Shown: positions 1-64,000 of the stretch, in pieces
How positions within the stretch are numbered: the first letter of the stretch is position 1
How the letters are laid out: the number at the start of each line of letters is the position of its first letter
Source: a bacterium
Lineage (GTDB): Bacteria > UBP6 > UBA1177
Reading direction: 5' to 3'
Assembly (NCBI GenBank): GCA_017538365.1
Contig: JAFYIZ010000028.1
Location: 52,962 to 116,961 of the forward strand
Length of the DNA: 64,000 nucleotides
Translations under genes and position numbers: made by a program
The notes under the pieces: model-generated
The model's database searches: none
What the model saw: the letters and a program-made list of their open reading frames with translations, nothing else
Told to the model about the DNA's origin: nothing

Positions 1-1595
1 TCTTTTTTATTATCGGGATCGATGCCGGATTCATACTGAGAGCGTCTATTCCCATAGCAAGGAAAAGAAGCGGAAGATACGGGTCGCTTGCCATTTCGCC
101 GCAGATATTGACAGGTTTGTTTTTTGCCTTTGCGACAGTCACGATCTGGTTTATCACTCTGAGAACAGCCGGATGATAGTATGAAAAATAGTCGGATGAG
201 AACTGATCCTTTCTTTCAACTGCCATTAAATACTGGATAAGGTCGTTTGTTCCGATGCTGAAAAAATCGACTTCGTCGGCAATTTTCTCGATTATGAAAA
301 CTGAGGCCGGAACCTCTATCATTGCGCCGATCCTGATGCTTTTGAGGTTTTCCGAAAGTCCCATATCAGCGGCTGTTTTGTAGAGAAGATTTCTGAAGTC
401 GTCGACTTCGTGAGTCGTGCTGACGAAGGGTAGCAGTATGTCGAGATTTCCGAGTTTTGCAGCTCTTACAAGTGCTCTTATCTGCGGAATGAAAACGTCT
501 GGGCGACCTTTGCAGAGCCTTATTCCGCGCATTCCCATGAAACCTTTCGTAACTATTGCGCCGCTTTTGTCTTCGCCGAAATCGAAAATTCTTATTGCGG
601 CTCTAAGCGGCAGAGCCTGATGCAGCACCTGATAGTAAACATCGTAGTGAGCATCTTCCGAAGGGATCTCGCCGTCTTTCGAGAACATGAGTTCGGTTCT
701 GAAAAGACCGATGAATTCGCCGCCGTATTTCTTGACGAAATCGACTTCGCCCGTCTGGTCGATGTTGCCGCCGACTCTCAGCCTGCGGTTGTCGCGCGAT
801 ATCGAAGGAGTTGAAATATCTTCCAGAAATCTTGCAAAGTAGCTTTTGAACTCGTCAGCCTTGCGAAGAGCGTTGTTTATTTCATCGACTGCCGGTCTCA
901 AAACGACGCGCCCTTTGAAGCCGTTGACGATGAGCATGTCGCCGTAGTCAAGCAGATGAATGAGGTCGGGAACTCCCATGACCGCCGGGATTTCGAGCGA
1001 ACGGAGCACCATAGTTAAGTGGCTGACTCCGCCGGGAGATTCTAGAACGATTCCTTTGACATTCGGATTTTTGGAAAGGACGTGAAGCTCGTCAACTGTG
1101 AGATTTTTTGCACAGACTATGAAATCTTCGTCGGGAAGCCTGTTCAAAACCGAGTGTGTGCCGCCGGTAAGTTCCGAAACCAGTTTGTCTCTGATAACTT
1201 CCCAGTCTGCTATTTTAGCTTTGACGTAGTAGTCTGTCGTATTCTGGTCAAGTACCGAAATGAGTTTGTCGAAAACTCCGAGCACCGCCCATTCCGCGTT
1301 GATCCGGCTTGATTTTATCATGTTTCCGACCATCTCCGAAAGGGTGGGGTCGGTGAGCATCATTTTGTGCGCTTCAAGGATGGACGCTGTTTCCGAGCCG
1401 ATATTCTTCTGCGATAAAATGTTCTCAAGTTCTCGTTCCGAAGCTGTTACTGCTGCTTGAAAACGATTGATTTCATTCGGAATTTCTTCGGCTTTCAAGT
1501 CGATGTGCGGAATTTTGGAATATTTGCGGTCGATAAAGAAAAGTTTTCCCGCGCCTATTCCGCCGCAGACTTTTTCGCCCTGAAGTTCAAGCCTT
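1..1595 (-). CDS. ptsI: PTS enzyme I (PtsI), 5' portion; the C-terminus runs off the left edge
   Basis: I translated the minus strand from a TTG at 1595: LRERLELQGEKVCGGIGAGK..., and around 1000: VLESPGGVSHLTMVLRSLEIPAVMGVPDL. This is the PEP-utilizing phosphohistidine domain. The frame is open to position 1. Confidence 0.8.
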
Positions 1596-1603
1596 TCCCG
1601 CAA

Positions 1604-1870
1604 TTATTCTTCCCCGAATTTTGTTTCGACAAGTTGTGTGAGAGCGTTCAGACACTCTTCTTCCGATTCGCCGTTCGTGCTTATTTTCACGGTGGAGCCG
1701 AGCGGAGCCGCCAGCATGAGGATTCCCATGATGCTTTTTGCGTTCACGCGGATGCCGTCTTTTTCCATTTCGACTCCGCATTTGAATTTTTCCGCTGTTT
1801 TAACGAAAAGGCTGGCTGCACGCGCATGAAGACCGAGTTTGTTTGTTATCGTAAGTTCAACTTCTCTCAT
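1604..1870 (-). CDS. ptsH: Phosphocarrier protein HPr
   Basis: 88 aa. Contains LGLHARAASLFV, the HPr His15 region, and KSIMGIL, the Ser46 region. Confidence 0.85.
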   Translation of the reverse strand: MREVELTITNKLGLHARAASLFVKTAEKFKCGVEMEKDGIRVNAKSIMGILMLAAPLGSTVKISTNGESEEECLNALTQLVETKFGEE

Positions 1871-2295
1871 TTCGACTCTCTTTTTTCAAGAAGTTGTTTT
1901 GCGCCGGTGATATTCTGTCTTGCACTGCGGATGATACCGTCAACCATCGTTCTGATGTCGGAATCGTCGTCCATGTGTTCAAGGCTGTACATAACCATCG
2001 AAAGATTTACGCCCGAAATTACGTCAACTTCCTCTTTTTTTGCGAGAGAAAGCGCGATGTTTGAAGGGCTTCCGCCGAAAATATCAACTAAAATCAATAC
2101 CTTGTGGCCTTGTTTGATGAAGTTGTCTATCGTGTTTTCAAGATTAGTCTTCATCGAATCGAGTTCCGTCACCATCGAAAATTCGATCGAAAAAAAGGCG
2201 GTCCTCTCTTTTACATCGATATCCATTATGCGCGAAGCAATGTTTAAAAGAGTGCTTCCGAGCTCTCCGTGAGTGATAAAAACAAAAGAGTACAT
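1867..2295 (-). CDS. PTS EIIA component, mannose/fructose family
   Basis: 142 aa. FVFITHGELGSTLL matches the His10 phosphorylation site of EIIA-Man. It overlaps the HPr start by 4 nt. Confidence 0.7.
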   Translation of the reverse strand: MYSFVFITHGELGSTLLNIASRIMDIDVKERTAFFSIEFSMVTELDSMKTNLENTIDNFIKQGHKVLILVDIFGGSPSNIALSLAKKEEVDVISGVNLSMVMYSLEHMDDDSDIRTMVDGIIRSARQNITGAKQLLEKRESK

Positions 2296-3252
2296 TTAAT
2301 TCCCCTTCAATCCTTTAAGTTTGTTGTCAAGTCTTTTTTCCATTTCCTTTGCCGCGAAAAATCCCATTTTTTTGAGAAGGTAATCGCGTGCTATAGCTTC
2401 CATGAGCGAGCTTAAATTCGAGCCGTTGCGTACCGGAATTATGTAGTAGGCCTTTTTCACGCCCAGGATTTCGTAGTAGTTTATTTTGTCGCCGACGCGC
2501 TCATAGTCGAATTTGTGGATCTCTTCCCACGAAACCAAGCGTACGACGCAGTCGATCTCCTTTTCGGAATCGACCGAGGTTATTCCGAACATCTGCTGCA
2601 GATCGACAAGTCCGATTCCGCGTATTTCGATGAAGTTGCGCCCGATCTCGTTGCAGCTTCCGATAAGTCTGTTGGGCGAGAGGCGCTTGATTTCGACAAA
2701 GTCGTCGGCAATCAGTTTGTGACCGCGCATGACAAGATCCAAACTTGTTTCGCTTTTTCCGACTCCGCTTTCACCCATGATGAGCATTCCGACACTTAAA
2801 ACGTCGATAAGCTGCGCGTGAAGCGAGACTGTCGGAGCAAGTGCCGTGTTCAGAATATCTCTCACATAGTCGGTGAAAACGCTTGAAATCATCGATGTCG
2901 ACATCAGCGGAACATTGTATTTGCGGGCTATTTCCTTGAACTGATCCGTCGGTTTTTCAGGGTAGGTGAAAATAACGAGGATCGGTTTTTCCTTGAGAAA
3001 AGTTTCCGACATTTTGAGCTGATCTTCCGTAGGCAGGGTGCGGAGATAGTCCATTTCGCTCTTTCCGAAAAGCTGGATTCTGTTTTTGTAGAGGTGTGCT
3101 ACAAAACCTGCGATCGAAAGACCGACGACCTGAACTTTGCTTTCGGTAAGTTCGATTTTTTTCATTTCGTCTTCGCTCATGTTTTCGAGCGAAAGATCAA
3201 GCTGAGTATTTTTCAGCAGTTCGTAAAGAGTGTAAAAAGCGGGTCCCGGCAT
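2296..3252 (-). CDS. hprK: HPr kinase/phosphorylase
   Basis: 318 aa. Walker A GESGVGKSETSLDLVMRGHKLIADD, typical of HprK. Confidence 0.9.
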   Translation of the reverse strand: MPGPAFYTLYELLKNTQLDLSLENMSEDEMKKIELTESKVQVVGLSIAGFVAHLYKNRIQLFGKSEMDYLRTLPTEDQLKMSETFLKEKPILVIFTYPEKPTDQFKEIARKYNVPLMSTSMISSVFTDYVRDILNTALAPTVSLHAQLIDVLSVGMLIMGESGVGKSETSLDLVMRGHKLIADDFVEIKRLSPNRLIGSCNEIGRNFIEIRGIGLVDLQQMFGITSVDSEKEIDCVVRLVSWEEIHKFDYERVGDKINYYEILGVKKAYYIIPVRNGSNLSSLMEAIARDYLLKKMGFFAAKEMEKRLDNKLKGLKGN

Positions 3253-3268
3253 GGCTAAAAATGTTCAG

Positions 3269-4297
3269 TTAGAATTGTTTAAGGAAACGCAGATCGCCTG
3301 CATGGAAATGGCGGATGTCGTCAATTCCGTATTTCATCATAGTAAGTCTTTCGATACCGCCGCCGAATGCAAAGCCCGAATAGATTTCAGGGTCGATTCC
3401 GCAGTTTTTCAAAACCTGCGGGTGGATCATTCCGCAGCCCAGATATTCGATCCAGCCTGTCTGTTTGCATACGCTGCAGCCTTTGCCTTTGCAGATTCTG
3501 CATTTGAAATCAAGTTCGAAACCGGGTTCGACGAAGGGGAAGAAGGAAGGTCTGAGTCTGATTTCGACATCTTCTCCGAAAATGCTCGAAATGATCTGTT
3601 TCAGTGTGAAAATAAGGTGCGAAACGGTGATTCCCTTGTCAACGACCAAGCCTTCGCACTGATGGAACGAGTGTTCGTGGCTCGCGTCGACCGCTTCGTT
3701 TCTGTATGTTTTGCCGGGGCAGACGAATTTGATGGGAGGTTTTTTCGCGAGCATTCCGCGGATCTGTACAGGGGAGGTCTGGCTGCGGAGAAGTTTTCCG
3801 TTCTTAAGCCAGAAAGTGTCCTGCGAATCTCTTGCCGGATGATCTTCGGGAATATTGAGCGCGTTGAAGTTGTAGTATTCTTCTTCCATCTCTGGGCCGT
3901 CAAGAATATCGAAACCCATTGAAATGAAAAGGTCTTCAAGTTCTTTTCTGACGATCGAAAGCGGGTGGATGGAACCCTGGACCGGCGTTTCAGGCCAGGA
4001 AATATCGCTCCATTCGTTCTCGACTTTCGCATTTATCTCAGCAACTTCGAGCTCTTTTGCCTTTTTTGCGATAGCCGCTTCAAAATCGTTTTTGACGTTG
4101 TTGATGAGCTGGCCGACTTCCTTTCTCGCTTCGGCCTGAAGGTCTTTCATGTCCTTCATCAGAGTGGTGAACTCTCCTTTTTTGCCGAGAATGGCAACTC
4201 TGAGCTGCTCAAGCGCCTCTTTTTTATTGATCTCGCTTATCTTTTCGCTGAAACTCTTCTGCAGAGCTTCTATCTTTTCTTTCATCATGACTCCCAC
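3269..4297 (-). CDS. pheS: Phenylalanine--tRNA ligase alpha subunit
   Basis: 342 aa. Class II aaRS motifs FRPSFFPFVEPGFE and GFAFGGGIERLTMMKYGI. No pheT follows. Confidence 0.9.
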   Translation of the reverse strand: MGVMMKEKIEALQKSFSEKISEINKKEALEQLRVAILGKKGEFTTLMKDMKDLQAEARKEVGQLINNVKNDFEAAIAKKAKELEVAEINAKVENEWSDISWPETPVQGSIHPLSIVRKELEDLFISMGFDILDGPEMEEEYYNFNALNIPEDHPARDSQDTFWLKNGKLLRSQTSPVQIRGMLAKKPPIKFVCPGKTYRNEAVDASHEHSFHQCEGLVVDKGITVSHLIFTLKQIISSIFGEDVEIRLRPSFFPFVEPGFELDFKCRICKGKGCSVCKQTGWIEYLGCGMIHPQVLKNCGIDPEIYSGFAFGGGIERLTMMKYGIDDIRHFHAGDLRFLKQF

Positions 4298-4458
4298 CTA
4301 TAAAATTTAAAAAAACAATTAAAATTGTGCCTCGCACGGGCGGGAACTTTACTGATAAATGAAAAATTTTCAAGGATAACTAAATTTTTTTATAATTTTG
4401 TGCTATAAGCGCCTGTTTTTTGTTGATTGAAGTGTTTTTGGAAAAATTTTTATAGATT

Positions 4459-7400
4459 TTGGAGGTTTTTATGTCTGGCGTTATCAAAACTTCGGAGGCT
4501 TTGAAAGTCAATCTGGCCGAAACTTTTGTTGCGGGTTACGAATTTTCCGAGCAGGAAAAATTCATTCTGAGCGCAGTTGAAAAGCATCCGCTTCTTGAAA
4601 AGAGGATGAGGACTTTCTTTCTAGAGCTCAACCATCCGTTTCCCAATTTTACCGAGGTAATCGAGGCTTACCGCTGGATCACGCTTGAAAATATGTGGGT
4701 TTTCGCTGATCTTGAAGAGAGCGACAAGCTGCTGAAACTTCTCGGTGACTATTTCATGCAGATTTTCTCGCAGAAGCTCGATATTCCGCAGCGCAACAGG
4801 CTCCGTCAGACTATTTTCAACGTCCTTGAACTCCTCTATAAAATTCTGCAGAGCAGCAAAATTTCGGACGAAGTTTTCAATTCTTATCTTGATATAACCG
4901 AAACGGTTCTTGCCGACGGCAATCCTGGGCTTATGGAAGCGTCGAGTTCGCTCAAAAAATATGTTGCCGAAATCTGCAAGGATGAGCGTTTCAGTGCCAG
5001 AATCTTCAAAATGCTCAAGCGCGTAATGACCATAAATCTGGACTACTGGAAAAATGTCGAATCGTTCTCAGACTGGCTTGAAAAGAGGACTATCGAACAC
5101 GGCGACGAGGCGCTGGAAATCGAAAACGCGATACTTTCGCAGTTTCCGCCGGAGCTTTTCACTGAGTGCGAAGAGGGAATTGAAAAGGCTGAAAAGTGCG
5201 AAGACTTCTTCAAACTGCCCGATTACACGTTTTTTACCGACAGATTCCGCAACACGATCGACTTTATTCCGACACCGATATGCAAAATCTACTACATTTT
5301 CTATCTGCTTGATTTTTCGTCTATGGAAAGTCTGCGCGAATACCTTCTTTTCGACCTCAACAGAACTCTGAAGATAGTTTCGATCGACGATGCGGGCGAG
5401 GCAAAACGCTTTATAACGCGCATGTTCGACTTTTTTAAACCCGTCAGAGAGCTTTTCCAGAGCGCGATTCTCGATTGTGTGAAAACGCTCGGAAAAGAGA
5501 TTGTAAAACGCGGCAGCGCGGCAATCTGCGACCACTTTTTTGATGCAGTCATCCGCTTCGGATTCGTTTATCCCGAACTTAAAGGTGTAAACTCCGACTG
5601 GCAGATGATAGTCGACAAAAACCACGTCAAAAACATAAGGACATGGCTTGAAATAATCGAAGTGAACCCCTCGAAAAGCACGAAACTTCTGTCGGCTCTT
5701 CTTGTAAATCTGAGGATCGGCGGCGTTTTTATCTCCGATACCGACCTTTTCCAGAGTGATGTTACGAAGTTTTTGAACAGCCAGATCGCGCCGGCTTACC
5801 ACATCGCGCGCCAGATCGCAGTTCTCTTCCCGGTTTACTTCAACGAGATCGGTGCTGAGGGCGAGCTTAGAAAAATTTCGACTGCGATTGACGAAATATG
5901 CCACAGAAAGGATCTGCTCACTCACTTTTTGAGAAAGCAGATTCACGCAGAGAGCAACAACACCCACATCCAGCTTGCAAAAGATGTCTTCATTTTCTGG
6001 CTCACCGGCAAAAAGGAACACCTTCAGAACAAGATTCCGAACGAAATTTACGAAACTCTCGAGCCGTCCGGCGAAATGTACGAAGGTCTGCACGAAGTCG
6101 CCCGTTTCGTAACGAGCAGGGTAAGAGGCGACTACGAAGCTCTTTTCACGATGAAACCTGCGGAAGTCGAGAAGATCATCGCCGATTTCGGAGCAGGTCA
6201 TGAAGTCGAGCAGAAAAAAGTCGGATACCTTTTCAACATTTATCTGCTTCTCAAGGAAAAATATTATCTCAATCCAGGCGATATTGCGAAAAAACTTAAG
6301 AAAATCACATATATACATCAGGCGACTATTGACGAGTTCGAGGCTGCAATGACTGCCGAGGACTGGAAAAGCGCAGTCAGAATCGCTTTCAAAATCATGT
6401 CCGCCCTCAAAAAGACGGTTCTTTCGGAAGAGCAGACCGAAGGAGTCGAAAACATCTACTACAAACGCCATATCGCAATCGGAATTCCTTCGATGTACGG
6501 CGAATACAGAGAGCCTAAATTCGAGGCTCTGGGCATGATTTACAGGATGGAGCAGCTTGTTTCGACGATGGTTGAAAAGCTGGTTTCAACTACAAAACTT
6601 CCTTATATTTCAGCCGACAATCTGCGTGAGACCTGCGAAATTCTCGAACTTTTCAGAGAAGGTCTGGAGCTCGGCGGTATCACGAGTGAAAATTTCAATT
6701 CCGACCTCAAGATGCTTGAATACAGCCTGGTTTCCTCAAGTTTCTCGCTGCATCAGTACACCAACATTTTCGAATTCTTTGCTGAGGATTTGAGCAAGAT
6801 CGTTTACGACTACTTCCTCGGAATCCACGATTCGAACCTCAAAATCGTCCTTGAACAGTACATTGAAAAGCACAATCTCACCGTTTCATCGGAAAAGGAC
6901 AAAGAGAAGATTATCCACAAGAAAAGCGAGGAATTCTACCGCGACATCATTTCGTCGTCATTCCTCATGCAGCAGATCGACAGCCTGATAAACTACCTTC
7001 TTTCGATTCTGCACGGCATACCGAAGAGCCTGACGCAGGAAGATATCCACATGATAATGACCTACAAGCGCAAATCGATAATTTCAGAAATCGACAAGAA
7101 GGATGACGAGCTCGACAACCAGGTTTTCTTCGGTGCGAAAGGGTATTTCCTGAAAAGAATCAAAGAGTACGGAATGCCGGTTCCGCACGGATTCATCCTT
7201 ACGACCGAGCTTTTCAGACGCCGCGAAGCGCTCATGAAACACCCCGAAATCGAGAAGGAAATTTATACGACGATATCAGATGAACTTGGCATTCTCGAGG
7301 AAAAAACGGGACTCCAGTACGGCAACCCGAACAATCCGCTCATGCTGTCGGTCAGAAGCGGTTCGGCAATGTCGATGCCCGGCGCGATGAACACTTTCCT

Positions 7401-8553
7401 CAATGTCGGAATGAACGACGAATTTGTCGAACAGCTCGCAAAAAGGGAAAATTACGGCTGGACTTCTTGGGACTGCTACAGACGGCTGATCCAGACCTGG
7501 GGCATGAATTTCGGTATCGACCGCGACTTGTTTGATGCAGTCATCGCCGATTTCAAAAAGGTTTACAAAGTCGAGAAAAAGATCGGTTTCAAGCCTGAAG
7601 TCATGAAACTTGTAGCCAAAGAATACATGAAGATTCTTGAAAGCCAGAAAGTGAAATTCGAGCAGAATCTCCACAAACAGCTTTTCACTTCGATCCACGC
7701 GGTTTTCGATTCGTGGAATTCGCGCCGTGCCCTTGTTTACCGCGACAAACTCCACATTGCAAGCGAGTGGGGAACTGCGGTCATCGTTCAGAAAATGGTG
7801 CTCGGAAACATCAACTACGACTCCGGAACGGGTGTTGTTTTCACGCGGGAACCCAACGGCAGAGGCAGAAAGGTATGTCTTTACGGCGATTTCGTAATGT
7901 GTTCGCAGGGTGAAGACATCGTCGGCGGTCTTGTTCACCCGTATCCGGTTTCGGAAAAGCAGAGACTTGAGATGAAAAACGCGCCTGATATCAGTATGGA
8001 AAAAGATTTTCCTGAAATATATTCGGCACTTAACGATATTTCAGTCGAACTTATCAACAAGCGCGGTTTCGGCCATCAGGAGATTGAATTCACCTTTGAA
8101 ACCTCGAAAAAACAGGATCTTCACATTCTCCAGATCCGTTCGTACCACCAGAACGACCTCATGCAGGAAGAGCTTGTTCCCGACAATCTGCCGCTGATAG
8201 GCGAGGGAACCGGCATCGGAAACAACGTCCTCACCGGAAGAGTCGTCTTCTCGATGGAAGACATCGAAAAATGCAAAAAACTCTATCCCGGCGAAAAGAT
8301 CATCGTTATGCGTCCCGACACCGTCAGTGACGATATCGACATGATTTTCGAAGCCGACGGACTGGTCACATCCCGCGGCGGAGCAACATCCCACGCGGCT
8401 GTTACGGCGGTCCGTCTCGGCAAAATCGGTGTCGTCAACTGTAAATCCCTCACCTTGGATGAAGTCAACAAAACCTTCACATTCGGCGGCGAAACTAAAA
8501 ACGTTCTCTGCACACTCACTATCGATGGCAGACGCGGATTCATTTACGGGTAG
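4459..8553 (+). CDS. 1364-aa multidomain protein: unknown N-terminal ~820 aa, then a PPDK/PEPS-like ATP-grasp nucleotide-binding domain and a PEP-utilizing phosphohistidine swivel domain; no PEP/pyruvate TIM-barrel domain
   Basis: The C-terminal third contains GAKGYFLKRIKEYGMPVPHGFILTTELF and LMLSVRSGSAMSMPGAMNTFLNVGMNDEFVEQLAKR, which matches the PPDK N-domain LSVRSGAxxSMPGMMDTxLNLGLND. It also has LVTSRGGATSHAAVTAVRLGKIGVV, the GGxTSHAAI phosphohistidine motif. The protein ends about 25 aa later. RBS ggagg precedes the ATG. Confidence 0.6.
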   Translation: MEVFMSGVIKTSEALKVNLAETFVAGYEFSEQEKFILSAVEKHPLLEKRMRTFFLELNHPFPNFTEVIEAYRWITLENMWVFADLEESDKLLKLLGDYFMQIFSQKLDIPQRNRLRQTIFNVLELLYKILQSSKISDEVFNSYLDITETVLADGNPGLMEASSSLKKYVAEICKDERFSARIFKMLKRVMTINLDYWKNVESFSDWLEKRTIEHGDEALEIENAILSQFPPELFTECEEGIEKAEKCEDFFKLPDYTFFTDRFRNTIDFIPTPICKIYYIFYLLDFSSMESLREYLLFDLNRTLKIVSIDDAGEAKRFITRMFDFFKPVRELFQSAILDCVKTLGKEIVKRGSAAICDHFFDAVIRFGFVYPELKGVNSDWQMIVDKNHVKNIRTWLEIIEVNPSKSTKLLSALLVNLRIGGVFISDTDLFQSDVTKFLNSQIAPAYHIARQIAVLFPVYFNEIGAEGELRKISTAIDEICHRKDLLTHFLRKQIHAESNNTHIQLAKDVFIFWLTGKKEHLQNKIPNEIYETLEPSGEMYEGLHEVARFVTSRVRGDYEALFTMKPAEVEKIIADFGAGHEVEQKKVGYLFNIYLLLKEKYYLNPGDIAKKLKKITYIHQATIDEFEAAMTAEDWKSAVRIAFKIMSALKKTVLSEEQTEGVENIYYKRHIAIGIPSMYGEYREPKFEALGMIYRMEQLVSTMVEKLVSTTKLPYISADNLRETCEILELFREGLELGGITSENFNSDLKMLEYSLVSSSFSLHQYTNIFEFFAEDLSKIVYDYFLGIHDSNLKIVLEQYIEKHNLTVSSEKDKEKIIHKKSEEFYRDIISSSFLMQQIDSLINYLLSILHGIPKSLTQEDIHMIMTYKRKSIISEIDKKDDELDNQVFFGAKGYFLKRIKEYGMPVPHGFILTTELFRRREALMKHPEIEKEIYTTISDELGILEEKTGLQYGNPNNPLMLSVRSGSAMSMPGAMNTFLNVGMNDEFVEQLAKRENYGWTSWDCYRRLIQTWGMNFGIDRDLFDAVIADFKKVYKVEKKIGFKPEVMKLVAKEYMKILESQKVKFEQNLHKQLFTSIHAVFDSWNSRRALVYRDKLHIASEWGTAVIVQKMVLGNINYDSGTGVVFTREPNGRGRKVCLYGDFVMCSQGEDIVGGLVHPYPVSEKQRLEMKNAPDISMEKDFPEIYSALNDISVELINKRGFGHQEIEFTFETSKKQDLHILQIRSYHQNDLMQEELVPDNLPLIGEGTGIGNNVLTGRVVFSMEDIEKCKKLYPGEKIIVMRPDTVSDDIDMIFEADGLVTSRGGATSHAAVTAVRLGKIGVVNCKSLTLDEVNKTFTFGGETKNVLCTLTIDGRRGFIYG

Positions 8554-8616
8554 TCTTTATTTTTTAGGAAAATTGAGTATAATAATGCGTTTTTTTTGTA
8601 TTTGCAGGAGATTTTT

Positions 8617-9661
8617 TATGAAAAAGTTTTTGACTGTTGTATTTGTTATTATTGCTGCAATGATACTTGTTTCGTGCAGCGGTAAAAATCTTGACGATTT
8701 GATTGATGTTCCTGACACAGGCGATTCCGCTGATTCTTCCGCGACACCGGAACAAAATGACACCGATAATGGCGGTGATGCAAATGAAGACACTGCCGAT
8801 TCGAATGATGATACCGGCGATTCGACGACTGACACCGGCGATTCAAATGCTGATACCGGTGATTCAACGACTGACACCGGCGATTCCGGCAACGAAAACG
8901 ATGCAGACAGTGATTCCGATGATGTCGAAGTTTCGGATATTGATATGTCGGATAACGATCAGGAAGAGTCAGGTGACGATGCAGATTCCTCAGATTCCGA
9001 CAATGATAACGACAAAGATCCCGCAGATTCAGGTGATGACAGCGATACCACGGATTCAGGTGACGACAAAGATCCCGCTGATTCCGGAGATGAGAGCGAT
9101 CCCGCAGATTCAGGTGACGACAGCGATACCACCGATTCGGGTGATGATAACGATACCGATTCAGGCGAAAATCAGCAGAAATGCACTGAAATCACTCTCA
9201 TTAATGCTGATCAACTCAGCTACAATAAAGAGTCTTCAACTAGTCACGTATTCAAAACGACATACACTCCTAACACTGGTTCAAATGATAATTTATACAT
9301 TAAAATTTTTGGTTCCTACACGGATAATTATTCCGATAATTACTCGTTGGCTGGAACGAACTGGAAGGATGACAAAGGATATAACATGGCAAACGGAGTT
9401 TTCGTATATGTTTACGAAAACGAATACTGTGACTACAACGGCAGCAACTGCTCCCATAGCAAAATGTACTTCCAGAGAAAGGGAAATGTCGATGTATCAT
9501 CGATGCAAGTCAATAATTTCGGAACAAACATTTTTTACGCAGATCTTGACGGCGTAGAACTTGAAGAAGTCTCAATCAACGGTGCAAACCAATCAATACC
9601 CAAAGAAGGTGGAGAATGTCTTAAAATCAAGGATACAGAGGTTCATTATCAGTGGTATTAA
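8617..9661 (+). CDS. Lipoprotein with a long acidic D/S/T/G tandem-repeat region (DTGDS / DPADSGDDSDTTDSGDD repeats) and a C-terminal globular domain
   Basis: ATG at 8617 after RBS gcaggaga. Signal and lipobox MKKFLTVVFVIIAAMILVSCSG. The track ORF start at 8429 overlaps the upstream gene and I rejected it. Confidence 0.6.
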
Positions 9662-9762
9662 AATCCGTTAAAATAAAAACCGCTTTCTAATCAAAAAAAC
9701 TTCTTTTACAAAACACACACCATCACTTCTTAAAGATTCACGCCATAAAAAATGTTTGTAAC

Positions 9763-9798
9763 AGAATAAAATTCAAGCCTTAAATCTAAAACTTGAAT
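9763..9798 (-). terminator. Putative intrinsic terminator downstream of the tRNA pair (minus strand)
   Basis: Inverted repeat attcaag(9771-9777)/cttgaat(9792-9798). It is followed on the minus strand by a U-rich tract (the revcomp of aataaaa at 9763-9770). Confidence 0.4.
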
Positions 9799-9843
9799 CG
9801 GAAAAAATGAAAGGAAATAAAAAAGGAAGCCTCTTCGATTTTC

Positions 9844-9918
9844 TGGCGACCCCTAGCGGATTCGAACCGCTGTTAGCGGCGTGAGAGGCCGCCGTCCTAA
9901 CCGCTAGACGAAGGGGTC
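9844..9918 (-). tRNA. tRNA-Glu (anticodon CUC)
   Basis: Reverse complement: GACCCCUUCGUCUAGCGGUUAGGACGGCGGCCUCUCACGCCGCUAACAGCGGUUCGAAUCCGCUAGGGGUCGCCA. It folds as a cloverleaf with acceptor GACCCCU/AGGGGUC, anticodon stem GCGGC/GCCGC and loop CUCUCAC. CCA is encoded. Close to canonical tRNA-Glu. Confidence 0.85.
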
Positions 9919-9932
9919 ATTGCATGAATAAG

Positions 9933-10006
9933 TGGATCCCGAACAAGGATTCGAACCTTGATTGACGGAGCCAGAATCCGTAGTCCTGCCATTGGACGAT
10001 CCGGGA
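9933..10006 (-). tRNA. tRNA-Gln (anticodon CUG)
   Basis: Reverse complement: UCCCGGAUCGUCCAAUGGCAGGACUACGGAUUCUGGCUCCGUCAAUCAAGGUUCGAAUCCUUGUUCGGGAUCCA. Acceptor UCCCGGA/UUCGGGA, anticodon stem ACGGA/UCCGU, loop UUCUGGC, T-arm CAAGG-UUCGAAU-CCUUG. CCA is encoded. Confidence 0.8.
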
Positions 10007-10016
10007 ACCTCATGCT

Positions 10017-10373
10017 TTATTTGAAGATTCTTGCGAAGACTTTGTCATCCCAGCCGATGACGTAGATTTTGTGCCACGGTGCAGACTGTTTCAGGTTGTA
10101 GAAAACATGAACCCGATAATTCTCTTCGTTGGTGAGAAGCTCGTCTTTAACCGAACTGTCTCCCACGAAAAGTGCCTGAACCTGTTTTACTGAAGTATCG
10201 AAGTCTTTCATGAGCTGATACTTGTTGTCTCCGGTCTTAGTTGCCTGAGCCGGAAGATAGGCCAAAAACAAGTCTTTTGCAGAAATCCCAAAACTCAAAA
10301 GTGAAAGGACGATCAAAACGGCGGCTTTATAGCCAAAATTTTTTTTAAAGTCAAGAAAAAATTTCATTTTCAC
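10017..10373 (-). CDS. Small secreted hypothetical protein (118 aa)
   Basis: ORF with N-terminal signal peptide KAAVLIVLSLLSFGISAKD. No recognisable domain. Confidence 0.45.
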   Translation of the reverse strand: MKMKFFLDFKKNFGYKAAVLIVLSLLSFGISAKDLFLAYLPAQATKTGDNKYQLMKDFDTSVKQVQALFVGDSSVKDELLTNEENYRVHVFYNLKQSAPWHKIYVIGWDDKVFARIFK

Positions 10374-10396
10374 GAAAAAATCTCCGTTTTCTTTAA

Positions 10397-11395
10397 CTAT
10401 TCGCCCTGATTCTGGAGTTCTTTGATTTTTTCTTTGAGAGCTTTTTCTCTTTCCCAGATCTCTTTGAGCTGTTTTCTTGCCTCTTCGTCAGCCTTTTTGG
10501 TGTCTTCGATGAGTTTTTTAAGTCTGTCTCTTTCCTTGTTTTCAGCTACGAGTTCGTCCGGAGTGATGTGAACGCCGTCGATAATGTAGAAGTTGAAGGA
10601 AAGCGGCTGGTCGGGATCCCACTCTTCGGGAATGTCCTTTACGACCGATTTGAAAACCTTTACGGAGTTGGGAAGGAGCGAAGTTCTGAGACCTTCATAT
10701 CTCATATCGGTGACAGGAAGGAAGTTCTCTGCATAGATTACGTCGCCGTTTTTATCTTTGAAACGGACTCTGATGCCGACTCTGATCATATCAAGGTCGC
10801 TGCTGCCGTTGAGGATCGTTCCGGTAAGTTCTGCAAAACCGGGGCGGTCGGGAATCTTTTTACCAGTAATATCATCGATTTTGATGAGTCCTTTGTAGTT
10901 TTTGAGCAGGTTTGCAAGTCTTGCCTGTTCTGCATCACGCTCGGTGATTTCAGCCATAAGAGTCTGAAGTTCGACTTTGAAAGCTTCTCCTTCCTTTACG
11001 ACTCTGACCGTGAAGATGAGCGTTGCGTCTTCATTCATAACGCCTGCCATACGACCCATGTTAGCCGTCTGACCGGTAGCTTCGATGAAAGCCTTGGTTT
11101 CTGCGTCGATAACGATATTTGCACGCGAAGTTCTGATCTCAGTTCCGATTTTGCCTTTGTATGTTGTTGTTGCAAAATCTTTGAAATCTTCGAATGTTAC
11201 GACTTTTTTCATCTCGCTTGAAAGCCAGTTGTCATAAATTTCCTGCAAAGTTCCCTTCTTGCCGTCGGAAGCGTCGCGGACTGCATAAAGATAGCTCTGA
11301 ATGAAAGCGTCGACCTGATCCTGAAGAGATTTCGATTTTTCGCCGCAGCTCAAGAACATCAGCGCTGCAAGCAAGAAAAGCATCAATTTTTTCAT
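10397..11395 (-). CDS. Hypothetical lipoprotein with a C-terminal charged coiled-coil
   Basis: Likely start MKKLMLFLLAALMFLSCGEKS (lipobox). The C-terminus is ENKERDRLKKLIEDTKKADEEARKQLKEIWEREKALKEKIKELQ. Confidence 0.5.
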   Translation of the reverse strand: MKKLMLFLLAALMFLSCGEKSKSLQDQVDAFIQSYLYAVRDASDGKKGTLQEIYDNWLSSEMKKVVTFEDFKDFATTTYKGKIGTEIRTSRANIVIDAETKAFIEATGQTANMGRMAGVMNEDATLIFTVRVVKEGEAFKVELQTLMAEITERDAEQARLANLLKNYKGLIKIDDITGKKIPDRPGFAELTGTILNGSSDLDMIRVGIRVRFKDKNGDVIYAENFLPVTDMRYEGLRTSLLPNSVKVFKSVVKDIPEEWDPDQPLSFNFYIIDGVHITPDELVAENKERDRLKKLIEDTKKADEEARKQLKEIWEREKALKEKIKELQNQGE

Positions 11396-11441
11396 AATTC
11401 CTCCTGAAAAAGTAAAAAAACAATGTTGCGCGAACATATTA

Positions 11442-13391
11442 TCACTTTAAATATAAGTCAAGAATATAATAACCTTTGATATTCATTGCCGAAATATTGG
11501 AACTTTCGCTCATGAACGGCGTGATTTTTATCGAATATGTTTCTCCGGCTTTCACTTTGCGGGTAATGAAACTGTATTTGTTGAAGTGAAGAGTGGATAT
11601 CATGTCGTCGGAAGTGCCGATTTCAACGCCGTCATGCAGCAGAGTCATCACGGTATCGATATCGAAACTTGTCGATTCGCGGTCAGGACTTGTCGAAATA
11701 TAGACGGTTCCGTCGCGTTCCGCTGTAAATTCGAAAGTGTTCTCGTAAAAATCACTGTCGGTATCGAAATATCCGAAATAAGCTTTGTCAGTCGAAATTT
11801 TTACCGGGTTTTTGTCGGTTCCGTGACTCCATTTTTCAGGTTTCGAGATAATTTCTTCAATCGAAAGAGTCAGTTTCTCACCTGAATTCTGCTCGCATTC
11901 GTTGATAAAAAGTCCGAAAACGAGAGTTTCAGTCAACTCGTATTTTCTTGAAAAAAAGCGGACTGTTTCAGCGGGATCGGGCATTGCAAACGGCAGCAGG
12001 TCACGGTCAAAAATGTAGAGTCCTGCAAGATTTTCAGGCACAGAAAGAGTGATTTCTGCAAGATTTTTTTCTTTGTCGGCAATCCACTTGAAAAATTTCC
12101 AGCCGCAGTCGGGAAGTTCAATCTCAAGCTTGCCGGCGGATGAATCGAAAGTTTCGATTTTTGTCTCTCTGCTGATTTCAAGAGAGTAGGGAACGTCGCT
12201 TCCCAAAAGGTCGAGGTAAATATCTCCGTTGAAAGGCGCGAGCATGTTGATGTTGTGTGTTTCGATGCCGCTCAGCATGTTTGCACGCAGTGCGATAAGG
12301 CCGCTTCCGGTTATGTTGTACGAAGATCCCCAGATTTCGGCAATAAAAGGATTCGGATTTTCGGGAGTGATTTTTATGGAAAGAATATCACCCTTTTCGA
12401 CTTTGAATCTGAACCAGTCTTCGTCGTCGCTCTCAACGCCCAAAATATTTTTCTTTTCAGTGTCCAAATATCCGGAAATATTGGCCGAATCGGTGATGTT
12501 TGCATAGTCGAAGGTGTCGTTCGGTTCAAGTTCCTTTGATTCCGGCTGCTGCGTGAAGGAGACACTGAAAACCTCGTCCTCAGTTTCGTCGAGATCGAGG
12601 AGCATTCTGCCGGTCACGAGAAGATGCCGCAGATTTCCTTCAAGTCTGGAATAGATGAGCGGGTCGATTTTATTGCTGTAGTAGTCTTCATCGTCGTTTC
12701 CTGCGACGATTTCGCGGCTTCCGCAGTTCATGACAAAAGAAAATTTGTTGCTTTTCATATTTTTCGAGTCGACATTCATCTGGTAGAGCGCGCTTTTTTC
12801 AAAAACCGGTTCGAGAATGTCAATATGCTTGCCTGATTGCGAGAAAACTCTTTCAACTGTTGAATTTAATTTGATTTTTTCATAGTTGTCAGCGTCGCAT
12901 ATATGACTTGTTATCACTCTGAAATAATATTTGAATCCACCGACTTTCTTCTCTTCACCTGTGTTTCTTTTGTCGCCTATTTCAAAATAGTTCCAGCCGT
13001 CGGCAGTCGTTACGAAAGTTGCCCTGCGTTTTCCCGGAACTTTGAAAACCGCGAAAGTGTAGTTGCCAAGATTGTCGTTGTGAGCGATGTACGGCTCGAA
13101 ATTTTCTTCTCTGCTTTCAAACTCAAAAGTGATAAGAGTTCCGGAGGGCAGCCAAATCTTGAAAATGTCTGTATCGGCTGAATTTCCCTTGGGTTTTGCA
13201 ATTTCTGCGGCGTAAATGTTTCCTTCAGAAATTTCGAAAGCCGGAAAATCGTTAGGTTCGACTTCGTATATATATTCGGCAGAATCAACGTATTTCGTAT
13301 GTTCGCAGCCGGCAACAAGCGGCAGAAACAATAAAAAATAGAAATATTTCAAAAATTTTAGAGTCAAACAGCCTGCTCCGCAACAAATCAA
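11442..13391 (-). CDS. Secreted/lipoprotein hypothetical protein (649 aa) with two pre-peptidase C-terminal (PPC)-like domains
   Basis: Signal with lipobox FLPLVAGC. Two segments begin EPND..., each followed by a D.DWF.F-type signature: EVEPNDFPAFEISEG... and LEPNDTFDYANI...DEDWFRFKVEKGDILSIKI. Confidence 0.5.
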   Translation of the reverse strand: MICCGAGCLTLKFLKYFYFLLFLPLVAGCEHTKYVDSAEYIYEVEPNDFPAFEISEGNIYAAEIAKPKGNSADTDIFKIWLPSGTLITFEFESREENFEPYIAHNDNLGNYTFAVFKVPGKRRATFVTTADGWNYFEIGDKRNTGEEKKVGGFKYYFRVITSHICDADNYEKIKLNSTVERVFSQSGKHIDILEPVFEKSALYQMNVDSKNMKSNKFSFVMNCGSREIVAGNDDEDYYSNKIDPLIYSRLEGNLRHLLVTGRMLLDLDETEDEVFSVSFTQQPESKELEPNDTFDYANITDSANISGYLDTEKKNILGVESDDEDWFRFKVEKGDILSIKITPENPNPFIAEIWGSSYNITGSGLIALRANMLSGIETHNINMLAPFNGDIYLDLLGSDVPYSLEISRETKIETFDSSAGKLEIELPDCGWKFFKWIADKEKNLAEITLSVPENLAGLYIFDRDLLPFAMPDPAETVRFFSRKYELTETLVFGLFINECEQNSGEKLTLSIEEIISKPEKWSHGTDKNPVKISTDKAYFGYFDTDSDFYENTFEFTAERDGTVYISTSPDRESTSFDIDTVMTLLHDGVEIGTSDDMISTLHFNKYSFITRKVKAGETYSIKITPFMSESSNISAMNIKGYYILDLYLK

Positions 13392-13541
13392 CGTTATTAT
13401 TCAGATAAATCACCGAAAGTAAATATAAACTGCGGATTTTGGAGACCTGAAAAAAGGAATGTGATTTTTGTTTATCTTTTATGTTTACAAATAATGTAAT
13501 TTCGCTAAAATAATGCGGCTTTTTTTTATGAGGAGAAAAAA

Positions 13542-14561
13542 ATGAAGTTTTCAGCTTTAATTTCAGTTTTGTTTCTTTCCTTCGTTTTTGTTGCCTGTGT
13601 ATCAGACGAAGATGAAGAAATGCGTTGTATCACCTCTATGGATTGTCCTGACGGTTATACCTGTGCAAATTCTGTCTGCCAGCCGCCGGTTGCTGCCGAG
13701 ACGGATGCTGATGCTCAGAATGATAATGAAACGCAAGATTCCGACACTTCTGTATCCCAAGACGATTCCGGCAGCGTAGATGCCGACAATGTTGTGTCGG
13801 GAGATGATGACGTTTCGCCGGTTGAAGATGACGATGTTTTGGATGATTCGGACGATTCAGATGATTCGACTGAAGAACTGCCTGATGACGTTTCTGCGAC
13901 CGACAATGACGTGGTTGATGAAACTCCTGACGAAGTTACTGTGCTGGAATGTCCGAACAACTGCAGTAATCACGGTGACTGTGACACAGCAACCGGAGTA
14001 TGCACCTGCACAGACAACCATGACGGTGCGGACTGTTCAGAGTGCAAAACCGGATATACGAACAACGGCGGCACATGTGTTCAGAAACAGTGCGACACAA
14101 ATAAATGTTGGACATCCCACAGTTGCACATATCCTATCAGCAGCATTTTTACAAGCACTGAAACTATTTATGCCCACGGAAATTGCGATAACAATACTGG
14201 TGAATGTCAATGTGAAAGCGGCTGGCTTACTGCCAATAACGGAACGGGGGAAACTTTAACCTGCGGTACGGATTATGAAACTTTCGAACCGTTTGAAACT
14301 CTTAACAACATTCAGTGCACAGTCTGCGACAAAAACAATCCGCCGTCACAATATGCTTCAACAGGCTGTCCGACAAACTGCCCGTCTTTGTTTTGCAGCA
14401 ACGCTTTGTTGATAGATACTGGTTCGGGCACCTGTTACTATGAACCTACCGGTTCCCACAGATTATATTGCAAATGTGCATCAGGTTATACGATAAGCGG
14501 CAGCGAATACTACGATGCAAATCCTATGGGAATGTGCAATTCTGAATCGTCTGGCGAATAA
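13542..14561 (+). CDS. Cys-rich secreted lipoprotein with an acidic stretch and EGF/tenascin-like Cys repeats
   Basis: MKFSALISVLFLSFVFVACVSDEDEE lipobox. Acidic D/S-rich linker. CSNHGDCDTATGVCTCTDNHDGADCSECKTGYTNNGGTCVQKQC. Confidence 0.55.
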   Translation: MKFSALISVLFLSFVFVACVSDEDEEMRCITSMDCPDGYTCANSVCQPPVAAETDADAQNDNETQDSDTSVSQDDSGSVDADNVVSGDDDVSPVEDDDVLDDSDDSDDSTEELPDDVSATDNDVVDETPDEVTVLECPNNCSNHGDCDTATGVCTCTDNHDGADCSECKTGYTNNGGTCVQKQCDTNKCWTSHSCTYPISSIFTSTETIYAHGNCDNNTGECQCESGWLTANNGTGETLTCGTDYETFEPFETLNNIQCTVCDKNNPPSQYASTGCPTNCPSLFCSNALLIDTGSGTCYYEPTGSHRLYCKCASGYTISGSEYYDANPMGMCNSESSGE

Positions 14562-14669
14562 CTCTCTGATTTAATTAAAAAACCCAAACATGTTTCTGCT
14601 TTTTTTATCGGTTTTAACAATCGGAAAACTATATTTCTGCAAAAAACAATCAAGGTTTTGAATTTTTTC

Positions 14670-14697
14670 TTGACCTTGAAAAATCAAGGTATATAAT
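14670..14697 (+). promoter_or_regulatory. Candidate lexA promoter (-35 TTGACC, 16-nt spacer, -10 TATAAT) overlapped by a perfect 7-4-7 palindrome ACCTTGA-AAAA-TCAAGGT; candidate LexA operator
   Basis: TTGACC at 14670-14675 and TATAAT at 14692-14697. Palindrome at 14673-14690. An extra TCAAGGT half-site lies at 14651-14657. lexA starts at 14731. Confidence 0.45.
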
Positions 14698-14730
14698 TGC
14701 CTGGATTTATGTTTTTTTGTGAGGTGAAAA

Positions 14731-15378
14731 ATGACAGTTTCAAGACAAAACGGACTTACCGAATCCCAGGCTAAAGTTTTGAAGACAGTTTCCGATTTTA
14801 TTGCTGAAAACGGCTATTCTCCGACCGCAAAAGAGATTTCCGAGATTCTGAACATTACGCAGACTTCGGTTTTCGAACAGTTGGAACGGCTTGAAAAAAA
14901 GAGGTATATAACCAGACAGAAAGGTGCCGCAAGAACTATCGGCATACTTAATCAGCCTGAAAATGAAAAGCCTGTTAAAAAAAGTGACTCTGTGAAACTT
15001 GTGAAAGTTCCGATCATCGGAACGATTGCTGCCGGTGCTCCGATTTTTGCAGACGAAAATATGGAAGGGGAGATCCTGGTCGATGAAAGCAACATCGGAA
15101 AAGGAAGGTTCTTTGCTCTCAGAGTCCGCGGCGACAGTATGATAAATGCCGGAATAAACAACGGTGATTTAGTCATAATAAAACGCCAGCCCCTTGCTGA
15201 AAACGGTGATATTATCGCTGCTTTGATTGACAGCGAGGCTACTTTAAAACGTCTTTCACTCAGCAACGATGAAGTTTTTCTGCTTCCCGAAAACGAAAAA
15301 TATTCTCCGATAAACGTTACCTGCCGTGAAGATTTCAAAATTTTAGGCAAAATGGTGACAACCGTAACGGTTTTGTGA
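14731..15378 (+). CDS. lexA: LexA repressor (SOS regulator, S24 peptidase)
   Basis: 215 aa. N-terminal winged HTH. Cleavage site AAG in VKVPIIGTIAAGAPI. FALRVRGDSMINAGINNGDLVIIKRQ (Ser nucleophile in GDSM) and GDIIAALIDSEATLKRL (catalytic Lys). Confidence 0.9.
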   Translation: MTVSRQNGLTESQAKVLKTVSDFIAENGYSPTAKEISEILNITQTSVFEQLERLEKKRYITRQKGAARTIGILNQPENEKPVKKSDSVKLVKVPIIGTIAAGAPIFADENMEGEILVDESNIGKGRFFALRVRGDSMINAGINNGDLVIIKRQPLAENGDIIAALIDSEATLKRLSLSNDEVFLLPENEKYSPINVTCREDFKILGKMVTTVTVL

Positions 15379-15397
15379 GAAAAAACCGCAACTTCTT

Positions 15398-15425
15398 TTG
15401 ACAACCTTATAAATACTGCTAATAT
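15398..15425 (+). promoter_or_regulatory. Candidate sigma70-type promoter for the downstream OMP gene
   Basis: TTGACA at 15398-15403, 16-nt spacer, TAATAT at 15420-15425. RBS gaggtg precedes the ATG at 15455. Confidence 0.35.
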
Positions 15426-15454
15426 TAGCGGTTTTTTTGTGAGGTGTGAAAATT

Positions 15455-16924
15455 ATGAACAATTTTGTCAAGAGTTTATTCGTTTTAATTTTCCTTTCAT
15501 TCCAGTTGTTGCTCGTTGCCGAAGAAGCAGAGTCAAAAGAGGCTTCGACGCCTGCTGATGCGGTTTCTGCACAGTCGGATGAACAGAATCCTTCTGTCGA
15601 AAGTAAACCTGCCAAGAAGGATGACCGAGGTTTTGTTTTCGGTTCTTACGGCAGAGTTCAGCCTGCGACTGATCTTCGCGGAGGCTCTCCGAAGTGGGTG
15701 AATATAGTCGGTCACGGCAGCAGGCTTGAGCAAAGCAGCTATGTAGAACTCGATTTTGCTTATCTTCTCCCGCAGATTGGCGACAACGGTCCGAAGTTTG
15801 ACTTTGTTTCGACTCTCGCTTTTTCAGAATCGCTTTTTCACGATAACGGCAAATGGATCGCGCTGAATACGGTTAGAAACCTTTTTGTCAGAGCTGAAAA
15901 CGTTTTTGTAAAACCGCTCGGTTTCTGGGTTGGAAGCAGAATGTACCGCGGCGATGACATCTATCTCCTGGATTTCTGGCCTCTTGACGACGACAATATT
16001 TACGGCGGCGGCGTAACTCTTCACTTCGATGATTTTGCTCTTGAATACTATTTCGGTTTCAACCGTCTCGAAGTTGACTGGCAGTACCAGGAGCAGGAAG
16101 TCGTTTCAAGCACTTTCGGCTCAGAAAGCATAACATGGATGGACAGGCAGCGTATCGTTACCGGTCTCAAATATATGCAGAGATACAATGTTACCGAAAA
16201 AATAGGCTTGAAATGGAAGCTCATCGGTGAATTTCAGAGGATAAGTGCCGGTGAAAAGAGCAACGATCCTCTTGATGAGGACAATTCGATAGTTTATCCC
16301 GAAGATTTCGGCTGGTCGCTTGGCGCTCAACTGGGTCTTTTCGGCTATGCAAAGAACAGTTTTACCGATATTTTCTTCAAATACTCCGGAGGTCTTGCGG
16401 CTTACGGTCTCATGAGCGTTCCGTGGGGATTCGATTCAAAATACAAAACCAAGGATGCCAGAGAGATTCTTTTTGCAATTACATCCAATCTTGAAATCGG
16501 CTGGTTCGGCGCGATTTTCGGCGGTTATGTCCGTTCTTTCAGGGATTCAGACGGCAACAAATACGACAATGACGATTTTGTCGAATACACTTTTTCGCTC
16601 CGTCCGCACTTCTTTATCCATGAAAACTTCTATCTTGCTTTCGAAGTATCGCATCAGCTCAAGGATATGAACGGTCTGACAAATCTGAATAACGGCAAAA
16701 CCAAAAGCATTATGCCGCAGGTTACGAAATTCTCGCTTATTCCGATAGTTACTTACGGCGGCGGAAACTACGGCAGACCTCAGCTTCGTCTGGTTTACAC
16801 TCTTGCAGTTCAGAATGACGATGCCCGCTACTCCTACAACAAAGAGGATTTCCGTGCGAAACATTCCGTTCTTCATTATTTCGGTTTGAGCGCTGAATGG
16901 TGGTTCAATGTCGATCACAGATGA
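15455..16924 (+). CDS. Outer-membrane beta-barrel (porin-like) protein, function unknown
   Basis: Signal peptide MNNFVKSLFVLIFLSFQLLLVAEEA. Alternating aromatic/hydrophilic beta-strand pattern. C-terminal WWFNVDHR with a terminal aromatic region typical of OMPs. I chose the ATG at 15455 with RBS over the GTG at 15446. Confidence 0.55.
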   Translation: MNNFVKSLFVLIFLSFQLLLVAEEAESKEASTPADAVSAQSDEQNPSVESKPAKKDDRGFVFGSYGRVQPATDLRGGSPKWVNIVGHGSRLEQSSYVELDFAYLLPQIGDNGPKFDFVSTLAFSESLFHDNGKWIALNTVRNLFVRAENVFVKPLGFWVGSRMYRGDDIYLLDFWPLDDDNIYGGGVTLHFDDFALEYYFGFNRLEVDWQYQEQEVVSSTFGSESITWMDRQRIVTGLKYMQRYNVTEKIGLKWKLIGEFQRISAGEKSNDPLDEDNSIVYPEDFGWSLGAQLGLFGYAKNSFTDIFFKYSGGLAAYGLMSVPWGFDSKYKTKDAREILFAITSNLEIGWFGAIFGGYVRSFRDSDGNKYDNDDFVEYTFSLRPHFFIHENFYLAFEVSHQLKDMNGLTNLNNGKTKSIMPQVTKFSLIPIVTYGGGNYGRPQLRLVYTLAVQNDDARYSYNKEDFRAKHSVLHYFGLSAEWWFNVDHR

Positions 16925-17000
16925 TTTTGAAAAAAATTCAGAATATTCGGTTTATGCGTATAATAAGTCGTTTTTTTGTTTGTTAAATTGAGGTCAAATC

Positions 17001-17378
17001 ATGAAATTGGTTAAAAAGTTACTTTTTATTTTTCTCATAGCTCTGATTGCGGTGATGATTGCTTATTTTGCGAGAGTTAACGATACGAATGTCACTCTCA
17101 ATCTGATTTTTGTCTCTGTAAAGGATATTCAGCTCTGGCTGCTTTCCCTTTTCTGCTTTCTCGCAGGTGTTATTTTTTCGGTTATGGCCGTATTCATTGA
17201 CATTATGTTCATGTCCGGCAACGAAAGGAAGCTGCGCAAGGAGTTGAAAAAGCTTAAATCAGAGCTTATTGCAGTCCGCAACGAAAAGTTGGCCGATATC
17301 GACGATTCTACTTTTGCCGAAAACGGTGAAAAACTTCCTGCAACAGATATCGAAAAAGAAAATCAGGAACAAAATTAG
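17001..17378 (+). CDS. lapA: LapA-like (DUF1049) inner-membrane protein
   Basis: 125 aa. Two transmembrane helices followed by a charged coiled-coil RKLRKELKKLKSELIAVRNEK. Sits immediately upstream of the lapB-like gene. Confidence 0.5.
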   Translation: MKLVKKLLFIFLIALIAVMIAYFARVNDTNVTLNLIFVSVKDIQLWLLSLFCFLAGVIFSVMAVFIDIMFMSGNERKLRKELKKLKSELIAVRNEKLADIDDSTFAENGEKLPATDIEKENQEQN

Positions 17379-17387
17379 GAGTTTACC

Positions 17388-18431
17388 TTGTGGTTTTTCG
17401 ATCGTTTAAGGAAAAAGAGCAAAAAATATACTTCGACTTATAAATTCCCGATAGAAATTCAGGATTTTTTCGATGCTCTGCGTGACTGCCATCTGAACAA
17501 CCGTCCTGAATATTTTGCCAAGCTTAAAAAACTTGCCGGAAATTATCCCGAAGAGCCGATATTCTGGCTTTTTGCCGGAGACGTTCTGCGTGACAAAAAC
17601 CCTGAAAAGGCGTTGGAACTTCATCGAGACGTTCTTTTCAGACCTGTGACGGCGGGTGTTTTCCGTGCAATGGTTTTGGAGCACATCGCACGTGACTACA
17701 TAGTCATGAAACAGAACAAAAAGGCTGTTTCGGTGCTGAAAGATGCGGTAAAATGCGCCGATTATGCTCCGGCTGCGCTCCTGCTTTCCGAGGTTTACGA
17801 GGCGGAAGGCGACTATGAAGCGGGACTTGAAGAGATCAAAAGATACATTTCGCTTACCGACCCTAAGAATGAAGCGCTTATGGTGCGTTACTGCGCCAGA
17901 GCCGTAAATCATTTTTTCAGGTTGCGTGGAAATGACAAAAACGGTGCGTTGAAATGGCTCTCGCTTTTTTCAAAAAAGTGCGGAGACGGCGGGCAGTCGC
18001 TTTTTGCAGATTATCTTTCGGTTCTTATAAATTCGAATGTGAAGAAAAGTTCTGAGTATCTTAAAAAAATTGTCGACCTCGGGGAAAATTACGAAATTTC
18101 CGCCCGCTCGCTTCTTCTTAATTTCGAAAACGGCAGCGAGATAAATTACGGTGTCGAAGGTGCTTATAAAGAGTTGTTCCATGTGATTTTCAACAAAAAT
18201 CTCAAATATGATGAGAAAAATTCAGGTATTGCTTCGGAAACGCTTGCGGCTCACAAATTAACCGTCAGAAATTCACTTGCCGGTGATTTCAATATCCTTG
18301 ATGCGGCGATTCCGGATCGTTCTCTGTTTGTTTGCAGTGAATGCGGCAGACATTTGGTCGAAATTTCACCGGTGTGTCCGGCTTGTCAGAAAATAACTGG
18401 TAGAAAATTCAAAATAAATCAGGAGGTTTAG
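17388..18431 (+). CDS. lapB: LapB (YciM)-like LPS assembly regulator: TPR repeats plus a C-terminal rubredoxin-type zinc ribbon
   Basis: 347 aa. TPR-like helical repeats. C-terminal CSECGRHLVEISPVCPACQK (CxxC-x9-CxxC). TTG start at 17388. Confidence 0.65.
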   Translation: MWFFDRLRKKSKKYTSTYKFPIEIQDFFDALRDCHLNNRPEYFAKLKKLAGNYPEEPIFWLFAGDVLRDKNPEKALELHRDVLFRPVTAGVFRAMVLEHIARDYIVMKQNKKAVSVLKDAVKCADYAPAALLLSEVYEAEGDYEAGLEEIKRYISLTDPKNEALMVRYCARAVNHFFRLRGNDKNGALKWLSLFSKKCGDGGQSLFADYLSVLINSNVKKSSEYLKKIVDLGENYEISARSLLLNFENGSEINYGVEGAYKELFHVIFNKNLKYDEKNSGIASETLAAHKLTVRNSLAGDFNILDAAIPDRSLFVCSECGRHLVEISPVCPACQKITGRKFKINQEV

Positions 18432-19571
18432 ATGAAAAAACTGCTTTTTCTCCTCGCTGTTGCATTGATTTTTTCTTCGTGCGGCGGAGATTCAAAGTCA
18501 AATGAAGGCGGCGGGATGAGTACAAGCGACTTCTTTGAAAGGTATCTCGATACGCTCTGCAATGCTGCCACCAAGTGTAATTCAGGTTTCGTAAATGCGG
18601 AAAACCTTTCTTTCTGCCCTAAAACGATACTTAATTCAGCAAAGCCTTTCGAGGGTTTTCACAAAGGTGAATCGGTAATTTTCAAGCACAAATACGACAT
18701 GTTGAAGAATGCCGAAGAAATGGGTTGGCTTTCACTCAATACGGAGCAGGCTGAAAGTTGTTTCGCCGTTATCGCCCAGATGGAACCGTGCAATCCGCTC
18801 GATGTCCAGCTCCTTGATATTCCGGAATGCGCCAATGTTTTCAAGGGAACGAAACAAGTTAGAGAAGCATGCAATCAGGATGAAGAGTGTAAAAACGGCT
18901 GGTGCAATATGCGCGGCGGTATTTGTCCCGGATCATGCGTTGATTACAAGCAGCCTGATCAAAGCTGCAATTCATCGCTTGACAAGTGCGTTATCGGATA
19001 TGAGTGCCGTTCTTCCGGCTGTTCCAAATCAAGCTCCGGAGTCGTCAACGATCCGTGTGTAGACAACAGCGACTGCACGACTTTTCTTTTCTGCTACGTT
19101 AAAGAGGGTGATTCTTTCGGAGTCTGCCTCAAGAGAAAAGGTGAGGGCTTGGCATGCTCAACTGCTGATGAGTGTGTTGTCGGTCTGAGCTGTGTCAACA
19201 ATCTCTGCACCCGTTCGAGAGTCAGCGACACGGTTGGTGCTCCCTGCGGTGTTCAGGATGAAAAGGACGAAGACGGCAACGAAATAGTTCTTGAATGCAA
19301 CAGGTTCTCGAAACTTGAATGCAGTCTGGCGAACGTCTGCCAGAAAATGCCTACCTCTTCCAATCTGCAATGTGCCGAATTCTGCGATACTGATCTCGGA
19401 CTTGTCTGCGATTCATATTCGCATACCTGCCAATGGCCTAAAAGTGCAGTTAGCCCGTGCACAAGCAATGAACAGTGCGCCTCGCTTTACTGTGCTGCGG
19501 TTCCCGGAACAGAGGATCAGGAAATTATGATTTGTCAGGAGCCTCAGTGCCTGCCAATAAATGAAGAATAA
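18432..19571 (+). CDS. Cys-rich lipoprotein (about 40 Cys), hypothetical
   Basis: MKKLLFLLAVALIFSSCGGDSKSNEGGG. Numerous CxxxC/CxnC spacings. RBS aggagg lies within the lapB stop region. Confidence 0.55.
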   Translation: MKKLLFLLAVALIFSSCGGDSKSNEGGGMSTSDFFERYLDTLCNAATKCNSGFVNAENLSFCPKTILNSAKPFEGFHKGESVIFKHKYDMLKNAEEMGWLSLNTEQAESCFAVIAQMEPCNPLDVQLLDIPECANVFKGTKQVREACNQDEECKNGWCNMRGGICPGSCVDYKQPDQSCNSSLDKCVIGYECRSSGCSKSSSGVVNDPCVDNSDCTTFLFCYVKEGDSFGVCLKRKGEGLACSTADECVVGLSCVNNLCTRSRVSDTVGAPCGVQDEKDEDGNEIVLECNRFSKLECSLANVCQKMPTSSNLQCAEFCDTDLGLVCDSYSHTCQWPKSAVSPCTSNEQCASLYCAAVPGTEDQEIMICQEPQCLPINEE

Positions 19572-20109
19572 CTTTTTTCTCGTTTTTTTATCCCTTGTTT
19601 TTTTATCGGTTTCCTGCGCAACAGCCGAAAAAGTCCAAAATCAGAATAATGAACAGTCGGAAGTGCAGACTGAATCAGGGCCACAGCCTGTTGAGCTGAA
19701 AAAGAAAAAGTCGCTCGCAGATGATATAATCGTTCGTGACATCTACTCGAAAGAAGAGTATCCGCTCAGCAAAATTGCGCAGAAAAGTGTTGTTTTTATT
19801 GAACTTTCTGCTTCATGGTGCAAAGCGTGTCCCGAAATGAAGGATATTACGGCAAAACTTGTTTCCTATTTCGGAAACCGTGTGTTTTTTATCCGTCTTT
19901 ACCTGGAAAACGATATCCAGGAAGATAAAGAATACAACGATATTATTCCGGAAATGGCGGTTGTTTCATCGCCTGTTGAACTTTCGCTTGAAAAAACCGA
20001 TGTTATGCCTCGGGTCGTTGTTTTGAGCAATTCAGCAAGTGAAGTCGCCGCCGATATTATCGGTGCTTATCCGAGTCTTTATTATTACGGATTGCTTTCT
20101 GAACTCTGA
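19561..20109 (+). CDS. Thioredoxin-fold lipoprotein (TlpA/ResA-like thiol-disulfide oxidoreductase)
   Basis: 182 aa. Lipobox LSVSCATAEK. Active-site motif ELSASWCKACPEM (WCxxC). Confidence 0.6.
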   Translation: MKNNFFLVFLSLVFLSVSCATAEKVQNQNNEQSEVQTESGPQPVELKKKKSLADDIIVRDIYSKEEYPLSKIAQKSVVFIELSASWCKACPEMKDITAKLVSYFGNRVFFIRLYLENDIQEDKEYNDIIPEMAVVSSPVELSLEKTDVMPRVVVLSNSASEVAADIIGAYPSLYYYGLLSEL

Positions 20110-21042
20110 TTATCTGTCGAAATCTTTTTCAAAACCTACTTTCTGAAGAAGTCTTTCTTTGTCGAACCACTTTTCTTCAACTCTGACGAAAAGGTTTAAA
20201 CCGACCTGACAGCCGTAAAGTTCTTCGATATCACGCCTTGCCGCAGAGCCGATTTTTCCCAAAGTCGCTCCTCTTTTGCCGAGAACGATCCCTTTCTGGC
20301 TGTCTCTTGCAACGTGGATTGTCGCATCGACGAGCAGAATATCCTTTGTTCTGTGATCGCGCATTTTTTCAACTGTGACGACAACGGAGTAGGGAAGTTC
20401 CTGCGAAAGTTCGAGGAAAAGTTTTTCGCGTATGATTTCCGAAACGAGAAAGTTGTCTTCCTGATCGGTGTACATATCTTCCGGAAAGAGCTGCGGACCC
20501 GGTTTGCAGAACTGTTTCAGCGTGTTTATGAGCTCTTCCGTTCCGGTTCCTGTCTTTGCCGAAATCGCACACGACGCGGCGAAGTTGAAATGTTTTTTGT
20601 AAACCGCGATTGTATCGTCAACGCGCATCGGTTTAACGGCGTCAATCTTGTTTGCAACGAGAATTACCGGAATTTTCGGCGGAAGATTTTTAAGTATGTG
20701 AGCCTCTTCTTCGCCGATTCCCTTTTCAGGGTGCTGAGTTGAAACGTCGACAAAAAATATAGTAAAATCAGCATCTTGTGCGGCTGAAAAACTGTATTTG
20801 TTCATCCAGTTGTTAAGAAGTTTGCCGAAATCGGTTGAAGTTATTCCCGGAGTGTCGGTAAAAACTATCTGTGTATCTTCACCGTTGTAGATTCCGCGGA
20901 TTTTGTTTCGCGTCGTCTGCGCTTTCGGAGTGACGATGGATATTTTTGATTGAACTATAGTGTTGAGAAAAGTCGATTTTCCCGAGTTCGGAACGCCGAT
21001 AATCGCTGCAAATCCCGAATATTTAAGCTCGTTACCCAACAT
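20110..21042 (-). CDS. era: GTPase Era
   Basis: 310 aa. G1 GVPNSGKST, G3 DTPG, G4 NKID, C-terminal KH domain (VVTVEK...). Overlaps the ansA stop by 11 nt. Confidence 0.9.
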   Translation of the reverse strand: MLGNELKYSGFAAIIGVPNSGKSTFLNTIVQSKISIVTPKAQTTRNKIRGIYNGEDTQIVFTDTPGITSTDFGKLLNNWMNKYSFSAAQDADFTIFFVDVSTQHPEKGIGEEEAHILKNLPPKIPVILVANKIDAVKPMRVDDTIAVYKKHFNFAASCAISAKTGTGTEELINTLKQFCKPGPQLFPEDMYTDQEDNFLVSEIIREKLFLELSQELPYSVVVTVEKMRDHRTKDILLVDATIHVARDSQKGIVLGKRGATLGKIGSAARRDIEELYGCQVGLNLFVRVEEKWFDKERLLQKVGFEKDFDR

Positions 21043-22051
21043 TTTCGTTTTCCTTTTCGCCTGCGCAGTTTTGCATCATGAACTTTTTTATTTCGTTGAT
21101 GTCGGAGTATCTGCCCAAAGCGACCATCATTTTTACCAGAGTCGCTTCCCTTGTCATGTCGACTGCGCTGATAAGACCGTAGAATTCGGCTTTTGAAGCG
21201 ACATCGTAAAGGCGGAGATTGACTTTTCCGATGGGTGACTGGCTGCATACCGCAATCGGAACGCAGTTTTCGGCTGCGTCTTTGAAAAGTTCCTCAAGAC
21301 CTGGGTTGTCACTAGGAATGTTGCCGCTGCCGTAAGCCTCGATAACGATTCCTTTAACTTTTTTGTTTTTTACCATGACTGAAAATGAGGAGAAGTCGAT
21401 TCCCGGAAAGAAGGGAATTATGATGACCTGATCCATAAGGCGGGTATCTATCTCGAATTTTTCAGTCGGTTTCGGAAGAAAACGGTATTTTTTGCTTTCC
21501 ATGCCGATTCCGAGCTTTATCAGAGCGTTGTAGTTAGGGCTGTAGAATGCGTCAAAATCCCATGCGTCCTTCTTTTTTGCCCTGTTTCCCCTGAAAACTG
21601 TGTGGTTGAAAAGGAGAACGACTTCATTGAGTTCGCTGTTTATCGCAACTTCCATCGCATCAACCAGATTCATGAAGGCGTCGCTTCTGCGGTCGATCAA
21701 AGGCAGCTGTGCGCCGGTCATAACAACAGGTTTACCAAGATTTTTCAGCATGAAAGAGAGTGCCGAGGCAGTATAAGCCATCGTATCCGTACCGTGAATT
21801 ACGACAAAACCGTCGTATAAATCGTAGTTTTTCGCGATATGCTCGGCGATTTTTACCCAGTGCAGCGGTCTGAAAAGAGAAGAATCCAAATTGCAGAGCT
21901 GGTGCTGCGTTATTTCTGCATCAAAAAGCGGTTTTATTCTTTCTGAAATATAGTCCAGAGCGTAATTTCCGGGTGTCAGCAGCCCTTTTTCGTTCGATTC
22001 CATGACGAAAGTGCCGCCAGTGTGAATTATGAGTATTTTTTTCTGTGTCAT
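21032..22051 (-). CDS. ansA: L-asparaginase (type I)
   Basis: 339 aa. ILIIHTGGTFVM (catalytic Thr in TGGT) and VVIHGTDTMAYTASALSF. Confidence 0.85.
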   Translation of the reverse strand: MTQKKILIIHTGGTFVMESNEKGLLTPGNYALDYISERIKPLFDAEITQHQLCNLDSSLFRPLHWVKIAEHIAKNYDLYDGFVVIHGTDTMAYTASALSFMLKNLGKPVVMTGAQLPLIDRRSDAFMNLVDAMEVAINSELNEVVLLFNHTVFRGNRAKKKDAWDFDAFYSPNYNALIKLGIGMESKKYRFLPKPTEKFEIDTRLMDQVIIIPFFPGIDFSSFSVMVKNKKVKGIVIEAYGSGNIPSDNPGLEELFKDAAENCVPIAVCSQSPIGKVNLRLYDVASKAEFYGLISAVDMTREATLVKMMVALGRYSDINEIKKFMMQNCAGEKENENVG

Positions 22052-22179
22052 AGCCCCCTCCTTTGCTGAAAGCTGAATTTATATAATATTTTTTTTATTG
22101 CAATATCTCTATGCAAAAATCCTTTTTTTAAAGAGATTTTTCAATATAATTCCGCGTTATTTTGTTTGTAGAGGTCTTC

Positions 22180-22779
22180 ATGGAACAGAAAAAAACTTTG
22201 GCGCTTTTCGATTTCGACAAAACTATTACCGACAGAGACACATTTCTGCCGTTTCTGCTCTTTTCATTCGGCTGGTTTAGGACAATGTTGGTGCTTTCAT
22301 TTCTTTTTCCGCAGGCGTTGATCTGTCTTGCCGGTTTTATGTCGCGTAAAAAGTTCAAGGAGATGGTTTTCAAGCTGACGATAAAAGGCTGGACTAAAGA
22401 AAAATTTCATGATGTGGCTCAGGATTTTTACAGGCAGAAGGTGAAAACCTATCTCAGAAAACCGGCTCTCGACGAAATAAAGATGCATCTTGAAAACGGT
22501 GCCGATGTTTCGCTTGTTTCAGCTTCACCTGAAGACTGGCTCTGGCCTTTCACCGAGGAATACGGCATAAATCTGATCGGAACGCGCCTTGAAATAAAGG
22601 ACGGACGCTACACCGGAAACATTGTCGGCGGCAACTGCCGCAAAGCTGAGAAGGTGAACAGAGTCAAAGAAGTTTACAACCTTGAAAATTACTCCGACAT
22701 TTATGCGTACGGCGATTCACGGGGCGATAAAGAGATGCTGGAGATGTCGAATCATCCCCATTTCAGAACTTTCGATTAG
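22180..22779 (+). CDS. HAD-IB family hydrolase
   Basis: LALFDFDKTITDRDTF (motif I DxDxT). C-terminal YAYGDSRGDKEML (motif IV). Confidence 0.65.
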   Translation: MEQKKTLALFDFDKTITDRDTFLPFLLFSFGWFRTMLVLSFLFPQALICLAGFMSRKKFKEMVFKLTIKGWTKEKFHDVAQDFYRQKVKTYLRKPALDEIKMHLENGADVSLVSASPEDWLWPFTEEYGINLIGTRLEIKDGRYTGNIVGGNCRKAEKVNRVKEVYNLENYSDIYAYGDSRGDKEMLEMSNHPHFRTFD

Positions 22780-24437
22780 ATTTTTTTCCTGATTTCTTCT
22801 GCGATTTTTCTTGTCATTTCGACAGGGTGGTAATTCGCGAAAATACCTGAAACTTTGAGTGCGTTTGCCGCGATAGTCGTGTTTTTGTCGACCGAATACT
22901 GCGAAAAGAAGTAAAAAGGAATTTCCGAAATCTCTTTTTTGTGCTTGATTGCGGCTAACAGTCTAAGCGGAGTGATTGCGGTATCCGTCATGTCAATGTC
23001 GCAGAGAATGAAGCCCAAGTGATCCTTTTCGTCTTTGATTATCTGGGCGGCTTTTTCTATGGTTTTCGCTTTTGTGACTTCGATATTTATGCGGCTGAAT
23101 TTGTCAGCGATGTCATCGAGATCGAATTTTTTCTGTGAAATGACGATCGCATTGATCTTTTTCAGTGAAGAGTCTGTTTCTGAAATCTGCTGCGTCTGTT
23201 CGAGCGCGGTTATGAGCCTGTCGCTGAAGAACATCGTCTCTTTGAGCTGCTGAAGCGCCTCTTTCGGTGCAACACCGGAAATTCTCGTCATAAAATCATA
23301 AGTGTTTGCAAGAAGCAGAATGAGAGAACCGACCGGAATTTCGTTCAGCTTGAGATTGCGCGGAAATCCCTGCCCGTTGTAGGTTTCATACATATTTTCA
23401 AGGCAGTTGAGTGCAAGTTTTGAAAGCTGTACATCGGTGAAAAGTTTCGTCGCTATCTGCGAATAAGTTTTCATTTTGTCTGTATTCGTCTGGTTTTTGA
23501 TGTCGAGAGCAGTGAGGTGAAGTTTTTTGCCGACATCGTGAAGATAAGCTGCAATCGTGAGGTCGTAAAGCTCGACTTCGGAAAGATGTATCGCTTCGCC
23601 GATTTCTTTGCAGAGGATCGCGACTCTCTGCGAGTGGGCGAAGTAAGTGTCTCCGTGTGCTGCGACATCGAGAAGATTCGAGAATATGCGGAGAAGCTCG
23701 ATGAGCTGGTTTCCCTGTTCACGAACCCAACTCGGCATACTGCTCATCATCGAAGTCGTAACTGCGGTTACATCGACTTTCGTGTCGGCAAGCTCAGCTT
23801 TGTTGACGATCATCGAGAATGTCTCGCGCTTGTCCTGACGCAGTTTATCCTCGTCCATCGTTGCTATATCCTGGATCCTGTTCGCCATTTCTATATCATT
23901 CGGATTATCAAGGGAAATGATTGTTTCATTGGCAAACATATCGTGGTGCATCGAAACGGAATTCCTGACAAGCCTGTCAAACGCGGAAATATCGTTGTTG
24001 TACTGTTTCAGAATAAGGGCTTTTATCACGTTTGAAGTGGCAACGACGGGAACTACAGACTGAACGCCGTTGAGCAGTATTTTGAGCTCGTCAAAAAGGA
24101 CGATATTCTGCGGTTCGTAGGTGAGAAGAGTTAGACGGTAGTTGTTGATGCTGTACTTCAAAGGAAAAATGGTTTTGTCCATCGCCATTTTCAGAGGAAT
24201 AATGTCTGACGGGGACATAACCGCCATTTTTTCAAGTTTTTCACTTGTTATATACTGAACATTGAACTGCTTTGAAAGGTACTGCAGAAGCTCTGTTTCC
24301 GGTATCTTGCCGAGTTTGAGAAGGATCTCTCCGAGATATGTCGGGTGATTTTTCTGAAAAGAGAGGGCTAAAGAAATATCTGATTCGGAAATAAGCCCTT
24401 TATCTAAAAAGTATTCTCCGACTTTCATTCCAGTCAT
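22776..24437 (-). CDS. Multidomain signalling protein: N-terminal MshEN (T2SS-E N-terminal-like, c-di-GMP-binding type) domain, HD-GYP phosphodiesterase domain and a C-terminal receiver-like domain
   Basis: N-terminus MKVGEYFLDKGLISESDISLALSFQKNHPTYLGEILLKLGKIPETELLQYLSKQFNVQYI (MshEN-like). HD domain HSQRVAILCKEIG...AAYLHDVGK. YNGQGFPRNL (GYP-like). C-terminal HLGFILCDIDMTDTAITPLRLLAAIK (receiver-like). Confidence 0.55.
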   Translation of the reverse strand: MTGMKVGEYFLDKGLISESDISLALSFQKNHPTYLGEILLKLGKIPETELLQYLSKQFNVQYITSEKLEKMAVMSPSDIIPLKMAMDKTIFPLKYSINNYRLTLLTYEPQNIVLFDELKILLNGVQSVVPVVATSNVIKALILKQYNNDISAFDRLVRNSVSMHHDMFANETIISLDNPNDIEMANRIQDIATMDEDKLRQDKRETFSMIVNKAELADTKVDVTAVTTSMMSSMPSWVREQGNQLIELLRIFSNLLDVAAHGDTYFAHSQRVAILCKEIGEAIHLSEVELYDLTIAAYLHDVGKKLHLTALDIKNQTNTDKMKTYSQIATKLFTDVQLSKLALNCLENMYETYNGQGFPRNLKLNEIPVGSLILLLANTYDFMTRISGVAPKEALQQLKETMFFSDRLITALEQTQQISETDSSLKKINAIVISQKKFDLDDIADKFSRINIEVTKAKTIEKAAQIIKDEKDHLGFILCDIDMTDTAITPLRLLAAIKHKKEISEIPFYFFSQYSVDKNTTIAANALKVSGIFANYHPVEMTRKIAEEIRKKI

Positions 24438-24524
24438 TACAAAAACTCCTTAATCAAAAAAACTACTCTCAAAAAAAGACGCGATATTATACTCAAACAA
24501 AAAATAAAATCAAGTTGGTTCGTT

Positions 24525-25442
24525 TTATTTAGTTTCAAGAAATTTTACAGCCGCTTCGTGCATTTCGAGAATCGTCTCCTCTTTGCCGGAGCAGATAAGA
24601 AGTTTGTCCGTGCCGCTTCTGAAGAAAAGTTCCGTTTTTTCTTTTGCGGAGAATCTGTCGAGTGCGTGCATTTCGATATCATCCGTCATGGAAATGCCGG
24701 AAAAACCGATCTCTTTGCGCAGAATTTTGTCCCATTCCGGTGCAAGAGATGCGGGAAGCTGACTGATTTCAGGCAGAAGAAGGTGAGCTTTCATCACGAA
24801 ACCAGAAGCGTTTGCAAGTTTCCGATAGGGAACGAGATCTTCGCTGAAAAGGTTTTCGAACGGTTTGTTTATAAGCGGAAGCTCCGAGTGCGAATCGATT
24901 ACTGTCGTTCCGTGACCCGGGAAATGTTTTATCACCGGAAAAACGCCAGCTTCCTGCATTTTTTTGATATATATTGAAGCAAATTCGACGACTGTTTCGG
25001 GATCTTCGCCGAAAGAGCGGTCTCCTACGATCGAATTGTCCTCACCACTTCTAAGATCAACATTCGGTGCCATGTTCATGTTTATTCCGATCTCATTCAG
25101 TTTTTGAGCGAGAATCCCGATCTTTTCTGCCGCGACCTCTTTGCCGTAAGTCACGAGCTCTTTCATCGAAGGGAGCGAATAGTCGTCTTTCGGCAGCCTG
25201 CGGACCCTCCCGCCTTCTTCATCAATCGAATGAAACTCGATAGAATCGAAGCATTTCGTCGATTTAATGAGGTTTTGCAGCGATTCGCAGCTTTCAACAT
25301 TCCTTTTGAAGTAGATGATCCCGCACGGAGAGACTTCGCGCAGCATCGACATTTCACTTTTTGTAAGCGTTATTCCCGAAAGAGAGACGATAAGCCGCTC
25401 TCCAGCTTCTTTTTTCAACCTTTCAAGTTTCGGTGATGTCAT
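24525..25442 (-). CDS. nagZ: Beta-N-acetylhexosaminidase (GH3, NagZ-like)
   Basis: 305 aa. KHFPGHGTTVIDSHSELPLINK, the GH3 N-domain catalytic region. Confidence 0.75.
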   Translation of the reverse strand: MTSPKLERLKKEAGERLIVSLSGITLTKSEMSMLREVSPCGIIYFKRNVESCESLQNLIKSTKCFDSIEFHSIDEEGGRVRRLPKDDYSLPSMKELVTYGKEVAAEKIGILAQKLNEIGINMNMAPNVDLRSGEDNSIVGDRSFGEDPETVVEFASIYIKKMQEAGVFPVIKHFPGHGTTVIDSHSELPLINKPFENLFSEDLVPYRKLANASGFVMKAHLLLPEISQLPASLAPEWDKILRKEIGFSGISMTDDIEMHALDRFSAKEKTELFFRSGTDKLLICSGKEETILEMHEAAVKFLETK

Positions 25443-25569
25443 TTTTCACTCCATAAAAACAACTTCCGGCGGAATATAGCGAAAGGATTTTTTCATGCAA
25501 ATTTTAACTTGATTTGACAATATTTCTTTATTTTCTAAAGTTCTCCGTTTTGTGTTTTTGGAGGAAATA

Positions 25570-26334
25570 ATGATTTTTATAGTCGATATCGGAAACAGCA
25601 ACACGGTCGTCGGAATATACAAAGGCAAAGATCTTATCAAAAGGTGGAGGATTTCGACAGACAGGACTCTCACGGTCGATGATATTGCGGCAAAGCTTTC
25701 AGCACTCATGATGTTCGACAGGATCGACACGAAAGATATTTCGCAGTGCATAATCAGCTCGGTCGTTCCGACTTGGAACCATGCGTGGGAGCGCTTTTCG
25801 ATAGAGTTTTTGAACATGAAGCCGCTCTTTTTGAGATACAACACCAAGTGCGGGATTTCATTGAATATTTCCAATCCGTCAGAGATCGGTGCCGACAGAA
25901 TCGCAAACTCGGTGGCTGCTGCGGCGATGTTTCCGCAGGGTAGTTTCATCATTGATTCGGGAACGGCCATAACGCTTGATATCGTCACTCCGAAAAAAGA
26001 GTATATCGGCGGCGCAATCATGCCGGGTATCATGATTTCGATGGAAGCGATGTCACTCCGTACCGCGAAACTTCCCCGTTTCGAGCTTGACAGACCGCTT
26101 CACGCCATTGGAAAATCAACTTTGGAAGGGCTTACGAGCGGCGTTTTCTACGGTTTTGTCGGAATGGTTGACCGCGTCATCGAAGAGTCGCTGAAGGAAG
26201 TCGATTTCAAACCCAAAATCATAGCAACGGGCGGACTTGCCGGCGCAATCGCATCGGCTTCAAACTATATAAGCGAGTTCGACAGGGATCTTACGTTAAA
26301 AGGTCTTAAAATTATTGCCGATTTAAATAGATAA
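25570..26334 (+). CDS. coaX: Type III pantothenate kinase
   Basis: MIFIVDIGNSNTVVGIY, the ASKHA DIGNT motif. GADRIANSVAA. RBS ggagga. Confidence 0.85.
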   Translation: MIFIVDIGNSNTVVGIYKGKDLIKRWRISTDRTLTVDDIAAKLSALMMFDRIDTKDISQCIISSVVPTWNHAWERFSIEFLNMKPLFLRYNTKCGISLNISNPSEIGADRIANSVAAAAMFPQGSFIIDSGTAITLDIVTPKKEYIGGAIMPGIMISMEAMSLRTAKLPRFELDRPLHAIGKSTLEGLTSGVFYGFVGMVDRVIEESLKEVDFKPKIIATGGLAGAIASASNYISEFDRDLTLKGLKIIADLNR

Positions 26335-27240
26335 CTATTCTTTTACCGATCCGATGAGCTGATCGATATTTTCATGCCTTTTTTCGAGGTATTCTTCAAG
26401 TTTTTCGGCGCATTCACCGGCAATTGCCGGATTTACGAAGTTGTATGCTCCGATCTGAACGGCTTTTGCTCCGACAATGAGGAAATCAAGAACATCTTCA
26501 AAGGACGATATTCCGCCGATTCCGATGACGGGGATTTTCACTGTTTTTGCCGTCTGCCATACCATTCTGAGTGCGACCGGTTTTATCGCAGGGCCGCTCA
26601 AGCCGCCGATTTTGTTGCCCAGAATAAAAGTCCTTTTTTCGCGGTTTATTGCAGTTCCTATAAGCGTGTTTATTAGTGAAACCGCGTCTGCGCCGCCTGC
26701 TTCGGCTGCAAGGGCAGTCTGTGTTATGTCGGTCACGTTGGGTGAAAGTTTTACGATTACAGGTTTATCCGTTACAGCTTTAACGGCTTTTGTAAGTCTT
26801 TGAATTGTTTCAGGATTTGCTCCGAAAGCAGAACCTCCCGATTTTACGTTGGGGCAGGAGAGATTCATCTCAAATGCGTCGATTCTATCTTCTTTCGATA
26901 AAATCTCGGTAAGACGGACAAAATCTTCTTCAGAAGAGGCGTAAAGGTTGACGATTATCGCACATTTGAGATCTCTGATTTTCGGCATGATCTCGTTCAG
27001 AAAGTGCTTCGAGCCGCAGTTTTCAAGCCCGATGGAGTTGAGCATTCCGGAAGCTGTTTCGACAACGCGCGGACTCGGATTTCCAGCTCTCGGTTCAATC
27101 GAAATCCCTTTCGTGCAGAATCCGCCGATCTTGTTGAGGTCGAAAAAGTCGGTGAATTCGCTTCCGTAACCGAAAGTTCCGGAAGCGGTTAGAATCGGGT
27201 TCTTGAGTTTGAGTTTCCCAATATTTACAGAAAGATCCAT
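26335..27240 (-). CDS. pyrD: Dihydroorotate dehydrogenase (class 1 catalytic subunit)
   Basis: 301 aa. LKNPILTASGTFGYG, NLSCPNV, GGISSFEDVLDFLIVGA. Confidence 0.85.
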   Translation of the reverse strand: MDLSVNIGKLKLKNPILTASGTFGYGSEFTDFFDLNKIGGFCTKGISIEPRAGNPSPRVVETASGMLNSIGLENCGSKHFLNEIMPKIRDLKCAIIVNLYASSEEDFVRLTEILSKEDRIDAFEMNLSCPNVKSGGSAFGANPETIQRLTKAVKAVTDKPVIVKLSPNVTDITQTALAAEAGGADAVSLINTLIGTAINREKRTFILGNKIGGLSGPAIKPVALRMVWQTAKTVKIPVIGIGGISSFEDVLDFLIVGAKAVQIGAYNFVNPAIAGECAEKLEEYLEKRHENIDQLIGSVKE

Positions 27241-27422
27241 ACCTTAGCAACTCCTTTTTTTCAAATCAAACAAAAACCATAAACGATAGTATAAAAGATT
27301 TTTTTATCAAATTTCTTGTTTTATCTGAATGAGGTGGTTGCTTGTTTTTTTAAGAGTGAAAAAATTCCAGCTTTCTGCAAAAAGTGCTATATTGCCGCGC
27401 TTTCTGTTTTCGGAGAGAAAAA

Positions 27423-28052
27423 ATGAACGGAAAAAAGTGCTACATTCTCGATTTTGACGGAACGGTAACCGCGTTGGACACGCTGGTCGTCGCGTTCGAT
27501 AAATACTGCATTGTCGATTGGCGCGAGCTGGAAAATGAGATGCGTGCCGGAAGAAAGGAACGTCATCAGACTTTGGTCGATGAAGTCGAATCGATGAAGG
27601 CTGAAAAAGAAGAACTCTTCGATTTTATTAAGAAAAATGTTCCTGTAAGAAAAGGGTTCTTCGATTTTGTGAAAAAAGTCCGCGAAAACGGGGATGAAAT
27701 CGTGATCTTAAGCGGCGGTTTCAGAAGTTTTGCAGACCTTTTCATGAACAATGTTGAAGTCGAGGCTTATATCAACGATATCAAATACTTAGGCAACAAA
27801 AACTGGGAACTCGTCCCGTGCCGGAACGCACTTCCGCCTCTCTGCAATAAAAACTGCTCGAACTGCAAACGGGCAGTCGTTGAAAAATATAAAAACGAAG
27901 GCTTCGAAACTATCTATTTCGGTGACGGCGAGACCGATTTCTGCGGTTCAAGATACGCTGATAAAATCTATGCAACCGATGAACTTGCCGAAAAACTCGC
28001 TTCCGAAAACGTGAAATTCACATATTTTAAAGATTATACTGATATTTTGTGA
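27423..28052 (+). CDS. HAD-superfamily hydrolase (MtnX/PSP-like subfamily IB)
   Basis: CYILDFDGTVT (DxDxT), ILSGGF, YFGDGETD. Internal Cys cluster CNKNCSNCKR. Confidence 0.55.
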   Translation: MNGKKCYILDFDGTVTALDTLVVAFDKYCIVDWRELENEMRAGRKERHQTLVDEVESMKAEKEELFDFIKKNVPVRKGFFDFVKKVRENGDEIVILSGGFRSFADLFMNNVEVEAYINDIKYLGNKNWELVPCRNALPPLCNKNCSNCKRAVVEKYKNEGFETIYFGDGETDFCGSRYADKIYATDELAEKLASENVKFTYFKDYTDIL

Positions 28053-28059
28053 GGAAATT

Positions 28060-29253
28060 ATGAGCAGAGTAATGACTGGCGACAGGCTCCGCATTTCGAT
28101 TTTCGGCAGGAGAAATGCCGGAAAGTCTTCTTTGATAAACGCTTTCACGGGGCAGAATGTGGCGATCGTTTCCGATGTTCCGGGAACTACGACCGATCCC
28201 GTAATGAAAGCGATCGAGCTTTTTCCTACTGGTCCTGCGATCCTTATTGACACAGCCGGACTTGACGATACAGGCGATGCTTTGGGTCTTGAAAGGGTAA
28301 AAAAATCGGTAAGTTATCTAAAAAAATCGGATATGGTGATCCTTGTTGTAGATGCTTCCGGAACTGCCGGAGAACTTGAGGACAACATAATTGCTGAATG
28401 CGAAAATGAAAAAATCCCGCTCATTCTGGTTCTCAACAAGTCGGAACTGACCCTTTCGGAAAGCGTTAAAACGTGGCTCGAAGGCAAAGAATACATTTCG
28501 GCAAGCGCTAAAAACAACGAAGGAATTGAGAAAATCACGAAAAAGATAACGGAACTCTCTCCAGACGAGTGGGAACCGCCGTTTCTGCGCGATCTCATAA
28601 ATCCCGGAGATATCGTTCTGATGATAACTCCTATTGATTCAAGCGCGCCGAAAGGACGCATGATCATGCCGCAGGTTAGAGCTTGGAGAGACATTCTTGA
28701 CGGCGGAGGTATTGCTCTTTCGTGCGAGCCGGCTAATCTGCAGAAAACGTTTGATTCGCTCAAAAGCAAACCGGCTCTCGTAGTCACAGATTCTCAGGTC
28801 TTTTCAAAAGTTGCTCCTGTTGTTCCAGAAGATGTTCCTTTCACGTCGTTTTCGATCCTTTCGATCAGGCAGAAAGGAAATCTCGCTGAAATGGTGAAGG
28901 CTGTTAAAACGGTTGAAAATCTTAAAGCTGGCGACAAAGTGCTGATCGCAGAAAGCTGCTCGCACCATTCTCAGGATGATGACATAGCCCGCGTCAAGAT
29001 ACCGAAATGGCTGAATGACAAAGTAGGCGGCGGACTTATAATAGAAACTTCAAGCGGCAGGGATTATCCCGAAAATCTCACTGACTACAAACTGATAGTT
29101 CACTGCGGTGCCTGCACTTTGAACCGCCGCGAGATGCTGCTTCGTCAGGCGATCCCCGCTGAAAAAGGAGTGCCTGTGACGAATTTCGGAGTTCTCATAA
29201 GCTATCTGCACGGCGTTTTCCCGCGTGCGCTGAAACCTTTCGGGATTGAGTGA
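28060..29253 (+). CDS. hydF: [FeFe]-hydrogenase maturation GTPase HydF
   Basis: 397 aa. GRRNAGKSSL (G1), DTAGLDD, NKSE. C-terminal FeS ligands ESCSHH ... HCGACTL. Confidence 0.8.
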   Translation: MSRVMTGDRLRISIFGRRNAGKSSLINAFTGQNVAIVSDVPGTTTDPVMKAIELFPTGPAILIDTAGLDDTGDALGLERVKKSVSYLKKSDMVILVVDASGTAGELEDNIIAECENEKIPLILVLNKSELTLSESVKTWLEGKEYISASAKNNEGIEKITKKITELSPDEWEPPFLRDLINPGDIVLMITPIDSSAPKGRMIMPQVRAWRDILDGGGIALSCEPANLQKTFDSLKSKPALVVTDSQVFSKVAPVVPEDVPFTSFSILSIRQKGNLAEMVKAVKTVENLKAGDKVLIAESCSHHSQDDDIARVKIPKWLNDKVGGGLIIETSSGRDYPENLTDYKLIVHCGACTLNRREMLLRQAIPAEKGVPVTNFGVLISYLHGVFPRALKPFGIE

Positions 29254-29480
29254 ACGAGGTAAAAATGGTTACTGAAACAATGATTATAATTGCTCTCAGG
29301 CAGAAAAACTGGGAGGCTGCGGCTGAAATGGTGCATGAATACGCCGAGAAAAAGCCGGAAAGTGAGATCGCCAAGATCTTTTATGCGGTTGAAACGGCTG
29401 AAAAGTCGGTCGAAGCGGCGTGGCTGCTTTCAATTTTTGCCGAAATAAAATGGCGCGAAATGAATGAGGTCGATATATGA
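29250..29480 (+). CDS. Small hypothetical protein (76 aa), translationally coupled between hydF and aroQ
   Basis: ATGA overlaps at both ends. No recognisable motif. Confidence 0.35.
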   Translation: MNEVKMVTETMIIIALRQKNWEAAAEMVHEYAEKKPESEIAKIFYAVETAEKSVEAAWLLSIFAEIKWREMNEVDI

Positions 29481-29911
29481 AAATCCTGCTTATTGAAGGA
29501 CCTCTGCTTGATAAAATAGGCGAGAGGGAGCCTGAGATCTACGGTGGAAAGGGAACGCGCGAAAAACTGATCTCCGCTTTCAATGAAAAGGCTGCCGCTC
29601 TCGGAGTCGAGACCGAAGCGGTTTCAGAATACTGCGAAGGAGCTCTCGCAAAAATCATCGTAAATGCAAAATGTGACGGAATCGTGATAAATCCCGGCGC
29701 TTACACTCACACGAGCGTTCTTCTGCGTGATGCACTTCTGTGCTCAAAAATCCCGTTTGTCGAAGCGCATATCTCAAATGTCTTCGAAAGAGAAGAATTC
29801 CGCAGAAAATCGTATTTGAATGATGTCGCCGTCAAAGTTGTTTACGGTCTGGGAACTGCGACTTATTCCACCGCGCTCGAAGGTTTAGTCGCTTTTCTTA
29901 AAGCAAATTAA
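29477..29911 (+). CDS. aroQ: 3-dehydroquinate dehydratase, type II
   Basis: 144 aa. ILLIEGPLLDKIGEREPEIYG, GIVINPGAYTHTSV, PFVEAHISNV. Confidence 0.85.
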   Translation: MKILLIEGPLLDKIGEREPEIYGGKGTREKLISAFNEKAAALGVETEAVSEYCEGALAKIIVNAKCDGIVINPGAYTHTSVLLRDALLCSKIPFVEAHISNVFEREEFRRKSYLNDVAVKVVYGLGTATYSTALEGLVAFLKAN

Positions 29912-30380
29912 GGTTTGGCTACGAGCACGATCTTTCCTTTTTCCAACCTGAAAAACTTTTCGGTAAAAGGTATGAATTCCGAAGATTTGTCCTCTTTTTC
30001 GATTTCGGCCAAAGAGTAGGTCGGAGTAGGGGTGAATGTGACGATTTTGCCTAATAGTTTGCCCGACTTGTCAAAAACAGACTCTCCAATTAAAAGATCC
30101 TGAGATCGACCGAAAATCTCTTCTTCGGGAAGAGCAAACTTTTCACCGATCAGAAATTCGGCTTTTTTGAATGAGTCGACTCCGTCAAGACGAACTGCAA
30201 AACCTTTGCCGATCTTTGTTATCGCGGCAATACGCCACTTTGTTTTGAACTCAAAATGATAGAGATGATTAAAATCCAATAAAAAATCGCTGTCTTTGAA
30301 TTCCGGCTTGAAAAGAAGAGAACCGTCTTTTTTCAGAACTTTCGAAAAAGTTCCTACGACTTTTAAAGATGGGGTGCTAT
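29908..30380 (-). CDS. rimM: 16S rRNA processing protein RimM
   Basis: PRC-barrel-like C-terminus. Position in the ffh-rpsP-KH-rimM operon. Start uncertain: the track ORF runs to 30408. Confidence 0.6.
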
Positions 30381-30614
30381 TCAATCTTCGACTATTTCGA
30401 GAGTGCACTTTTTCTGCTCATGTGAAGTTGCAGCGCCGAGAAGAACTCTCATTGCCTTCGCAATCCTACCTTCTTTGCCGATAACTTTACCAAGATCAGA
30501 TTTTGCTACTCTGAGTTCGAGAACGGTCGAATTTTCGCCTTCAACTTCTGTTACTGAAACCTGTTCGGGATGATCAACCAGTTTCATAGCGATTTGTTCA
30601 ATGAGTTCTTTCAT
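30381..30614 (-). CDS. KH-domain RNA-binding protein (YlqC/UPF0109 family)
   Basis: 77 aa. VTEVEGENSTVLELRVAKSDLGKVIGKEGRIAKAMR (KH GxxG). Confidence 0.75.
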   Translation of the reverse strand: MKELIEQIAMKLVDHPEQVSVTEVEGENSTVLELRVAKSDLGKVIGKEGRIAKAMRVLLGAATSHEQKKCTLEIVED

Positions 30615-30646
30615 AAAATCCTCCGAAAATAGAAGAAGTTAAACTC

Positions 30647-30898
30647 TTACTTTCTTACTTTTTTTACGAGAGAAGCGACTGTGTCGGAGCTCTGTGCGCC
30701 TTTTTTGATCCATTCGTCATACTTTTCAACATCGATAACGATTTCAGCCGGATCAACACACGGATTGTAGTGTCCGAGTCTTTCGAGATAATCGCTGTCT
30801 CTTTTCTTTCTGCTGTCAAGAACAACAACTCTGTAAGAAGGTTTTTTCTTGGAACCGCCTCTGGTCAGTCTGATGCTAACGCTCATTAAATCCTCCAA
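30647..30898 (-). CDS. rpsP: 30S ribosomal protein S16
   Basis: 83 aa. MSVSIRLTRGGSKKKPSYRVVVLDSRKKRDSDYLERLGHYNP. Confidence 0.9.
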   Translation of the reverse strand: MEDLMSVSIRLTRGGSKKKPSYRVVVLDSRKKRDSDYLERLGHYNPCVDPAEIVIDVEKYDEWIKKGAQSSDTVASLVKKVRK

Positions 30899-30901
30899 AA
30901 A

Positions 30902-32254
30902 TTATTTGACTAAGTTGCCTAAACCCTTGAATTTTTTCATAAGCCCGCCCAATCCGAGCTTATTTATGCTTTTCATCATTTTTTTCATTTCAAGGTATTG
31001 CTTCATAAACTGGTTTATATCCTGAACCTTCGTTCCGCTGCCGTTCGCGATCCTTCTGCGGCGCGATGCGTTGAGAATTTCGGGTTTTCTGCGCTCTTCT
31101 TTTGTCATCGAGAAGATGATGGCTTCGATTTTGGAAAGCTCTTTGTCAAGGTTGACTTTTCCTTCCATCTGCTTCATCGCCTTGCCCATTCCCGGAATCA
31201 TTTCAAGCATGTTTTCCATCGGGCCCATATTCTTTATCATCTTCATCTGAGAGAGGAAATCTTCGAGGTCAAACTCGTCTTTTCCCATTTTTTTCTGAAG
31301 TCTGAGAGCTTCTTCTGCGTTGATTTTTTCAGTCGCCTTTTCGACAAGCGAAAGAACATCACCCAAACCGACTATACGGCCTGCGATTCTTTCGGGATGG
31401 AAAACTTCGAACTGGTCGATTTTTTCGCCCATACCGACGAATTTGAGCGGAGCGCCCGTTGCAGCATTGATAGAAAGCGCCGCACCGCCTCTCGCATCAC
31501 CGTCCATTTTCGTTAGAACGACGCCGGTAATCGAAAGTCTTTTGTGAAACTCAGCCGCGACGTTTACTGCTTCCTGACCTGTCATAGCATCAGCTACGAA
31601 AAGGATTTCCGACGGTTCAACCGCGTTTTTGATGTTTGTGATTTCGTCCATCATCTCTTCATCGACCTGAAGACGGCCCGCGGTATCGATTATGATGACA
31701 TCGGCGACGTTGTTTTTGCCGTATTCTACCGATTTTATTGCGATATCGACCGGATTCATGCCGACTTCCGACGGATAGACGTCAACATCGATTTTTGCAG
31801 CTAAAGTCTTGAGCTGATCAATCGCGGCAGGTCTGTAAACATCGGCGGGAACGAGAAGAACTCTCTTTTTCATCTTGTTTTTGAGAAGGTAAGCTAACTT
31901 TCCCGCAGTCGTCGTTTTACCGCTTCCCTGAAGACCTGCCATGAGGATTATTGCCGGCGGTCTCACGTTCAGATTGAGCGAATGGTCGCCTTCTCCGAGC
32001 ATCGAAATGAGCTCCTCGTGGAAGATTTTGATGAACATCTGACCAGGATTTATGCTTTTCGCAACTTCCGTGCCGAGTGCTCTTTCCTTAACCTTTTCAA
32101 CGAGTTCCTTGACGACTTTGAAGTTTACGTCGGCTTCCAAAAGAGAAAGTTTGAGCTCTCTTATTCCGTCTTTGATATTGTCTTCAGTAAGCTTGCCGAC
32201 ACCGCGCAACTTTTTAAAGGTCGCTTCGAGTTTGTCGGTGAGTTGATCAAACAT
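30902..32254 (-). CDS. ffh: Signal recognition particle protein Ffh
   Basis: 450 aa. GLQGSGKTTTAGKLA, DTAGR, TKMDGDARGGAALS, Met-rich C-terminal M domain. Confidence 0.9.
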   Translation of the reverse strand: MFDQLTDKLEATFKKLRGVGKLTEDNIKDGIRELKLSLLEADVNFKVVKELVEKVKERALGTEVAKSINPGQMFIKIFHEELISMLGEGDHSLNLNVRPPAIILMAGLQGSGKTTTAGKLAYLLKNKMKKRVLLVPADVYRPAAIDQLKTLAAKIDVDVYPSEVGMNPVDIAIKSVEYGKNNVADVIIIDTAGRLQVDEEMMDEITNIKNAVEPSEILFVADAMTGQEAVNVAAEFHKRLSITGVVLTKMDGDARGGAALSINAATGAPLKFVGMGEKIDQFEVFHPERIAGRIVGLGDVLSLVEKATEKINAEEALRLQKKMGKDEFDLEDFLSQMKMIKNMGPMENMLEMIPGMGKAMKQMEGKVNLDKELSKIEAIIFSMTKEERRKPEILNASRRRRIANGSGTKVQDINQFMKQYLEMKKMMKSINKLGLGGLMKKFKGLGNLVK

Positions 32255-32369
32255 TTCACCCTCTCAAAAAAAGCCGTGCGATTATAGTGAAATTCTTTTT
32301 GTAGTCAAGATTTTAGTTTATTTTCGCTGATAAAAGTGTATAATCGGGCGTTGTTTTTCGGGGGATTCC

Positions 32370-33167
32370 GTGCGAGACTTTATTGAACAGCTAGGTTCCA
32401 AGGCGGTAAGCACTTTCAAAAACGTTTCGGGTTTCTGTGTATTCTGCCTGAAATGTCTGCGCGAATTTTTGATGGGGTCTTTTTTCAATCGCGCCGCGTT
32501 TGACATTCTGGTCATGCAGATATTTTTCACGGCATATCAGCTTCTCAACTTTTTTGTCATTCTGAGTGCGGTTTTCGGCAGTATATTCATCGGAATAGTT
32601 TTCCAGACTGTAAAAAGTATCGGTCTTGTCCAGTATCTGGGAAACATTATCATGGGTGTTGTTGTTCTGGAATTTTCGCCGCTTATCACGGTTGTTCTGC
32701 TTGCTTTGCGCAGTTCTTCCGCTGTTAATTCCGAGATTGCCGTTATGAAGGTCAACCACGAAATTGACGCGCTTGAGTCGTTCGGGATTGATCCGGTTGT
32801 ATATCTTTTTCTTCCGAGAATCATCAGTTTTATCATAAGTGTGACGGTTCTTTCTTCGCTTTTTGCGATAATTGTCCTTTTCAGCGGTTTTGCTTTCAGC
32901 AGCGCGATATTCGGCATGAGTCTCGGGATATTCACAGATATGATTGTAAATTCAGTTACGGTTTTTGATATAATCCTGTTTTATATAAAAACGATAGTCT
33001 TCGGTTTTTTCATATCGGTTATTCCGCTTTACAACGGCTGGAAGACCAAGTATCGCTCTACCGACATCCCTGTTTCAGTACTTAGCGGGATGATGGGCGT
33101 TTTCATGTCGATAGTTTTGGTGGAGGTTGTGTCATTAGTAGCAAGATTCTTCCTGAATTCTTTGTGA
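32370..33167 (+). CDS. mlaE: MlaE-family ABC transporter permease
   Basis: 265 aa. Multipass membrane protein with the VNHEIDALESFGIDP (EIDAL) signature. Confidence 0.7.
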   Translation: MRDFIEQLGSKAVSTFKNVSGFCVFCLKCLREFLMGSFFNRAAFDILVMQIFFTAYQLLNFFVILSAVFGSIFIGIVFQTVKSIGLVQYLGNIIMGVVVLEFSPLITVVLLALRSSSAVNSEIAVMKVNHEIDALESFGIDPVVYLFLPRIISFIISVTVLSSLFAIIVLFSGFAFSSAIFGMSLGIFTDMIVNSVTVFDIILFYIKTIVFGFFISVIPLYNGWKTKYRSTDIPVSVLSGMMGVFMSIVLVEVVSLVARFFLNSL

Positions 33168-33592
33168 GCGAAGCTGAGCTCAAAGCGCGTTCCGAGGCGA
33201 TCCGTGCCGAACAGCGTGTCGGTTTTGTGTCGCCCGATATCCCGCTTCTTTCGAACCTGAGTGTTTACGACAACATTTCGCTTGTTCCGCGTTATCTGAC
33301 GACTGAAAAAGACGAGACGATACGTGCCGAAATCGAAAAAATGCTCGCTCTTCTGGAGATTTCCGATTCGATAAACAAAAAAACTTTTCAGATTGATTCC
33401 GATACGGTTTTCAAAGTCAAACTGCTGCGCGCTTTAATGCTGAAAGATTCCGTCACTGTCATTGACAGGCCGTTTGTTATGCTGAGCACCGCTGCCGACA
33501 TAAAACCGATCGTGAAAATGCTGGACACGCTTGAGCTGGACGGAAAAAAAGTCGTGTTTTTCGATTTCGAGTGGAATAAATCAAAATATTAA
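33164..33592 (+). CDS. N-terminally truncated, degenerate ABC ATPase domain (MlaF-like C-terminal half only)
   Basis: 142 aa. LSVYDNISLVPRY (Q-loop region), degenerate signature QIDSDTVFK and VTVIDRPF in place of Walker B. No Walker A. Confidence 0.45.
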   Translation: MSEAELKARSEAIRAEQRVGFVSPDIPLLSNLSVYDNISLVPRYLTTEKDETIRAEIEKMLALLEISDSINKKTFQIDSDTVFKVKLLRALMLKDSVTVIDRPFVMLSTAADIKPIVKMLDTLELDGKKVVFFDFEWNKSKY

Positions 33593-34959
33593 ATGTGAAT
33601 TGCTCTTCCGAGTGCTCCGAGCAATGCTTCAAGCGACGCTTCAGAAAGTGTCGGATGCGGATGGATCGATTCGACGATTTCTTCTGCTGTGAGTCCTGCG
33701 TTCATTGCCGGAATGAATTCCGAAATGAGGTCGGTCGCACCGTTTCCGATTATGTGAACGCCGAGGATTTTGTGCGTTTCTTCGTCAATTATGACTTTTA
33801 CGAATCCGGTCGTGTGGTTTGCCGCAACTGCTTTTCCGTTCGCGCTGAAGGGGAATTTGCCGACTTTGAATTTAAGTCCCTTTTCAGCAGCCTGAGCCTC
33901 TTTGAGACCCATCGACGCGATCGACGGAGTGCAGTATATGCAAGCTGGATTGTAGAGATAGTTTATCGGTTTAAGATCTTTCATTCCAGCAATCTGCTCA
34001 ACAGCCAGGATTCCTTCATGTTCTGCCGTGTGTGCAAGCATCGGAGTGAAAATAACGTCACCGACTGCGTAGATTCCCGGAACGTTCGTGCGGCAGAATT
34101 CGTCAACGGGGATGAAACCGCGTCTGTCCGGAGTGATTCCGGCAGCTTCGAGGTTGAGGTTCGCCGTATTCGGAGAGCGTCCGACGCAGGAGAGGACCTG
34201 CTCAGCCTCAACGACATTTCCGTTTGCGAGAGTGAGTGTTACGCTTTCATCGGTTTTCTCAGCTTTTTCAACCGAAGTGCCTGTAATTATTTTGATTTTT
34301 TTCTTCTTAAACTCTTTTGTGAGTTCTTTGGAAATGTCTGCGTCTTCCATCGGAATGATTGAATTCATCGCTTCGATTATCGTTACTTCGACTCCGAAAG
34401 TGCGGTAGACGAAACCAAGCTCGACTCCGATTACGCCGCCGCCGATTATTGCAAGGCTTTTCGGCAGTTTTGCCTGGAAAAGCGCCTGATCGGAGCTGAT
34501 GATTTTTTTATTGTCGATCGAAAAATTGGGGAAATCGCGGACAACCGATCCTGTTGCAATGATGATGTTTTCAGCGTCAAATTCGGTTTCGCCGGCTTTT
34601 ACGGTGTGGGGCGAAGTGAATTGTGCTTCAGCCTGAACGAGACGGACGTTGTTTTTCTTGAAAAGGTATGCGATTCCCATTCTGTTTTTTGAAGCAGCAT
34701 TTTTTGCGTGGTCATTTACTTTTGTCCAGTCAAATTCGGCACTTGCCGTGATTCCTAAAGCCTCTGCGCCAAGTATCGAATTGAATGTTTCTGCTGCCGA
34801 AATGAGCGCTTTCGTCGGGATGCAGCCGCGGTTGAGGCATGTTCCGCCGACAAATCCGCGTTCGATGACGACCGGTTCTAACCCAAGCTGAGCCGCTCTG
34901 ATTGCTGCAACATAACCGCCTGGACCTGCACCGATGATGAGAAGTTTTACTTTTTCCAT
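33589..34959 (-). CDS. lpdA: Dihydrolipoyl dehydrogenase (E3)
   Basis: 456 aa. LLIIGAGPGGYVAAIRAAQLG, redox disulfide GGTCLNRGCIPTK, C-terminal HPHPTLSE dimer-interface motif. Confidence 0.85.
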   Translation of the reverse strand: MEKVKLLIIGAGPGGYVAAIRAAQLGLEPVVIERGFVGGTCLNRGCIPTKALISAAETFNSILGAEALGITASAEFDWTKVNDHAKNAASKNRMGIAYLFKKNNVRLVQAEAQFTSPHTVKAGETEFDAENIIIATGSVVRDFPNFSIDNKKIISSDQALFQAKLPKSLAIIGGGVIGVELGFVYRTFGVEVTIIEAMNSIIPMEDADISKELTKEFKKKKIKIITGTSVEKAEKTDESVTLTLANGNVVEAEQVLSCVGRSPNTANLNLEAAGITPDRRGFIPVDEFCRTNVPGIYAVGDVIFTPMLAHTAEHEGILAVEQIAGMKDLKPINYLYNPACIYCTPSIASMGLKEAQAAEKGLKFKVGKFPFSANGKAVAANHTTGFVKVIIDEETHKILGVHIIGNGATDLISEFIPAMNAGLTAEEIVESIHPHPTLSEASLEALLGALGRAIHI

Positions 34960-35105
34960 TATTTCCTCCTTAAAAAATAAAAAGAATCAACAAATTGCGC
35001 GCAATATTAGGAAAAAGCGGGAAAAAGGCAAAATTTTTGTTGCCTTTTTTATTTCAGGTATTATAAAGGCAGTGCTTTTGTTTTTTAAGGTTGTTAAGGG
35101 CTTTT

Positions 35106-36353
35106 ATGGAACTTGTTGAAAAACTTGAGATTTTGGGCGCTGCGGCAAAGTTCGACGCAAGCTGTTCGTCGAGCGGAAGCAGCAGAAAAGGTGTCGAAGG
35201 CGGCATCGGAAGCGCATACAGAGCCGGGATTTGTCACAGCTGGGCGGCTGACGGAAGGTGCATAAGTCTTCTCAAAGTTTTGTTCACGAACTACTGCATA
35301 AATGACTGTGCGTACTGCATCAACAGGCGCAGCAATGACGTAAAGCGGGCGACTTTTACGGTCGACGAACTTGTCTCGCTTACGATGAATTTCTACAAAA
35401 GAAACTACATTGAAGGGCTTTTTCTGAGTTCAGGTATCATAAAAAATGCCGATTTTACGATGGAAAAACTGATTGCCGTGGCGAAAAAACTGCGCAATGA
35501 AGAAAATTTTCACGGCTACATTCATTTGAAAGTGATTCCGGGAGCGAGCGATATTCTTATAAAAGAAGCTGGGCTATATGCCGACAGAGTTTCGGTAAAT
35601 ATCGAACTTCCTTCAGAAAAAAGTTTGAAACTGCTTACCGAAAAAAGCAAAGAGTCGATAATAAAACCGATGACTGACATTACTTCCGACATTGTTGAAA
35701 ACCGTGAAGAGAGGAGAAAAACAAAAAAACTTCCCATGTTTGCTCCCGCCGGGCAGACGACACAGCTCATTGTCGGTGCTACGCCCGAAACCGACCGGAA
35801 AATAGTGAAACTGACCGAGGCTTTTTATAAAAAATTCAGCATGAAAAGGGTTTACTACTCGGCCTTCGTGCCTGTAAATTCCGACAACCGTCTCCCGATT
35901 GTTTCGATGCCGCCGCTCGACCGCGAACACAGGCTCTATCAGGCTGACTGGCTCATGCGCTTTTACGGTTTTCAGGCTGACGAAATCGTAACGGAGGAAA
36001 ATCCGTTCCTTTCCGACGACATTGATCCGAAGGCTGTCTGGGCCATGCGGAACATGCACCTGTTTCCGCTTGAAATCAACACGGCGGCGTTCGAAATGAT
36101 TCTGCGCGTGCCTGGAATAGGGAGAAAATCGGCTTTCAGAATAATTTATGCTAGAAAAAACGGCTCGCTCGATTTTGACGACCTCAAAAGAATCGGCGTT
36201 GTCCTCAAAAGGGCGCGCTATTTCATCACCTGCAAAGGAAAGATGATGGCAGACACGATCATTGCAGAGCTGACAGTTTTCGAAGCGATGAAAACGACCA
36301 GCACTAAAGCCGGGGCTGTTGACCACACTTACGAGCAGCTTTTACTCTTTTAA
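35106..36353 (+). CDS. Putative DNA modification/repair radical SAM protein (TIGR03916-like)
   Basis: MELVEKLEILGAAAKFDASC. CINDCAYCINRRSND (CxxxCxxC). Confidence 0.6.
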   Translation: MELVEKLEILGAAAKFDASCSSSGSSRKGVEGGIGSAYRAGICHSWAADGRCISLLKVLFTNYCINDCAYCINRRSNDVKRATFTVDELVSLTMNFYKRNYIEGLFLSSGIIKNADFTMEKLIAVAKKLRNEENFHGYIHLKVIPGASDILIKEAGLYADRVSVNIELPSEKSLKLLTEKSKESIIKPMTDITSDIVENREERRKTKKLPMFAPAGQTTQLIVGATPETDRKIVKLTEAFYKKFSMKRVYYSAFVPVNSDNRLPIVSMPPLDREHRLYQADWLMRFYGFQADEIVTEENPFLSDDIDPKAVWAMRNMHLFPLEINTAAFEMILRVPGIGRKSAFRIIYARKNGSLDFDDLKRIGVVLKRARYFITCKGKMMADTIIAELTVFEAMKTTSTKAGAVDHTYEQLLLF

Positions 36354-36357
36354 AACA

Positions 36358-37119
36358 ATGATTTTTATTTACGACAGCACATTTGAAGGTTTTCTGAGCG
36401 CGGTTTTTGACGCTTTTCCGGTAAAAGAAGAGGTCTCGATTGAAAAAAAAGATTGCTGGCAGCCGCTTCTTTTCGCCGAGCCTGTTGAAGTCAAAACAGA
36501 GCCCGAAAAAGCGGAAAGAGTTGCGGAAAAACTTCTTTCGATATGCGGGCATCGCGGATTTTCGGCGATAGTCCAGATCTTTCTTTCGGAAGCTGAAGGG
36601 TGCGAAACGGCTGCGTTTTACCTGATAAAATCGGTGATAAAATACGGTTCGAAGTCGTTTTCGCGCTTTCAGGATGAGAAAATTACCCACGCAATGGAAC
36701 TCAGAAAAAAAGTTTCCAAAGAGTGCGACAGATTTTTGGGAATTCTGCGCTTTTCGGAGCTTTCAAACGGCGTTTTCTACGCTCCGTGTGAACCAGATCA
36801 CAACATTATTCCGCTAATTGCCGGTCATTTTTACGAGCGTCTTTTGGGAACAAAGTGGATGATCCACGATCTCAGGCGCGGATTTGCCCTCTATCACAGC
36901 AATGGCAATATGGAAAATGTTGAATTTATTGATGAATTAACCTCTCACTTGAATATGGCGAATCTCTTGGGAAAGTCCGAAAACGAAGAAGATTTCGCCG
37001 AAATGTGGTGCCGCTACTTCAAAACCATTGCCATTGAAACCCGCATAAATCCTAAATTACAGAGGCAGTTCATGCCGCAGCGTTACTGGAAATACCTGAC
37101 TGAAAAGAAAAACGGTTAA
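36358..37119 (+). CDS. DUF4130/TIGR03915-like probable DNA metabolism protein (partner of the radical SAM gene)
   Basis: MIFIYDSTFEGFLSAVFDAF N-terminus, typical of this family. Overlaps the upstream gene. Confidence 0.5.
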   Translation: MIFIYDSTFEGFLSAVFDAFPVKEEVSIEKKDCWQPLLFAEPVEVKTEPEKAERVAEKLLSICGHRGFSAIVQIFLSEAEGCETAAFYLIKSVIKYGSKSFSRFQDEKITHAMELRKKVSKECDRFLGILRFSELSNGVFYAPCEPDHNIIPLIAGHFYERLLGTKWMIHDLRRGFALYHSNGNMENVEFIDELTSHLNMANLLGKSENEEDFAEMWCRYFKTIAIETRINPKLQRQFMPQRYWKYLTEKKNG

Positions 37120-37309
37120 GGTTCTCTTTGTTGACTTTATTCACCGCAAACCGATAATGCACAATCTTTTGGTTATTGATTGAATTGAGTAAATCATAAA
37201 AAAATCATGAGTAAATTTCCTGAATTCGACAAACAGGAAACCATTTTTAATCCGCATAACATTCGAATTTGTTTTATCGGAAAAGGGCGAAGAGCGTTTT
37301 TTTAAGGCG

Positions 37310-37325
37310 TTTTTTTTTTTTTTTT
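37310..37325. repeat. T16 homopolymer tract (intergenic)
   Basis: ggcg + 16 consecutive T + gaacc. It lies 90-110 nt upstream of the 37415/37433 start. Confidence 0.9.
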
Positions 37326-37432
37326 GAACCTTTACGTTTCCAAATCTGATAAAACAAAAAAATTGCATACCAAAATGGTAGCATTTTTTTCAACAAGGGC
37401 AGGTCTATTTTTTTGTGAACCCAGGAGAAAAA

Positions 37433-37906
37433 ATGACGAAAAAAACAGATGTTATGGTTTTGGTCGATCTGGTTAGGGCGCTCGGTTATAAAAATCCCGA
37501 AAAGCTCGCAAACTGGATCCGCGACATTATTAAAAAAAAGGAAGATTTCGACAAGCGGTTTCATATTGCAGGTCCGGAGCGCGATTTCGGCAGACGGGAA
37601 GAAAAGTTTCTGCTTGATGCTGATGCCGTAGTTCTGGTGGAAAATCTCTGCTTTCTCAAGCCTTACATGTCGTGTTTCGGAAAATCGATGGAAGACAGTC
37701 GGGAATTCCAGCCTTACAGGATTCTTGCCAAAGAGAAGGGTTTTAATAAGGCGGAACTCGAAAGAAAGTATAAACGGCTTCGCGCCGAACTTCAGGCAAT
37801 GAAAGAGGAAAGCGAAAATGCTCTTAGAGAACTTGAAACGTTCCACATGATTCTTGTTAGTGGTGAACCAATTGATATTACTAAAGAAAAGTTGGTTAAA
37901 AAGTGA
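37433..37906 (+). CDS. Hypothetical protein (about 158 aa), charged/coiled-coil C-terminus
   Basis: ORF with RBS ggagaaaaa. No recognisable domain. Confidence 0.4.
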   Translation: MTKKTDVMVLVDLVRALGYKNPEKLANWIRDIIKKKEDFDKRFHIAGPERDFGRREEKFLLDADAVVLVENLCFLKPYMSCFGKSMEDSREFQPYRILAKEKGFNKAELERKYKRLRAELQAMKEESENALRELETFHMILVSGEPIDITKEKLVKK

Positions 37907-37978
37907 TTTTTTTGACAACCAATTTGGTAGCAATAGCAGACTTTTGTTTTGTTTGTTTTATCGATTAAGGAGGGAAAA

Positions 37979-39100
37979 ATGAAAAAATTTCTTGTTTGCG
38001 CAGCTATGCTTGCTGCAATGGTTTTTATTGTTTCCTGCGGCGGCAGCGGTAGCGGAGGTGAAAGTTATTATCAGGAATGTGTTTACGGGGATTATGTCTG
38101 CAAATATGGAGATTCCTACTACTGCGGCTATTCCGGCAACGATTTGAGGTGGATGCTTGCAGAGCATTGTGAGTATTGCGATTCATGGACCGGAAAATGC
38201 GACAACAGTCACAGCAGTGATTCAGAGTGTTCTGCCGGGCAATATAAGTGTGACGGCTCTTATTCCTACTCTTGTTACAATGGCTACTGGAGCTATGATG
38301 CTTACTGCGATTACGGTTGCAATTCTTCTACAGGAAAATGCAACAGCAGTTCTAACGACGATAACGACAGTTCTCTGAACTTGTCATGCATGTCGATTTA
38401 CAGCTGCTATGCTGATTGCGAAGACAATGCATGTGCACAAAATTGTGTGGACAATGGCTCTGAAACCGGTCAGCGTCAATTTTACGAAATGTATGAATGT
38501 TGGATAGACAACTGCTCGGATGCAACAACTGATGATGAATTTACAGAGTGTGTATACAGCAACTGTTCAAAAGAAATGAAAGACTGCGGATTTACTGTTC
38601 CGGACGGCAATAATGATCCTACTAATCCCAGTGATCCCACCACTGATCCATCTGATGAATGTGCCGAAGGTTTGTTCTACTATCAGGGAACATGCCAGAG
38701 TCCGTGGGGCAAAAAATGGATAGTCACTTTTATAAGTGCAAAAGTTGCTGAAAAAAATGCTGACGATGAAGCGTGGGATGGCTTGGGCGGCCTGCCGGAT
38801 CTTTTTGCTGTTGTAAAAATCAACGGTAAAGAAGTCTTTAGAACAATTGAAGGTAGTGACTCCACTGCTGCGACATGGAATGAAGATGCTACAATAGATT
38901 TCTCTGCAAAAACTGACAAAATCACCTATTGTCTTTACGACGGTGATGCTGTCGGCGGAGATACAAGTTCAGACCTGGCATCTTCGAACGATGAAGTAGG
39001 CTGCTGGGATCATGAATTTGAATGGTTCAGCCTTGATAAAGTAACCATTACTTCAGACGTTGTCGACCACTTTGATTTTTCTCTTGAACCGGCTTGGTAA
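37979..39100 (+). CDS. Cys-rich lipoprotein with a C-terminal C2-like beta-sandwich segment, hypothetical
   Basis: MKKFLVCAAMLAAMVFIVSCGGSGSGG. Repeated C..G.Y.C..G motifs. C-terminal WIVTFISAKVAEKNADDEAWDGLGGLPDLFAVVKINGKEVFRT. Confidence 0.5.
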   Translation: MKKFLVCAAMLAAMVFIVSCGGSGSGGESYYQECVYGDYVCKYGDSYYCGYSGNDLRWMLAEHCEYCDSWTGKCDNSHSSDSECSAGQYKCDGSYSYSCYNGYWSYDAYCDYGCNSSTGKCNSSSNDDNDSSLNLSCMSIYSCYADCEDNACAQNCVDNGSETGQRQFYEMYECWIDNCSDATTDDEFTECVYSNCSKEMKDCGFTVPDGNNDPTNPSDPTTDPSDECAEGLFYYQGTCQSPWGKKWIVTFISAKVAEKNADDEAWDGLGGLPDLFAVVKINGKEVFRTIEGSDSTAATWNEDATIDFSAKTDKITYCLYDGDAVGGDTSSDLASSNDEVGCWDHEFEWFSLDKVTITSDVVDHFDFSLEPAW

Positions 39101-39189
39101 ACTGTTGTTTCCACTTAATCCCTAACAAAAATTGTCATTTTTTGATTTCTGCCTAAAATTGATCGGTTTTTTTGTTTATGGAGGCAAAA

Positions 39190-39870
39190 ATGAAAAAGAT
39201 TTCTTTGTTTGTGTTAATGATTTTCGGAATTTTCATGCTCTTTGCGGTTGATGCTGCGCCTGAAACGGCTCAAGAATCTGTCGAAACGACTCCGGAACAG
39301 GCAGAGCCGGCTGAAAACGCGCAGGAACCTGCCGCTGAACCCGAACAACCTGCTGAAAGTATGCAGCAGCCTGTAGAGACTGCTCCTGAGGCATCTGCCG
39401 AAACAGCACAACCCGCTGAAACAGTGCAGGAACCCGTAGAGATGTTACCTGAAACGTCTCCAGAACCTGAACAACCTGCTGAACCTGCACAACCCCGTTC
39501 TGAAAAACCGCAGAAAATCAAATATTACAGACCTTACCTCGGTGCCGGAATTCCGCTTATCGTCATAGGTTCGGTATCTTTTGCACTTATGATGCCGGCT
39601 ATGGGAACTATGGCGTTTGCCGCTTCAGACGCATGTGAAGGTAAGGATTGGGATTTCTGCGAAGAACTTCACGACAACAATAAAAAACACCACACCGCGT
39701 GGACGGTAGGTTCCGTTATGACGGGAGTCGTCGGCGCTGGAATGATCGCAGTCGGATCGTGGCTGACAAGTGTTGAAAAACCGAGAGAAAATCAGTGTGT
39801 TACACTGGAAGGTGTCGCAGTTCTTCCGACCAAAGACGGAATGTATGCTTCCATAGGTCTGGGTTTCTAA
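39190..39870 (+). CDS. Membrane-anchored protein with a Pro/Glu/Ala-rich repeat region (PEQAEPAE-type repeats) and C-terminal transmembrane helices
   Basis: Signal MKKISLFVLMIFGIFMLFAVDA. Repeats EPAENAQEPAAEPEQPAE. C-terminal hydrophobic segments. Confidence 0.5.
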   Translation: MKKISLFVLMIFGIFMLFAVDAAPETAQESVETTPEQAEPAENAQEPAAEPEQPAESMQQPVETAPEASAETAQPAETVQEPVEMLPETSPEPEQPAEPAQPRSEKPQKIKYYRPYLGAGIPLIVIGSVSFALMMPAMGTMAFAASDACEGKDWDFCEELHDNNKKHHTAWTVGSVMTGVVGAGMIAVGSWLTSVEKPRENQCVTLEGVAVLPTKDGMYASIGLGF

Positions 39871-39975
39871 CCGTATTTTCTTAATTTCCGAAGCCGGAAA
39901 ATCATCATCTTAAATTGACAATTTACTCTTCATCTTTAGAATATTCCGCTTATGTTTTTTTGAGTGGAGAGAATT

Positions 39976-41187
39976 ATGGGAAAAACAGTCATTGAAAAGA
40001 TTTTTTACGACCATCTGATTGACAAAAACGAGCCTGTAACGCCGGGTTCTATCGTCTGGATCAATATTGACTACAAAAGTGCGAGAGATTTCGGCGGCGC
40101 AAACGTCGTCAACAACCTCGAAAGCAAGTTCTCAGGTTCTTTGATTGCAGATAAAGAGCGCACGATGTTCACTTTTGACTGCGTTGCACCGGCAAAAACA
40201 ATTCCTTACGCCGTAAACCAGCAGAGATGCAGGGTTTTCGCAAGAAAGGAAGGGCTCAAAGTTTACGATGTCGATTCGGGAATCGGTTCGCACATTCTCA
40301 TTGATGAATACGCAAAACCGGGAATGACGATTGTCAGCACTGACAGCCACTTCAACATCATGGGGGCGATAAGCTGCTTCGGCCAGGGAATGGGAGATGT
40401 CGATATTTCCTACATCTGGAAAACTGGCCGTACCTGGTTCGAAGTGCCGCAGAGCGTAAAACTTACTCTCAAAGGCAAACGCAAAGCGGGAATAAAAGCG
40501 AAAGACATAGTTCTTTTCATGCTCAAGAAGTTCGGATCTCGCACATTCCTCGGACAGGTCGTCGAGCTTTACGGCGAGGAAGCTGAAAAACTCACTCTTG
40601 ACGAGAGAGTAACTATCGCCAGCATGGGAACCGAAATGGGCGTAATTTCGATAATGATTCCGACAACTGGTCTCGAAGGTTTCAAAGAAATCAAGGCAGA
40701 TCCCGACGCGAATTATGCCGCTGAATACGAGCTTGATCTTGATGCTCTCACTGAACCGCAGGTCGCTGCTCCGCCGCATCCGCACAACGTTCACAACGTC
40801 AGCGAATTTGCCGGAAAAGCGGTCGACACGGTCTTCATCGGAAGCTGCACGAACGGCAGAATTTCCGATTTTGAAGATGTCGCAAGGATTGTCAAAGGCA
40901 AAAAAATCAAAACTAACGGATATATCGTTCCGTCATCGCGCAGGATTTACGGCGAACTCATGAAGTCGGGCATTCTCGAAACGCTTTTCGACGCAGGTTT
41001 CGTAATCGCAAATCCTGGTTGCGGCGGATGCGCTTCAGGTCAGATCGGAATGACTGGCGACGGCGAGGTTATCGTTTCGACTTCAAACCGCAATTTCAAA
41101 GGCAAACAGGGAAACGGCGAGGTTCATCTTGCCAGCCCGGCAACGGCTGCATATTCGGCATTGAAAGGGGAGATCTGTGGATTCTGA
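39976..41187 (+). CDS. leuC: 3-isopropylmalate dehydratase large subunit (aconitase family, small LeuC/HACN type)
   Basis: MGKTVIEKIF..., SHILIDEY, aconitase Cys ligands GSCTNGR and PGCGGCASG. Confidence 0.75.
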   Translation: MGKTVIEKIFYDHLIDKNEPVTPGSIVWINIDYKSARDFGGANVVNNLESKFSGSLIADKERTMFTFDCVAPAKTIPYAVNQQRCRVFARKEGLKVYDVDSGIGSHILIDEYAKPGMTIVSTDSHFNIMGAISCFGQGMGDVDISYIWKTGRTWFEVPQSVKLTLKGKRKAGIKAKDIVLFMLKKFGSRTFLGQVVELYGEEAEKLTLDERVTIASMGTEMGVISIMIPTTGLEGFKEIKADPDANYAAEYELDLDALTEPQVAAPPHPHNVHNVSEFAGKAVDTVFIGSCTNGRISDFEDVARIVKGKKIKTNGYIVPSSRRIYGELMKSGILETLFDAGFVIANPGCGGCASGQIGMTGDGEVIVSTSNRNFKGKQGNGEVHLASPATAAYSALKGEICGF

Positions 41188-42595
41188 GAATTTGATCTCG
41201 CTCCTCTTTGTTTTAGATTCGTCTCCGCAAAGCGGCGCGTCTCTTGCATTTTTCAACAGTTTTATCGAGCAGCTTATCGACTGCATGGCTGAAAAAGTTG
41301 CTTTGACTGTGTTTTATCCTGAATTTTCGGACAAAGAGGAACATTTTTCGCTCAGCATAACGCAGACACCGAAATACCGCCGCATGGTAACGTATATTCC
41401 GACGCGGCTGGAATCTTTCAGCGATACTTATCTCAACGAAAAAATGGACGGAGTTTTCAGTTTTATCCTGAAAGAAGACCACTTTGACGCAATCCACATC
41501 TGGAGCCTTAAAAATCACTCTTTCAATTACCCGCTGCTTGCGAAAGAGCGGGGGATTCCGGTGGTTTACACTTTTTGCGACGGATTTCTTTTTTCAAATT
41601 CTATTTTTGAAAAAGGGCTGGGCGTAAGCGGCGAAAAAGTGAGGGTTTCAAATTTCGTAAACTCTTCGATAACTTCTTTTGTCCGCAGACTTGTCAGTGC
41701 CGTCAAGCCTAAACCGCGCTCGTACTGGTTTGAAAACATCGGCAGATTCAGCCGCTACTACAACCGCACGCCGGAAAGCGGAATCGGACCTGACGTGTTT
41801 GAAGAACGAACCGATTTGGCTGACGAAGTCGTCTCTTTCTGCGACAAATTCCTGTTTTTTTCGGAACTTGAATACAACCTTTTCTACCGCCCGCTGATTC
41901 CCGAAAGCAAGGCGGCTTTCATGGAACAGGGAATAATGCGTGAACTCGATTTCTGGAACCGTCCTTTCGAAATCGAAGGTGCGGTCAGGTTCTGTTTTAT
42001 GGGCGAGATTCTGCCGGAAGAGGGTATTCTGGAGCTTGTCGAGGCGTTCAACATCCTTTACAGCGAAGGATTCTGCAACGAACTGCACGTTTACGGCGAA
42101 ACTCACGAAAATTCGCCTTATTTCACCAGGCTCAAACAGCGCGTTAAAAGCCCTGACATCTTTTTCCACGGCTCGATTCAGGGAGGAAGGATAAACGCCG
42201 CGCTCAATACAGCCGACGTGCTGATTGTTCCGGCAAAATGGACGCGCAGCGACACTTTTCTGGTGAACAACGCGATTTCCGAAAGAAAGGCGCTCATAGT
42301 TTCAGGAAAGAACGCGCTTGCCGAAAAAGTGAGAAAGTCGGGCAGGGGAATCATTCTTGACGAAGTGACTCCGCGCGCAATCGCAGACGCCGTTTCGGAG
42401 CTCGAGCGCAACAGAAAAAGGCTTTACTATTTCATGCGTGTCACTGACGATTTCAGAGTTCCCGATATAAACGAAAACTGCGATGCGCTGACTTCGCTTT
42501 ACGGTGAACTTGCGAAAAATTATAAAGAAGCAGATCCGCTTTTACTTGCGAGAAAACTTAACAGAAGAAGAAAAGAGAGGCAACAACGTGGATAA
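41177..42595 (+). CDS. Glycosyltransferase-like (GT-B fold, GT4-like) hypothetical protein
   Basis: 472 aa. C-terminal half has an alternating beta-alpha pattern, VRFCFMGEI...ELHVYGE...FHGSI...VLIVPA, typical of GT4 C-domains. Low confidence. Confidence 0.35.
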   Translation: MDSENLISLLFVLDSSPQSGASLAFFNSFIEQLIDCMAEKVALTVFYPEFSDKEEHFSLSITQTPKYRRMVTYIPTRLESFSDTYLNEKMDGVFSFILKEDHFDAIHIWSLKNHSFNYPLLAKERGIPVVYTFCDGFLFSNSIFEKGLGVSGEKVRVSNFVNSSITSFVRRLVSAVKPKPRSYWFENIGRFSRYYNRTPESGIGPDVFEERTDLADEVVSFCDKFLFFSELEYNLFYRPLIPESKAAFMEQGIMRELDFWNRPFEIEGAVRFCFMGEILPEEGILELVEAFNILYSEGFCNELHVYGETHENSPYFTRLKQRVKSPDIFFHGSIQGGRINAALNTADVLIVPAKWTRSDTFLVNNAISERKALIVSGKNALAEKVRKSGRGIILDEVTPRAIADAVSELERNRKRLYYFMRVTDDFRVPDINENCDALTSLYGELAKNYKEADPLLLARKLNRRRKERQQRG

Positions 42596-43454
42596 ATTCA
42601 AAAACAACAGTACTCCTACGCCGGCTTTGGTCGTAAAACTTGTACTTGTACTCGTTTTTCTGCTTACCGCGGCTTTTGTGAGCGGAGTCATGATCGGGAA
42701 AAACGGCAGACGGAACATCGACAGAACGAGTTCCGACGAAGAGGGAATAAACGAAAAACTCTCAAACTGCATTTTCAACTCTGACGAGCTTCGCGAAAAA
42801 TACCTGAAACTCAGGGCTGCGGCGCGTGAAAAAGGGCTTGTGGATGAAAATGACGTCGTCAACGCCAATGTGGTTTGCAGACCGGAAGAAAAACTCTCGG
42901 AAAAACCGGTTGAACCGGAACCTGAGGAAAAAACAGAGGAAACGAAACCAGCCGAGACATCATCAGAGGTTTTGCATGAAAAGGAGAATCCTGAACCTGT
43001 AAAACAGGAAAATGTTGAACCTGAAAAACCCGTCGAAACAAAACCTGTTGAATCCAAACAAGCGGAACAAAAACCCGCAGAAAAACCGGAAAAACAGGTG
43101 GAAAAACCTGTAGAGACATCTCCGAAAGAGCCCGCAAAACCGGAGAAAACGGAAAAATCTGATAAAAACAAGACAATCGATGAAATACTGACAGAGAAAA
43201 AAGCGGAACCTGCGAAAGAAAAAGGGCAGACGTGCCGCTTTTCGATACAGGTTTTTGCTGCAAGCACCAGAGAACAGGCTGACGCGGCTGCCAAAAAGCT
43301 GAAATCTCTGAAACCGCGCGTGATCAGCGGCGAAAGCAACGGCAAACAGTGGTTTAAGCTCAGATCGGGATGCTTCGATTCAAAAGAAGCTGCCGAAGCC
43401 AAGCTGCCGGAAGTCAGAAAATTGGAAAAATCGGCATATATTGTCTCGGAATAA
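42588..43454 (+). CDS. SPOR-domain (peptidoglycan-binding) membrane protein with PEKP repeat linker
   Basis: GTG at 42588 after RBS aagagagg. Transmembrane helix. PE/K repeats. C-terminal CRFSIQVFAASTREQADAAAKKLKSLKPRVISGESNGKQWFKLRSGCFDSKEAAE (SPOR). Confidence 0.55.
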   Translation: MDKFKNNSTPTPALVVKLVLVLVFLLTAAFVSGVMIGKNGRRNIDRTSSDEEGINEKLSNCIFNSDELREKYLKLRAAAREKGLVDENDVVNANVVCRPEEKLSEKPVEPEPEEKTEETKPAETSSEVLHEKENPEPVKQENVEPEKPVETKPVESKQAEQKPAEKPEKQVEKPVETSPKEPAKPEKTEKSDKNKTIDEILTEKKAEPAKEKGQTCRFSIQVFAASTREQADAAAKKLKSLKPRVISGESNGKQWFKLRSGCFDSKEAAEAKLPEVRKLEKSAYIVSE

Positions 43455-43475
43455 TAATTTTTTAAGGAGGAATCC

Positions 43476-43979
43476 ATGGCAATCATTAAAGGAAAGGTTT
43501 TCGTTTACGGACACGATGTAAACACCGATGTCATTTTCCCCGGAAAATACACTTACACCGTGACTGATCCGAAAGAAATCGCGTCTCATGCACTTGAAGA
43601 CGAAGATCCGAATTTTATTAAGGAAGTTCAACCTGGCGACATCATTGTTGCCGGAAAAAATTTCGGCTGCGGCTCTTCCAGAGAGCAGGCTGCATTCTGC
43701 TTCAAATACTTGGGAATGGGTGCCGTAATCGCTGAATCCTACAGCAGAATCTACTTCAGAAACTGCATAAACGCAGGTCTTCCGGCTCTCGAAATCAAAA
43801 ATCTTCTCGGTAAAGTCAAAAGGGGAGACACCCTTGAAATCAACACAGAAACGGGAACGGTTTTCCTTCCCGACGGTTCAACTGTCACATTCCCGCCGCT
43901 TCCTCCCGAAGTCGACGAAATCATGCAGAAAGGCGGTCTCGACGAATATATCAAAGCAAAATTGGCTGCGAAAAATTAA
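43476..43979 (+). CDS. leuD: 3-isopropylmalate dehydratase small subunit
   Basis: 167 aa. MAIIKGKVFVYGHDVNTDVIFPGKY, GKNFGCGSSREQA. Confidence 0.85.
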   Translation: MAIIKGKVFVYGHDVNTDVIFPGKYTYTVTDPKEIASHALEDEDPNFIKEVQPGDIIVAGKNFGCGSSREQAAFCFKYLGMGAVIAESYSRIYFRNCINAGLPALEIKNLLGKVKRGDTLEINTETGTVFLPDGSTVTFPPLPPEVDEIMQKGGLDEYIKAKLAAKN

Positions 43980-44773
43980 AGGCTCAACGATTTTCTAGGT
44001 TTATCAGGTCTCGGATTGTCTGAAGTCGCAGTGTAGTCGAAGTTTACTTCAACTTCATCGTCGCTGTCTCCTTTCGGGAAGACGGTGTCTTCAAGTTTTT
44101 CAACAGTGCAGTCAATCACGAATTTATCTTTGAAAGTGTTGTTCCTGAGTTTGATGTCGTAAACTTCGCCGTCAGGGTCGATTGTGAATTTAAGTGTGAA
44201 TTTTCCCTGCAGTTTCGGGTTTTTTGCTCTGCGGTTGTCAAAACATTCCTTGAATTTCTTCATTTTTGCGAGCGATGCTATTGTCTGTGTGCGCAGATCG
44301 TTTATTTTGTGTTTTTCTTTCTGTTTATGTTTCTCTCTGACGATTTTGTATGAGAGGTGGAATTCTGCATCACGTGAATTTCCCGGTCTTACACCGATCT
44401 GCTCCATCTCGTTTTTGATGCATTTGGCAATTTTGTTGGCATTTTTCGATTTCATTTTTTCGATTTCTATCATTTCGAAAAAGCCTTCGCTGTCGATATT
44501 GATGGCAAAATCGATATTCATGTTTTCGTCTTCGCCCGATTTTACCTTGGCCTGATAGCAGTTGATGAAGTCCTCATCCAGCATCTTCATTTTGCGGGCG
44601 ACCTCGGTATCTTTCGAATATCCGTAGACTTTGAGAGTTTCGCCTCCTTCGATTTCGACATATCCGATTTCTGAGTTGTCACTTCTTTTCGTGTTTTTTT
44701 TGGAAGAATTTTTTCCCGATGAACAGGAAAAAACAGAACAAACGATTAAAAAGATTACGAATAATTTTTTCAA
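43976..44773 (-). CDS. Lipoprotein with TonB-C/AgmX-like C-terminal domain(s), hypothetical
   Basis: TTG start at 44773 after RBS aaagaggt. LKKLFVIFLIVCSVFSCSSG lipobox. GKFTLKFTIDPDGEVYDIKL. Confidence 0.45.
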   Translation of the reverse strand: MKKLFVIFLIVCSVFSCSSGKNSSKKNTKRSDNSEIGYVEIEGGETLKVYGYSKDTEVARKMKMLDEDFINCYQAKVKSGEDENMNIDFAINIDSEGFFEMIEIEKMKSKNANKIAKCIKNEMEQIGVRPGNSRDAEFHLSYKIVREKHKQKEKHKINDLRTQTIASLAKMKKFKECFDNRRAKNPKLQGKFTLKFTIDPDGEVYDIKLRNNTFKDKFVIDCTVEKLEDTVFPKGDSDDEVEVNFDYTATSDNPRPDKPRKSLSL

Positions 44774-45414
44774 ATCAACCTCTTTTTTACAAGTTCCGTC
44801 AATGAACTGAAAACCGGCGCTCCGGTGCTTTTCAATACTTCCGCCGTGTTGTGACCGCGTGAAACGAGCGCGACGTCGCAACAGGCCGCCTTTGCAGTTT
44901 CGTAGTCGTGGCATGTGTCTCCGACAAAAAGGATCTCGTTTTCAGAATATCCCGACTGGTCGAGGATTTTTCTGCAAAGATGAGTCTTTCCTTCTGCATA
45001 GTAGTTTTCAATTCCTTCAATGAAGCGGAAGTATTTGTTTATTCTGAGCATTTCGACGTGTTTGTTGAGCATTTTGTGCTCCATTGCCGAAAGGATGCTG
45101 ACTTCGATTCCTGCTTTGGTAAGTTCTTCAAGCGTGGAGACGACATCGGGGAAAAGTTTAACCTTTTCTATGTCTGCAATATAGAGTTTTCCGAATTCCT
45201 GCGCTATTTCATCCCATTCGCCTTTGACGTCAAGCCCGAGCTCTTTATAGAATACAGATACCGGAAATTGAAAATTTTCTCTGTAATATTCGGTTGTTAT
45301 CGGTTTGATTCCGCGCTTTTCCAAAACGCCGTTTATAGCATTCAGATTGAGCCAGACATCATCGATCAGAGTGCCGTTCCAATCGAAAATTATCATTCTT
45401 TTGCCGTTAGCCAT
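44770..45414 (-). CDS. HAD-IA family hydrolase (phosphoglycolate phosphatase-like)
   Basis: MIIFDWNGTLIDD (DxDxT), VGDTCHDYETA. Confidence 0.7.
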   Translation of the reverse strand: MANGKRMIIFDWNGTLIDDVWLNLNAINGVLEKRGIKPITTEYYRENFQFPVSVFYKELGLDVKGEWDEIAQEFGKLYIADIEKVKLFPDVVSTLEELTKAGIEVSILSAMEHKMLNKHVEMLRINKYFRFIEGIENYYAEGKTHLCRKILDQSGYSENEILFVGDTCHDYETAKAACCDVALVSRGHNTAEVLKSTGAPVFSSLTELVKKRLI

Positions 45415-45417
45415 TTT

Positions 45418-46005
45418 TTACTCCACGGCGTAGCTTACAAGTTCAGTCGTTGTCTGCGGGATCATCTTGTTTTCACGGACATCTTCAAGAACCGTAACGA
45501 TCTTTACGATGCCGACTTTCAGCGCGAAATAGTGGTATGAGTGAAGCACTTTTTTGTTCGGAAGTTCAACGGTGGTGTGAACTTTGATCGTTCCTTCAAA
45601 TGTTCCGGCGGGAACTGTAACAGTCTCGTCAACGCCCTCTGTCTTTCTGATTTCGCGCGTTTTCTGCTTAATTATTGTAATCCATGATTCTCTCTGGAGC
45701 GGGAACATCAGAAGATAGCGTTCCGCGTCTCTGATTCCGTGCCTGTCGGTTTTGAGCCTGCCGCCTCTGTTGTCGAGAAACCAGTCGCCGTCGGTTCCGA
45801 CGATACTGATTTCCTGTTCGCCGGACTGCCCGAAGTAGTTGACTTTGTATTTCCAGCTGTTGCCGACTGCGAGCGGGAGATAGCGGTCAGCCGATTCCTT
45901 GTAGTCGGAAAGGTGGTATTTTTCATCTTTCTTTTTGTCGGCGCTGCCGCATGAAACTGCAAAAACCGCAACGAAAACCATAAAAATCAAAAGTGCTTTT
46001 TTCAT
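45418..46005 (-). CDS. Hypothetical lipoprotein
   Basis: MKKALLIFMVFVAVFAVSCGSADKK lipobox. No recognisable domain. Confidence 0.45.
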   Translation of the reverse strand: MKKALLIFMVFVAVFAVSCGSADKKKDEKYHLSDYKESADRYLPLAVGNSWKYKVNYFGQSGEQEISIVGTDGDWFLDNRGGRLKTDRHGIRDAERYLLMFPLQRESWITIIKQKTREIRKTEGVDETVTVPAGTFEGTIKVHTTVELPNKKVLHSYHYFALKVGIVKIVTVLEDVRENKMIPQTTTELVSYAVE

Positions 46006-46195
46006 AATTGTCCTCATTTTTAAAAATGCTCCCAAAATGCCGCAGAATTATAATGATTTCTCTAAAAAGAGCAAAAGAAACGCGATTTTTTTAAATTCGG
46101 CTGATTTTGCGGCTCTCTGAACTCTTTATTTGACTTAAAAACCGCCGCAAATAAACTTTCCCGTTTTTTGTTTTTATTTAACTTTGGAGGGAAAA

Positions 46196-47317
46196 ATGAA
46201 AGATCCGAGAATCGTAAAAATTGCGAAAAATCTTGTCAACTACAGCACGAAAGTTCAGCCGGGCGACAATGTCCTGATTGAATACCGCGACAACTGGCCT
46301 CTTCCGCTTGTTCTTGCTCTCATCGACGAAGTCAAGGCTGCCGGCGGCAGACCTTTTGTAAACTTTACCGACATGCAGCTTCAGAGAAAACTTCTTCAGG
46401 CTGCAGACGACGAATGGTTCGACACGATGTGTGAAATCGACCTTCTCAGAATGAAGAAAATGCAGGCTTATATTTCAATCAACGGCAGAAACAACAGCTT
46501 CGAACTTTCGGATGTTCCGCCGGAGCAGATGAAGAAAAACACGCAGAAATACCTCATTCCGGTTCATTTGGACCAGCGCGTAGCTCACACCAAATGGTGT
46601 ATTCTTGCTTTCCCGAACCCGTCCTACGCTCAGGCTTCTTCGATGAGCACCGAGGCTTTTGAAGACTTCTACTGCGATGTCTGCTCGGTTGACTACGCGA
46701 AAATGGACAAGGCGATGGACCCGCTCAAGGAACTTATGGATAAAACCGACAAAGTCCGCCTGCTCGGCCCCGGCAGAACCGACCTCACGTTCTCAATCAA
46801 AGGACTTCCGGGAATCAAATGCTCCGGTCAGTGCAACATTCCCGACGGCGAAGTTTTCACCGCTCCGGTCAAGGATTCGGTCAACGGCGTTATCGAATAC
46901 AACACTCCGACCGCTTACCACGGCACGAAATTCGACAAAGTTATCCTCACTTTCAAAGACGGCAAAATCGTCAAAGTTGAAGGATCGGATGTCGAGAAAC
47001 TTGAAGAAATCTTCAACACCGACGAAGGTGCAAGATACGTCGGCGAATTTGCAATCGGCGTAAACCCGTACGTCACGAAACCGATGGTTGACATTCTTTT
47101 CGACGAGAAAATCTGCGGATCGATCCACTTCACGCCGGGTGATTCCTATGAAGAGTGCCCGAACGGCAACAAATCAGGCGTTCACTGGGATCTTGTTATG
47201 ATCCAGACTCCGGAATACGGCGGCGGCGAGATTTATTTCGACGATGTTCTCATCAGAAAGGACGGAATGTTCGTTCTCGACGAGCTCAAACCGCTTAACC
47301 CCGAAAACCTCAAGTAA
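46196..47317 (+). CDS. Aminopeptidase, M29 (AmpS/PepS) family
   Basis: MKDPRIVKIAKNLVNYSTKVQPGDNVLIEY matches the M29 N-terminus. CNIPDGEVFTAP. Confidence 0.7.
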   Translation: MKDPRIVKIAKNLVNYSTKVQPGDNVLIEYRDNWPLPLVLALIDEVKAAGGRPFVNFTDMQLQRKLLQAADDEWFDTMCEIDLLRMKKMQAYISINGRNNSFELSDVPPEQMKKNTQKYLIPVHLDQRVAHTKWCILAFPNPSYAQASSMSTEAFEDFYCDVCSVDYAKMDKAMDPLKELMDKTDKVRLLGPGRTDLTFSIKGLPGIKCSGQCNIPDGEVFTAPVKDSVNGVIEYNTPTAYHGTKFDKVILTFKDGKIVKVEGSDVEKLEEIFNTDEGARYVGEFAIGVNPYVTKPMVDILFDEKICGSIHFTPGDSYEECPNGNKSGVHWDLVMIQTPEYGGGEIYFDDVLIRKDGMFVLDELKPLNPENLK

Positions 47318-47323
47318 AAATTC

Positions 47324-47386
47324 TGCCGCCGCAGTTATACCGTAATCCCGTGATCACGGCGGCGGCATAAAGAACCGGGATCCCGG
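47324..47386. repeat. GC-rich palindromic intergenic repeat element (locus D): stem tgccgccg/cggcggca enclosing CGTGATCACG, followed by CCGGGATCCCGG
   Basis: Read directly. 8-bp stem at 47324-31/47360-67, perfect 10-nt palindrome at 47349-58, 12-nt palindrome at 47375-86. Shares cores with the repeats at 54457, 56304 and 59926. Confidence 0.7.
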
Positions 47387-47483
47387 TGGCAGCGCGGCGG
47401 CTATAAAAAAATTTGATAAAATTTATTCTTGTTGTTATAAAGCGGCGTTTTTTTTGTTTTTACTTAATTTTTTGGAGTCAGAG

Positions 47484-49094
47484 ATGAAGAAATTTTTCGT
47501 ACTTACGGCTTGTCTTGTTGCCATGATTGCATGCGGAAACGGTCACGACGTGATGATGCAGAAAATGGAAGAGGCTGCTGAAAGAAACAAAGCCTATCAC
47601 GAGGCTGAAGAGGCAAAAAAGAAAGAAAAACCGAAATTCGTAGATGATGAAATCAAAGAAGAGCTCCCTGCGATCGTAGACGCGGCTGCAAAAGGCAACC
47701 TTGCGGCTGTAAAAGCTGAAATCAGCAAGGGAACTCTTGTCGATACTAAGGACGGACGCAGCAGAACGGCTCTTTACATGGCTGCTTCTGAAGGTAAAAA
47801 AGATGTTGCAGACTACCTCATCGAAGAAGGTGCAAACGTCAACACGAAGCGCGATGACGGCGACACTCCGCTTATGGCTGCTGCAAGAAAAGGCGACAAG
47901 GAGATCGTTGAGGCACTTATAAATGCGAAAGCCGATATTGCTCAGGCAGACAATTTCGGCAGAACTCCGCTTATGATGGCTGCTTCCAGCGGTTCGAAAG
48001 AGCTTGTTGACTATATGCTTGCAAACGGTGCAGACCTCAATGCAACTGACAAATACGAGCTTTCGGCTCTTATTTTCGCGATGAAGGCTCACAAGATGGA
48101 TCTTGCGAAATATCTGCTCAGCAAAGGCGCGAAGGTATGGAAAGCGAAACCTCTCGTAATCAAGGAAAAACCCCTTGTCCTCAAGATCGAAGGCAAAGTT
48201 CAGCCGGGAATGGAAGAAGTTATCGAAAATCTTGACAAGAAAGATGTTCATCTCCGCCAGAAAACCGAGCTTTTCTACGCAGTTGAAACGGGCGATCTCG
48301 ACCTTGTCAAACTTCTTGTACAGAAAGGATCTCCGGTTCTCGTAGACGATGTCGAGCAGAGCAGGGAAACGATAATTTATGAATTCGGCGGAGGCAAGGA
48401 AGAAGAACGCGATATGCTTTTCCAGAGAAAGATCACGAGAACTTCTTACGACCGCGACCAGAAAAACCTTCTTCACTACGCTGCTGAAGGCGGATATGTC
48501 GATATCATGAAATTCCTCATTTCCAAAGGCGCAAGACTTGAAGAGACCGACGGCGAAAACGTCAGAGGTCCGCTTTTCTACGTCGTAGCTCAGGAAGTCG
48601 ACCCGAAAGATCCGGGCAAAGAGGCGAGACTCGTTGCAACGGCTGATTACATCATCGAAGAAGGCAAAAAGACCTGGACGAAGAGAGTCAGACTTACCAA
48701 AAAAGAACTCGACAAGATGAGAGAGAAAGAAAAAGCTAAAAACTGGTGGGAAAAGAACCCGTTCGATACCGAATGGAAAGATGTCACCGCTCCGAAAGTC
48801 GACATTGAAGAATACGATTACGAAGGCTGGCATGTTCTTGCTCTCGCTGCAAAATACGGTCACACTGACATCGTTAAACTTCTCATAAACAAAGGCGCTA
48901 ACATCAACCACAAAGAGAGAAAAATGGGTAACACCGCGCTTATTTACTCGAGAGTCGGCAAATTCAAAGAGATGGAAAAATTCCTTCTTGAACACTGTGC
49001 GAAAGAGGGAATCAACTTCGATCACGAAGAGCTTGCAAAACAGGGCTGGAAATGCGTTGATGGAAAAGAAGTTTTCGAAAAGCCTGCCGAATAA
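47484..49094 (+). CDS. Ankyrin-repeat lipoprotein
   Basis: MKKFFVLTACLVAMIACGNG lipobox. Multiple ANK repeats (DGRSRTALYMAASEGKKDVADYLIEEGANVNTKRDDGDTPLMAAARKGDKEIVEALINAKADI...). Confidence 0.65.
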   Translation: MKKFFVLTACLVAMIACGNGHDVMMQKMEEAAERNKAYHEAEEAKKKEKPKFVDDEIKEELPAIVDAAAKGNLAAVKAEISKGTLVDTKDGRSRTALYMAASEGKKDVADYLIEEGANVNTKRDDGDTPLMAAARKGDKEIVEALINAKADIAQADNFGRTPLMMAASSGSKELVDYMLANGADLNATDKYELSALIFAMKAHKMDLAKYLLSKGAKVWKAKPLVIKEKPLVLKIEGKVQPGMEEVIENLDKKDVHLRQKTELFYAVETGDLDLVKLLVQKGSPVLVDDVEQSRETIIYEFGGGKEEERDMLFQRKITRTSYDRDQKNLLHYAAEGGYVDIMKFLISKGARLEETDGENVRGPLFYVVAQEVDPKDPGKEARLVATADYIIEEGKKTWTKRVRLTKKELDKMREKEKAKNWWEKNPFDTEWKDVTAPKVDIEEYDYEGWHVLALAAKYGHTDIVKLLINKGANINHKERKMGNTALIYSRVGKFKEMEKFLLEHCAKEGINFDHEELAKQGWKCVDGKEVFEKPAE

Positions 49095-49136
49095 TTCTTA
49101 AAATTCTTAAATTTTTTCAATAAATTGAGGTATTCA

Positions 49137-50183
49137 ATGAATAAAATCTTTTTGATTCTTTTTGCTCTTTTGATGATGGGGTCATGCGGTGGAGACGCTC
49201 CGGAAGCTGATGCTGCACAAGGTTCTCTTGGCGGAATCTGCTATCCGAACAAGACCTGCGATGACGGTCTGGAGTGTTCTGAAGATGGTAATATTTGCGT
49301 CAAAAAAGATTCGAACGGTGATATTGACAATCCGACAGATCCTGCAAATAACGATTCGGATGCCGATTCCGGTGATTCGGAGAATTCATCAGACAACGAT
49401 TCTTCTGATTCTGTTTCCGACAATGATCCGGCTGAAAATGAGGCGGGATGCGGCAACGGAGTAAAGGAAGCCGGCGAAGTTTGCGAAAAAGGGGAATATG
49501 TAACCTGTTCAGAGGTTAATAGCGAATATTCTGCTTCGAATTTTGCAACCTGCAACGACTACTGCAACGGTTGGAATACCGCCAATTGTGAAAATTCTCA
49601 AGAAGGCGCTCAGCCGCTTGCAAGTTTTCCGGCAAGAACGCATGAACTAACCTATCTTTACAACGGCTTGACTGCGTTTGAAGAAATGGCAAATCAGGAA
49701 GACGAGCTCTGGAAGTCAGCTCTTTTCAACGCTTCGGTAACTATGAGCGGCGAAACTTATTCCATTCCGAATCCTCTGGCTAATGTTCACTGGATTGCGG
49801 CTTATTACGATTCTGATGTCCTCTCTTTCTACCAGAATTCGTACGCATGTGACGATTCAATGAACTGCCAATATGCAACTCCTGCTGTTATGTTCGGAGC
49901 CGCTTTGTCAGCTCTGAAGGCAGGAAAAGAACTTTCTATCGGCATTTCCGATGAAAATCAGGTAAATATGCTCATAGAAGATGTCATGACAAATTCGGAA
50001 CAGGACTGCGTAATGCTTGTCGGTTATGGCACTTTGAAAGTCGATTCGATCAACATTTCGTCAGGATCTGCCGGTAATTTCAAATTCACAACTTCAAAGA
50101 TCGGTTTGTATCTGCCGGCTGCAACACCTGAAGGCGATGTTACGAATGAACTTGAAAATGCGGGGTTCACAATATGCAAATAA
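49137..50183 (+). CDS. Cys-rich acidic lipoprotein, hypothetical
   Basis: MNKIFLILFALLMMGSCGGDAPE. D/S-rich acidic stretch. Multiple Cys pairs. Confidence 0.5.
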   Translation: MNKIFLILFALLMMGSCGGDAPEADAAQGSLGGICYPNKTCDDGLECSEDGNICVKKDSNGDIDNPTDPANNDSDADSGDSENSSDNDSSDSVSDNDPAENEAGCGNGVKEAGEVCEKGEYVTCSEVNSEYSASNFATCNDYCNGWNTANCENSQEGAQPLASFPARTHELTYLYNGLTAFEEMANQEDELWKSALFNASVTMSGETYSIPNPLANVHWIAAYYDSDVLSFYQNSYACDDSMNCQYATPAVMFGAALSALKAGKELSIGISDENQVNMLIEDVMTNSEQDCVMLVGYGTLKVDSINISSGSAGNFKFTTSKIGLYLPAATPEGDVTNELENAGFTICK

Positions 50184-51448
50184 AAACTAAAATCTCAATA
50201 ATTACGGCAATTTCTGTTTGTTTGTTCTTTGCTGTTTCTTGCGGCAGCTCTTCGAAAGAAGAACCGAAAAATGACACCGATACTGAAACAACTGATGCAG
50301 ATGAAACGGACAATAGCGGGGATGAGAACTACAGTGCCGGCGTTTCTTCAATAAAATTTACGATTCCTGAAGAATCTTCGTTGGTTGCCGAGTCTTCCGG
50401 TCATTTGGCGTTTCCTGATGTTGTCAAACTCCAAAACGGAAAGCTGATGACTGTTTTCAGAAGCGGCAAGGATCATGCTGAAAAAAGCGGTTCTATAATC
50501 GTGGCTTTTTCCAAAGACGGAGTAGAGTGGGATGATTCCGATTATTTGATGAACGACAGCACAATCGATGACCGCGACCCGTCAATCACCGTTTTTTCGG
50601 ACGGAAGAGTCGGAATGAACTGGTTCAAATACCGTTATGCCGATGATCATAATGAGCCTTGGGTTCATCATTTGTTTTTTGCGGTTTCCGATAAAAGCGG
50701 GCTTAATTTCAGCGAACCGGTTCAGGTTGACCCCGGCATTTTCGACTATTCGGAAACTGCGGTTTTGGATGAAAACGGAGTTTGGCTTGACGAAAAAGGA
50801 GAGGAAATTACTGTCGCGGCTTCTTCGAGTTCCGCAATAGAACATGAAGGAAAAATAATAATTCCGGGTTATTTCGGCGGTGCACTGAACTGGAGTTCGA
50901 TGGGATCAACGCCGAAAACGAGAGTCGTTCTTTTTGAAAGTGCTGACGGCGGAGCAACTTGGACACCGAATAAAGTCGAAGCCGAAATTGACGACAAAAT
51001 TTGGCTCAGTGAACCGGCACTGCTCAAAGTTACTGAAAAACGCTGGCTTTTACATGTCAGAACTGCAAAAGGTGCAAGCCCGAGCAACAAAGGCGATCTC
51101 ATGCAGAGCATTTCGGAAGACGGCGGCAAAACCTGGTCTCCATATGAAAGTCTTGGTTTTGTAGCTCATGCACCGGAACTCCTGAAACTTAACAACGGCG
51201 TGATCGTAAGTTCTTTCCGCTGGCTCGACTATGTCGGATCAAATCCGAAAAGCGAATCCGTTTCGATGATTTATTCGCTTGACGGCGGCGCAACATGGTC
51301 GGATGTTATCGAAATTCTGGACTGCGGGGCGGCGGAATGCGGTTATCCCGGCATGGTTGAACTTGACGGAAATAAAATCCTCGTCGTTTATTACACACCG
51401 GGCGGAAAGACGATTGAATCTAAAATCATAACTTTTGAAGCGGAATAA
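50174..51448 (+). CDS. BNR/Asp-box repeat glycosyl hydrolase (sialidase-like) lipoprotein
   Basis: Lipobox FAVSCGSS. Asp-box repeats SADGGATWTP, SEDGGKTWSP, SLDGGATWSD. Confidence 0.6.
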   Translation: MQIKTKISIITAISVCLFFAVSCGSSSKEEPKNDTDTETTDADETDNSGDENYSAGVSSIKFTIPEESSLVAESSGHLAFPDVVKLQNGKLMTVFRSGKDHAEKSGSIIVAFSKDGVEWDDSDYLMNDSTIDDRDPSITVFSDGRVGMNWFKYRYADDHNEPWVHHLFFAVSDKSGLNFSEPVQVDPGIFDYSETAVLDENGVWLDEKGEEITVAASSSSAIEHEGKIIIPGYFGGALNWSSMGSTPKTRVVLFESADGGATWTPNKVEAEIDDKIWLSEPALLKVTEKRWLLHVRTAKGASPSNKGDLMQSISEDGGKTWSPYESLGFVAHAPELLKLNNGVIVSSFRWLDYVGSNPKSESVSMIYSLDGGATWSDVIEILDCGAAECGYPGMVELDGNKILVVYYTPGGKTIESKIITFEAE

Positions 51449-51532
51449 TTGCTTTATAATTTTTTGTAATTATAATAATTTGCTTATGTTTTTTGGATGT
51501 TTTTGGCAGTTTAATATTTTACGGAGTTAAAA

Positions 51533-52393
51533 ATGAAAAAAATTTTGTTGGTCATGCTTGTTTGTTCGCTCCTTTTCGCTCTTTCCTGCGGCAGCAGCGA
51601 TAAAAAGGACGGAAAAACCTCTCTTATCGAAAAGAAGATCGAAATGATCAAAAACGACAATCAGGGCAAACCTGTAAAACAGATGGTCGAAATCCTCAAA
51701 CTCAAGGCTGAGAACGAGGAATTCGTAAAGAAATCAGTTATGAAGATTTATTCCGAAATCACCGGAAAAGTTGCTCCTCATCAGCTTGCACAGTTCAAGG
51801 AATCGCCGAACAGAAACGTTCAGGTTCCGGGAAATGTTTCAAGAATCCACATCAAAAGCGACTATGTTTCAAGTGCGAACGTAATGCTTTTCCTCATGAA
51901 AGGAAAAGAAGCTGTCGTTTGGGACGAGCTTGAGTTCAACACCGAGAAAAAATACGATTTCGCTCCGGGCAACTACGATTTCGTCATGATCGTTGACAGA
52001 CCGGACAACAGCAATGTTTATGTTTTCAAGTATGACCGCAGCTTCAAAGGCGGCGAGCTTTACTTGGGCGAATTCAAAATCGTCGGCAAATACAGCAACT
52101 CCGGCGAATGTGCAACTGGTTACATCCGTGACGACGCAGAAACCTGCATCGCTCCGTCATTCAAAATTTTCGACAACTGTGACGCCGGAACACACCTCGT
52201 AGAGCATCTCTGCTGCGAAGAAGGATTCAACTTCATCATGGACGGTCAGTGCTCGAGATACAGCGACACCGTTGAAAACGTTATCTGCCCGGCTGGTTAC
52301 CACGAAGGCGGAAAGGGAAGATGCTGCCCGACCGGAATGCTCTTCATCGACGACAAATGCCAGGTTCCGCCAAAAGAAGAACCGGCAAAATAA
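51533..52393 (+). CDS. Lipoprotein with a Cys-rich C-terminus, hypothetical
   Basis: MKKILLVMLVCSLLFALSCGSSDKK. C-terminal CATGY...CIAP...CDAGTHLVEHLCCEEG...CPAGYHEGGKGRCCPTG. Confidence 0.5.
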   Translation: MKKILLVMLVCSLLFALSCGSSDKKDGKTSLIEKKIEMIKNDNQGKPVKQMVEILKLKAENEEFVKKSVMKIYSEITGKVAPHQLAQFKESPNRNVQVPGNVSRIHIKSDYVSSANVMLFLMKGKEAVVWDELEFNTEKKYDFAPGNYDFVMIVDRPDNSNVYVFKYDRSFKGGELYLGEFKIVGKYSNSGECATGYIRDDAETCIAPSFKIFDNCDAGTHLVEHLCCEEGFNFIMDGQCSRYSDTVENVICPAGYHEGGKGRCCPTGMLFIDDKCQVPPKEEPAK

Positions 52394-52407
52394 CCCGATT
52401 TTCTATA

Positions 52408-52746
52408 ATGGATCAAAAACTTCTTCCCGAAATAAAACTTTTTAAAGAGCGGTTTAGCGAATTTCTAGAAAGTGAAGCTGCACTCAACGGAAAACTGCTT
52501 GTCAGAGAGCTTATTTACCGCTTTGCCATGGTGCAGTTCAGGGATACGCACGGTTTTGAGGCTGGAAAAGTTGAATACATCGCCAAAGTTTTTGACGAAG
52601 CGAAGGCTGAATTCGGGAAGATTTTTGAGGAGTTCGCTGTTTTCTGTATTGAAAACGGTTTCGACGAGACTTTTATAAACTCAGAGATGAAGAAATGGCT
52701 GACCGAAATTTCGGAAAAAATGGAACTCGAAAAGGCGGAAGGCTGA
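52408..52746 (+). CDS. Hypothetical cytoplasmic protein (112 aa)
   Basis: ORF. Start chosen at the first ATG after the upstream stop. No motif. Confidence 0.35.
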   Translation: MDQKLLPEIKLFKERFSEFLESEAALNGKLLVRELIYRFAMVQFRDTHGFEAGKVEYIAKVFDEAKAEFGKIFEEFAVFCIENGFDETFINSEMKKWLTEISEKMELEKAEG

Positions 52747-53774
52747 TTCTTTTCATTCTGCTTTCGGTGCTTTTTCACGGGCTTGTTTTTTTAATAAAAA
52801 TCGACCTTTCAACCGATAAAAGCGAAGAGGAGAGTCTCGTTTCGATAAAGTATCTTGATGATTCTGCGGCAAAACTTCCGGCAACTCCGGTTCTTCCGCC
52901 GAAACCTGAAAAGAAAAAGGAAAATTCGAAACCGAAAGGGCAGGTCGTCGATATTGCAAAGCCGAAAATCGAGAAAAAACCTTCAGAAAGCCGTTTTCTT
53001 TCGGAATTTGACAGTTCTGTCGAGAAAGAAACTGTTTCCTCTCAGCACGATGACAACATAAATGTCCGCGGCGAAAGTCTGAAAAGGCAGCTTGCCAAAA
53101 AGGCGGAAAACATGAAAGTCGAATCTGACGAAAGCATGATGATGCCGATGCAGTCGGCTGATGCGCAGAAACCTGAGCAGGCAAAGGCCGAAAAAATCAA
53201 AAAAGGGGAACTTAAAGGTTTCGAAGGCGATGACGGCAACTATGCGGCTGGAAAAGATAAGGAAATTGCCGGAAAGCTTGATGCTAAAGACGACAAGGAT
53301 GAAGAAGGGCGCGTGAATGTCGGCGGAAGGTGGATTCCGAAAAAACTTCTTCCTTATCTCAATGGTTCCGACGCTGTGCTGATGAGTCCGTCGAATGATT
53401 TTCTGGAAGATGTCAGAAAGGGGAACGAGACTTATCTCAACACTCAGAAATTTGCTTATGCGGCCTACTTCAACAAGATGAAACAGGCGATCTCACGAAA
53501 CTGGAGTCCGGGGACGGCGATAATCGTGAACGATCCTACCGGCAGAATGTATGGCAGAAAGGACAGATTCACGAAGCTCCAGGTTTTTATTTCGGCGCAG
53601 GGAAAGCTCGTCAAAGCAAAGGTTATCACGAGCTGCGGAGTCGATTTTCTTGACCGCGAGGCGATAAACGCATTCAAAATGGCGGCTCCTTTCGCTCCAC
53701 CGCCCGAAATCCTTCTCAACGAAGACAAACAGCTTGAAATACGTTTCGGATTTATGGTGACAACACATGAATAA
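52695..53774 (+). CDS. TonB-family protein (transmembrane anchor, Pro/Lys-rich linker, TonB C-terminal domain)
   Basis: Transmembrane RLILFILLSVLFHGLVFLI. PVLPPKPEKKKENSKPK. C-terminal domain ...KLQVFISAQGKLVKAKVITSCGVDFLDREAINAFKMAAPFAPPP. Start uncertain: 52-nt overlap with the upstream ORF. Confidence 0.5.
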   Translation: MADRNFGKNGTRKGGRLILFILLSVLFHGLVFLIKIDLSTDKSEEESLVSIKYLDDSAAKLPATPVLPPKPEKKKENSKPKGQVVDIAKPKIEKKPSESRFLSEFDSSVEKETVSSQHDDNINVRGESLKRQLAKKAENMKVESDESMMMPMQSADAQKPEQAKAEKIKKGELKGFEGDDGNYAAGKDKEIAGKLDAKDDKDEEGRVNVGGRWIPKKLLPYLNGSDAVLMSPSNDFLEDVRKGNETYLNTQKFAYAAYFNKMKQAISRNWSPGTAIIVNDPTGRMYGRKDRFTKLQVFISAQGKLVKAKVITSCGVDFLDREAINAFKMAAPFAPPPEILLNEDKQLEIRFGFMVTTHE

Positions 53775-54456
53775 TTCAAAAAAAGCGGTCGTTCTTTTCA
53801 GCGGCGGCCTTGATTCTACGACGGTTTTAGTTTATGCGCTGAAACAGGGTTATGATGTTTATCCGCTCACTTTTTCCTACGGTCAGAGGCACGCGATCGA
53901 AATAAAACAGTCGGAAAGAACGCTTGAAAAATACGGACTTCTGGACAGACAGACGATATTTTCGATTGATCTCACACCGTTTGTAAACTGCTCGCTTATC
54001 AACAAAAATCTGGAAGTTCCAGAATTTGCCGAAAACAGGATTCCTTCGACTTACGTGCCGTCGAGAAACCTTATTTTTCTTTCGGTAGCATCGGGTTTTG
54101 CCGAAACTCTGGGCGCGGAAAAGATTTTCATCGGTGTCAATTCAGTCGATTATTCGGGTTATCCCGACTGCCGTCCTGAATTTGTCGAAGCATTCAATAA
54201 AACGATCGCAGTCGGAACTAAGCAGGGTGTCGAAAGTGGAATAAAAGTTGAAGCACCGATTCTCAACATGTCAAAAAAGGAGATAGTCGAGCTCGGAATG
54301 TCGCTTGGAGTCGACTATTCGCTCACACACAGCTGCTACAACCCGACTCCCGACGGGCTTTCATGCGGAGTCTGCGACAGCTGCCGGCTCAGGCTTGAAG
54401 GTTTCAGACAGGCAGGATTCACTGATCCGCTGAAGTATGCGGCGCGCAAAAAATAA
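53767..54456 (+). CDS. queC: 7-cyano-7-deazaguanine synthase
   Basis: KAVVLFSGGLDSTT (PP-loop). C-terminal zinc Cys CYNPTPDGLSCGVCDSC. Confidence 0.9.
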   Translation: MNNSKKAVVLFSGGLDSTTVLVYALKQGYDVYPLTFSYGQRHAIEIKQSERTLEKYGLLDRQTIFSIDLTPFVNCSLINKNLEVPEFAENRIPSTYVPSRNLIFLSVASGFAETLGAEKIFIGVNSVDYSGYPDCRPEFVEAFNKTIAVGTKQGVESGIKVEAPILNMSKKEIVELGMSLGVDYSLTHSCYNPTPDGLSCGVCDSCRLRLEGFRQAGFTDPLKYAARKK

Positions 54457-54514
54457 CGGGATCACGAGATTCCGGTTTGCCGCCTTCGAGATTACTGGAT
54501 CACGAGATTCCGGG
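54457..54514. repeat. Intergenic repeat (locus A): direct duplication of GGATCACGAGATTCCGG
   Basis: 17-mer at 54458-54474 and 54497-54513. Shares cores CGGGATCACG / GATTCCGG with loci at 56304, 59926 and 47324. Confidence 0.7.
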
Positions 54515-54607
54515 ATTCCGAATAGTGTTTGTGGCGGCTGAAATTTTTGATTTTTTTCCCAAAAAAGCTAAAATTCCTGCCGTTGATTTTTTTTCTAGGA
54601 GGAAAAA

Positions 54608-55708
54608 ATGAAGAAAATCTGGTTGGTTTTAACGATTGTTTGTGTTTTCGTGCTTTCAAGCTGCGGTGGAGACAGCAAAACCCCGACAAAAGTTGAGGAA
54701 GAAACTGAAAACATGCCGGAGGAAGCTGAGGATGTGCAACCAGCTCCCAGTCCAAATGATGGAGCTCCTGAAGAACCTACTAACAGCAATGCGGAGTCTG
54801 ACTCCGGAATTCCCGGCTACACTGTTGAATTCAACATTATTGATATTGACATGATGGGACAGGGACAGTCAATGGCGATTGGCTACTTCATGAAGACTGC
54901 ACGTGAAGATCTGGAAGAAGATGAAGTTGAGGATGTTACGCTCGACACCTGTGTTATGGGTGAATCTTCACCGCGCGTTCCGAAATGTTTAAGCAAAGCC
55001 GACTGTGCTCCTGAGCAGGAATGTGTGCCGGAGACAGACAGCAACGGTAATGTGATCGAAAACAGTGAGCACTGCGAAACTCCGAACAGAGCTTCTCTTG
55101 ATGTAGGACCGGTTGAGATCGCAGGTTTTAACGGAGGTCCTTATCCGTTTGCTTACGAGCCTGGAGATCAGGTTTACAAGATGAATGGAACCGGTGACGG
55201 CAGTATTGACCGTTCTCTTATTGCGTATGGTGTCGACTATACGATTCGCGGCGAAAATATGATTCCAGACGATCTTAATTCGCTTTCAGCAACATTCAGA
55301 ATGCCTCCAATGCTGCAGCTTATCGAACCTGCTGCGACTGAAGGGGGAACATTCGGTGCTGCAATCGCGATCGATAACTCAAAACCGCTCAAATTTGTCT
55401 GGGAAGGCAACGGCGGACAGGGTTATATCGATATCACGATCACGGCGGCTCAGTCTCTTGCCAATACGGTTTCTGTAACATGCAAAGTTATTGACGACGG
55501 CGAATTTACAGTTCCGGAAGAGTTCGCTTCACAGCTCGTTTTCGGCGGCGGCGGTGACGGAATGATGGATCAGATGCTTGCAATGATGAATATGATAATT
55601 TTCGACCGTCATACTGAATCGCCGATTACCGGTGACGGCATTTCTGTCGGCAGAGTTTCGTCGGAACAGCTTATCATGGTTAATGTTCTTCCGACAGGAT
55701 CCAATTAA
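54608..55708 (+). CDS. Hypothetical lipoprotein
   Basis: MKKIWLVLTIVCVFVLSSCGGDSK. Acidic N-terminal region. No recognisable domain. Confidence 0.45.
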   Translation: MKKIWLVLTIVCVFVLSSCGGDSKTPTKVEEETENMPEEAEDVQPAPSPNDGAPEEPTNSNAESDSGIPGYTVEFNIIDIDMMGQGQSMAIGYFMKTAREDLEEDEVEDVTLDTCVMGESSPRVPKCLSKADCAPEQECVPETDSNGNVIENSEHCETPNRASLDVGPVEIAGFNGGPYPFAYEPGDQVYKMNGTGDGSIDRSLIAYGVDYTIRGENMIPDDLNSLSATFRMPPMLQLIEPAATEGGTFGAAIAIDNSKPLKFVWEGNGGQGYIDITITAAQSLANTVSVTCKVIDDGEFTVPEEFASQLVFGGGGDGMMDQMLAMMNMIIFDRHTESPITGDGISVGRVSSEQLIMVNVLPTGSN

Positions 55709-55739
55709 TCTGTAACTAACTTAGCCGCAAGGCAAATTT

Positions 55740-56303
55740 ATGAAAATCATCCGCGTCAATAAAGATTTGATTCTCAAAGAGTTGGAACTTTCTGACGCCG
55801 AACATATCTTCAAATCAATCGATTCACAGCGCGAATATCTTGGGAAATGGCTTCCTTTCGTTGAATTTACCAAAACAGTCAAAGATTCGCTTGACTATGT
55901 CAATTCGGTCGTCACAATGCCTGAAGAATGCAAAGAGTGGCAGTTCTCTGTTTTCTGCGGCGACGATTTTGCAGGGCTTGCAGGATTCAAAGGAACCGAC
56001 AGGCTCAACCGAAAAAGCGAAATAGGCTACTGGCTAAAAGAGGAGTTCCAAGGGCGCGGCATAATGACCGAGTCAGTCCGAGCGCTCATAAATTTCGGCT
56101 TTTCAGAACTCAACCTCAACAGAATCCAGATAAAATGCGCTCCAGACAACATCAAAAGCAACAGAATTCCGCAAAGACTGGGCTTCACTCTTGAAGGAAT
56201 CGAGCGCGACAGCGAATTCGTGAGAGAAGGTGTCTTTCGTGACGCCAATGTGTGGAGTCTTTTGAAAAGAGATTCGGAATCCAGGGATTACGAGAACCAG
56301 TGA
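55740..56303 (+). CDS. GNAT N-acetyltransferase (RimJ/RimL-like)
   Basis: 187 aa. GYWLKEEFQGRGIMTESVRALINFGF, the acetyl-CoA binding motif Q/RxxGxG/A. Confidence 0.65.
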   Translation: MKIIRVNKDLILKELELSDAEHIFKSIDSQREYLGKWLPFVEFTKTVKDSLDYVNSVVTMPEECKEWQFSVFCGDDFAGLAGFKGTDRLNRKSEIGYWLKEEFQGRGIMTESVRALINFGFSELNLNRIQIKCAPDNIKSNRIPQRLGFTLEGIERDSEFVREGVFRDANVWSLLKRDSESRDYENQ

Positions 56304-56377
56304 TCCCGATTGCGGCGCGTCGAGATCCGGTTGCGGCGCTTTTCGGGATTCCGTGATTCCGGTATTCCGAGATCTCG
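56304..56377. repeat. Intergenic palindromic repeat block (locus B) filling the convergent gap between the GNAT gene and lipA
   Basis: Read directly: GTGATCCCG, GCGGCGCGTCGAGATCCGGTTGCGGCGC, CGGGATTCCGTGATTCCGGTATTCCGAGATCTCG. Same cores as loci A, C and D. Confidence 0.7.
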
Positions 56378-57250
56378 TTATTTTGTTGCGCCGCTGATCA
56401 TATTCTGGTGAATTTCTTTTGCGTTGAAGGAGCTTCTGACAAATCTGCCCGAATAAACTTCTTTGAATCCGATGGACAAACCATAGTCGCGCAGTGCGTC
56501 AAATTCAGCCTGAGTGTAGTCTTTTTCAACAGGGATGTGCTGCAGCGACGGGCGGAAATACTGCCCGATGGTCATTATGTCGCATCCTACATCGCGCAGA
56601 TCGCGCATCAGAGCATGGACTTCATCAATATTTTCTCCGACTCCGAGCATTATTCCCGATTTCGTGATAAAACCTTTGCGTTTCATGTAGCAGAGAACGT
56701 CAAGCGAGCGTTTGTAATCAGCCTGCGGGCGCACTTTCGAGTATAAAGATGGGATTGTTTCGACATTGTGGTTGAAAACATCTATCGGCGAATCAGCAAC
56801 GATATCGAGATTTTCCTTTATTCCGAGGAAATCTGGGGTCAGGACTTCGACCAAGGTTTCAGGTGATAACTCTTTGACTTTTTTAACAGTTTCGGCGAAG
56901 TGCGCCGCTCCGCAGTCGGGAAGGTCGTCTCTTGTTACCGAGGTTATTACGGTATAAAGCAAGCCCAGATCTTTTACGGCAAGCGCAAGGTTCATCGGTT
57001 CGTTCGGATCGGGAAGGGGGATGTTTTCATTGTGGACGATGTTGCAGAAGCGGCAGTTGCGGGTGCAGCTGTTTCCCAGAATCAGGAATGTCGCCGTTCT
57101 TTTCTTAAAGCAGTCGCCTATATTCGGGCAGTGCGCCGATTCGCAGACCGAATGAAGGTGGTGCAGACGCAGAATCTGCTTCATTTCGGCAACGAAAGGA
57201 GACTTGAAAGTCGATTTTTTGAGCATTTCCTCAGCCATAATCAGCCTCAT
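56378..57250 (-). CDS. lipA: Lipoyl synthase
   Basis: CESAHCPNIGDCF, FLILGNSCTRNCRFCN (radical SAM CxxxCxxC). Start chosen at MRLIMAEEM. The track ORF extends to 57340 and overlaps rlmN. Confidence 0.85.
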   Translation of the reverse strand: MRLIMAEEMLKKSTFKSPFVAEMKQILRLHHLHSVCESAHCPNIGDCFKKRTATFLILGNSCTRNCRFCNIVHNENIPLPDPNEPMNLALAVKDLGLLYTVITSVTRDDLPDCGAAHFAETVKKVKELSPETLVEVLTPDFLGIKENLDIVADSPIDVFNHNVETIPSLYSKVRPQADYKRSLDVLCYMKRKGFITKSGIMLGVGENIDEVHALMRDLRDVGCDIMTIGQYFRPSLQHIPVEKDYTQAEFDALRDYGLSIGFKEVYSGRFVRSSFNAKEIHQNMISGATK

Positions 57251-57302
57251 TGAACATTCATAAAACGCGGGATTTAAGCCTTTGAAACGGCGCTTGTCAA
57301 GG

Positions 57303-58322
57303 TTAATTTTTGACTCTTCCGAGTTGTCCGCAGGCTGCAAGTTTGTCGCTGCCGCGCGATTTCCTTATGAGTGCGGTTACGTTTTTGGCAATCAGAATAT
57401 TCTGGAAGTCGATGATTTTTTTCATCGGTGTCGGTTCGAAAGCGGCTCCGTCAAAGGTGTTGAAGGGGATGAGATTGACTTTTGCATCGTATCTTTTCGC
57501 GATTTTTGCGAGTTTTTCGGCATCTTCCGGAGTGTCATTGAAATTTTTGAGCATAACATACTCTAGGACGACCATTTTTCGTGAAATCGGATAGGAATCT
57601 ATTGCCTTTAGCAGCGCCGAAAGCGGATATTTTTTATTTATCGGCATGATTTTACTGCGTTTTTCATCGGTAACTGCATGAAGGGAAACGGCGAGGTTGA
57701 CTTTCGTTTTTTCACCGAGTTCTACGATTTTATCGGCAACGCCTGAAGTCGAAACGGTGATTTTTCTATTTGAAAAGTTGAAGCAGAAATCATCCATTAA
57801 AATATCTATTGCGTCAAGCAGGTTTTCAAAGTTTAAAAGCGGCTCTCCCATTCCCATGAAAACGAGATTTGTGATTTTTTTCCCGCTTTTTTCAGCTTCG
57901 ATCTGTGCAGACAAAACCTGACCAGTGATTTCGGAAACTGTGAGATTCCGCTTGAAACCGAGGCTTCCCGTGCGGCAGAAAGCGCAGTGAAGAGGGCACC
58001 CAGCCTGGGTCGAAACACAGAGGGTGCAGCGCGTCTCTTCAGGGATTATGACCGCTTCGACAGCGTTTCCGTCAAATAGCCCGAAAGCTAATTTCTGCGT
58101 GCCGTCGGACGATGTGAAAACTTCTTCCGGTACCATCGGCGTGATTGAGAAAAGTCCGGCAAGTTTAGCGCGGTCGTCCTTGCTGATGTTGCTCATTTCA
58201 TCGAACGAAAAAACTCTTTTCTGATAGATCCACTGGGTTATCTGGGTTGCTTTGAACTTCGGAAAACCGTTTTCTAGAAGAAATCCTTCGAGTTTTTTTC
58301 TTGTTAAATCAAATATTTCCAT
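57303..58322 (-). CDS. rlmN: 23S rRNA (adenine2503-C2)-methyltransferase RlmN
   Basis: 339 aa. CVSTQAGCPLHCAFCRTG, GMGEPLLN, C-terminal ACGQL. Confidence 0.9.
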   Translation of the reverse strand: MEIFDLTRKKLEGFLLENGFPKFKATQITQWIYQKRVFSFDEMSNISKDDRAKLAGLFSITPMVPEEVFTSSDGTQKLAFGLFDGNAVEAVIIPEETRCTLCVSTQAGCPLHCAFCRTGSLGFKRNLTVSEITGQVLSAQIEAEKSGKKITNLVFMGMGEPLLNFENLLDAIDILMDDFCFNFSNRKITVSTSGVADKIVELGEKTKVNLAVSLHAVTDEKRSKIMPINKKYPLSALLKAIDSYPISRKMVVLEYVMLKNFNDTPEDAEKLAKIAKRYDAKVNLIPFNTFDGAAFEPTPMKKIIDFQNILIAKNVTALIRKSRGSDKLAACGQLGRVKN

Positions 58323-58324
58323 TT

Positions 58325-59191
58325 TTACCAGCCGAAAAAGAATGAAAGCATTGAATTTATGATTTCAGTCGGAAGCAGGAACATGACGAGGCCCCCGAAA
58401 GCTAAGAACGGACCGAAATAAATTGCGTGTTCGACATCTTTTTCCTCTTTTGAATTGAGGTCTTCAGCTGAAATGTTGCCGGCGATGCGTTTTTTGCCGA
58501 ATATTAGTTTTGCCGCGAGATAAAAAATTATTCCGCCGAGCGATGCGATAAGCAGGATGAACGGTATCATGACCGGCCCAGTGAACGCGCCGATTGCAGC
58601 TAAAATCCAGACATCGCCCAGACCCATGCCGATTTTTTTAGTAACGAGGTAGAAAATGAGGATTGCGAGCAGAAGAAATCCTGCGCCGACGCCTATTCCG
58701 ATGAGGGATTGCTGCCAGCTGAAAGTCGGTTCGAAGAAGCTCCAAAGAATACCCATGAAGATCGGCGGGATTATCACTTTCGAATAAACGAACTGCGTTC
58801 TGTAGTCGATTGCCGCGGTGACGACAAGTGCCGAAATGAAGTAAAGCGGGAGTATCAGACGCGGATAAAAACCGAATTTAAGGAATGCAAAAAGGTATAA
58901 AAAGGCGTTCAGAAGCTCGATTACAGGATAGATAAGTGAGATTTTTTCACCGCAGCCCGAGCATTTTCCGCGCAGGAAAATCCAGCTGAAGACGGGAATA
59001 TTTTCATACCATGTTATTTTATGGTTGCATTTCGTGCAGGAACTCGGCGGAAAAACGATGCTTTTGCCGAGCGGAATGCGGTAGATGCAGACATTGAGAA
59101 AACTGCCGAAAAGAAGCCCGTAAATAAAGACGAAAACGGCTGAAAAAGTCGCGAAACGCGGTGAATTGAAAAGTACGAAAAACTCTTCCAT
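58325..59191 (-). CDS. Prepilin peptidase (A24 family, PilD-like)
   Basis: ATG at 59191 after RBS ggag. MEEFFVLF..., LLFGSFLNVCIYRIPLG, zinc tetracysteine CTKCNHKI...CSGCGEKI. I rejected the 150-aa N-terminal extension in the track ORF. Confidence 0.7.
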   Translation of the reverse strand: MEEFFVLFNSPRFATFSAVFVFIYGLLFGSFLNVCIYRIPLGKSIVFPPSSCTKCNHKITWYENIPVFSWIFLRGKCSGCGEKISLIYPVIELLNAFLYLFAFLKFGFYPRLILPLYFISALVVTAAIDYRTQFVYSKVIIPPIFMGILWSFFEPTFSWQQSLIGIGVGAGFLLLAILIFYLVTKKIGMGLGDVWILAAIGAFTGPVMIPFILLIASLGGIIFYLAAKLIFGKKRIAGNISAEDLNSKEEKDVEHAIYFGPFLAFGGLVMFLLPTEIINSMLSFFFGW

Positions 59192-59355
59192 TTTGCACTC
59201 CAAAATCAACAAAAAACCAGTAATTTTTGACATAACAGAGGAAAAGTCAATCAAATTCGGCACTGCCGCTCGTGATCCCGGCAAGACTTCGGCGGCGCTC
59301 TTGTTTTTCCAATGCTTTTCTTTAAAATCTCGGCAACTTGTTTCGGGAGGACGAA

Positions 59356-59940
59356 ATGAAAATAGTTTTTGCATCCGGAAACCGCGGGAAACTGCGCGAG
59401 GCCGGAGAGATATTTTCGGGTTTTGAGATCGTGCCGATAAGCGCTTTTCCCACTTGGAATGCACCTGTTGAAAACGGTTCAACTTTTCTGCAGAATGCGG
59501 TGATAAAGGCTGAAGCTGCTGCTGCGGCGGCTGAAGGAGAGATTGTTCTTGCTGACGATTCAGGCCTGGTTGTTCCTGCTTTAAACGGTGCCCCAGGCAT
59601 TTTTTCGGCCCGTTTTTCTGCGGAAGGGACCGATGCGGCAAACAGAAAAAAACTTCTTGCCGAACTTTCCGGAATTAATGACAGAAGTGCATACTTCCTC
59701 TGCACGGCGGTTCTTATTTTTCCGGACAAAACTGTGATTGCGGCAGAGGGAAGATGTTACGGTAAAATAATTGAAACCGAGCGTGGAAACAACGGTTTCG
59801 GCTACGACCCGGTTTTTGTGCCCGACGGCTATGAAAAGACTTTGGCGGAACTTTCGGAAGAAGAGAAAAATTCTATCAGCCACCGCGGAAAAGCCTTTCG
59901 AAAATTGATCGGCGCCGCTGATCTTCACGAGATCTCGTGA
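59356..59940 (+). CDS. rdgB: dITP/XTP pyrophosphatase (RdgB/Ham1)
   Basis: MKIVFASGNRGKLREAGEIF, FGYDPVFVPDGYEKTLAEL, ISHRGKAF. Confidence 0.85.
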   Translation: MKIVFASGNRGKLREAGEIFSGFEIVPISAFPTWNAPVENGSTFLQNAVIKAEAAAAAAEGEIVLADDSGLVVPALNGAPGIFSARFSAEGTDAANRKKLLAELSGINDRSAYFLCTAVLIFPDKTVIAAEGRCYGKIIETERGNNGFGYDPVFVPDGYEKTLAELSEEEKNSISHRGKAFRKLIGAADLHEIS

Positions 59941-60019
59941 TCTCGGAATCCCGTGATACCGAAGCGGCGCAACCCTTGCGGGATCACGTAATCCCGGAAT
60001 CTCGGAATCCCGAAGCGCC
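59926..60019. repeat. Intergenic palindromic repeat block (locus C), overlapping the rdgB stop codon
   Basis: CACGAGATCTCGTG palindrome (59926-59939), then TCTCGGAATCCCGTGAT, GCGGCGCAACCCTTGCGGGATCACG, TAATCCCGGAATCTCGGAATCCCGAAGCGCCGCC. Same cores as loci A, B and D. Confidence 0.7.
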
Positions 60020-60092
60020 GCCCACGATTTTTTTTGACTTTTGAAGGCTCTTCAATATAAAGGCGCGTTATTTTTTTGTTTTATTTCTATTT

Positions 60093-60845
60093 TTGGAGGA
60101 AATTATGGCTTTGAAGCTTAGAGGCGCAAGAAAAGCTAAGAAAAAAGAGCTTGAAACGGCGGCAAATATCGTTGAAAATGACGCTTTTCAGGAGCAGGGG
60201 AAAAAGGTTGTTCTCGAACATCCTTACTTTATTTTCGGTTGTGTTGCAGCGATCGTTGTTGTTGTTATTGTCGCAATGCTTATTTCGACTGCTGTAAAAT
60301 CGGCATCAGATGCAAAATCGCTTGAATATGCCGCAGCGACGGAACTTCTTGACAAGGCTGACGATGACTCGTCGGAAAACGCTAAAGCAACTTACGAGCA
60401 GGCTCTTGCCGCTTTCGACAAAGTTATAAAAAATCAGTCCGGTTCGATGAATGCGGCTGCTTCAATGGTATTTTCAGGTCGTATTTACAAAGAAAGCATG
60501 AACAACTGCGACAAGGCGGTTGATTTCTTCAAACAGGCACGCACTAGCGGAAAACTCAGCACCGATGTCCGCTTTGTAGCTTACGAAGGCGAGGCAATGT
60601 GCTACTTCGATAAAGGCGATTACGAAAAAGCTGTTGATCTCTGGAAGGAATGGCTCAATCAGAAAACCGATATCTATAAGGATTACGCGCTTTACTACAC
60701 CGGCATGACCTATGAAAAACTCGGAAAAGCCGATGAAGCGGCTGTTTATTACAACAGATTGAAAGACGAATATCCGAAGAGCCTTCTTCTTGCAAAAATC
60801 ACGGGCAAAGTTACAACAAAAGAGCCTGAAAAAGCACAGAATTAA
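60093..60845 (+). CDS. Membrane-anchored TPR-repeat protein (YfgM-like)
   Basis: 250 aa. Single transmembrane helix FIFGCVAAIVVVVIVAMLI, followed by TPR-like repeats. Stop overlaps the next start (taATG). Confidence 0.4.
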   Translation: MEEIMALKLRGARKAKKKELETAANIVENDAFQEQGKKVVLEHPYFIFGCVAAIVVVVIVAMLISTAVKSASDAKSLEYAAATELLDKADDDSSENAKATYEQALAAFDKVIKNQSGSMNAAASMVFSGRIYKESMNNCDKAVDFFKQARTSGKLSTDVRFVAYEGEAMCYFDKGDYEKAVDLWKEWLNQKTDIYKDYALYYTGMTYEKLGKADEAAVYYNRLKDEYPKSLLLAKITGKVTTKEPEKAQN

Positions 60846-62059
60846 TGTTTCCTCGCAAATTTTTCCCAATTTTTTTCGTTTTTTTATTTTCTCTTCCGAT
60901 TTCTGCCGAATTTGTCGGATCTGTCGAATTTGACGAAAATGCAGGAAAAGCCCCTGTTTTTGTTAAAAAAGGTGAACCGCATTTAGCTATTGAATGGGCG
61001 ATTCCGCTCAAAAAAAATCAGGTTCAGGTAAACAGGCGCGAAGAAGCCGGAGTGACTCTTTTCGGAGAGGATATTCTTGTCGCGTCACGTTCAGGCAGTC
61101 TTCATCTTTTCGGAAAAAACGGCGAACTCAAAGTGACGGCGGTTTTTGAAGGTGAATGCACGGTGGCGCCTGTCGCAGTTGATGAAACACACGCACTTGT
61201 TTCGGTTTCAAATTCGGTTTTAATGATGGAGCTTGTTACCGGAAAAAAGGGGAAAAAGTACAGCTGGAAAGTACTTTGGAATATCGCGGGAAAGGCGACA
61301 GTCGCGGCGCAGCCTTTTGTCTATGAAAACAAACTTGTCCTCATTCAGTTCCACGACAGTGTGATTTATGTTGTAGACAAGGAGAGCGGTGAACTTAAAA
61401 ATATGTACAGCGACTATGAAAACAGCGAAGAACTATCCGTTATACGCCTTGCGCAGCCGATATTCGTCGACGGAAAGATCGTTTTCGGTTTTTCCGACGG
61501 CACAATAACCTTTTTCATGCTGCGTGATGAAGGCAAAGTCGATCTGATTCCTTACTACAAATTCAAAACGGCGAGCTCGATGAAAAGGTTCGAAAAACGT
61601 GACTTTTTCGATCTTCTTTCTTTTGTCCAGATCGAAGATTCAATTCTTTTTTCGGGCGGGGAGTACGGCGGCGTTATCGTTGACGGAAAGCCTTCTAAAC
61701 TTGAAAACATGGAAGATCTCCAGCTTTTCAAATATGAAAACGGTTTTGCCGGTTTCGGCCGCCGCGGAATTTTTCTTTTCGATGAGAACGGAAAATTCAA
61801 AACGCAGCCGTTCAAGTCGATGAATTATGTTACCAATCTTGTTCAGGGAAACGGTTTTACAGTTGCGATGACATCAGGCGAAGGACCGATGCTGGGCGAT
61901 ACTGATGCCTTTATTTATCTGCTTTCCCCGGATTTTGCGAAGATACATTACTCCATGATGATACCGAACGGAGTTTCAAGTAATGCGGTGTGTGACGGGC
62001 GCGCAGTGTACTTTATTTCGGACATGGGAGTACTTTATAAGTTAAAAGTGTTAAATTAA
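60845..62059 (+). CDS. Secreted beta-propeller-like protein (possible BamB/YfgL-like)
   Basis: Signal peptide FFPIFFVFLFSLPISAEF. Repetitive beta-strand-rich sequence. Position after the YfgM-like gene mirrors E. coli yfgM-bamB. Assignment is weak. Confidence 0.3.
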   Translation: MFPRKFFPIFFVFLFSLPISAEFVGSVEFDENAGKAPVFVKKGEPHLAIEWAIPLKKNQVQVNRREEAGVTLFGEDILVASRSGSLHLFGKNGELKVTAVFEGECTVAPVAVDETHALVSVSNSVLMMELVTGKKGKKYSWKVLWNIAGKATVAAQPFVYENKLVLIQFHDSVIYVVDKESGELKNMYSDYENSEELSVIRLAQPIFVDGKIVFGFSDGTITFFMLRDEGKVDLIPYYKFKTASSMKRFEKRDFFDLLSFVQIEDSILFSGGEYGGVIVDGKPSKLENMEDLQLFKYENGFAGFGRRGIFLFDENGKFKTQPFKSMNYVTNLVQGNGFTVAMTSGEGPMLGDTDAFIYLLSPDFAKIHYSMMIPNGVSSNAVCDGRAVYFISDMGVLYKLKVLN

Positions 62060-62140
62060 TGGAAAATTTTCTTGCAATATTAAAGAAAATGATTAGAAAT
62101 GAGCGGCTTTTTGGAGCAAAGACTTTTTATGGAGGAGTGA

Positions 62141-62416
62141 ATGAATAAGTCGAATTTAATTGCTGTTTTTTCTGAAAAAGCAAACCTTTCAAAGAGAAAT
62201 GCGGAACAGTTCGTAAACATTATGATTGATTCAATGATCAAAGCTCTCAAAAACGGCGAGCGCGTTGAAATCAGAGGTTTCGGCAGTTTCGTAGTTCGCA
62301 CTTACGGTGCTTATGAAGGCAGAAATCCCAAGACCGGCGCAACGATAAACGTCGATCAGAAGAAACTTCCTTTCTTCAAGGCTGGAAAAGATCTTCTTTC
62401 CCGCATCAATGACTGA
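62141..62416 (+). CDS. HU/IHF-family DNA-binding protein
   Basis: 91 aa. RVEIRGFGSFVVRTYGAYEGRNPKTGATINVDQKKLPFFKAGKDL (the HU/IHF arm). Confidence 0.8.
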   Translation: MNKSNLIAVFSEKANLSKRNAEQFVNIMIDSMIKALKNGERVEIRGFGSFVVRTYGAYEGRNPKTGATINVDQKKLPFFKAGKDLLSRIND

Positions 62417-62432
62417 TTAACTTCAGTTTTTT

Positions 62433-62454
62433 GCCGCTTCGTGCGGCTTTTTTT
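62433..62454 (+). terminator. Rho-independent terminator after the HU/IHF gene
   Basis: gccgc-ttcgt-gcggc hairpin (62433-62447), followed by a T7 run. Confidence 0.6.
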
Positions 62455-62470
62455 ATTTTTCGGATAACTC

Positions 62471-64000
62471 ATGTCGTTTAAAGCAGAACTCTATTTTACG
62501 GCTGCTGCCATAAGGCTCGCGCGATATTTCATTTCGCAGAACGACGGAAATGAGATCGTCATGGTCGGCAAGGTGGATGCAGACGGAAAAATCTGCGATC
62601 TACGCCGCGCCGCGATGGGGGACACCGGCTCTGTGCCTGCGGTTATTGCTACTGCCGCGCCTGGGGAAGTGCTTATTCACAACCATCCGAGCGGAAACAT
62701 AAATCCGAGCGCCGCAGATATTGAAGTTGCAGCACGCGCAGCCGAAAAAAGTGTCGGTTCATACATTGTTGACAACGATGTGATAAATGTTTTTCCGGTT
62801 GTCGAAAGGATCGAACCCGAAAACACCGAAATTGAGCCTATTGATCTTGAAGAAGTTGCTGAGATTTTCAGCAGAAACGGAAGACTTGCGCAGTCTGACA
62901 GTACGTTTGAGTTCAGACATCCTCAGACCGAAATGGCTTTGAGTGTTGCCGAAGCGGTAAATTCCTCGTCTGTTCTGGTTTCAGAAGCGGGAACGGGAAC
63001 TGGCAAAAGTTTCGCATACCTTGTTCCTGCGCTGCAATACGTCTCGAAAAACAAAGGTAAGAGAGTCGTCATAAGCACTTCAACGATCGCTCTGCAGGAA
63101 CAGCTTTTCAACAAGGATATTCCGGCGCTTCTCAAAAAACTTGATATTGACGATGTCGGAACGGTCGTTCTGAAAGGGAGAAGCAACTATCTCTGCAAAA
63201 GGAGATATGCTGATTTCAGAATGGGTAGTATCCAGACGAAAATCGACGATGCAGCTTCACAAAAAAGTGTCGAAACTGTCGAAGAGATCGACCAGTGGCT
63301 CAACTATACCGATGACGGATCTCGCTCGAACATGAATTCATCGCTTGCTCTCGATATTTGGAACGAGATTTGCGCTGACGAGCTGGCATGTGAAAAAAGC
63401 AAATGCCGTTTTTTCAGTTCATGTTTCTTTTTCAAGGCTAGAAGACGTGCGAATTTTGCTTCTCTCATCCTTGTCAACCACCATCTTTTAATGGCTGATG
63501 TCTCGATGAAATCAGCAGAAGACGAAGGTGAAGGAATCCTTCCGAAGTTTGATATTTTAGTTATTGACGAGGCTCACAACATTTTTAAAAGTGCGGTCAG
63601 TTTTCTTGGTGAATCGGTTTCGTCAAATTCAGTCAGAAAGCTGCTCGGAAAACTTTACAATACCAATTCGGGGCAGGGGCTTCTGACAAAACTTCTCAGT
63701 AACAACGCGAATTCAACGCTGCTCAAACCTGTTGAAAAGGCGGTGAATATACTTTCCGGCGGTTTTCAGGCGAAACTCGCACACTCGTTTATTCCCGAAC
63801 TGATTTCGATTCTGGGCAAAAACAGCGACGAAAACCTTTACGAACTCGACGACCCTGAAAAGCGGAAAGAAATGACCGATATTCTGGGAAAGATTGTTAC
63901 AGTCGTAACTGATGTGACCGATCTGATTGCGCCGGTCGTAAAACTTTTGAAGGAAAAAGATGAGGCGCACACCGAGCTCAGAACCGTCATGGATGATATG
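62471..64000 (+). CDS. DinG/Rad3-family ATP-dependent helicase with an N-terminal RadC-like JAB/MPN domain; the 3' end runs off the window
   Basis: I translated this manually: no stops to the window end. N-terminus VLIHNHPSGNINPSAADIEVAARAAEKS (RadC JAB HNHPSG motif). SEAGTGTGKSFAYLVPAL (Walker A). FeS Cys cluster CEKSKCRFFSSCFFF. VIDEAHNI (DEAH box). Confidence 0.7.
   Translation, partial: MSFKAELYFTAAAIRLARYFISQNDGNEIVMVGKVDADGKICDLRRAAMGDTGSVPAVIATAAPGEVLIHNHPSGNINPSAADIEVAARAAEKSVGSYIVDNDVINVFPVVERIEPENTEIEPIDLEEVAEIFSRNGRLAQSDSTFEFRHPQTEMALSVAEAVNSSSVLVSEAGTGTGKSFAYLVPALQYVSKNKGKRVVISTSTIALQEQLFNKDIPALLKKLDIDDVGTVVLKGRSNYLCKRRYADFRMGSIQTKIDDAASQKSVETVEEIDQWLNYTDDGSRSNMNSSLALDIWNEICADELACEKSKCRFFSSCFFFKARRRANFASLILVNHHLLMADVSMKSAEDEGEGILPKFDILVIDEAHNIFKSAVSFLGESVSSNSVRKLLGKLYNTNSGQGLLTKLLSNNANSTLLKPVEKAVNILSGGFQAKLAHSFIPELISILGKNSDENLYELDDPEKRKEMTDILGKIVTVVTDVTDLIAPVVKLLKEKDEAHTELRTVMDDM

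Follow-up and report, generated by a model that had tools for sequence, protein, structure and literature searches.

A candidate LexA operator with a CCT-N10-AGG core on the lexA and radical SAM repair promoters of an uncultured ruminant-gut/digester lineage

The lexA gene in a 64-kb stretch of DNA from an uncultured bacterium (64,000 nt; the window, hereafter) is preceded by a perfect palindrome that lies across its promoter. LexA repressing its own promoter is a textbook mechanism, and autoregulation through an operator on the lexA promoter is close to universal. The locus raises the question of whether this palindrome is the operator of LexA and, if it is, which of its bases the protein would recognise. 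A sequence-only reading of the window had proposed that the palindrome may define a lineage-specific SOS box. We followed up this proposal by comparing lexA promoters, a second promoter of the same genome and the LexA proteins themselves.

The open reading frame at 14731-15378 (plus strand, 215 aa) matched the LexA equivalog TIGR00498 with 186 bits (cut-off 111). It carried the Pfam domains PF01726 (LexA_DNA_bind) and PF00717 (Peptidase_S24) and showed full-length similarity to solved LexA structures. By these family, domain and structure matches, the gene product is a genuine, canonical LexA. In the protein alignment, the Ala101-Gly102 cleavage site and the Ser136/Lys173 dyad were invariant, so that normal RecA-triggered inactivation would be expected. 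The recognition helix of the window protein reads T-S-V-F-E-Q-L-E-R-L-E-K-K. The gene neighbourhood differs between LexA clades. Where LexA is 58-64% identical to the window protein (L086, L176, L001 and L167-169), a conserved tRNA gene is divergent from lexA and lies ~100-190 nt upstream; in the clade of the window, other genes replace this tRNA neighbourhood. The window contains two tRNAs, which are its sole Rfam matches (9847-10006, minus strand).

A promoter scan placed a near-consensus promoter ahead of lexA, with the −35 hexamer TTGACC at 14670-14675, the −10 hexamer TATAAT at 14692-14697 (both plus strand) and a 16-nt spacer between them. This promoter scored 11/12, and no alternative candidate was present within 14540-14760. 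The palindrome (ACCTTGAAAAATCAAGGT, 14673-14690) is a perfect 7-4-7 inverted repeat made up of ACCTTGA (14673-14679), AAAA (14680-14683) and TCAAGGT (14684-14690). It covers the −35 box and the spacer, 41 nt 5' of lexA. The sequence-only reading had described this repeat and a TTGACC-16-TATAAT promoter beneath it, ahead of a lexA gene, and the sequence, the promoter scan and the TIGR00498 and Pfam matches agreed with it on each point. A dyad-symmetric site thus overlaps the lexA core promoter, the arrangement expected of a LexA autoregulatory operator. The last two bases of the −35 hexamer are the first two of the left CCT (14674-14676), and the −10 hexamer lies 2 nt past the right AGG (14687-14689), or 1 nt past the AGGT arm.

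By itself, the palindrome is not statistically unusual in the window. When spacers of 0-10 nt were allowed, 60 perfect inverted repeats with 7-bp arms were counted, against ~47 in shuffles; with a 4-nt spacer there were 4, against ~5. The heptamer TCAAGGT occurred in 9 copies (7.9 expected). Any significance of the palindrome comes solely from where it lies, on the lexA promoter, and from comparative evidence. Downstream of the promoter, an identical 15-nt leader (TTTTTTTGTGAGGTG, with a U-run and a GAGGTG Shine-Dalgarno) precedes both lexA (14712-14726) and the next gene (15432-15446), which encodes a LamB-family porin with a likely ATG start at 15455. The porin promoter (TTGACAACCTTATAAATACTGCTAATAT) has a single ACCTT left half-site and lacks a right arm.

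We performed footprinting on the contigs of graded metagenomic LexA homologues, whose upstream regions were read and aligned. Eight box-bearing lexA promoters were recovered (the window, L083, L084, L086, L176, L167, L177 and L172), from genomes of 37-56% GC that encode LexA proteins 49-100% identical to that of the window. The CCT-N10-AGG spacing was invariant in 8/8 of these promoters, which were counted as independent, yet those of close relatives are not fully so. The −35 hexamer TTGACC was likewise the same in all eight. The upstream regions read TTGACCTTATAAATTTCAGGTATATAAT in L083 (LexA identity 90%), TTGACCTTTAAAAATCAAGGTATACAAT in L084 (80%), TTGACCCTTACATTTTTCAGGTATATGAT in L167 and L001 (64%), TTGACCCTTATTTTTGTTAGGTCTATAAT in L176 (59%), TTGACCCTTGTTTTTGTCAGGTATAAAAT in L086 (58%), TTGACCTTTCATTTGTAAGGTCTATAAT in L177 (56%) and TTGACCTGCGATAATTCAGGTATAATAAT in L172 (49%; 56% GC). 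We observed that only CCT(T/G)-N8-(A/C)AGG(T) was common to the eight promoters, and that the eight inner bases were A/T-rich and had diverged. The inner arms already differed where LexA was 80-90% identical (ACCTTATAAATTTCAGGT and ACCTTTAAAAATCAAGGT); the inner TGA/TCA symmetry of the window operator is particular to this genome. L177 has a perfect ACCTT-N8-AAGGT and L172 a perfect ACCTG-N8-CAGGT, the latter standing ahead of a lexA-imuA-imuB-dnaE2 operon. The aligned upstream regions contained no other conserved dyad, and DNA beyond the box was unrelated. The putative operator is best read as ACCTK-N8-MAGGT, with CCT-N10-AGG as its core.

Outside this set, the box was degenerate or missing. 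L170, whose LexA is 56% identical, had only a degenerate CCA-N10-AGG. As a negative control, we used the lexA promoters of distant LexA proteins (35-45% identity) from Actinobacteria, Firmicutes, Ignavibacteria, Treponema, Rokubacteria and others; among the matches listed, 0/37 had the box near lexA. Many of the Firmicutes and Actinobacteria promoters in this control set had GAAC-N4-GTTC instead. L179 and L180, Planctomycetaceae relatives of the box-bearing P0116, also lacked a CCT-N10-AGG box, so the motif is not general to the wider clade. Both carry a conserved TTCCTGTAATTATACATCC (TGTA-N4-TACA) ~70 nt upstream of lexA and have imuA-like and imuB genes 3' of lexA. The SOS response of the PVC group has been called undocumented (PMC4951493). 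In a clade with 45% identical LexA, L174 and L178 have another perfect palindrome on the lexA promoter, TGTTCACTA-TATTCG-TAGTGAACA, ~25-50 nt upstream of lexA (locus position ~9950-9975), which may be another undescribed box. In L174 and L175, lexA adjoins a Mu-like prophage.

Besides lexA, the window has only one DNA-repair operon (35106-37119, plus strand). Its first gene (35106-36353) encodes a putative DNA modification/repair radical SAM protein (TIGR03916, 635 bits; cut-off 343.5); the ORF finder began it at TTG 35091, and ATG 35106 is the likelier start. The second gene (36319-37119) encodes the TIGR03915/DUF4130 partner, a putative DNA repair protein (229 bits; cut-off 112). Annotation of the 64-kb window gave no recA, uvr or dinB genes, and the flanks of the lineage loci examined contained no recA, uvrA or dinB. 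The promoter of the operon reads TTGCCTTTTTTATTTCAGGTATTATAAA, with the −35 hexamer TTGCCT at 35040-35045 and the −10 hexamer TATAAA at 35062-35067. It carries a second candidate LexA operator (GCCTTTTTTATTTCAGGT, 35042-35059) of the form GCCTT-N8-CAGGT. Exactly two copies of CCTT-N8-[AC]AGGTA occur in 64 kb, one on the lexA promoter and one on this promoter. A motif at another DNA-damage gene of the same genome, which the sequence-only reading had suggested looking for, was found in the form of the relaxed core and not of the full 18-mer.

We then compared 80 orthologous radical SAM loci taken from metagenomes, 70 of them from other lineages. The close orthologues (84-91% identity) kept TTGCCTT.TTTATT.MAGGT in 7/7 cases, with CCT 61-72 nt before the start codon, and their DNA beyond the promoter was unrelated. 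CCT-N10-AGG was present upstream of the gene in 7/7 lineage loci, compared to 2.1% of random segments. The loci of other lineages carried GAAC-N4-GTTC (≤1 mismatch, ≤200 nt upstream; typically CGAACATATGTTTG) in 42 of 70 cases, compared to 6.4% of random segments. These comprised 14 exact sites and 28 with one mismatch, for which random 200-nt segments gave 0.9% and 5.5%, respectively. LexA regulation of the radical SAM operon has been published for Verrucomicrobia and inferred for Bacteroidetes (PMC4951493, PMC8565304). The classical LexA boxes in other phyla, together with this literature, make the operon an independent marker of LexA control. In this lineage, CCT-N10-AGG is the predicted operator that replaces the classical box on the operon.

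Other repeats were observed near the radical SAM promoter. A perfect 10-bp inverted repeat at 35022-35049 (AAAAAGGCAA-N8-TTGCCTTTTT) ends within the −35 hexamer and was flagged as a terminator-like element of the minus strand at a place without a gene end. In L090, the arms of this type of repeat are split by an insertion of ~60 bp. The repeat was not conserved in relatives and was left out as a part of the operator. In L087, L088 and L092, tandem TCGAAAT(A/T)-type repeats (e.g. GTCGAAATTTCGAATATCGAAATATCGAAATGTCGAC), which are absent from the window, lie ~70-150 nt upstream of the radical SAM gene.

Neither promoter carried any of the following published LexA boxes. CTGT-N8-ACAG had a single match in the window (60742-60757), at neither the lexA nor the radical SAM promoter. 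GAAC-N4-GTTC had five sites, none of them near lexA or the radical SAM operon. TGCNC-N4-GTGCA had zero matches in the whole window, and TGTTC-N4-GAACA was also absent from it; GTTC-N7-GTTC and TTTG-N5-CAAA were absent from the lexA and radical SAM promoters. The earlier description of the lexA palindrome as non-canonical, made with respect to CTGT-N8-ACAG, the Gram-positive box and TGCNC-N4-GTGCA, was thus correct.

We assessed the specificity of the motif with two matrices: a symmetrised 24-bp combined matrix built from 11 sites and an 18-bp matrix rebuilt from six lexA sites only, as a guard against circularity. The lexA operator was the best match in the window with both (26.3 bits and 21.9 bits, respectively). 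When 349 kb of lineage DNA was scanned with the combined matrix, all matches of at least 17.9 bits were lexA or radical SAM promoters, and the next match scored 14.2 bits. The same matrix gave one match of at least 17 bits in 1.91 Mb of unrelated loci. With the lexA-only matrix, the radical SAM promoter ranked second in the window at 14.8 bits. Scores of at least 14.8 bits were reached at 4 of 1.91 million background positions, or ~0.13 expected per window, and the chance of such a score in the 146-nt radical SAM intergenic region was ~3 in 10,000. The radical SAM promoter site was the best match in 5/6 orthologous loci; in L092 it came second (14.8 bits) to a nearby 5'-UTR site (15.5 bits). 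The radical SAM sites reached moderate scores with the lexA-only matrix (14.8-16.7 bits vs 21.9 bits for lexA).

The third-ranked match of the lexA-only matrix in the window (ACCTGAAAAAAGGAATGT, 13445-13462; 14.1 bits) lacks the right AGG and is probably due to chance. This match is intergenic, flanked by two divergent genes: a 649-aa gene on the minus strand and the gene of a cysteine-rich EGF-like secreted protein (13542-14561). The EGF-like protein belongs to the proteins of the window with eukaryote-like domains (47454-49094, 13542-14561, also 18432-19571), which comprise an ankyrin-repeat protein of 546 aa and secreted, cysteine-rich proteins of the EGF-like/Dickkopf_N-like type; such a content is unusual for a gut bacterium. 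Viral contigs were also scanned with a promoter-plus-operator pattern, and these scans were discarded as evidence; the match numbers were near a rough chance estimate. About 50 IMG/VR viral contigs (L184-L301; e.g. L238, 9345-9374) contain a strictly conserved TTGACCTTT[A/C]TATAGAAAGGTATATAAAGA. This phage-family site, a perfect palindrome of up to 9+9 with the core CCT-N10-AGG, is directly upstream of a 221-aa protein with a weak match to phrog_1409.

The conserved bases could belong to a promoter only. The palindrome would then be a chance feature of an A/T-rich spacer to which no repressor binds, and the conserved TTGACC and AGGTnTATAAT would mark a strong promoter of the sigma-70 type whose −10 element is extended upstream in a lineage-specific way. 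This explanation is compatible with the chance frequency of perfect 7-bp inverted repeats and with inner arms and a third half-site that are not conserved. With the left arm running into the −35 hexamer and the right arm adjoining the −10 hexamer, some of the conservation could be that of the promoter itself. However, the radical SAM box is shifted by 1 nt against its −35 and −10 hexamers relative to the lexA box, while the distance from CCT to AGG is the same. Across the box promoters, the −35/−10 spacing varies while CCT and AGG stay 10 nt apart. In addition, the −35 hexamers TTGACC and TTGCCT deviate from TTGACA exactly where CCT falls, precisely so that CCT stays. The fixed distance, the shifted box and the −35 deviation argue for an operator superimposed on the promoter and not for a promoter element.

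Further observations weigh against a promoter-only explanation. The copies of AGGTAT in the window are mostly intragenic, which does not fit a general promoter feature, and no other site exceeded 14.2 bits in the 349 kb of lineage DNA. The extended −10 element is TGn, and AGGT at −17 to −14 fits no known extended −10 element. The box is also limited to two kinds of promoter, those of lexA and of an operon known from the SOS response, and its presence tracks the recognition helix of LexA. These data make it unlikely that the palindrome is simply part of a promoter.

The protein alignment bears on which protein binds. Box-bearing LexA proteins had the common helix S-V-x-E-Q-[LM]-x-R-L-E. Altered helices accompanied degenerate boxes in P0111 (SVHEQL) and P0232 (SVRDQV); P0176 (SIFKQVERLE) and P0119/P0117 (GVKRHIDALV) had other palindromes and no box. 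The helix of E. coli LexA, AAEEHLKALA, differs from that of the box-bearing proteins. The presence of the box thus co-varied with the recognition helix. This co-variation, the position on the lexA promoter in all members of the clade, the lexA-imuAB-dnaE2 operon and the recurrent SOS operon together point to LexA, which is likely the protein that binds the palindrome.

Another dimeric regulator, or a dedicated sigma factor, could instead use a real operator here to co-control lexA and the radical SAM operon, in which case LexA would bind elsewhere or nowhere. Such a regulator would be compatible with our data insofar as the identity of the binding protein is deduced and no further candidate LexA site is required. 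Against it, the lexA upstream regions contain no second conserved dyad, and the occurrence of the box tracks LexA clade and recognition helix and not the general relatedness of the genomes. In L172, the box stands ahead of lexA-imuA-imuB-dnaE2, and LexA autoregulation is nearly universal. A sigma factor is further disfavoured by dyad arms merely 8-10 bp apart, unlike −35 and −10 elements. We consider control by another regulator improbable.

It is very improbable that the 18-bp ACCTTGA-N4-TCAAGGT in its entirety, helped by cooperative binding to a third half-site, forms a species-specific box, as its perfect symmetry in this genome and an extra TCAAGGT 34 bp upstream might suggest, because LexA proteins 80-90% identical, with (near-)identical helices, have other inner arms and no third half-site, because the radical SAM operator of the same genome lacks TGA/TCA, and because the window holds no other copy even with 3 mismatches. 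A scan with this 18-mer, which the sequence-only reading had recommended, returned only the original site in the 64-kb window whether matches were exact or allowed ≤3 mismatches; the full motif is therefore not a regulon motif. The extra TCAAGGT does exist, at 14650-14656 (plus strand) and not, as first reported, at 14651-14657, and its proposed role in the operator found no counterpart, being absent from the aligned lexA upstream region of every relative. It is probably a chance occurrence or a recent local repeat; AATCAAGGT is present twice.

Overall, our data suggest that LexA probably uses the palindrome as the operator for repression of its own gene. The LexA box of the earlier reading thus gained comparative support that makes a LexA operator very probable, with CCT-N10-AGG and not the 7-4-7 repeat as its determinant. 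A LexA dimer would place one winged-helix domain on each arm and recognise CCT(T/G) and (A/C)AGG(T), the arms being held 8 bp apart over an A/T-rich spacer. LexA bound at the operator would exclude RNA polymerase, given that its site reaches into the −35 hexamer on the left and up to the −10 hexamer on the right. DNA damage would free the promoter by way of RecA-stimulated self-cleavage of LexA, in which Ser136/Lys173 cut at Ala101-Gly102. With this operator on its promoter, the radical SAM/DUF4130 operon would belong to the same small SOS regulon as lexA, and we infer that both lexA and the operon are repressed by LexA and damage-inducible. The locus would thus be an SOS switch of the ordinary, self-regulating kind whose recognition sequence is uncommon.

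These findings would provide a usable, cross-validated SOS-box model for a heavily sampled uncultured ruminant-gut/digester lineage, from which its DNA-damage regulon would be predictable in MAGs, and they tie a recognition-helix signature to a DNA motif. They also support the idea of a conserved core of SOS networks, made up of translesion cassettes and the radical SAM/UDG-type repair operon.

The closest known system is that of the magnetotactic coccus MC-1 (Magnetococcus marinus), where CCT-N10-AGG is reportedly the LexA box, as defined by site-directed mutagenesis. This box is said to control lexA and umuDC, and not recA or uvrA. At the level of the motif, the core is identical here, with CCT and AGG 10 nt apart on the lexA promoter. 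The regulon appears small in both: lexA and umuDC in MC-1, and in the present case lexA together with a repair operon or in the form of lexA-imuAB-dnaE2. The hosts differ, the box occurring here in an uncultured ruminant-gut/digester lineage and a GC-rich relative and not in Magnetococcus. In these hosts the consensus extends to ACCTK-N8-MAGGT and is always merged with a TTGACC −35 hexamer. Of the lineage-specific SOS box first proposed, the non-canonical character stands; the box is probably a new occurrence of the known CCT-N10-AGG type and not a new type. This would be a second, phylogenetically remote occurrence of a box type that is not otherwise known beyond one magnetotactic bacterium. 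A tentative possibility, which we regard as doubtful, is that the window LexA represents an uncharacterised LexA subfamily (helix S-V-x-E-Q-L-x-R-L-E, recognising ACCTK-N8-MAGGT) distributed over several uncultured lineages of 37-56% GC, the match to MC-1 reflecting either lateral spread of lexA with its operator or convergence. If true, this subfamily and Magnetococcus would form a clean test case for the evolution of LexA motifs. The range of the proposed subfamily comprises an abundant ruminant-gut group and a relative carrying lexA-imuAB-dnaE2.

The SOS box of E. coli and of Beta- and Gammaproteobacteria is CTGT-N8-ACAG. Compared to the E. coli LexA-DNA structure (3JSO), the box described here has the same layout of two 4-bp arms and an 8-bp A/T-rich spacer (4-N8-4). 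The two systems also have in common the winged-helix dimer, an operator over the lexA promoter and the Ala-Gly/Ser/Lys self-cleavage module. They differ in the bases of the arms (CCTK here, CTGT in E. coli) and in the recognition helix (TSVFEQLERLE here, NAAEEHLKALA in E. coli). The Fibrobacter succinogenes LexA box is reportedly TGCNC-N4-GTGCA; it is likewise a lineage-specific LexA palindrome on the lexA promoter, with a different motif that is absent here. In other phyla, the Gram-positive (Cheo) box GAAC-N4-GTTC governs this radical SAM/UDG-type repair operon as well as lexA; it differs from the present box in arms and spacing and is found at neither promoter of the window. The LexA regulon of Verrucomicrobia (TGTTC-N4-GAACA) comprises lexA, imuA-imuB-dnaE2 and radical SAM repair genes, including an operon of a radical SAM gene and a uracil-DNA-glycosylase-domain gene (PMC4951493). 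Its core gene content is similar to that of the regulon predicted here, whereas its motif is different.

Follow-up and report, generated by a model that had tools for sequence, protein, structure and literature searches.

Does a single bacterial protein both sense and degrade cyclic di-GMP? The question is raised by an open reading frame (ORF) in the 64-kb window analyzed here (the whole stretch of DNA, 64,000 nucleotides), which a sequence-only reading had described as a fusion of an N-terminal MshEN domain, an HD-GYP phosphodiesterase and a C-terminal receiver-like segment. The 553-aa reading frame runs from ATG to stop at exactly 22776–24437 on the minus strand, as that reading had it, and is a real gene. 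The identical protein is recorded as NCBI MBR6422057.1, 'HD domain-containing protein [bacterium]', in a cluster of 72 members; of the 32 species-representative genome loci retrieved, 31 contain a full-length homologue, at 32–98% identity, and the ORF has matches in 78 protein clusters. The whole superfamily comprises about 190 clusters at 50% identity from several phyla, and includes the Myxococcus MshEN + HD-GYP proteins. The features discussed below are, in positions of the window:

22776–24437, minus strand: complete ORF, 553 aa, ATG to stop (ORF call; stop codon at 22776–22778)
23964–24437, minus strand: MshEN (T2SSE_N / GSPII-type) domain, residues 1–158 (Pfam, NCBIfam, phmmer, AF2, Foldseek)
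24267–24425, minus strand: putative c-di-GMP-binding segment, 53 residues (motif pattern of PMC5013675)
23712–23957, minus strand: variable linker from MshEN to HD, residues 161–242, about 80 residues (pLDDT below 50)
23178–23711, minus strand: HD-GYP-fold domain with degenerate catalytic centre, residues 243–420 (Pfam HD_5, profile matches, Foldseek)
23517–23540, minus strand: HDVGKKLH, with the HD dyad H300-D301, K304 and the family-specific invariant H307 (family conservation)
23361–23393, minus strand: MYETYNGQGFP, degenerate counterpart of HHExh[D/N]GxGYP (HH replaced by M349-Y350, the GYP Tyr by F358)
22782–23156, minus strand: CheY-like (beta-alpha)5 pseudo-receiver, residues 428–552 (AF2, Foldseek, family profile)
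24486–24513, minus strand: sigma-70-like promoter match TTGATT-16-TATAAT, 10/12 (consensus match only)
22739–22760, minus strand: terminator-like hairpin just 3' of the stop codon (consensus match only)

The three modules are found in the proposed order, MshEN (residues 1–158), HD-GYP-fold (243–420) and CheY-like (beta-alpha)5 (428–552), by profiles (MshEN, HD_5), AF2 and Foldseek, and each of the peptides quoted in support of them occurs in the protein: LGEILLKLGKIPETELLQYLSKQ is MshEN motif II (residues 35–57), HD...GQGFP corresponds to H300-D301 and G355-P359, and ILCDIDM (477–483) is the beta3 strand carrying the phospho-acceptor Asp. A Pfam domain search, which had been suggested as a check, places both MshEN/T2SSE_N (PF05157, 25.3 bits against a cut-off of 23.1, residues 77–147) and HD_5 (57.7 bits against 27.2) above threshold. 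AF2 gives three confident domains, each matched separately by Foldseek (to MshE, HD-GYPs and CheY-type receivers), with a pTM of 0.45 for the full protein, the arrangement between domains being predicted without confidence. The linker at residues 161–242 is weakly conserved, with many indels across the family.

The N-terminal domain is predicted to adopt a four-helix bundle plus an alpha/beta subdomain as in VcMshEN (AF2; helices at 6–58 with beta/alpha elements after, pLDDT about 90 across residues 10–158), and Foldseek matches it to 5htl (TM to target 0.70) and 9g1w (0.69). Matches by phmmer are to PilF/PilB/MshE, and the NCBIfam model NF053729 ('cyclic di-GMP-binding domain, MshE-related') scores 44.7 against a cut-off of 38 over residues 6–57. 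The putative binding segment consists of motif I at K5–Q28 (KVGEYFLDKGLISESDISLALSFQ), a five-residue spacer, KNHPT, and motif II at Y34–Q57 (YLGEILLKLGKIPETELLQYLSKQ). Motif I satisfies the relaxed 24-residue MshEN pattern of Wang et al. 2016, [RKPN]hGxxhhxx[GAS]hhxxxxhxxxhxx[QNKRYWST] (PMC5013675), as it does in 45 of 64 family members. Motif II breaks the pattern at position 1 (Y34, not R/K/P/N) and position 11 (K44, not hydrophobic), and the relaxed pattern is matched at this site by 0/64 members, with position 1 always off (Tyr/Phe/Leu). The final Gln of both motifs is present here (Q28, Q57), and the last position of motif II is Arg instead of Gln in 29/64. The hydrophobic guanine-contact positions F10, L25, L39, L50 and L54 are kept in at least 61 of the 64, and hydrophobic residues count more than charged ones for MshEN binding (Wang 2016; PMC5013675). 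The assignment of the domain as a c-di-GMP binder is sustained by an intact motif I and weakened by motif II, which deviates at a binding-relevant position.

The state of motif II also fits a c-di-GMP-independent scaffold, in which the MshEN-like domain would be non-binding (compare PilF GSPII-A and XpsE) and the three pseudo-domains would act as interaction surfaces. In PilF GSPII-A constructs an Arg at motif II position 1 is essential, binding is lost when Ser is put back there and regained only when both the position-1 Ser and the last-position Arg are changed, and a perfect motif in the full domain is still insufficient; in the family described here position 1 is Tyr rather than Arg/Lys and the final Gln is often Arg. 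A motif search of the 64-kb window found no c-di-GMP genes (no GGDEF/synthase and no second MshEN motif), which is likewise in keeping with such a scaffold. We nevertheless consider it rather unlikely, since the protein scores above the cut-off of the NCBIfam c-di-GMP-motif model, conserves motif I and every hydrophobic contact position and has both Q28 and Q57, and since stacking on guanine could still be achieved by the aromatic Tyr; the HD-GYP-derived fusion partner, and a REC-GGDEF diguanylate cyclase gene that lies directly upstream on the same strand in one relative (L023), also point to c-di-GMP signalling. The only other 'HDxGK' match in the window (15446–16924) was set aside as a c-di-GMP gene, being a LamB porin by Pfam.

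The central domain belongs to the HD-GYP fold, with a Pfam HD match (32 against 22) in addition to HD_5, PDB profile matches to 5z7c, 4r8z, 9rbz, 4mcw and 3tm8, and a best Foldseek match to DvhD (9rbz; E 3.7e-6, TM to target 0.67–0.69). It does not carry the HD-GYP signature HHExh[D/N]GxGYP of Galperin and Chou, whose logo was built from RpfG-family sequences, and reads MYETYNGQGFP instead. Residue equivalence was taken from a profile alignment to PmGH/PA4781/V-cGAP3. The core ligands H268, H300-D301 and D381 (H189, H221-D222 and D305 in PmGH numbering) are kept, with little or no variation in the short-form family, and neither the GxGxP of the GYP motif nor E351 varies in the family. The second-metal ligands are replaced, Y325 standing at PmGH H250, M349 at H276 and Y350 at H277, so that the binuclear centre has lost three of its seven ligands, and residues 302–400 contain no His apart from H307. 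In PmGH each of the H250A, H276A and H277A substitutions essentially abolishes phosphodiesterase (PDE) activity (PMC4159591). The position of PmGH E185 is T264, with no acidic residue, and the loop residues of PmGH ('ip', 'pgkl') and PA4781 ('vpdrvllnpg') align as profile insertions, so the guanine-binding KPG loop is deleted in the 553-aa protein. There is no conserved RxxK in the family alignment either; however, PmGH mutants in the GYP motif and RxxK retain most activity (PMC4159591), so neither F358 nor the lack of RxxK settles the matter alone.

Canonical binuclear hydrolysis of c-di-GMP by this domain should therefore not be possible, judging from the aligned residues. The sequence-only reading had the HD-GYP domain degrade c-di-GMP, a claim to be given up if its catalytic residues were degenerate; they are, at Y325, M349 and Y350. 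With the KPG loop deleted and RxxK unconserved as well, the degrading half of the proposed sensing-and-degrading protein falls.

The degenerate motif is a family property. Met occupies the first HH position in 55/64 members and Tyr the second in 62/64; among the 128 related representatives in which the motif can be recognised, HH is present in a single one (1/128) and [M/L]Y in 104. Because [M/L]Y dominates and HH is so rare, the degeneracy is, on these counts, ancient and selected, a hallmark of the family rather than decay. Residues H268, H300, D301, H307, Y350 and E351 are conserved in 60–69 of 69 superfamily representatives, short and long forms together, and this H268..HD..H307..Y350-E351 set fits a remodelled metal site that is possibly still catalytic, which counts against a plainly dead domain.

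Such a site would make the protein a remodelled HD hydrolase, with a mono- or binuclear Tyr-ligated centre acting on pGpG, another nucleotide or, non-canonically, c-di-GMP, under MshEN control. Mononuclear H..HD..D phosphohydrolases are part of the HD superfamily. The conserved set just described is in favour of this, as is the retention here of the HD dyad, which the characterised dead HD-GYPs have lost (DvhD SQ, HnoD SE, ECA3548 HT), and two of the three lost His have become Tyr, a possible metal ligand and not a random residue. Against it, Met or Leu is found at the H276 position across the superfamily, and Leu is unable to ligate metal; the D305 equivalent, kept in the short form, gives way to Ala or Glu in the long form, which makes the putative site differ between superfamily members; and the conservation is explained equally well by a role in ligand binding or at an interface. 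We regard a remodelled hydrolase as unlikely, and slightly more so in its specific form, in which the [M/L]Y-E variant would be a His/Tyr-ligated metal centre that processes c-di-GMP, pGpG or another dinucleotide and is gated in cis by MshEN; its residues may be H268, H300, D301, H307, Y350 and E351, joined in the short form by Y325 and D381.

An active HD-GYP PDE under allosteric control of its own MshEN sensor, substrate-activated or feedback-controlled, would draw on the HD_5 score above the Pfam cut-off, the retained HD dyad, H268, K304 and D381, the invariant GxGxP and E351, the tolerance of PmGH for GYP/RxxK mutations and the name 'RpfG family c-di-GMP phosphodiesterase' that IMG gives to cluster-mates, but is improbable and was discarded as the leading model by the profile alignment and the family-wide motif counts, given three replaced ligands of seven whose Ala mutants in PmGH are each essentially inactive, the non-acidic T264, the deleted loop that holds the second guanine, and the absence of hydrolysis in DvhD (MN), HnoD (QL) and ECA3548 (AN) with similar HH losses, although these have lost the HD dyad too.

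The C-terminal module has no match to Pfam PF00072 (REC) in the 553-aa protein even at E<=10, and its relatives P0067 and P0079–P0083 carry a precomputed PF00072 match. A family-profile search of the PDB with this part returned CheY-type receivers almost exclusively (best E 2.3e-4), the other matches being a few de novo designed proteins. The b1-a1...b5-a5 topology extends through residues 428–552 (AF2/DSSP), and Foldseek matches CheY/RR468/PhoB receivers (3dge_C, 1zes, 8wiw_4) with TM 0.85–0.89 and rmsd 1.7–1.9 A. By profile alignment to CheY4, the phospho-acceptor Asp is kept as D480 (the D57 position; Asp in 60/64 members) and the T87 position is S512 (Ser in 61/64). The Mg2+-binding acidic pair (D12, D13) is replaced by S434-Q435 and the K109 position is A534, the family having S/C/T, R/Q and P/A at these three positions. 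As the acidic pair and the Lys are missing, this is a pseudo-receiver; the receiver-like segment proposed earlier keeps the CheY fold and D480.

On balance, the 553-aa protein is probably a non-hydrolysing, cytoplasmic c-di-GMP-responsive adaptor, a short form of the MshEN-HD-GYP-REC superfamily without DUF4388, as far as motif conservation and modelled folds can indicate. An adaptor is likelier than an enzyme because three essential metal-binding His are lost. In this adaptor, c-di-GMP would bind the MshEN bundle, with Tyr34 replacing the Arg in stacking on the second guanine; a flexible linker joins MshEN to the HD-GYP-fold domain, which, like its counterparts in DvhD, ECA3548 and HnoD, would be a conserved output module for binding a ligand or partner; and the pseudo-receiver, unphosphorylated, would offer a surface for dimerisation or partner docking. 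The motif II pattern (0/64, position 1 deviant) and the lack of a c-di-GMP gene within the 64-kb window count against the adaptor as well.

Neither the domain combination nor the concept of a degenerate HD-GYP receptor is new, and the protein does not represent a new class of system. The architecture had been called unusual, but Wang et al. 2016 state in their text that MshEN is associated with HD-GYP and REC, and list 'MshEN - HD-GYP - REC - DUF4388' for M. xanthus MXAN_2809 in their Supplementary Table 4 (PMC5013675); MXAN_2807 has also been named as an HD-GYP + MshEN protein (PMC8844925). In the literature searched, MXAN_2809 is mentioned by one transcriptome paper only, and no biochemical characterisation of MshEN-HD-GYP-REC-DUF4388 proteins was found. 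This long form, found in Myxococcales, has its first three domains in the same order as the 553-aa protein, and its representatives P0079–P0083 are homologous to it (E 1e-23 to 1e-47; precomputed Pfam MshEN+HD_5+REC+DUF4388). The two share the HD-GYP variant, with LFE/LYE/TFE for HHE and GFP for GYP in the long form, and the family-specific His seven residues past the HD His. They differ in that the 553-aa protein ends after receiver alpha5 with no match to DUF4388 (PF14332), keeps the D305 equivalent, which is replaced in the long form, and starts motif II with Tyr, a position mostly taken by Arg in the long form. In the receiver, the 553-aa protein has the acceptor Asp without the Lys and acidic pair, while in the long form the acceptor residue is mostly Glu and the Lys is retained.

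In DvhD of Desulfovibrio vulgaris (9rbz/9rc0) the double His is replaced by MN (MY in the 553-aa protein), and DvhD binds c-di-GMP without metals and does not hydrolyse it (PMC13090378). Unlike the 553-aa protein, it has lost the HD dyad (SQ) and kept GYP, and, as a transmembrane protein of dCache-PAS-HD-GYP architecture in a Lap-like adhesin system, with neither MshEN nor receiver, it senses c-di-GMP through the HD-GYP domain itself. ECA3548 of Pectobacterium atrosepticum (PilZN-PilZ-inactivated HD-GYP) and HnoD of Shewanella oneidensis (REC-degenerate HD-GYP) follow the same logic of a receptor or signalling domain fused to an HD-GYP with altered HHE (ANE, QLE); neither hydrolyses c-di-GMP and both are regulatory (Galperin and Chou census). 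They differ in having a PilZ receptor and not MshEN, a lost HD dyad (HT, SE), another domain order and no C-terminal pseudo-receiver. V-cGAP3 of Vibrio cholerae (5z7c), a tandem HD-GYP, is the best PDB sequence match; it has neither MshEN nor receiver and keeps an active C-terminal HD-GYP (HD, HHE, GYP), but its degenerate N-terminal copy (LKDAG, SLDEHWNGQGRP) is aligned by the family profile as well, evidence that HD-GYP modules, once degenerate, are reused as non-catalytic parts. The RpfG family (REC-HD-GYP) has CheY-fold and HD-GYP-fold domains in common with the 553-aa protein in the reverse order; the receiver here lacks the phosphorylation machinery and the HHE/GYP motif is not present. 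Membership in that family, as in the IMG label, was rejected, HD-GYP preceding REC and both being degenerate. The NCBIfam NosR-family RR-PDE model gives a partial 75.8 bits against 400, and an HDOD domain was also dismissed (Pfam PF08668, 21.0 bits against 22.9, a partial match to profile positions 89–151 of 196).

If the adaptor reading is right, the names 'HD domain-containing phosphohydrolase' and 'RpfG family c-di-GMP phosphodiesterase' mislead, and censuses that count the family as degraders overestimate PDE capacity and underestimate receptor capacity, an error that weighs most for little-studied lineages of gut and sediment, few of whose c-di-GMP effectors are known. The family provides a compact soluble model for an MshEN sensor coupled to a non-ATPase output, and its strictly conserved H..HD..H(+7)..YE constellation frames a testable question on the 'half-degenerate' HD-GYP pocket. 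A remodelled centre, if true, would constitute a new catalytic HD-GYP subclass with built-in sensing of substrate or product, spread over about 190 clusters and several phyla.

The gene looks monocistronic, without a conserved operon partner. Conservation of the GH3 (NagZ-like) gene upstream is limited to the close clade and loci L014 and L015. In distant relatives the gene is divergent from mraZ-rsmH-ftsL-ftsI and convergent with a C25 peptidase, none of which was found in the 64-kb window by tblastn. An operon-based function was therefore not adopted; the neighbours differ between clades and are read as lineage synteny, not a functional link. Promoter and terminator signals of the gene's own are plausible but weak: terminator-like matches in the region occur at shuffle expectation, and the promoter match sits in the 87-nt gap that separates the upstream GH3 gene from the ORF.

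The gene at 22776-24437 on the reverse strand is a real one; a 553-codon ORF with an ATG start occupies exactly this interval, translation of sub-intervals confirms the positions of the peptides first quoted from it, and NCBI has an identical protein, MBR6422057.1 ('HD domain-containing protein [bacterium]'), which belongs to a 90% cluster of 72 members. Full-length homologues form 78 clusters with 32–93% identity, and among the loci drawn from species-representative genomes, 31 of 32 have the gene. The closest loci are from rumen and gut MAGs (goat, yak, reindeer, deer) labeled 'bacterium UBP6_UBA1177' or 'uncultured Spirochaetales'; the UBP6 names at NCBI are species-level placeholders only. 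The G+C content of the window is 43–47%, with no local anomaly. Features in and around the gene, the last two from a consensus scan, are:

22162-22779 (+), convergent HAD-family hydrolase gene, with a 4-base overlap (22776-22779) at the 3' end of the gene
22776-24437 (-), the gene itself
after its stop codon, a hairpin and T run
between the gene and its upstream GH3 (NagZ-like) neighbor, 87 nt apart, a sigma-70-like promoter match (10/12)

The convergent arrangement with the HAD hydrolase gene is kept in the ten closest loci, and the remaining neighbors are housekeeping genes (asparaginase, Era, CoaX, PyrD, HydF, LexA, LamB porin, Ffh). No GGDEF, EAL or PilZ signature and no second MshEN motif was found by motif scan in the 64-kb window. 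The HydF gene, coding for an [FeFe]-hydrogenase maturation GTPase with HydF_tetramer and HydF_dimer domains (28060-29253, +), is consistent with an anaerobic, hydrogen-metabolizing gut organism.

The sequence-only reading described the product as a fusion of MshEN, HD-GYP and receiver-like modules, and this is confirmed in full by profiles, an AlphaFold2 model and Foldseek. The domain search it proposed places both MshEN (25.3 bits, cut-off 23.1, residues 77–147) and HD_5 (57.7 bits, cut-off 27.2, residues 262–400) above their Pfam cut-offs, and NCBIfam NF053729, 'cyclic di-GMP-binding domain, MshE-related', matches residues 6–57 (44.7, cut-off 38); Pfam Response_reg has no match in the protein even at E<=10. 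The model, made from a 64-sequence family alignment (mean pLDDT 80), has the following parts:

residues 1–158, helical bundle and alpha/beta subdomain, confident
residues 161–242, low-confidence segment (pLDDT < 50) with the weakest conservation in the alignment
residues 243–420, all-helical domain, confident
residues 428–552, clean b1-a1-b2-a2-b3-a3-b4-a4-b5-a5 unit, confident

Each of the three domains independently finds matches in the PDB with Foldseek: the N-terminal domain MshE (5htl) and PilF GSPII-A; the HD domain DvhD (9rbz, best), V-cGAP3 (5z7c), PA4781 (4r8z), Bd1817 (3tm8) and PmGH (4mcw), the HD-GYP phosphodiesterase used here as reference; and the C-terminal domain CheY-type receivers (TM to target 0.85–0.89, rmsd 1.7–2.0 A over about 125 columns). 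A profile of the last 130 residues searched against the PDB also returns almost exclusively CheY-type receivers (best E 2.3e-4), the exceptions being a few proteins designed de novo, and some distant relatives carry a precomputed PF00072 match.

We think it somewhat probable that this is a soluble c-di-GMP-responsive adaptor. C-di-GMP would bind the MshEN bundle, and the signal would pass through the flexible linker to an HD-GYP-derived module that has lost metal ligands and would be incapable of canonical binuclear hydrolysis while keeping a conserved pocket; the CheY-fold domain, probably non-phosphorylatable, may provide a docking or dimerization surface.

MshEN is defined by two 24-residue motifs separated by a five-residue gap, for which a relaxed database-scan pattern is [RKPN]hGxxhhxx[GAS]hhxxxxhxxxhxx[QNKRYWST] (Wang et al. 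2016, PMC5013675). Motif I (K5–Q28) fits this pattern and the spacer is five residues (KNHPT), and motif II (Y34–Q57) departs from it twice, with Tyr at position 1 and Lys at position 11. Across the 64 family members motif II never fits the pattern, position 1 deviating in all of them. PilF GSPII-A constructs lost binding when position 1 of motif II was Ser, and in the full-length domain not even a perfect motif sufficed (PMC12002112); these results disfavor binding and point towards a scaffold independent of c-di-GMP, its MshEN domain having lost the ability to bind the messenger. Binding is favored by the hydrophobic contact positions, all conserved in the family, which outweigh Arg9, Asp12 or Gln32 (Wang et al. 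2016, PMC5013675), by the terminal Gln present in both motifs, and by the NF053729 match above cut-off; the Tyr that opens motif II might take over the stacking of the Arg on guanine. We regard the domain as probably, not certainly, a c-di-GMP binder, and the scaffold as rather unlikely.

HD-GYP domains are defined by the HD dyad together with HHExh[D/N]GxGYP (Galperin and Chou), and the counterpart of the latter here is MYETYNGQGFP. A profile from 19 diverse family members aligned to solved HD-GYPs gives the following correspondences.

Catalytic-centre residues of PmGH and their counterparts in the window protein
PmGH E185 (third-metal Glu): T264, not acidic, family-variable
PmGH H189: H268, retained
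PmGH H221-D222: H300-D301, retained
PmGH K225: K304, retained
PmGH H250: Y325, replaced
PmGH H276: M349, replaced
PmGH H277: Y350, replaced
PmGH D305: D381, retained

The domain is thus degenerate at the second metal site. Each Ala substitution of H250, H276 or H277 'essentially abolished' activity in PmGH, whereas the GYP tyrosine, here Phe and F/L/Y/V across the family, is not critical there (PMC4159591). The loop with the KPG motif, the holder of the second guanine, appears as insertions relative to the family profile ('ip' and 'pgkl' in PmGH, ten residues in PA4781) and is thus deleted in the window protein; the RxxK motif has no conservation in the family. Residues 302–400 hold a single histidine, H307, which lies seven residues past the HD His (HDxGKxxH, 23517-23540, -) and corresponds to none of the metal ligands of PmGH. 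A remodeled metal site with His and Tyr ligands, whose hydrolytic activity would be a different or a non-canonical one, could draw on H307, the retained ligands and the two tyrosines; we consider it unlikely. An active self-sensing phosphodiesterase, as originally proposed from the HD dyad and GQGFP, is likewise unlikely: the three replaced positions are each essential in PmGH, and degenerate catalytic residues are what the sequence-only reading had itself given as grounds for refutation.

The alignments show this degeneracy to be long-standing, uniform and maintained by selection. Among the 64 aligned members M349 is Met in 55, Y350 and Y325 are Tyr in 62 each, and E351, G355, G357, P359, H268, H300, D301 and H307 do not vary. 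When 1.84 billion representatives were searched exhaustively with a profile, 188 clusters came back at E<=1e-30, and among the best 150 of these plus earlier relatives, 128 have a recognizable xxE..[DN]GxGxP; [M/L]Y is present in 104 of them and HH in only one, a protein without the MshEN motif. Sixty-nine representatives could be aligned at marker columns of all three domains, ten in the short form of the window protein (~540–555 aa) and 59 in a long form (>600 aa), with a C-terminal DUF4388 in those with precomputed Pfam annotation (P0079–P0083). Conservation among the 69 is H268 68, H300 69, D301 60, H307 67, Y350 63 and E351 69; the D305 equivalent is kept in nine of the ten short proteins, and long-form proteins carry Ala or Glu there. 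With this set conserved, the domain is no decaying, pseudogene-like remnant but a distinct conserved HD-GYP variant. Throughout the MshEN-fused superfamily the HD-GYP is uniformly [M/L]YE in type and has a nearly invariant, family-specific H307, neither of which we found stated in the literature searched; both are of use mainly to c-di-GMP specialists and for annotation.

Receiver residues were mapped by aligning the family profile to Vibrio cholerae CheY4, together with column counts.

Phosphorylation-site residues of CheY and their counterparts
CheY D12 (acidic pair): S434, family S/C/T
CheY D13 (acidic pair): Q435, family R/Q
CheY D57 (acceptor): D480, D in 60/64
CheY T87: S512, S in 61/64
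CheY K109: A534, family P/A

Phosphotransfer in receivers depends on Mg2+ held by the acidic pair, and the phosphoryl group is in contact with the Lys; acidic pair and Lys are both missing here, so phosphorylation is unlikely and the domain is predicted to be a pseudo-receiver. In long-form relatives the acceptor position is mostly Glu, and the Lys is retained.

Wang et al. 2016 describe the association of MshEN with REC and HD-GYP in the body of their paper, and their Supplementary Table 4 lists 'MshEN - HD-GYP - REC - DUF4388' for M. xanthus MXAN_2809, Myxococcales (PMC5013675). A 2022 M. xanthus paper mentions MXAN_2807 as combining HD-GYP with MshEN (PMC8844925). The architecture was called unusual, but this combination is already catalogued; the original interpretation is partly supported, holding for the three modules and not for the canonical phosphodiesterase residues or novelty. 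The window protein differs from the MXAN_2809 type as a short form without DUF4388, and has its own combination of a retained HD dyad, MY in place of HH, and a pseudo-receiver. No biochemical study of any family member was found in the literature searched. DvhD (HD to SQ, HH to MN) is a metal-independent c-di-GMP binder that does not hydrolyze its ligand (PMC13090378), and neither ECA3548 (PilZN-PilZ with an HT/ANE HD-GYP) nor HnoD (SE/QLE) hydrolyzes c-di-GMP (Galperin and Chou). The N-terminal HD-GYP copy of V-cGAP3 is degenerate in our alignment. P. aeruginosa PA2572 (YN-GYP) is a further inactive, regulatory example. Receptor or regulator roles for catalytically inactive HD-GYPs, and the concept of a receptor fused to a dead HD-GYP, are established. 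IMG names the cluster-mates P0235, P0248 and P0081 'response regulator RpfG family c-di-GMP phosphodiesterase', probably a mis-transfer, as neither the domain order nor the catalytic and phosphorylation residues fit that family.

Adjacency to the GH3 gene is restricted to the close clade and two 58% relatives. The homologous gene occupies a conserved slot in relatives and has moved beside the GH3 (NagZ-like) gene in the window's clade; in eight or nine relatives (35–57% identity) it is divergent from the mraZ-rsmH-ftsL-ftsI (dcw) cluster (loci L013, L016, L018, L019, L020, L022, L027 and L033, also L012; about 6000-12000 in each), and a ~790-aa Peptidase_C25 gene faces it in convergent orientation in 11 loci. 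Neither the mraZ-rsmH-ftsL-ftsI nor C25 peptidase genes are present in the window. All these neighbors have a connection to the cell envelope, and we take this flavor (NagZ, the dcw cluster, a PBP in L012) as a lead rather than as evidence. The sole direct c-di-GMP link among the contexts compared, in one of 33 loci, is a REC-GGDEF diguanylate cyclase gene (L023:6923-7903, +; GGDEF 150.6 bits, Response_reg 92.1 bits in Pfam) directly upstream, on the same strand, of a 38%-identical homologue.

Elsewhere in the window, the 1364-aa ORF at 4459-8553 (+) has PPDK_N and PEP-utilizer mobile domains confined to its last ~430 residues, the first ~930 residues having no Pfam match at E<=1e-4. Adjacent ORFs at 10397-11437 (-, 346 aa) and 11442-13391 (-, 649 aa) have signal- or lipoprotein-like N-termini and match no Pfam family at E<=1e-4. 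Two cysteine-rich predicted lipoproteins, 13542-14561 (+) and 18432-19571 (+), have eukaryote-type Pfam matches (EGF_2/Teneurin-EGF; Dickkopf N-terminal Cys-rich region), and more ORFs (e.g. 37949, 49125, 50174, 51533, 54608) open with a signal peptide ending in a lipobox-like ...SCG.

Follow-up and report, generated by a model that had tools for sequence, protein, structure and literature searches.

Does a run of 16 T in front of a small gene of an uncultured rumen bacterium act on the expression of the genes behind it, or is it a repeat that grew by slippage and drifts without effect? The run lies in a 64,000-nt stretch of DNA (the window) for which a first, sequence-only reading had proposed that length changes in the tract could alter promoter spacing or UP-element activity and would thereby give variable expression of a cluster of three surface proteins.

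A long homopolymer in an intergenic region

The tract is found at 37310-37325 of the plus strand, exactly where the first reading had placed it, with AAGGCG directly 5' and GAACC directly 3', and lies within a T-rich variable spacer. No other homopolymer in the 64 kb window exceeds 8 nt. Counts of A/T runs in the window drop about 2.8-fold per extra base and end at 8; runs of at least 16 are expected 0.006 times by extrapolation of this decay and 0.007 times under a first-order Markov model. In 168 kb of related loci there is likewise no homopolymer of at least 10 nt apart from this T tract. In repeat length the tract is of the kind found at simple-sequence contingency loci, that is, capable of slippage and far above compositional expectation.

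Other details of the first description required correction. The intergenic region between the upstream DUF4130/TIGR03915 gene and the first downstream gene, here called orf157, measures 313 nt (37120-37432, plus strand) rather than 295 nt. The tract begins 123 nt and ends 107 nt before the ATG at 37433, a little farther out than the 90-110 nt first estimated, and the protein encoded there has 157 rather than 158 residues. A 7-bp inverted repeat assigned to 37215-37239 is shifted one base to the right, with TTTCCTG at 37216-37222 and CAGGAAA at 37234-37240. It is no better than chance, as 42% of spacer shuffles hold at least one such repeat (loop of 3-20 nt).

Rfam gave zero matches in the spacer or in the upstream regions of relatives. 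The sole gathering-level Rfam matches in the window are two adjoining tRNA genes on the minus strand at 9847-10006.

Length polymorphism among strains

Ten loci encoding an identical orf157 protein were obtained by exact-protein look-up from several rumen metagenome projects and MAGs, some of which may derive from shared underlying samples. Nine give a tract length, with identical flanks: 14, 14, 15, 16, 16, 17, 17, 18 and 18 T. The tenth, Logan contig L007, starts inside the tract, and this break is a hint of mixed tract lengths within a population. Two of the loci (L001 and L006) match the window at 100% identity, T16 included. A third, L004, shows a single difference from the window over 6475 nt, T15 against T16, with 0 mismatches, where a step of one at a 16-nt homopolymer in short-read assemblies such as these may be Illumina or assembly error. 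Tract length changed here while the surrounding 6.5 kb gained zero substitutions.

The remaining loci fall into three sub-lineages whose flanking genes are 3-8% off the window. Within each, two separate assemblies agree in tract length: L002 and L003 have T17, L005 and L009 have T18, and L008 and L010 correspond at T14. Tract length being identical within sub-lineages, it is a reproducible, heritable property of the strain and not random assembly noise. As a control, a T7 run in six assemblies of the L013 group is invariant, as are other runs of 7-8 nt save one A7/A8. The run of A7 directly 5' of the hexamer TTGCAT (37356-37362, plus strand) is A8 in sub-lineage D (L005 and L009), so that the spacer has a further length polymorphism, of smaller extent. 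The proneness to slippage read from the sequence is thereby borne out, and the comparison of tract length across strains by which the first reading proposed to check it was positive, at T14-T18 between strains with otherwise identical flanks. The tract is real, far beyond chance, and heritably polymorphic within one species-level lineage.

The spacer that carries the tract differs little among these strains. The intergenic region 37120-37432 shows 99-100% identity where flanking genes are 3-8% divergent. The 787-nt block made up of spacer and orf157 (37120-37906) has 0-4 mismatches against L002, L005, L008, L009 and L010, as has the 313-nt spacer by itself, an identity partly biased by the choice of loci for an identical orf157 protein. 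Synonymous and non-coding sites of the block are identical too, which suggests recent recombination or a sweep of the block. Further searches added little: a scan of JGI metagenomes with a flank pattern bridging the tract gave 0 matches, and a scan of contigs with the upstream DUF4130 protein gave only 32%-identical Verrucomicrobia and Lentisphaerae MAGs and no species-level comparison.

Expansion and deletion in the same lineage

Relatives whose orf157 proteins are 94, 90, 89, 75 and 61% identical to that of the window carry just T4-T7 at the homologous site, within a variable T-rich segment; the expansion to a long tract is therefore specific to the window lineage. The homologous spacer in these relatives varies freely in sequence and ranges in length from 20 to about 60 nt. 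Judged from this comparison, the tract arose from a T4-T7 run; the T-rich part in which that run lay is the least conserved of an upstream region that is otherwise highly conserved. The relatives share a gene order of orf157, a variable lipoprotein, a Pro/Glu-rich (P/E-rich) protein and an aconitase-family gene. A scan of JGI metagenomes for the operator pattern described below added one true relative, L050, which is without a long T run, among 20 chance matches.

The lineage that carries the expansion has also undergone a deletion. In relatives, a gene of about 680 aa with no Pfam match sits between the DUF4130/radical-SAM genes and orf157. In the window, 37207-37243 (plus strand) matches the opening 12 codons of this gene (MSKFPEFDKQET) at 84-89% identity; the Shine-Dalgarno sequence is lost, and the inverted repeat mentioned above is held within the remnant, its arms being the codons F-P-E ... 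Q-E. The junction, at about 37243/37244 with CA microhomology, joins the remnant to the distal 190 nt or so of the upstream region of relatives. The deletion removed the 680-aa gene together with half of that upstream region, and the scar (37207-37305) leaves a 32-codon ORF lacking a Shine-Dalgarno sequence. A kinship of the 680-aa protein with the long proteins that contain an orf157 domain (see below) was considered and rejected; it is not a relative.

Small ORFs run across the tract on both strands (75 aa on the minus strand, 32 aa on the plus strand), and neither is conserved in relatives. A coding frameshift switch was rejected for this reason; the plus-strand ORF is the gene remnant.

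The upstream region of relatives, about 390-430 nt of non-coding sequence 5' of orf157, is more conserved than the neighbouring genes (L013:3611-4000, L019:3621-4000, L025:3596-4000, L026:3608-4000, L027:690-1078 and L029:2613-3000). It opens with a promoter-like TTGATT-16-TAAAAT, after which four hairpin or multibranch elements are conserved (A4 columns 20-185). It is the 5' half of this region that is deleted in the window lineage. The whole region is a candidate for a new structured leader or small RNA, with no Rfam family.

Genes flanking the tract

On the 5' side of the spacer, on the same strand, lie a radical-SAM gene (TIGR03916) and its partner, the DUF4130/TIGR03915 gene; an aconitase-family large subunit follows the P/E-rich gene on the 3' side. 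Two members of the three-gene cluster proposed in the first reading are as described. The Cys-rich lipoprotein (37979-39100, plus strand) has 373 aa, 28 Cys and a borderline match to Pfam C2 (22.3 bits against a cut-off of 22). Its signal, MKKFLVCAAMLAAMVFIVSC-GG, combines a hydrophobic N-terminus (KD19 2.35) with a lipobox, IVSC, recognised by inspection. The P/E-rich membrane protein (39190-39870, plus strand) likewise carries a signal sequence. The label of a surface-protein cluster holds for these two and fails for orf157 (37433-37906, plus strand), which has neither signal peptide nor transmembrane segment. With a maximal 19-residue Kyte-Doolittle score of 1.25, orf157 contains no hydrophobic segment and is therefore not a surface protein, but cytoplasmic. 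The lipoprotein gene is preceded by a promoter-like site of its own, TTGACA-16-TAGCAG (37912-37939, plus strand), and the P/E-rich gene by a sigma-70-like promoter, TTGTCA-16-TAAAAT (39132-39159, plus strand), so that the tract directly precedes only orf157.

The lipoprotein itself is variable. In L002, L003, L008 and L010 its body (38049-39127) is swapped for unrelated sequence, giving a 301-aa allele in place of the 373-aa C2-like one; the part common to the alleles is limited to the signal peptide and the first Cys-rich module. In more distant relatives the same slot holds proteins of 299-556 aa, some with an Lcl_C domain. Elsewhere in the window, a 1360-aa protein is encoded at 4471-8553, of which just residues 880-1328 or so match pyruvate-phosphate dikinase / PEP synthase models; no NCBIfam model matched the first 880 or so.

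Promoter-like sites around the tract

Promoters in the window are uniform in layout: TTGACW, a spacer nearly always of 16 nt, TATAAT, 6-14 nt, a T-run ending in G, and GGAG, with 15-60 nt between the end of the -10 hexamer and the ATG. The layout recurs across the intergenic regions of the window (e.g. 14670-14730, 15398-15454 and 39915-39975), and the T-run/G motif (TTTTTTTG), 6-14 nt past the -10, falls near the presumed transcript start. A position weight matrix (PWM) built from the window's own promoters, for which the 95th percentile of coding windows is 10.6, gives best scores of 9.5-16.6 before most other genes of the window.

Within the spacer, decent sigma-70-like sites lie exclusively 5' of the tract. 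The best canonical one is TTGACT-16-GATAAT at 37131-37158 (plus strand, score 11.0), with TTTTGG 8 nt later; a second promoter-like site at 37176 scores 11.7. On the 3' side the highest-scoring sites reach 8.0, 5.6 (TTGAAC-18-GATAAA, which borders the tract) and 3.8. No -35/-10 pair bracketing or abutting 37310-37325 was detected with the matrix, and for TTGAAC, which borders the tract on its 3' side, a usable -10 at a distance of 16-18 nt is lacking. The closest -35-like hexamer, TTGCAT (37363-37368), is 37 bp 3' of the tract, and the UP-proximal position in front of it is occupied by AAAACAAAAAAA. A mechanism by promoter spacing or UP-element activity, as first proposed, finds no footing in this arrangement.

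Conserved on the 3' side of the tract are AAAC-A6-7-TTGCAT and, immediately after it, a palindrome, ACCA-AAA-TGGT-AG. Closer to the gene, the TTTTTTTG motif at 37408-37415 and the Shine-Dalgarno sequence AGGAG at 37423-37427 (both plus strand) reproduce the layout usual in the window past a -10. The distance from the palindrome to the ATG is constant, which argues for a proximal, factor-dependent promoter. The matrix scores and the canonical site upstream also point to a second route, by which the tract may be transcribed from the upstream site. If the promoter at 37131-37158 is active, the tract would be transcribed as U16 in a leader of about 270 nt.

The orf157 family and a putative palindromic operator

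The orf157 protein has no match in Pfam, NCBIfam, PHROG or the PDB sequences, and MerR HTH models were likewise unmatched. Its family comprises 15 clusters, all metagenomic. A profile search of 1.8 billion representatives gave 59 relatives (P0196-P0253 among them), most of them 620-690 aa long, and the orf157 domain makes up their N-terminal 150 aa or so, with weak TPR matches after it; orf157 is a stand-alone copy of this domain. L051 has the long form split between two genes, the first encoding 157 aa and the second 459 aa with a faint TPR match. One further protein, P0005 (210 aa), was set aside as an uninformative variant with a chimeric C-terminus. The AF2 model of orf157 is confident and contains helix-helix-wing elements and a long C-terminal helix. 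In this it may resemble the MerR superfamily, with a predicted helix-helix-wing N-terminal part followed by a long helix of the dimerisation type.

The hexamer TTGCAT and the palindrome abutting it, ACCA-AAA-TGGT(AG), together span 37363-37381 (plus strand), and the palindrome itself, at 37369-37381, constitutes a putative operator 43 bp 3' of the tract. It is invariant on the orf157 side in all relatives, down to 61% protein identity. The 64 kb contain exactly two copies of the motif ACCAAWWTGGTAG, where 0.1 would be expected, one before orf157 and one before the lipoprotein gene. The second copy (ACCAATTTGGTAG, 37918-37930) follows immediately on the perfect TTGACA in the 72 nt that precede the lipoprotein gene, within the spacer of the promoter-like site there. 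All but three related loci have the palindrome at both places. Related palindromes also precede orf157-domain genes of 42-46% identity in unrelated gene contexts: CTACCAATTTGGTAG at -66 in L054 (position 1313), centred in TTGATT-20-TAAAGT, and GCCAATTTGGTA at -53 in L051 (position 2948).

The palindrome, between a -35-like hexamer and the -10 position, would fit an operator of the MerR type; L054 has it in the centre of a 20-bp spacer, a MerR-like layout. In the window the spacer is 16 bp, and the palindrome follows TTGCAT or TTGACA at the two genes. Taken together, the predicted fold and a palindrome that travels with the family make a DNA-binding autoregulator plausible: orf157 may be a small helical, possibly winged-helix, DNA-binding protein, and (CT)ACCA-N3-TGGT(AG) is probably the operator of the family, for which it is the candidate.

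A conserved hairpin around the tract

The T-rich spacer, T16 included, forms the apical part of a long imperfect hairpin (37268-37358, plus strand) that occurs in all relatives and is rich in G.U pairs. In every lineage the flanks of the T-rich segment can form about 28 pairs, TTTGTTTTATCGGAAAAGGGCGAAGAGCG with GAACCTTTACGTTTCC...CTGATAAAACAAA. Across the alignment 92% of the hairpin cells are in pairs, a share that falls to 45-66% if the partner arm is displaced by 1-3 columns. Changes on one side that preserve the pair are numerous; just one pair is altered on both sides. Against shuffles, the hairpin folds with z of -1.9 to -5.3 on the plus strand and of 0 to -1.1 on the minus strand. That the plus strand only folds better than shuffles fits G.U-rich pairing in RNA. 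The RNA fold of the whole spacer is not significant (z -1.4), and the spacer holds no G+C-rich hairpin of the kind that would terminate an upstream operon.

In the window lineage a weak local hairpin arises by pairing of GAAGAG with about six U of the tract. The position of the tract within these structures supports two views, that it sits where variation is tolerated or that it created a weak attenuator.

Explanations for the tract

The reading we favour, and hold tentatively, is that the tract is a slippage-prone repeat which tunes orf157 in a graded way, its effect on expression being putative. In its favour count the heritable polymorphism, the invariance of shorter control runs, the confinement of the expansion to one lineage, the constraint on the regulatory region, the palindrome before both orf157 and the lipoprotein gene, and the precedents of sabA and S. 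pyogenes M28 described below. If changes in length have an effect, it would be graded tuning and not ON/OFF switching. The gene affected would be orf157, whose product is probably DNA-binding and whose putative ACCA-N3-TGGT operator is also found in the promoter spacer of the adjacent lipoprotein gene; any effect on the lipoprotein would be indirect, by way of orf157. Two routes can be envisaged. By the first, the tract would shift the conserved upstream block (37245-37309) in distance and helical phase relative to the operator/promoter block (37351-37415). By the second, the region would be transcribed from the upstream promoter and the tract would alter the apical part of the conserved leader hairpin. 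Against such tuning stand the free variation of the homologous spacer in relatives, which leaves spacing weakly constrained, the apical position in the hairpin, where insertions are usually tolerated, and the fact that the tract neither separates nor adjoins recognisable -35 and -10 elements.

A neutral expansion is almost as likely as the tuning of orf157. A T-rich loop or spacer free of constraint would have grown by slippage once the deletion had occurred, and would now drift as a mutational hot spot, without effect on expression. The tract takes the place of the most variable segment of the region, for which relatives hold unrelated sequence, and it occupies the apex of a conserved hairpin and no recognisable promoter element. 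The block that carries it is near-identical among strains, so that the tract may be young and not yet decayed. Neutrality fits less well, however, with the rarity of long runs. Runs above 8 nt are otherwise absent from the 64 kb of the window and the 168 kb of the clade, a sign that such runs are as a rule either not tolerated or not formed in the first place. In all four sub-lineages the tract stays at 14 T or more, and in none has it shrunk below 10. The tract is also near a conserved putative operator, in a spacer that is otherwise strongly constrained.

It is improbable that the tract arose as an attenuator or terminator. Transcription from the leftover promoter of the deleted gene (37131-37158) would here meet a weak hairpin and a U-run that cut read-through into orf157, and the expanded U-run would restore an insulation lost through the deletion. 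A canonical promoter-like site does lie 5' of the tract and none 3', expansion is confined to the deletion lineage, and the local hairpin, GAAGAGCGUUUU-UUU-AAGGCGUUUUUU, with -7.7 kcal/mol (-12.1 with extension), is followed by 8-12 U in every allele. However, of the 12 pairs of its stem just 2 are G-C and the rest A-U and G.U, and despite the U-run it was not called by the terminator scan. The same 5' arm is taken by the competing conserved long hairpin, the promoter scores marginally above the coding background, and terminator-like sites in the genome show no clear enrichment (31 found against 23 expected).

Classical phase variation of a three-gene surface-protein operon through a promoter spacer or UP-element, the model of the sequence-only reading, is very improbable: the tract is polymorphic in length, and the TTGAAC that adjoins its 3' end looks like a -35 and shows partial conservation among relatives, but that hexamer has no usable -10 in an organism whose promoters almost always have a 16-nt spacer, orf157 is not a surface protein, and the lipoprotein and P/E-rich genes have promoter-like sites of their own.

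Comparison with known homopolymeric tracts

Several homopolymers that lie between a -35 and a -10, among them the poly-C of Bordetella fim, the poly-G/C of Neisseria porA and opc and the poly-A of Mycoplasma hyorhinis vlp, switch expression ON and OFF through the length of the promoter spacer. With these the present tract shares a non-coding position 5' of genes for envelope proteins and a length that changes by slippage; unlike them, it does not fall between a -35 and a -10 by the PWM.

The tract of Helicobacter pylori sabA is a promoter-proximal rheostat, studied at T9-T18, that varies between strains by slipped-strand mispairing (PMC4081817). It adjoins the -35 element, with UP-like A-boxes 5', and its effect has been demonstrated experimentally (Aberg et al. 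2014, PMC4081817). The tract described here is likewise an intergenic poly-T of similar length that varies between strains, and the effect proposed for it is graded, through the phasing of upstream DNA against the core promoter. It differs in lying 37 bp from the closest -35-like hexamer, with no canonical -10 after it, in preceding a gene that encodes no adhesin, and in having a putative effect. As it shares with sabA the length polymorphism and lacks the adjacency to a -35 described there (PMC4081817), it is best filed in the general class of intergenic homopolymeric repeats.

In Streptococcus pyogenes M28, natural populations are polymorphic for the homopolymeric T tract that separates Spy1336/R28 from Spy1337 (Eraso et al. 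2020, PMC7098570), and effects on transcripts and virulence were demonstrated with isogenic mutants (PMC7098570). There too a polymorphic poly-T spacer stands beside a regulator gene and a variable surface-protein gene. In M28, however, the two genes flank the tract, whereas here the genes are co-directional and the role of orf157 as a regulator is a prediction.

Significance for the organism and the family

Contingency loci based on repeats are known almost entirely from cultured pathogens. The present result is a modest one: the homopolymer is real and polymorphic, its regulatory effect putative and perhaps nil. Should the tuning of orf157 be true, the contingency strategy would extend to an uncultured rumen commensal, with the tract beside a regulator and a hypervariable lipoprotein. 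In its most far-reaching form the proposal would make the young tract a contingency switch on an undescribed family of small DNA-binding regulators, in which the regulator would set the level of the hypervariable lipoprotein by way of the shared operator. The tract would then act at the RNA level, as the apical loop or an alternative stem of the conserved leader hairpin, and its length would tune attenuation. We consider that form unlikely; if true, a gut commensal would have a 'regulator rheostat' driven by a repeat and working via a new cis-RNA element. The side findings may outweigh the tract itself: a domain family with a palindrome that travels with it, a hairpin-rich upstream region and a stereotyped promoter layout.

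Follow-up and report, generated by a model that had tools for sequence, protein, structure and literature searches.

Background

REP sequences typically occur in hundreds of copies per genome, and a GTAG-type tetranucleotide beside the palindrome is the feature recognised by RAYT proteins. The REPINs of Pseudomonas are REP doublets that form hairpins and are mobilised by RAYT transposases; the REPIN-RAYT arrangement consists of inverted, conserved REP ends of 16-25 nt together with a single-copy RAYT (a Y1 transposase, PF01797) flanked by repeats. As a class, REP and REPIN elements have been described as extragenic hairpins with conserved ends, in which the spacer is constrained in both length and pairing (PMC3116915). 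Also comparable are the STRR, 7-bp hairpin-forming repeats for which a role in transcript stability has been suggested (PMC2670836), and the multicopy paired sites of Geobacter metallireducens, which are built of four octanucleotides (GTTGCTYN), three 9-mers or five heptamers (PMC2700814).

Here we report an undescribed family of approximately 60-base, hairpin-forming intergenic elements in an uncultured rumen bacterium, found in a contiguous stretch of 64,000 nucleotides that was analysed as a whole (from this point on, the window). The host belongs to the rumen 'UBP6' MAG lineage, a candidate phylum that has no cultured member and no described repeat biology. Relatives, given below by their L numbers, were compared through QueC-anchored loci from rumen MAGs labelled UBP6 (UBA1177, UBA1196), 'uncultured Spirochaetales' or simply 'bacterium'.

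Architecture and inventory of the elements

A full module measures 57-62 nt and comprises, in order, a clamp arm, a leader, four octamers of the form CGNNATNN, a CGA tail and the complementary clamp arm, an unusually clean modular design. The clamp is a 7-10-bp inverted repeat of G and C only, such as GCGCCGC...GCGGCGC or GCCGCC...GGCGGC, and occurs in at least six sequence variants, each perfectly complementary. The leader is 8-11 nt long and often reads xATCTTG (examples are TGATCTTCA, AATCTTGC, AACCCTTG and TTTCTTGT). Within the 8-nt unit C1, G2, A5 and T6 are fixed, giving CGNNATNN in this genome and CGNCGTNA in relatives, and the fourth unit is followed by the tail CGA(A/C/T). The period of 8 was returned both by Tandem Repeats Finder and by an autocorrelation scan. 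More than 15 elements have an interior of 43-48 nt, and the short copies lack exactly 16 nt (D1 of the window and the D element of L011) or 24 nt (E of the window).

Elements were compared after being written in the 8-nt register and in a common orientation. MAFFT leaves the variable-length clamps out of register, and a custom clamp-plus-period scan separates the elements from controls: its period-8 score is 0.5-0.7 for intergenic clamp pairs versus 0.2-0.35 for coding clamp pairs, and it returned no match in 250 kb of DNA from other phyla. About 25 elements, drawn from the window and 10 relatives, share the register, clamp, leader, four units and tail, and the grouping of these clamped, phased, hairpin-forming extragenic modules into one family is well supported. 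The elements of the window are as follows.

D1, 47325..47366, plus strand: short form with two units, beginning 7 nt past the stop codon of the M29 peptidase gene; clamp GCCGCCGC / GCGGCGGC around AGTTATAC CGTAATCC CGTGATCA CG; interior of 26-27 nt, the canonical 43 minus 16
D2, 47359..47401, minus strand: inverted remnant with one unit (CCGGGATCCCGG), sharing the middle clamp arm; third arm GCGGCGGC at 47394-47401; a homologous remnant is present in L017
A1, 54439..54484, minus strand: two units (CGGGATCA CGAGATTC on the plus strand) in an imperfect 5-bp clamp, whose arm GCGGCGCGC encodes the last residues of QueC; holds the first copy of a duplicated 17-mer (54459-54475)
A2, 54479..54538, minus strand: full size, 60 nt; clamp GCCGCC / GGCGGC; read on the minus strand, leader ACAAACACTATT, units CGGAATCC CGGAATCT CGTGATCC AGTAATCT, then CGAA; holds the second 17-mer copy (54497-54513)
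B', 56275..56318, plus strand: degenerate array CGGAATCC AGGGATTA CGAGAACC AGTGATCC CGATT followed by GCGGCGC; overlaps the 3' end of the GNAT gene and its TGA stop (56301-56303); head-to-head with B; absent in L009
B, 56333..56394, minus strand: full size, 62 nt; clamp GCGGCGC / GCGCCGC; read on the minus strand, leader AACAAAATAA, units CGAGATCT CGGAATAC CGGAATCA CGGAATCC, then CGAAAA; the radical-SAM gene (56378-57340, minus strand) shares its last codons with the 5' clamp and leader
E, 59265..59296, minus strand: truncated and degenerate fifth site; 5-bp clamp GCCGC / GCGGC; 22-nt interior with leader AAGTCTTGC and a single unit (CGGGATCA); found next to both -35 boxes in the gap from which the prepilin peptidase gene (pppA) and ham1 diverge
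C1, 59912..59970, plus strand: full size, 59 nt; clamp GCGCCGC / GCGGCGC; leader TGATCTTCA, units CGAGATCT CGTGATCT CGGAATCC CGTGATAC, then CGAA; the TGA stop codon of ham1 (RdgB) at 59938-59940 lies inside the array
C2, 59964..60021, plus strand: full size, 58 nt; shares arm GCGGCGC with C1; leader AACCCTTG, units CGGGATCA CGTAATCC CGGAATCT CGGAATCC, then CGAA and GCGCCGC; on its 3' side come CCACGA-T8 and then the -35 and -10 boxes of the TPR gene promoter

Predicted folding

The unit pattern reads the same as its reverse complement, which allows the interior to pair with itself, whatever the 8-nt register. The earlier note on this DNA had asked for a fold prediction; in single-stranded DNA or RNA the whole module is predicted to form one long, imperfect hairpin with an energy of -19 to -30 kcal/mol, lower than that of shuffles. 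Against shuffles of the whole interior the hairpin energy has a mean z of -1.9, and against shuffling of the N positions alone a mean z of -0.87; N-only shuffles still fold worse, which indicates some pairing beyond what the grammar alone provides. Both strands fold equally well, at -24.5 kcal/mol each, and thus show no G-U signature that would point to selection on RNA. In the C1/C2 pair (59912-60021) the three clamp arms alternate GCGCCGC, GCGGCGC, GCGCCGC, and the two hairpins are therefore mutually exclusive. The layout is attenuator-like, with the T8 run only after the second hairpin; this may be incidental, because the third arm is non-complementary in L137.

Recurrence relative to chance

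The dispersed intergenic family of palindrome-rich repeats proposed in the earlier note is real and lies far above chance in shuffle-based counts. Its starting point, the 17-mer GGATCACGAGATTCCGG, is present in exactly two copies, with a start-to-start spacing of 38 nt rather than the reported 39. When up to three mismatches are allowed the 17-mer matches 7 times in the window versus 0.13 expected, always within the four loci that the note had named, and the sequence cores said to recur at the three other loci were found again there (47324-47386, 56304-56377 and 59926-60019). Two tandem units of CGNRATYN (CGNRATYNCGNRATY) have 19 matches versus 0.71 expected, with 3 in the largest shuffle, and all 19 fall at the four named intergenic sites. 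Three tandem units of CGNNATNN with at most one mismatch have 27 matches in the window versus 0.38 expected; 26 of the 27 lie in the four loci, the remaining one being a mismatched coding match at 51333. Chains of at least two units are confined, in the whole 64 kb, to 47341-58, 54457-520, 56344-77 and 59928-60012. A blind search for all-G/C 6-mer inverted repeats with loops of 15-75 nt returned five places in the 64 kb, four of which are the named loci.

GATC, around which all units were previously said to be built, is not the organising principle, as many units read GATT, GAAT or TAAT. Its enrichment is limited to the elements of this genome. Orthologous elements of relatives are built from CGAAATAT, CGTTATAT, CGNCGTNA or the 9-mer GTCCTTAAG, with no GATC. 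The proposed link to a GATC-targeting Dam-like methylase or restriction system is likewise unsupported and was rejected, GATC standing at 0.78 of expectation in the window and being absent from relatives' elements. The G/C clamps, the 8-nt periodicity and the fixed interior of about 45 nt were overlooked in that earlier reading.

Genomic setting

The sites and their neighbours are given in order along the window.

D: M29 peptidase / ankyrin protein
A: queC / lipoprotein
B: GNAT acetyltransferase / radical SAM, convergent
E: prepilin peptidase / ham1, divergent
C: ham1 / TPR protein

Every copy is intergenic, apart from overlaps limited to the final codons of a gene, and elements start 0-10 nt past a stop codon or overlap it. 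At all four non-convergent sites, 8-13 nt separate the end of the element from the -35 box of the promoter that follows. In both convergent gaps the elements form head-to-head pairs in which each member is sense to its own gene. Orientation is loosely sense-biased overall (about 7/10 in this genome), A1 and A2 being antisense to queC. The earlier description of the repeats as lying 3' of genes and in convergent gaps thus fits most copies; the copy in the divergent, promoter-side gap shows that the family is not confined to the 3' sides of genes.

The last codons of queC and of the GNAT and radical-SAM genes consist of clamp or array sequence. Because element sequence supplies the stop codon or last residues (59938-59940, 56301-56303, 56378-56394 and 54439-54456), the C-termini of the ham1, GNAT, radical-SAM and queC products vary with the presence of the element among relatives, and such altered C-termini and stop codons matter for annotation.

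Distribution is patchy. The five sites of the window fall within 13 kb, and no element was found in its first 47 kb, which contain about 19 intergenic gaps. An extra site of the same genome lies approximately 7.4 kb to the left of the window, where a head-to-head pair occupies the FtsK/ankyrin convergent gap (L185 17412-17530), and no element was found in the 8.4 kb to the right. In total, about 80 kb of this genome were read (the window, L185 and L188), yielding 6 sites and approximately 10 elements. Pfam annotation of the window gave only housekeeping genes, with no transposase, integrase or restriction-modification gene, and no RAYT or HUH gene is among the Pfam-annotated genes of the window and flanks (about 80 kb). 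A connection with a replication origin or terminus was rejected, since GC skew stays positive over the full window and never switches.

Several other features of the window were recorded. A motif common to many intergenic regions consists of TATAAT or TATAAA, 2-4 nt, GCG, T7-9, approximately 10-25 nt and a GGAGG Shine-Dalgarno sequence (8578-8603, 13506-13531, 15420-15440, 16959-16984, 32340-32360, 47436-47461 and 60056-60080), and it is probably the lineage-typical -10 box, start site and U-rich leader. Over the whole window GGCC is observed 44 times versus 145 expected (ratio 0.30), and CTAG (0.45) and GTAC (0.50) are also low; this under-representation suggests restriction-modification pressure. 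Tandem coding repeats of 21 nt and 27 nt at 8773-9158, rich in GAT, GAC and TCx codons, encode an acidic stretch rich in Asp, Ser and Gly, and the ORF that holds them (8703-9557) has no Pfam match. The long gap at 9558-10016 contains minus-strand genes for tRNA-Glu(CTC) (9844-9918) and tRNA-Gln(CTG) (9933-10006).

Relatives and strain-level turnover

Eleven species-level relatives, with QueC proteins 93-96% identical, have the same architecture at orthologous sites with different content. The unit types found in relatives are listed here.

Unit CGNCGTNA: L010, L011, L014, L016, L017
Unit CGAAATAT: L010, L016, L017
Unit CGTTATNN: L010, L014
Unit CGRTATNN: L017
Unit CGTAATNN: L009
9-nt class GTCCTTAAG, with clamps and interior length unchanged: C site of L009, L011, L186

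The site of the truncated E element holds full-size elements in L010 (CGAAATAT units) and L009 (CGTAATNN units). Orthologous sites are empty in L010 at C and in L009 and L007 at A, and orientation at the same site varies, D being inverted in L009 relative to its orthologues and E differing between the window and both L009 and L010. None of these elements was found in L018, a more distant relative with 73% QueC identity. Tandem repeats of other kinds also occur in this material: an intergenic 21-nt unit CGGCCGATCACCGCAAACAGG in 2 copies at L014 83-130, and long 9-nt repeats (xCxGATACA, CTCTGGTGA) at L016 11920-12020 and L018 6738-6836.

Turnover can be followed at close range. A clean 16-nt deletion, suggesting unit slippage, separates L011 from L010 and L014. 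Strain L189, 97.7% identical, has been remodelled at B by a 23-nt indel and different units, while the B element of the window is 100% identical to that of L009 over 60 nt, with flanks 85-92% (about 88%) identical. In the FtsK/ankyrin gap, L185 and L187 hold two 8-mer-class elements and L186 holds the 9-mer class with the same GCCGCCGCC clamp; L186 has 95% ANI and an identical HprK protein, and the alignment breaks at the gene ends of this gap. Such elements are usable as strain-resolving markers in rumen metagenomes and are likely sites of assembly breaks or mis-joins.

Over six homologous element pairs, substitutions number 20/109 at N positions, 5/54 in the leader, 3/106 at the fixed CG/AT positions and 1/84 in the clamps. 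Judged from these sequence comparisons, the position-specific pattern fits purifying selection on the clamps and the CG/AT frame; it could also result if units that vary at N alone undergo conversion or slippage with one another. The eight elements of this genome that were compared are only 52-79% identical pairwise, which gives no hint of a recent burst of transposition. The combination of position-specific conservation with strain turnover makes this a tractable case for the origin, spread and constraint of REP-like hairpins.

Possible roles and origins

We tentatively prefer the reading that these are REP-like, stable 3' stem-loops that would protect or delimit transcripts and that are remodelled chiefly through slippage, as suggested by their placement, by the convergent pairs and by the REP and STRR precedents. 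Modules occupy the space between a stop codon and the next promoter, or lie head-to-head in convergent gaps. They would change when slipped strands add or remove whole units (8, 16 or 24 nt) and, now and then, when the element interior is replaced. Most probably they would work in cis, forming stable stem-loops at the 3' ends of transcripts where, by analogy with what is described for REP and proposed for cyanobacterial STRR, they may shield the mRNA from 3' exonucleases and separate adjacent transcription units. New copies may arise by template switching or gene conversion, or through a dedicated enzyme. Speaking against a role at transcript ends are the looseness of the orientation bias (about 7/10, with A1/A2 antisense and D of L009 inverted) and the divergent-gap site, where no transcript should end; the elements are dispensable, as empty sites in several relatives demonstrate, which also counts against it. 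Further points against it are the equal fold energy of both strands, which shows no sign of selection on the RNA, and the T-run, found 3' of C2 and A2 only. The stem-loop role is put forward with this reserve because orientation is only loosely sense-biased, one site is divergent, the elements are dispensable and the RNA role is itself deduced.

A serious rival, though in our judgement rather unlikely, is that the elements are selfish, non-autonomous REPIN/MITE-like DNA, in which an enzyme encoded elsewhere, perhaps a transposase of the HUH/RAYT type or a recombinase that works on folded single strands, recognises the clamp-plus-array hairpin and copies it into permissive intergenic spots with incidental effects on the host. 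Presence/absence and orientation polymorphism at orthologous sites would be explained in this way, as would the whole exchange of the 8-mer class for the 9-mer class within the same clamp at 95% ANI, where the alignment breaks exactly at the gene ends. Variants are also incongruent with relatedness, B being identical in distant L009 and different in the 97.7% strain L189, and several element classes have common clamps and length, as in REP classes. The definition of a REPIN, conserved ends around a length-constrained, hairpin-capable spacer, points the same way (PMC3116915), and so does the patchy clustering of 5 sites in 13 kb with none in the window's other 47 kb. Set against these observations, about 80 kb of this genome contain no transposase, integrase or HUH gene, the elements have neither a target-site duplication nor a conserved tetranucleotide, such as GTAG, at their flanks, and the 52-79% identity among copies within the genome shows no recent burst. 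Moreover, dead insertions should decay uniformly, whereas clamps and CG/AT positions are kept between orthologous copies.

We consider it unlikely, though still a serious rival, that the interior is a binding array, in which a multimeric DNA- or RNA-binding protein (or, in a variant, a nucleoid protein such as IHF or HU on a cruciform) reads the CG/AT marks in the 8-nt register over four to five registers, and would thereby regulate or insulate adjacent promoters. There are models for such binding: the ribbon-helix-helix proteins MetJ and omega bind 2-5 tandem 8-bp metboxes or 7-bp heptads, contiguous phased units of palindromic pattern beside promoters, and ParG boxes are a further example of this tandem-box mode. 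This parallel bears only on the binding-array reading. Such a protein would suit the strict 8-nt phase, in which only positions 1, 2, 5 and 6 are conserved, as well as the fixed unit number and fixed span. It would also suit the closeness to promoters: at four of four non-convergent sites the element stops 8-13 nt short of a -35 box, and the divergent gap among them has a promoter on either side. The same grammar also recurs in long unclamped arrays of other metagenome bacteria, varying at positions 3, 7 and 8, and the four-octanucleotide multicopy sites of G. metallireducens have been read as global-regulator sites (PMC2700814). Double-strand binding, however, gives no reason for perfectly complementary, covarying G/C clamps, and a single protein register is difficult to square with the 9-nt class, which takes the place of the 8-nt class at one site while its clamps and span stay the same. 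The neighbouring genes have unrelated housekeeping functions and form no common regulon, elements are missing at the same promoters in sister species, and no candidate binding protein was identified.

The unclamped arrays come from a metagenome scan with the three-unit pattern, in which the matches listed were mostly perfect octamer microsatellites from many taxa and only L137 represented the orthologous locus. Among the matches listed are also long, heterogeneous, unclamped arrays of 7-37 units with CGNRATNN grammar (CGGAATCA, CGGAATTA, CGTTATCA and others), as follows.

L110 780-947
L119 482-782
L139 8429-8532
L181 6474-6636
L073 520-628
L077 3542-3620
L128 8795-8881
L066 7895-7952

Their contigs have 42-60% GC, and they lie in short gaps between housekeeping genes (LpxK/SppA, FGGY kinase, apiosidase). 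Variation is mainly at unit positions 3, 7 and 8, though the search pattern fixed position 7. The shared CGNRATNN grammar hints, by its sequence, at a wider unrecognised class of periodic intergenic elements. A different REP-like repeat with 8-nt phase, AATCCCGGGATCCCGAAATCCCGGGATCCCGG...CCAATCCCGAAATCCCGGGATT preceded by TAGGGAATTAATCC, was seen in other organisms (L076, L082, L086, L087, L108 and L111, also L083 and L098). A scan of viral contigs with CGNGATTCCGNGATTCCG gave 25 matches, all simple duplications in unrelated DNA with no clamp architecture. Quite unlikely is the proposal that the 8-nt grammar (CG and AT 4 nt apart, 4-5 registers, a span of about 45 nt and a clamp) is a recognition code for a multimeric nucleic-acid-binding protein or a folded-strand recombinase. 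If that were true, the elements would be written or exchanged by a dedicated system, or would form a genome-wide cis-regulatory layer; should the periodic grammar prove to be read by a protein as a code, or to be made by a dedicated enzyme, it would constitute a new class of bacterial cis element.

That the elements are ordinary intrinsic (Rho-independent) terminators with long repetitive loops is very improbable. Their position just past stop codons, the G/C-rich stem, the CCACGA-T8 after C2 and a T-rich tract after A2 are what a terminator would show, but loops of 43-48 nt are far outside terminator geometry (3-8 nt), for which reason a terminator scan does not call the elements. D, F1, B and the D elements of L010 and L016 are followed by A-runs or mixed sequence, the A-runs being at the D-site elements, there are antisense copies and a divergent-gap copy, and canonical terminators exist elsewhere in the organism, for instance at 62433-62447 followed by T7. 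The canonical terminator reading is thus effectively excluded.

Chance similarity or low-complexity sequence without family relationship, to which the short, A/T/G/C-balanced units and the abundance of similar perfect octamer microsatellites in metagenomes might lend a negligible probability, is effectively excluded by the shuffle controls (19 versus 0.71 and 27 versus 0.38 expected matches), the same modular architecture recurring in about 25 copies from more than 10 genomes and in none of the control DNA.

Comparison with known systems

A search of Rfam with E-values up to 1 over 44000-64000, both strands, matched no family, and a literature search for the unit strings found nothing. A likeness of GGATCAC to the 16S rRNA 3' tail and one of TCGGAATCC to tRNA T-arms were dropped, since relatives with other unit flavours lack them.

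Integron attC sites have R''/R' core sites (RYYYAAC ... GTTRRRY) and belong to promoterless cassettes in one orientation with intI nearby. Identity with attC, the '59-base element', was rejected: there are no GTT cores at the ends, the 59-nt size is coincidental, the neighbours, syntenic genes of housekeeping type, lie on both strands and have promoters of their own, and no integrase was found. The MetJ and omega arrays, unlike the present elements, are regulon-specific operators with no flanking inverted repeats, conserved in sequence and not strain-polymorphic.

Like the STRR of heterocystous cyanobacteria, which also occur between the genes of operons, these are short tandem units, dispersed intergenically and hairpin-capable (PMC2670836). 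Unlike STRR, with units of 7 such as CCCCAGT, they have a period of 8 or 9, a fixed 4-5 units, G/C clamps and a host in another phylum, and their unit pattern is its own reverse complement. Membership in STRR was rejected on the period of 8/9 by autocorrelation and on the host, a rumen UBP6 lineage. The Geobacter sites resemble them in being dispersed and intergenic, with 3-5 tandem units of 7-9 nt, in inverted pairs and species-specific; in contrast to the present elements, their unit sequences differ, their pairs are variably spaced and no G/C clamp encloses them. They have been read as IHF/HU or global-regulator sites, and IS elements insert beside them (PMC2700814).

The earlier label, 'REP/MITE-like', holds for its first half as a neighbourhood. 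The hallmarks of MITEs (terminal inverted repeats with a target-site duplication, more than 100 bp) were not found: filled and empty sites (C in L010, A in L009/L007 and the FtsK/ankyrin gap) differ without duplication, the size is 57-62 nt versus the usual >100 bp and no IS element was seen, so that a MITE was rejected. Nor were the REP/RAYT hallmarks found, namely GTAG and near-identical copies; a GTAG-type tetranucleotide is absent from the flanks of D1, A2, B, C1 and F1, which share no motif. REP-like is nevertheless the right neighbourhood, because the copies lie mostly just past stop codons and in convergent gaps. As in REP and BIME of enterobacteria, including the REP elements of E. coli, the elements are short, extragenic, imperfectly palindromic and hairpin-forming. 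As in REP, BIME and REPIN, they lie after genes and in convergent gaps, single or paired, with arms shared or inverted, fall into lineage-specific sequence classes, and are dispensable and polymorphic between relatives. They differ from REP in size (57-62 nt versus approximately 35 nt), in conserved ends that are just 7-10 nt of pure G/C and not themselves REP palindromes, and in an interior built of four 8-nt or five 9-nt units in phase. Compared with REPINs, the interior is of fixed length (43-48 nt) and pairs, but the ends are only 7-10-nt clamps in at least six variants, and there is no near-identical population of copies, the eight elements having pairwise identities of 0.52-0.79. The concept of REP and REPIN is shared, but without GTAG, long conserved ends or near-identical copies, and the elements are therefore not assigned to a named family; they are set apart from every one of these and placed with the REP-like kind.
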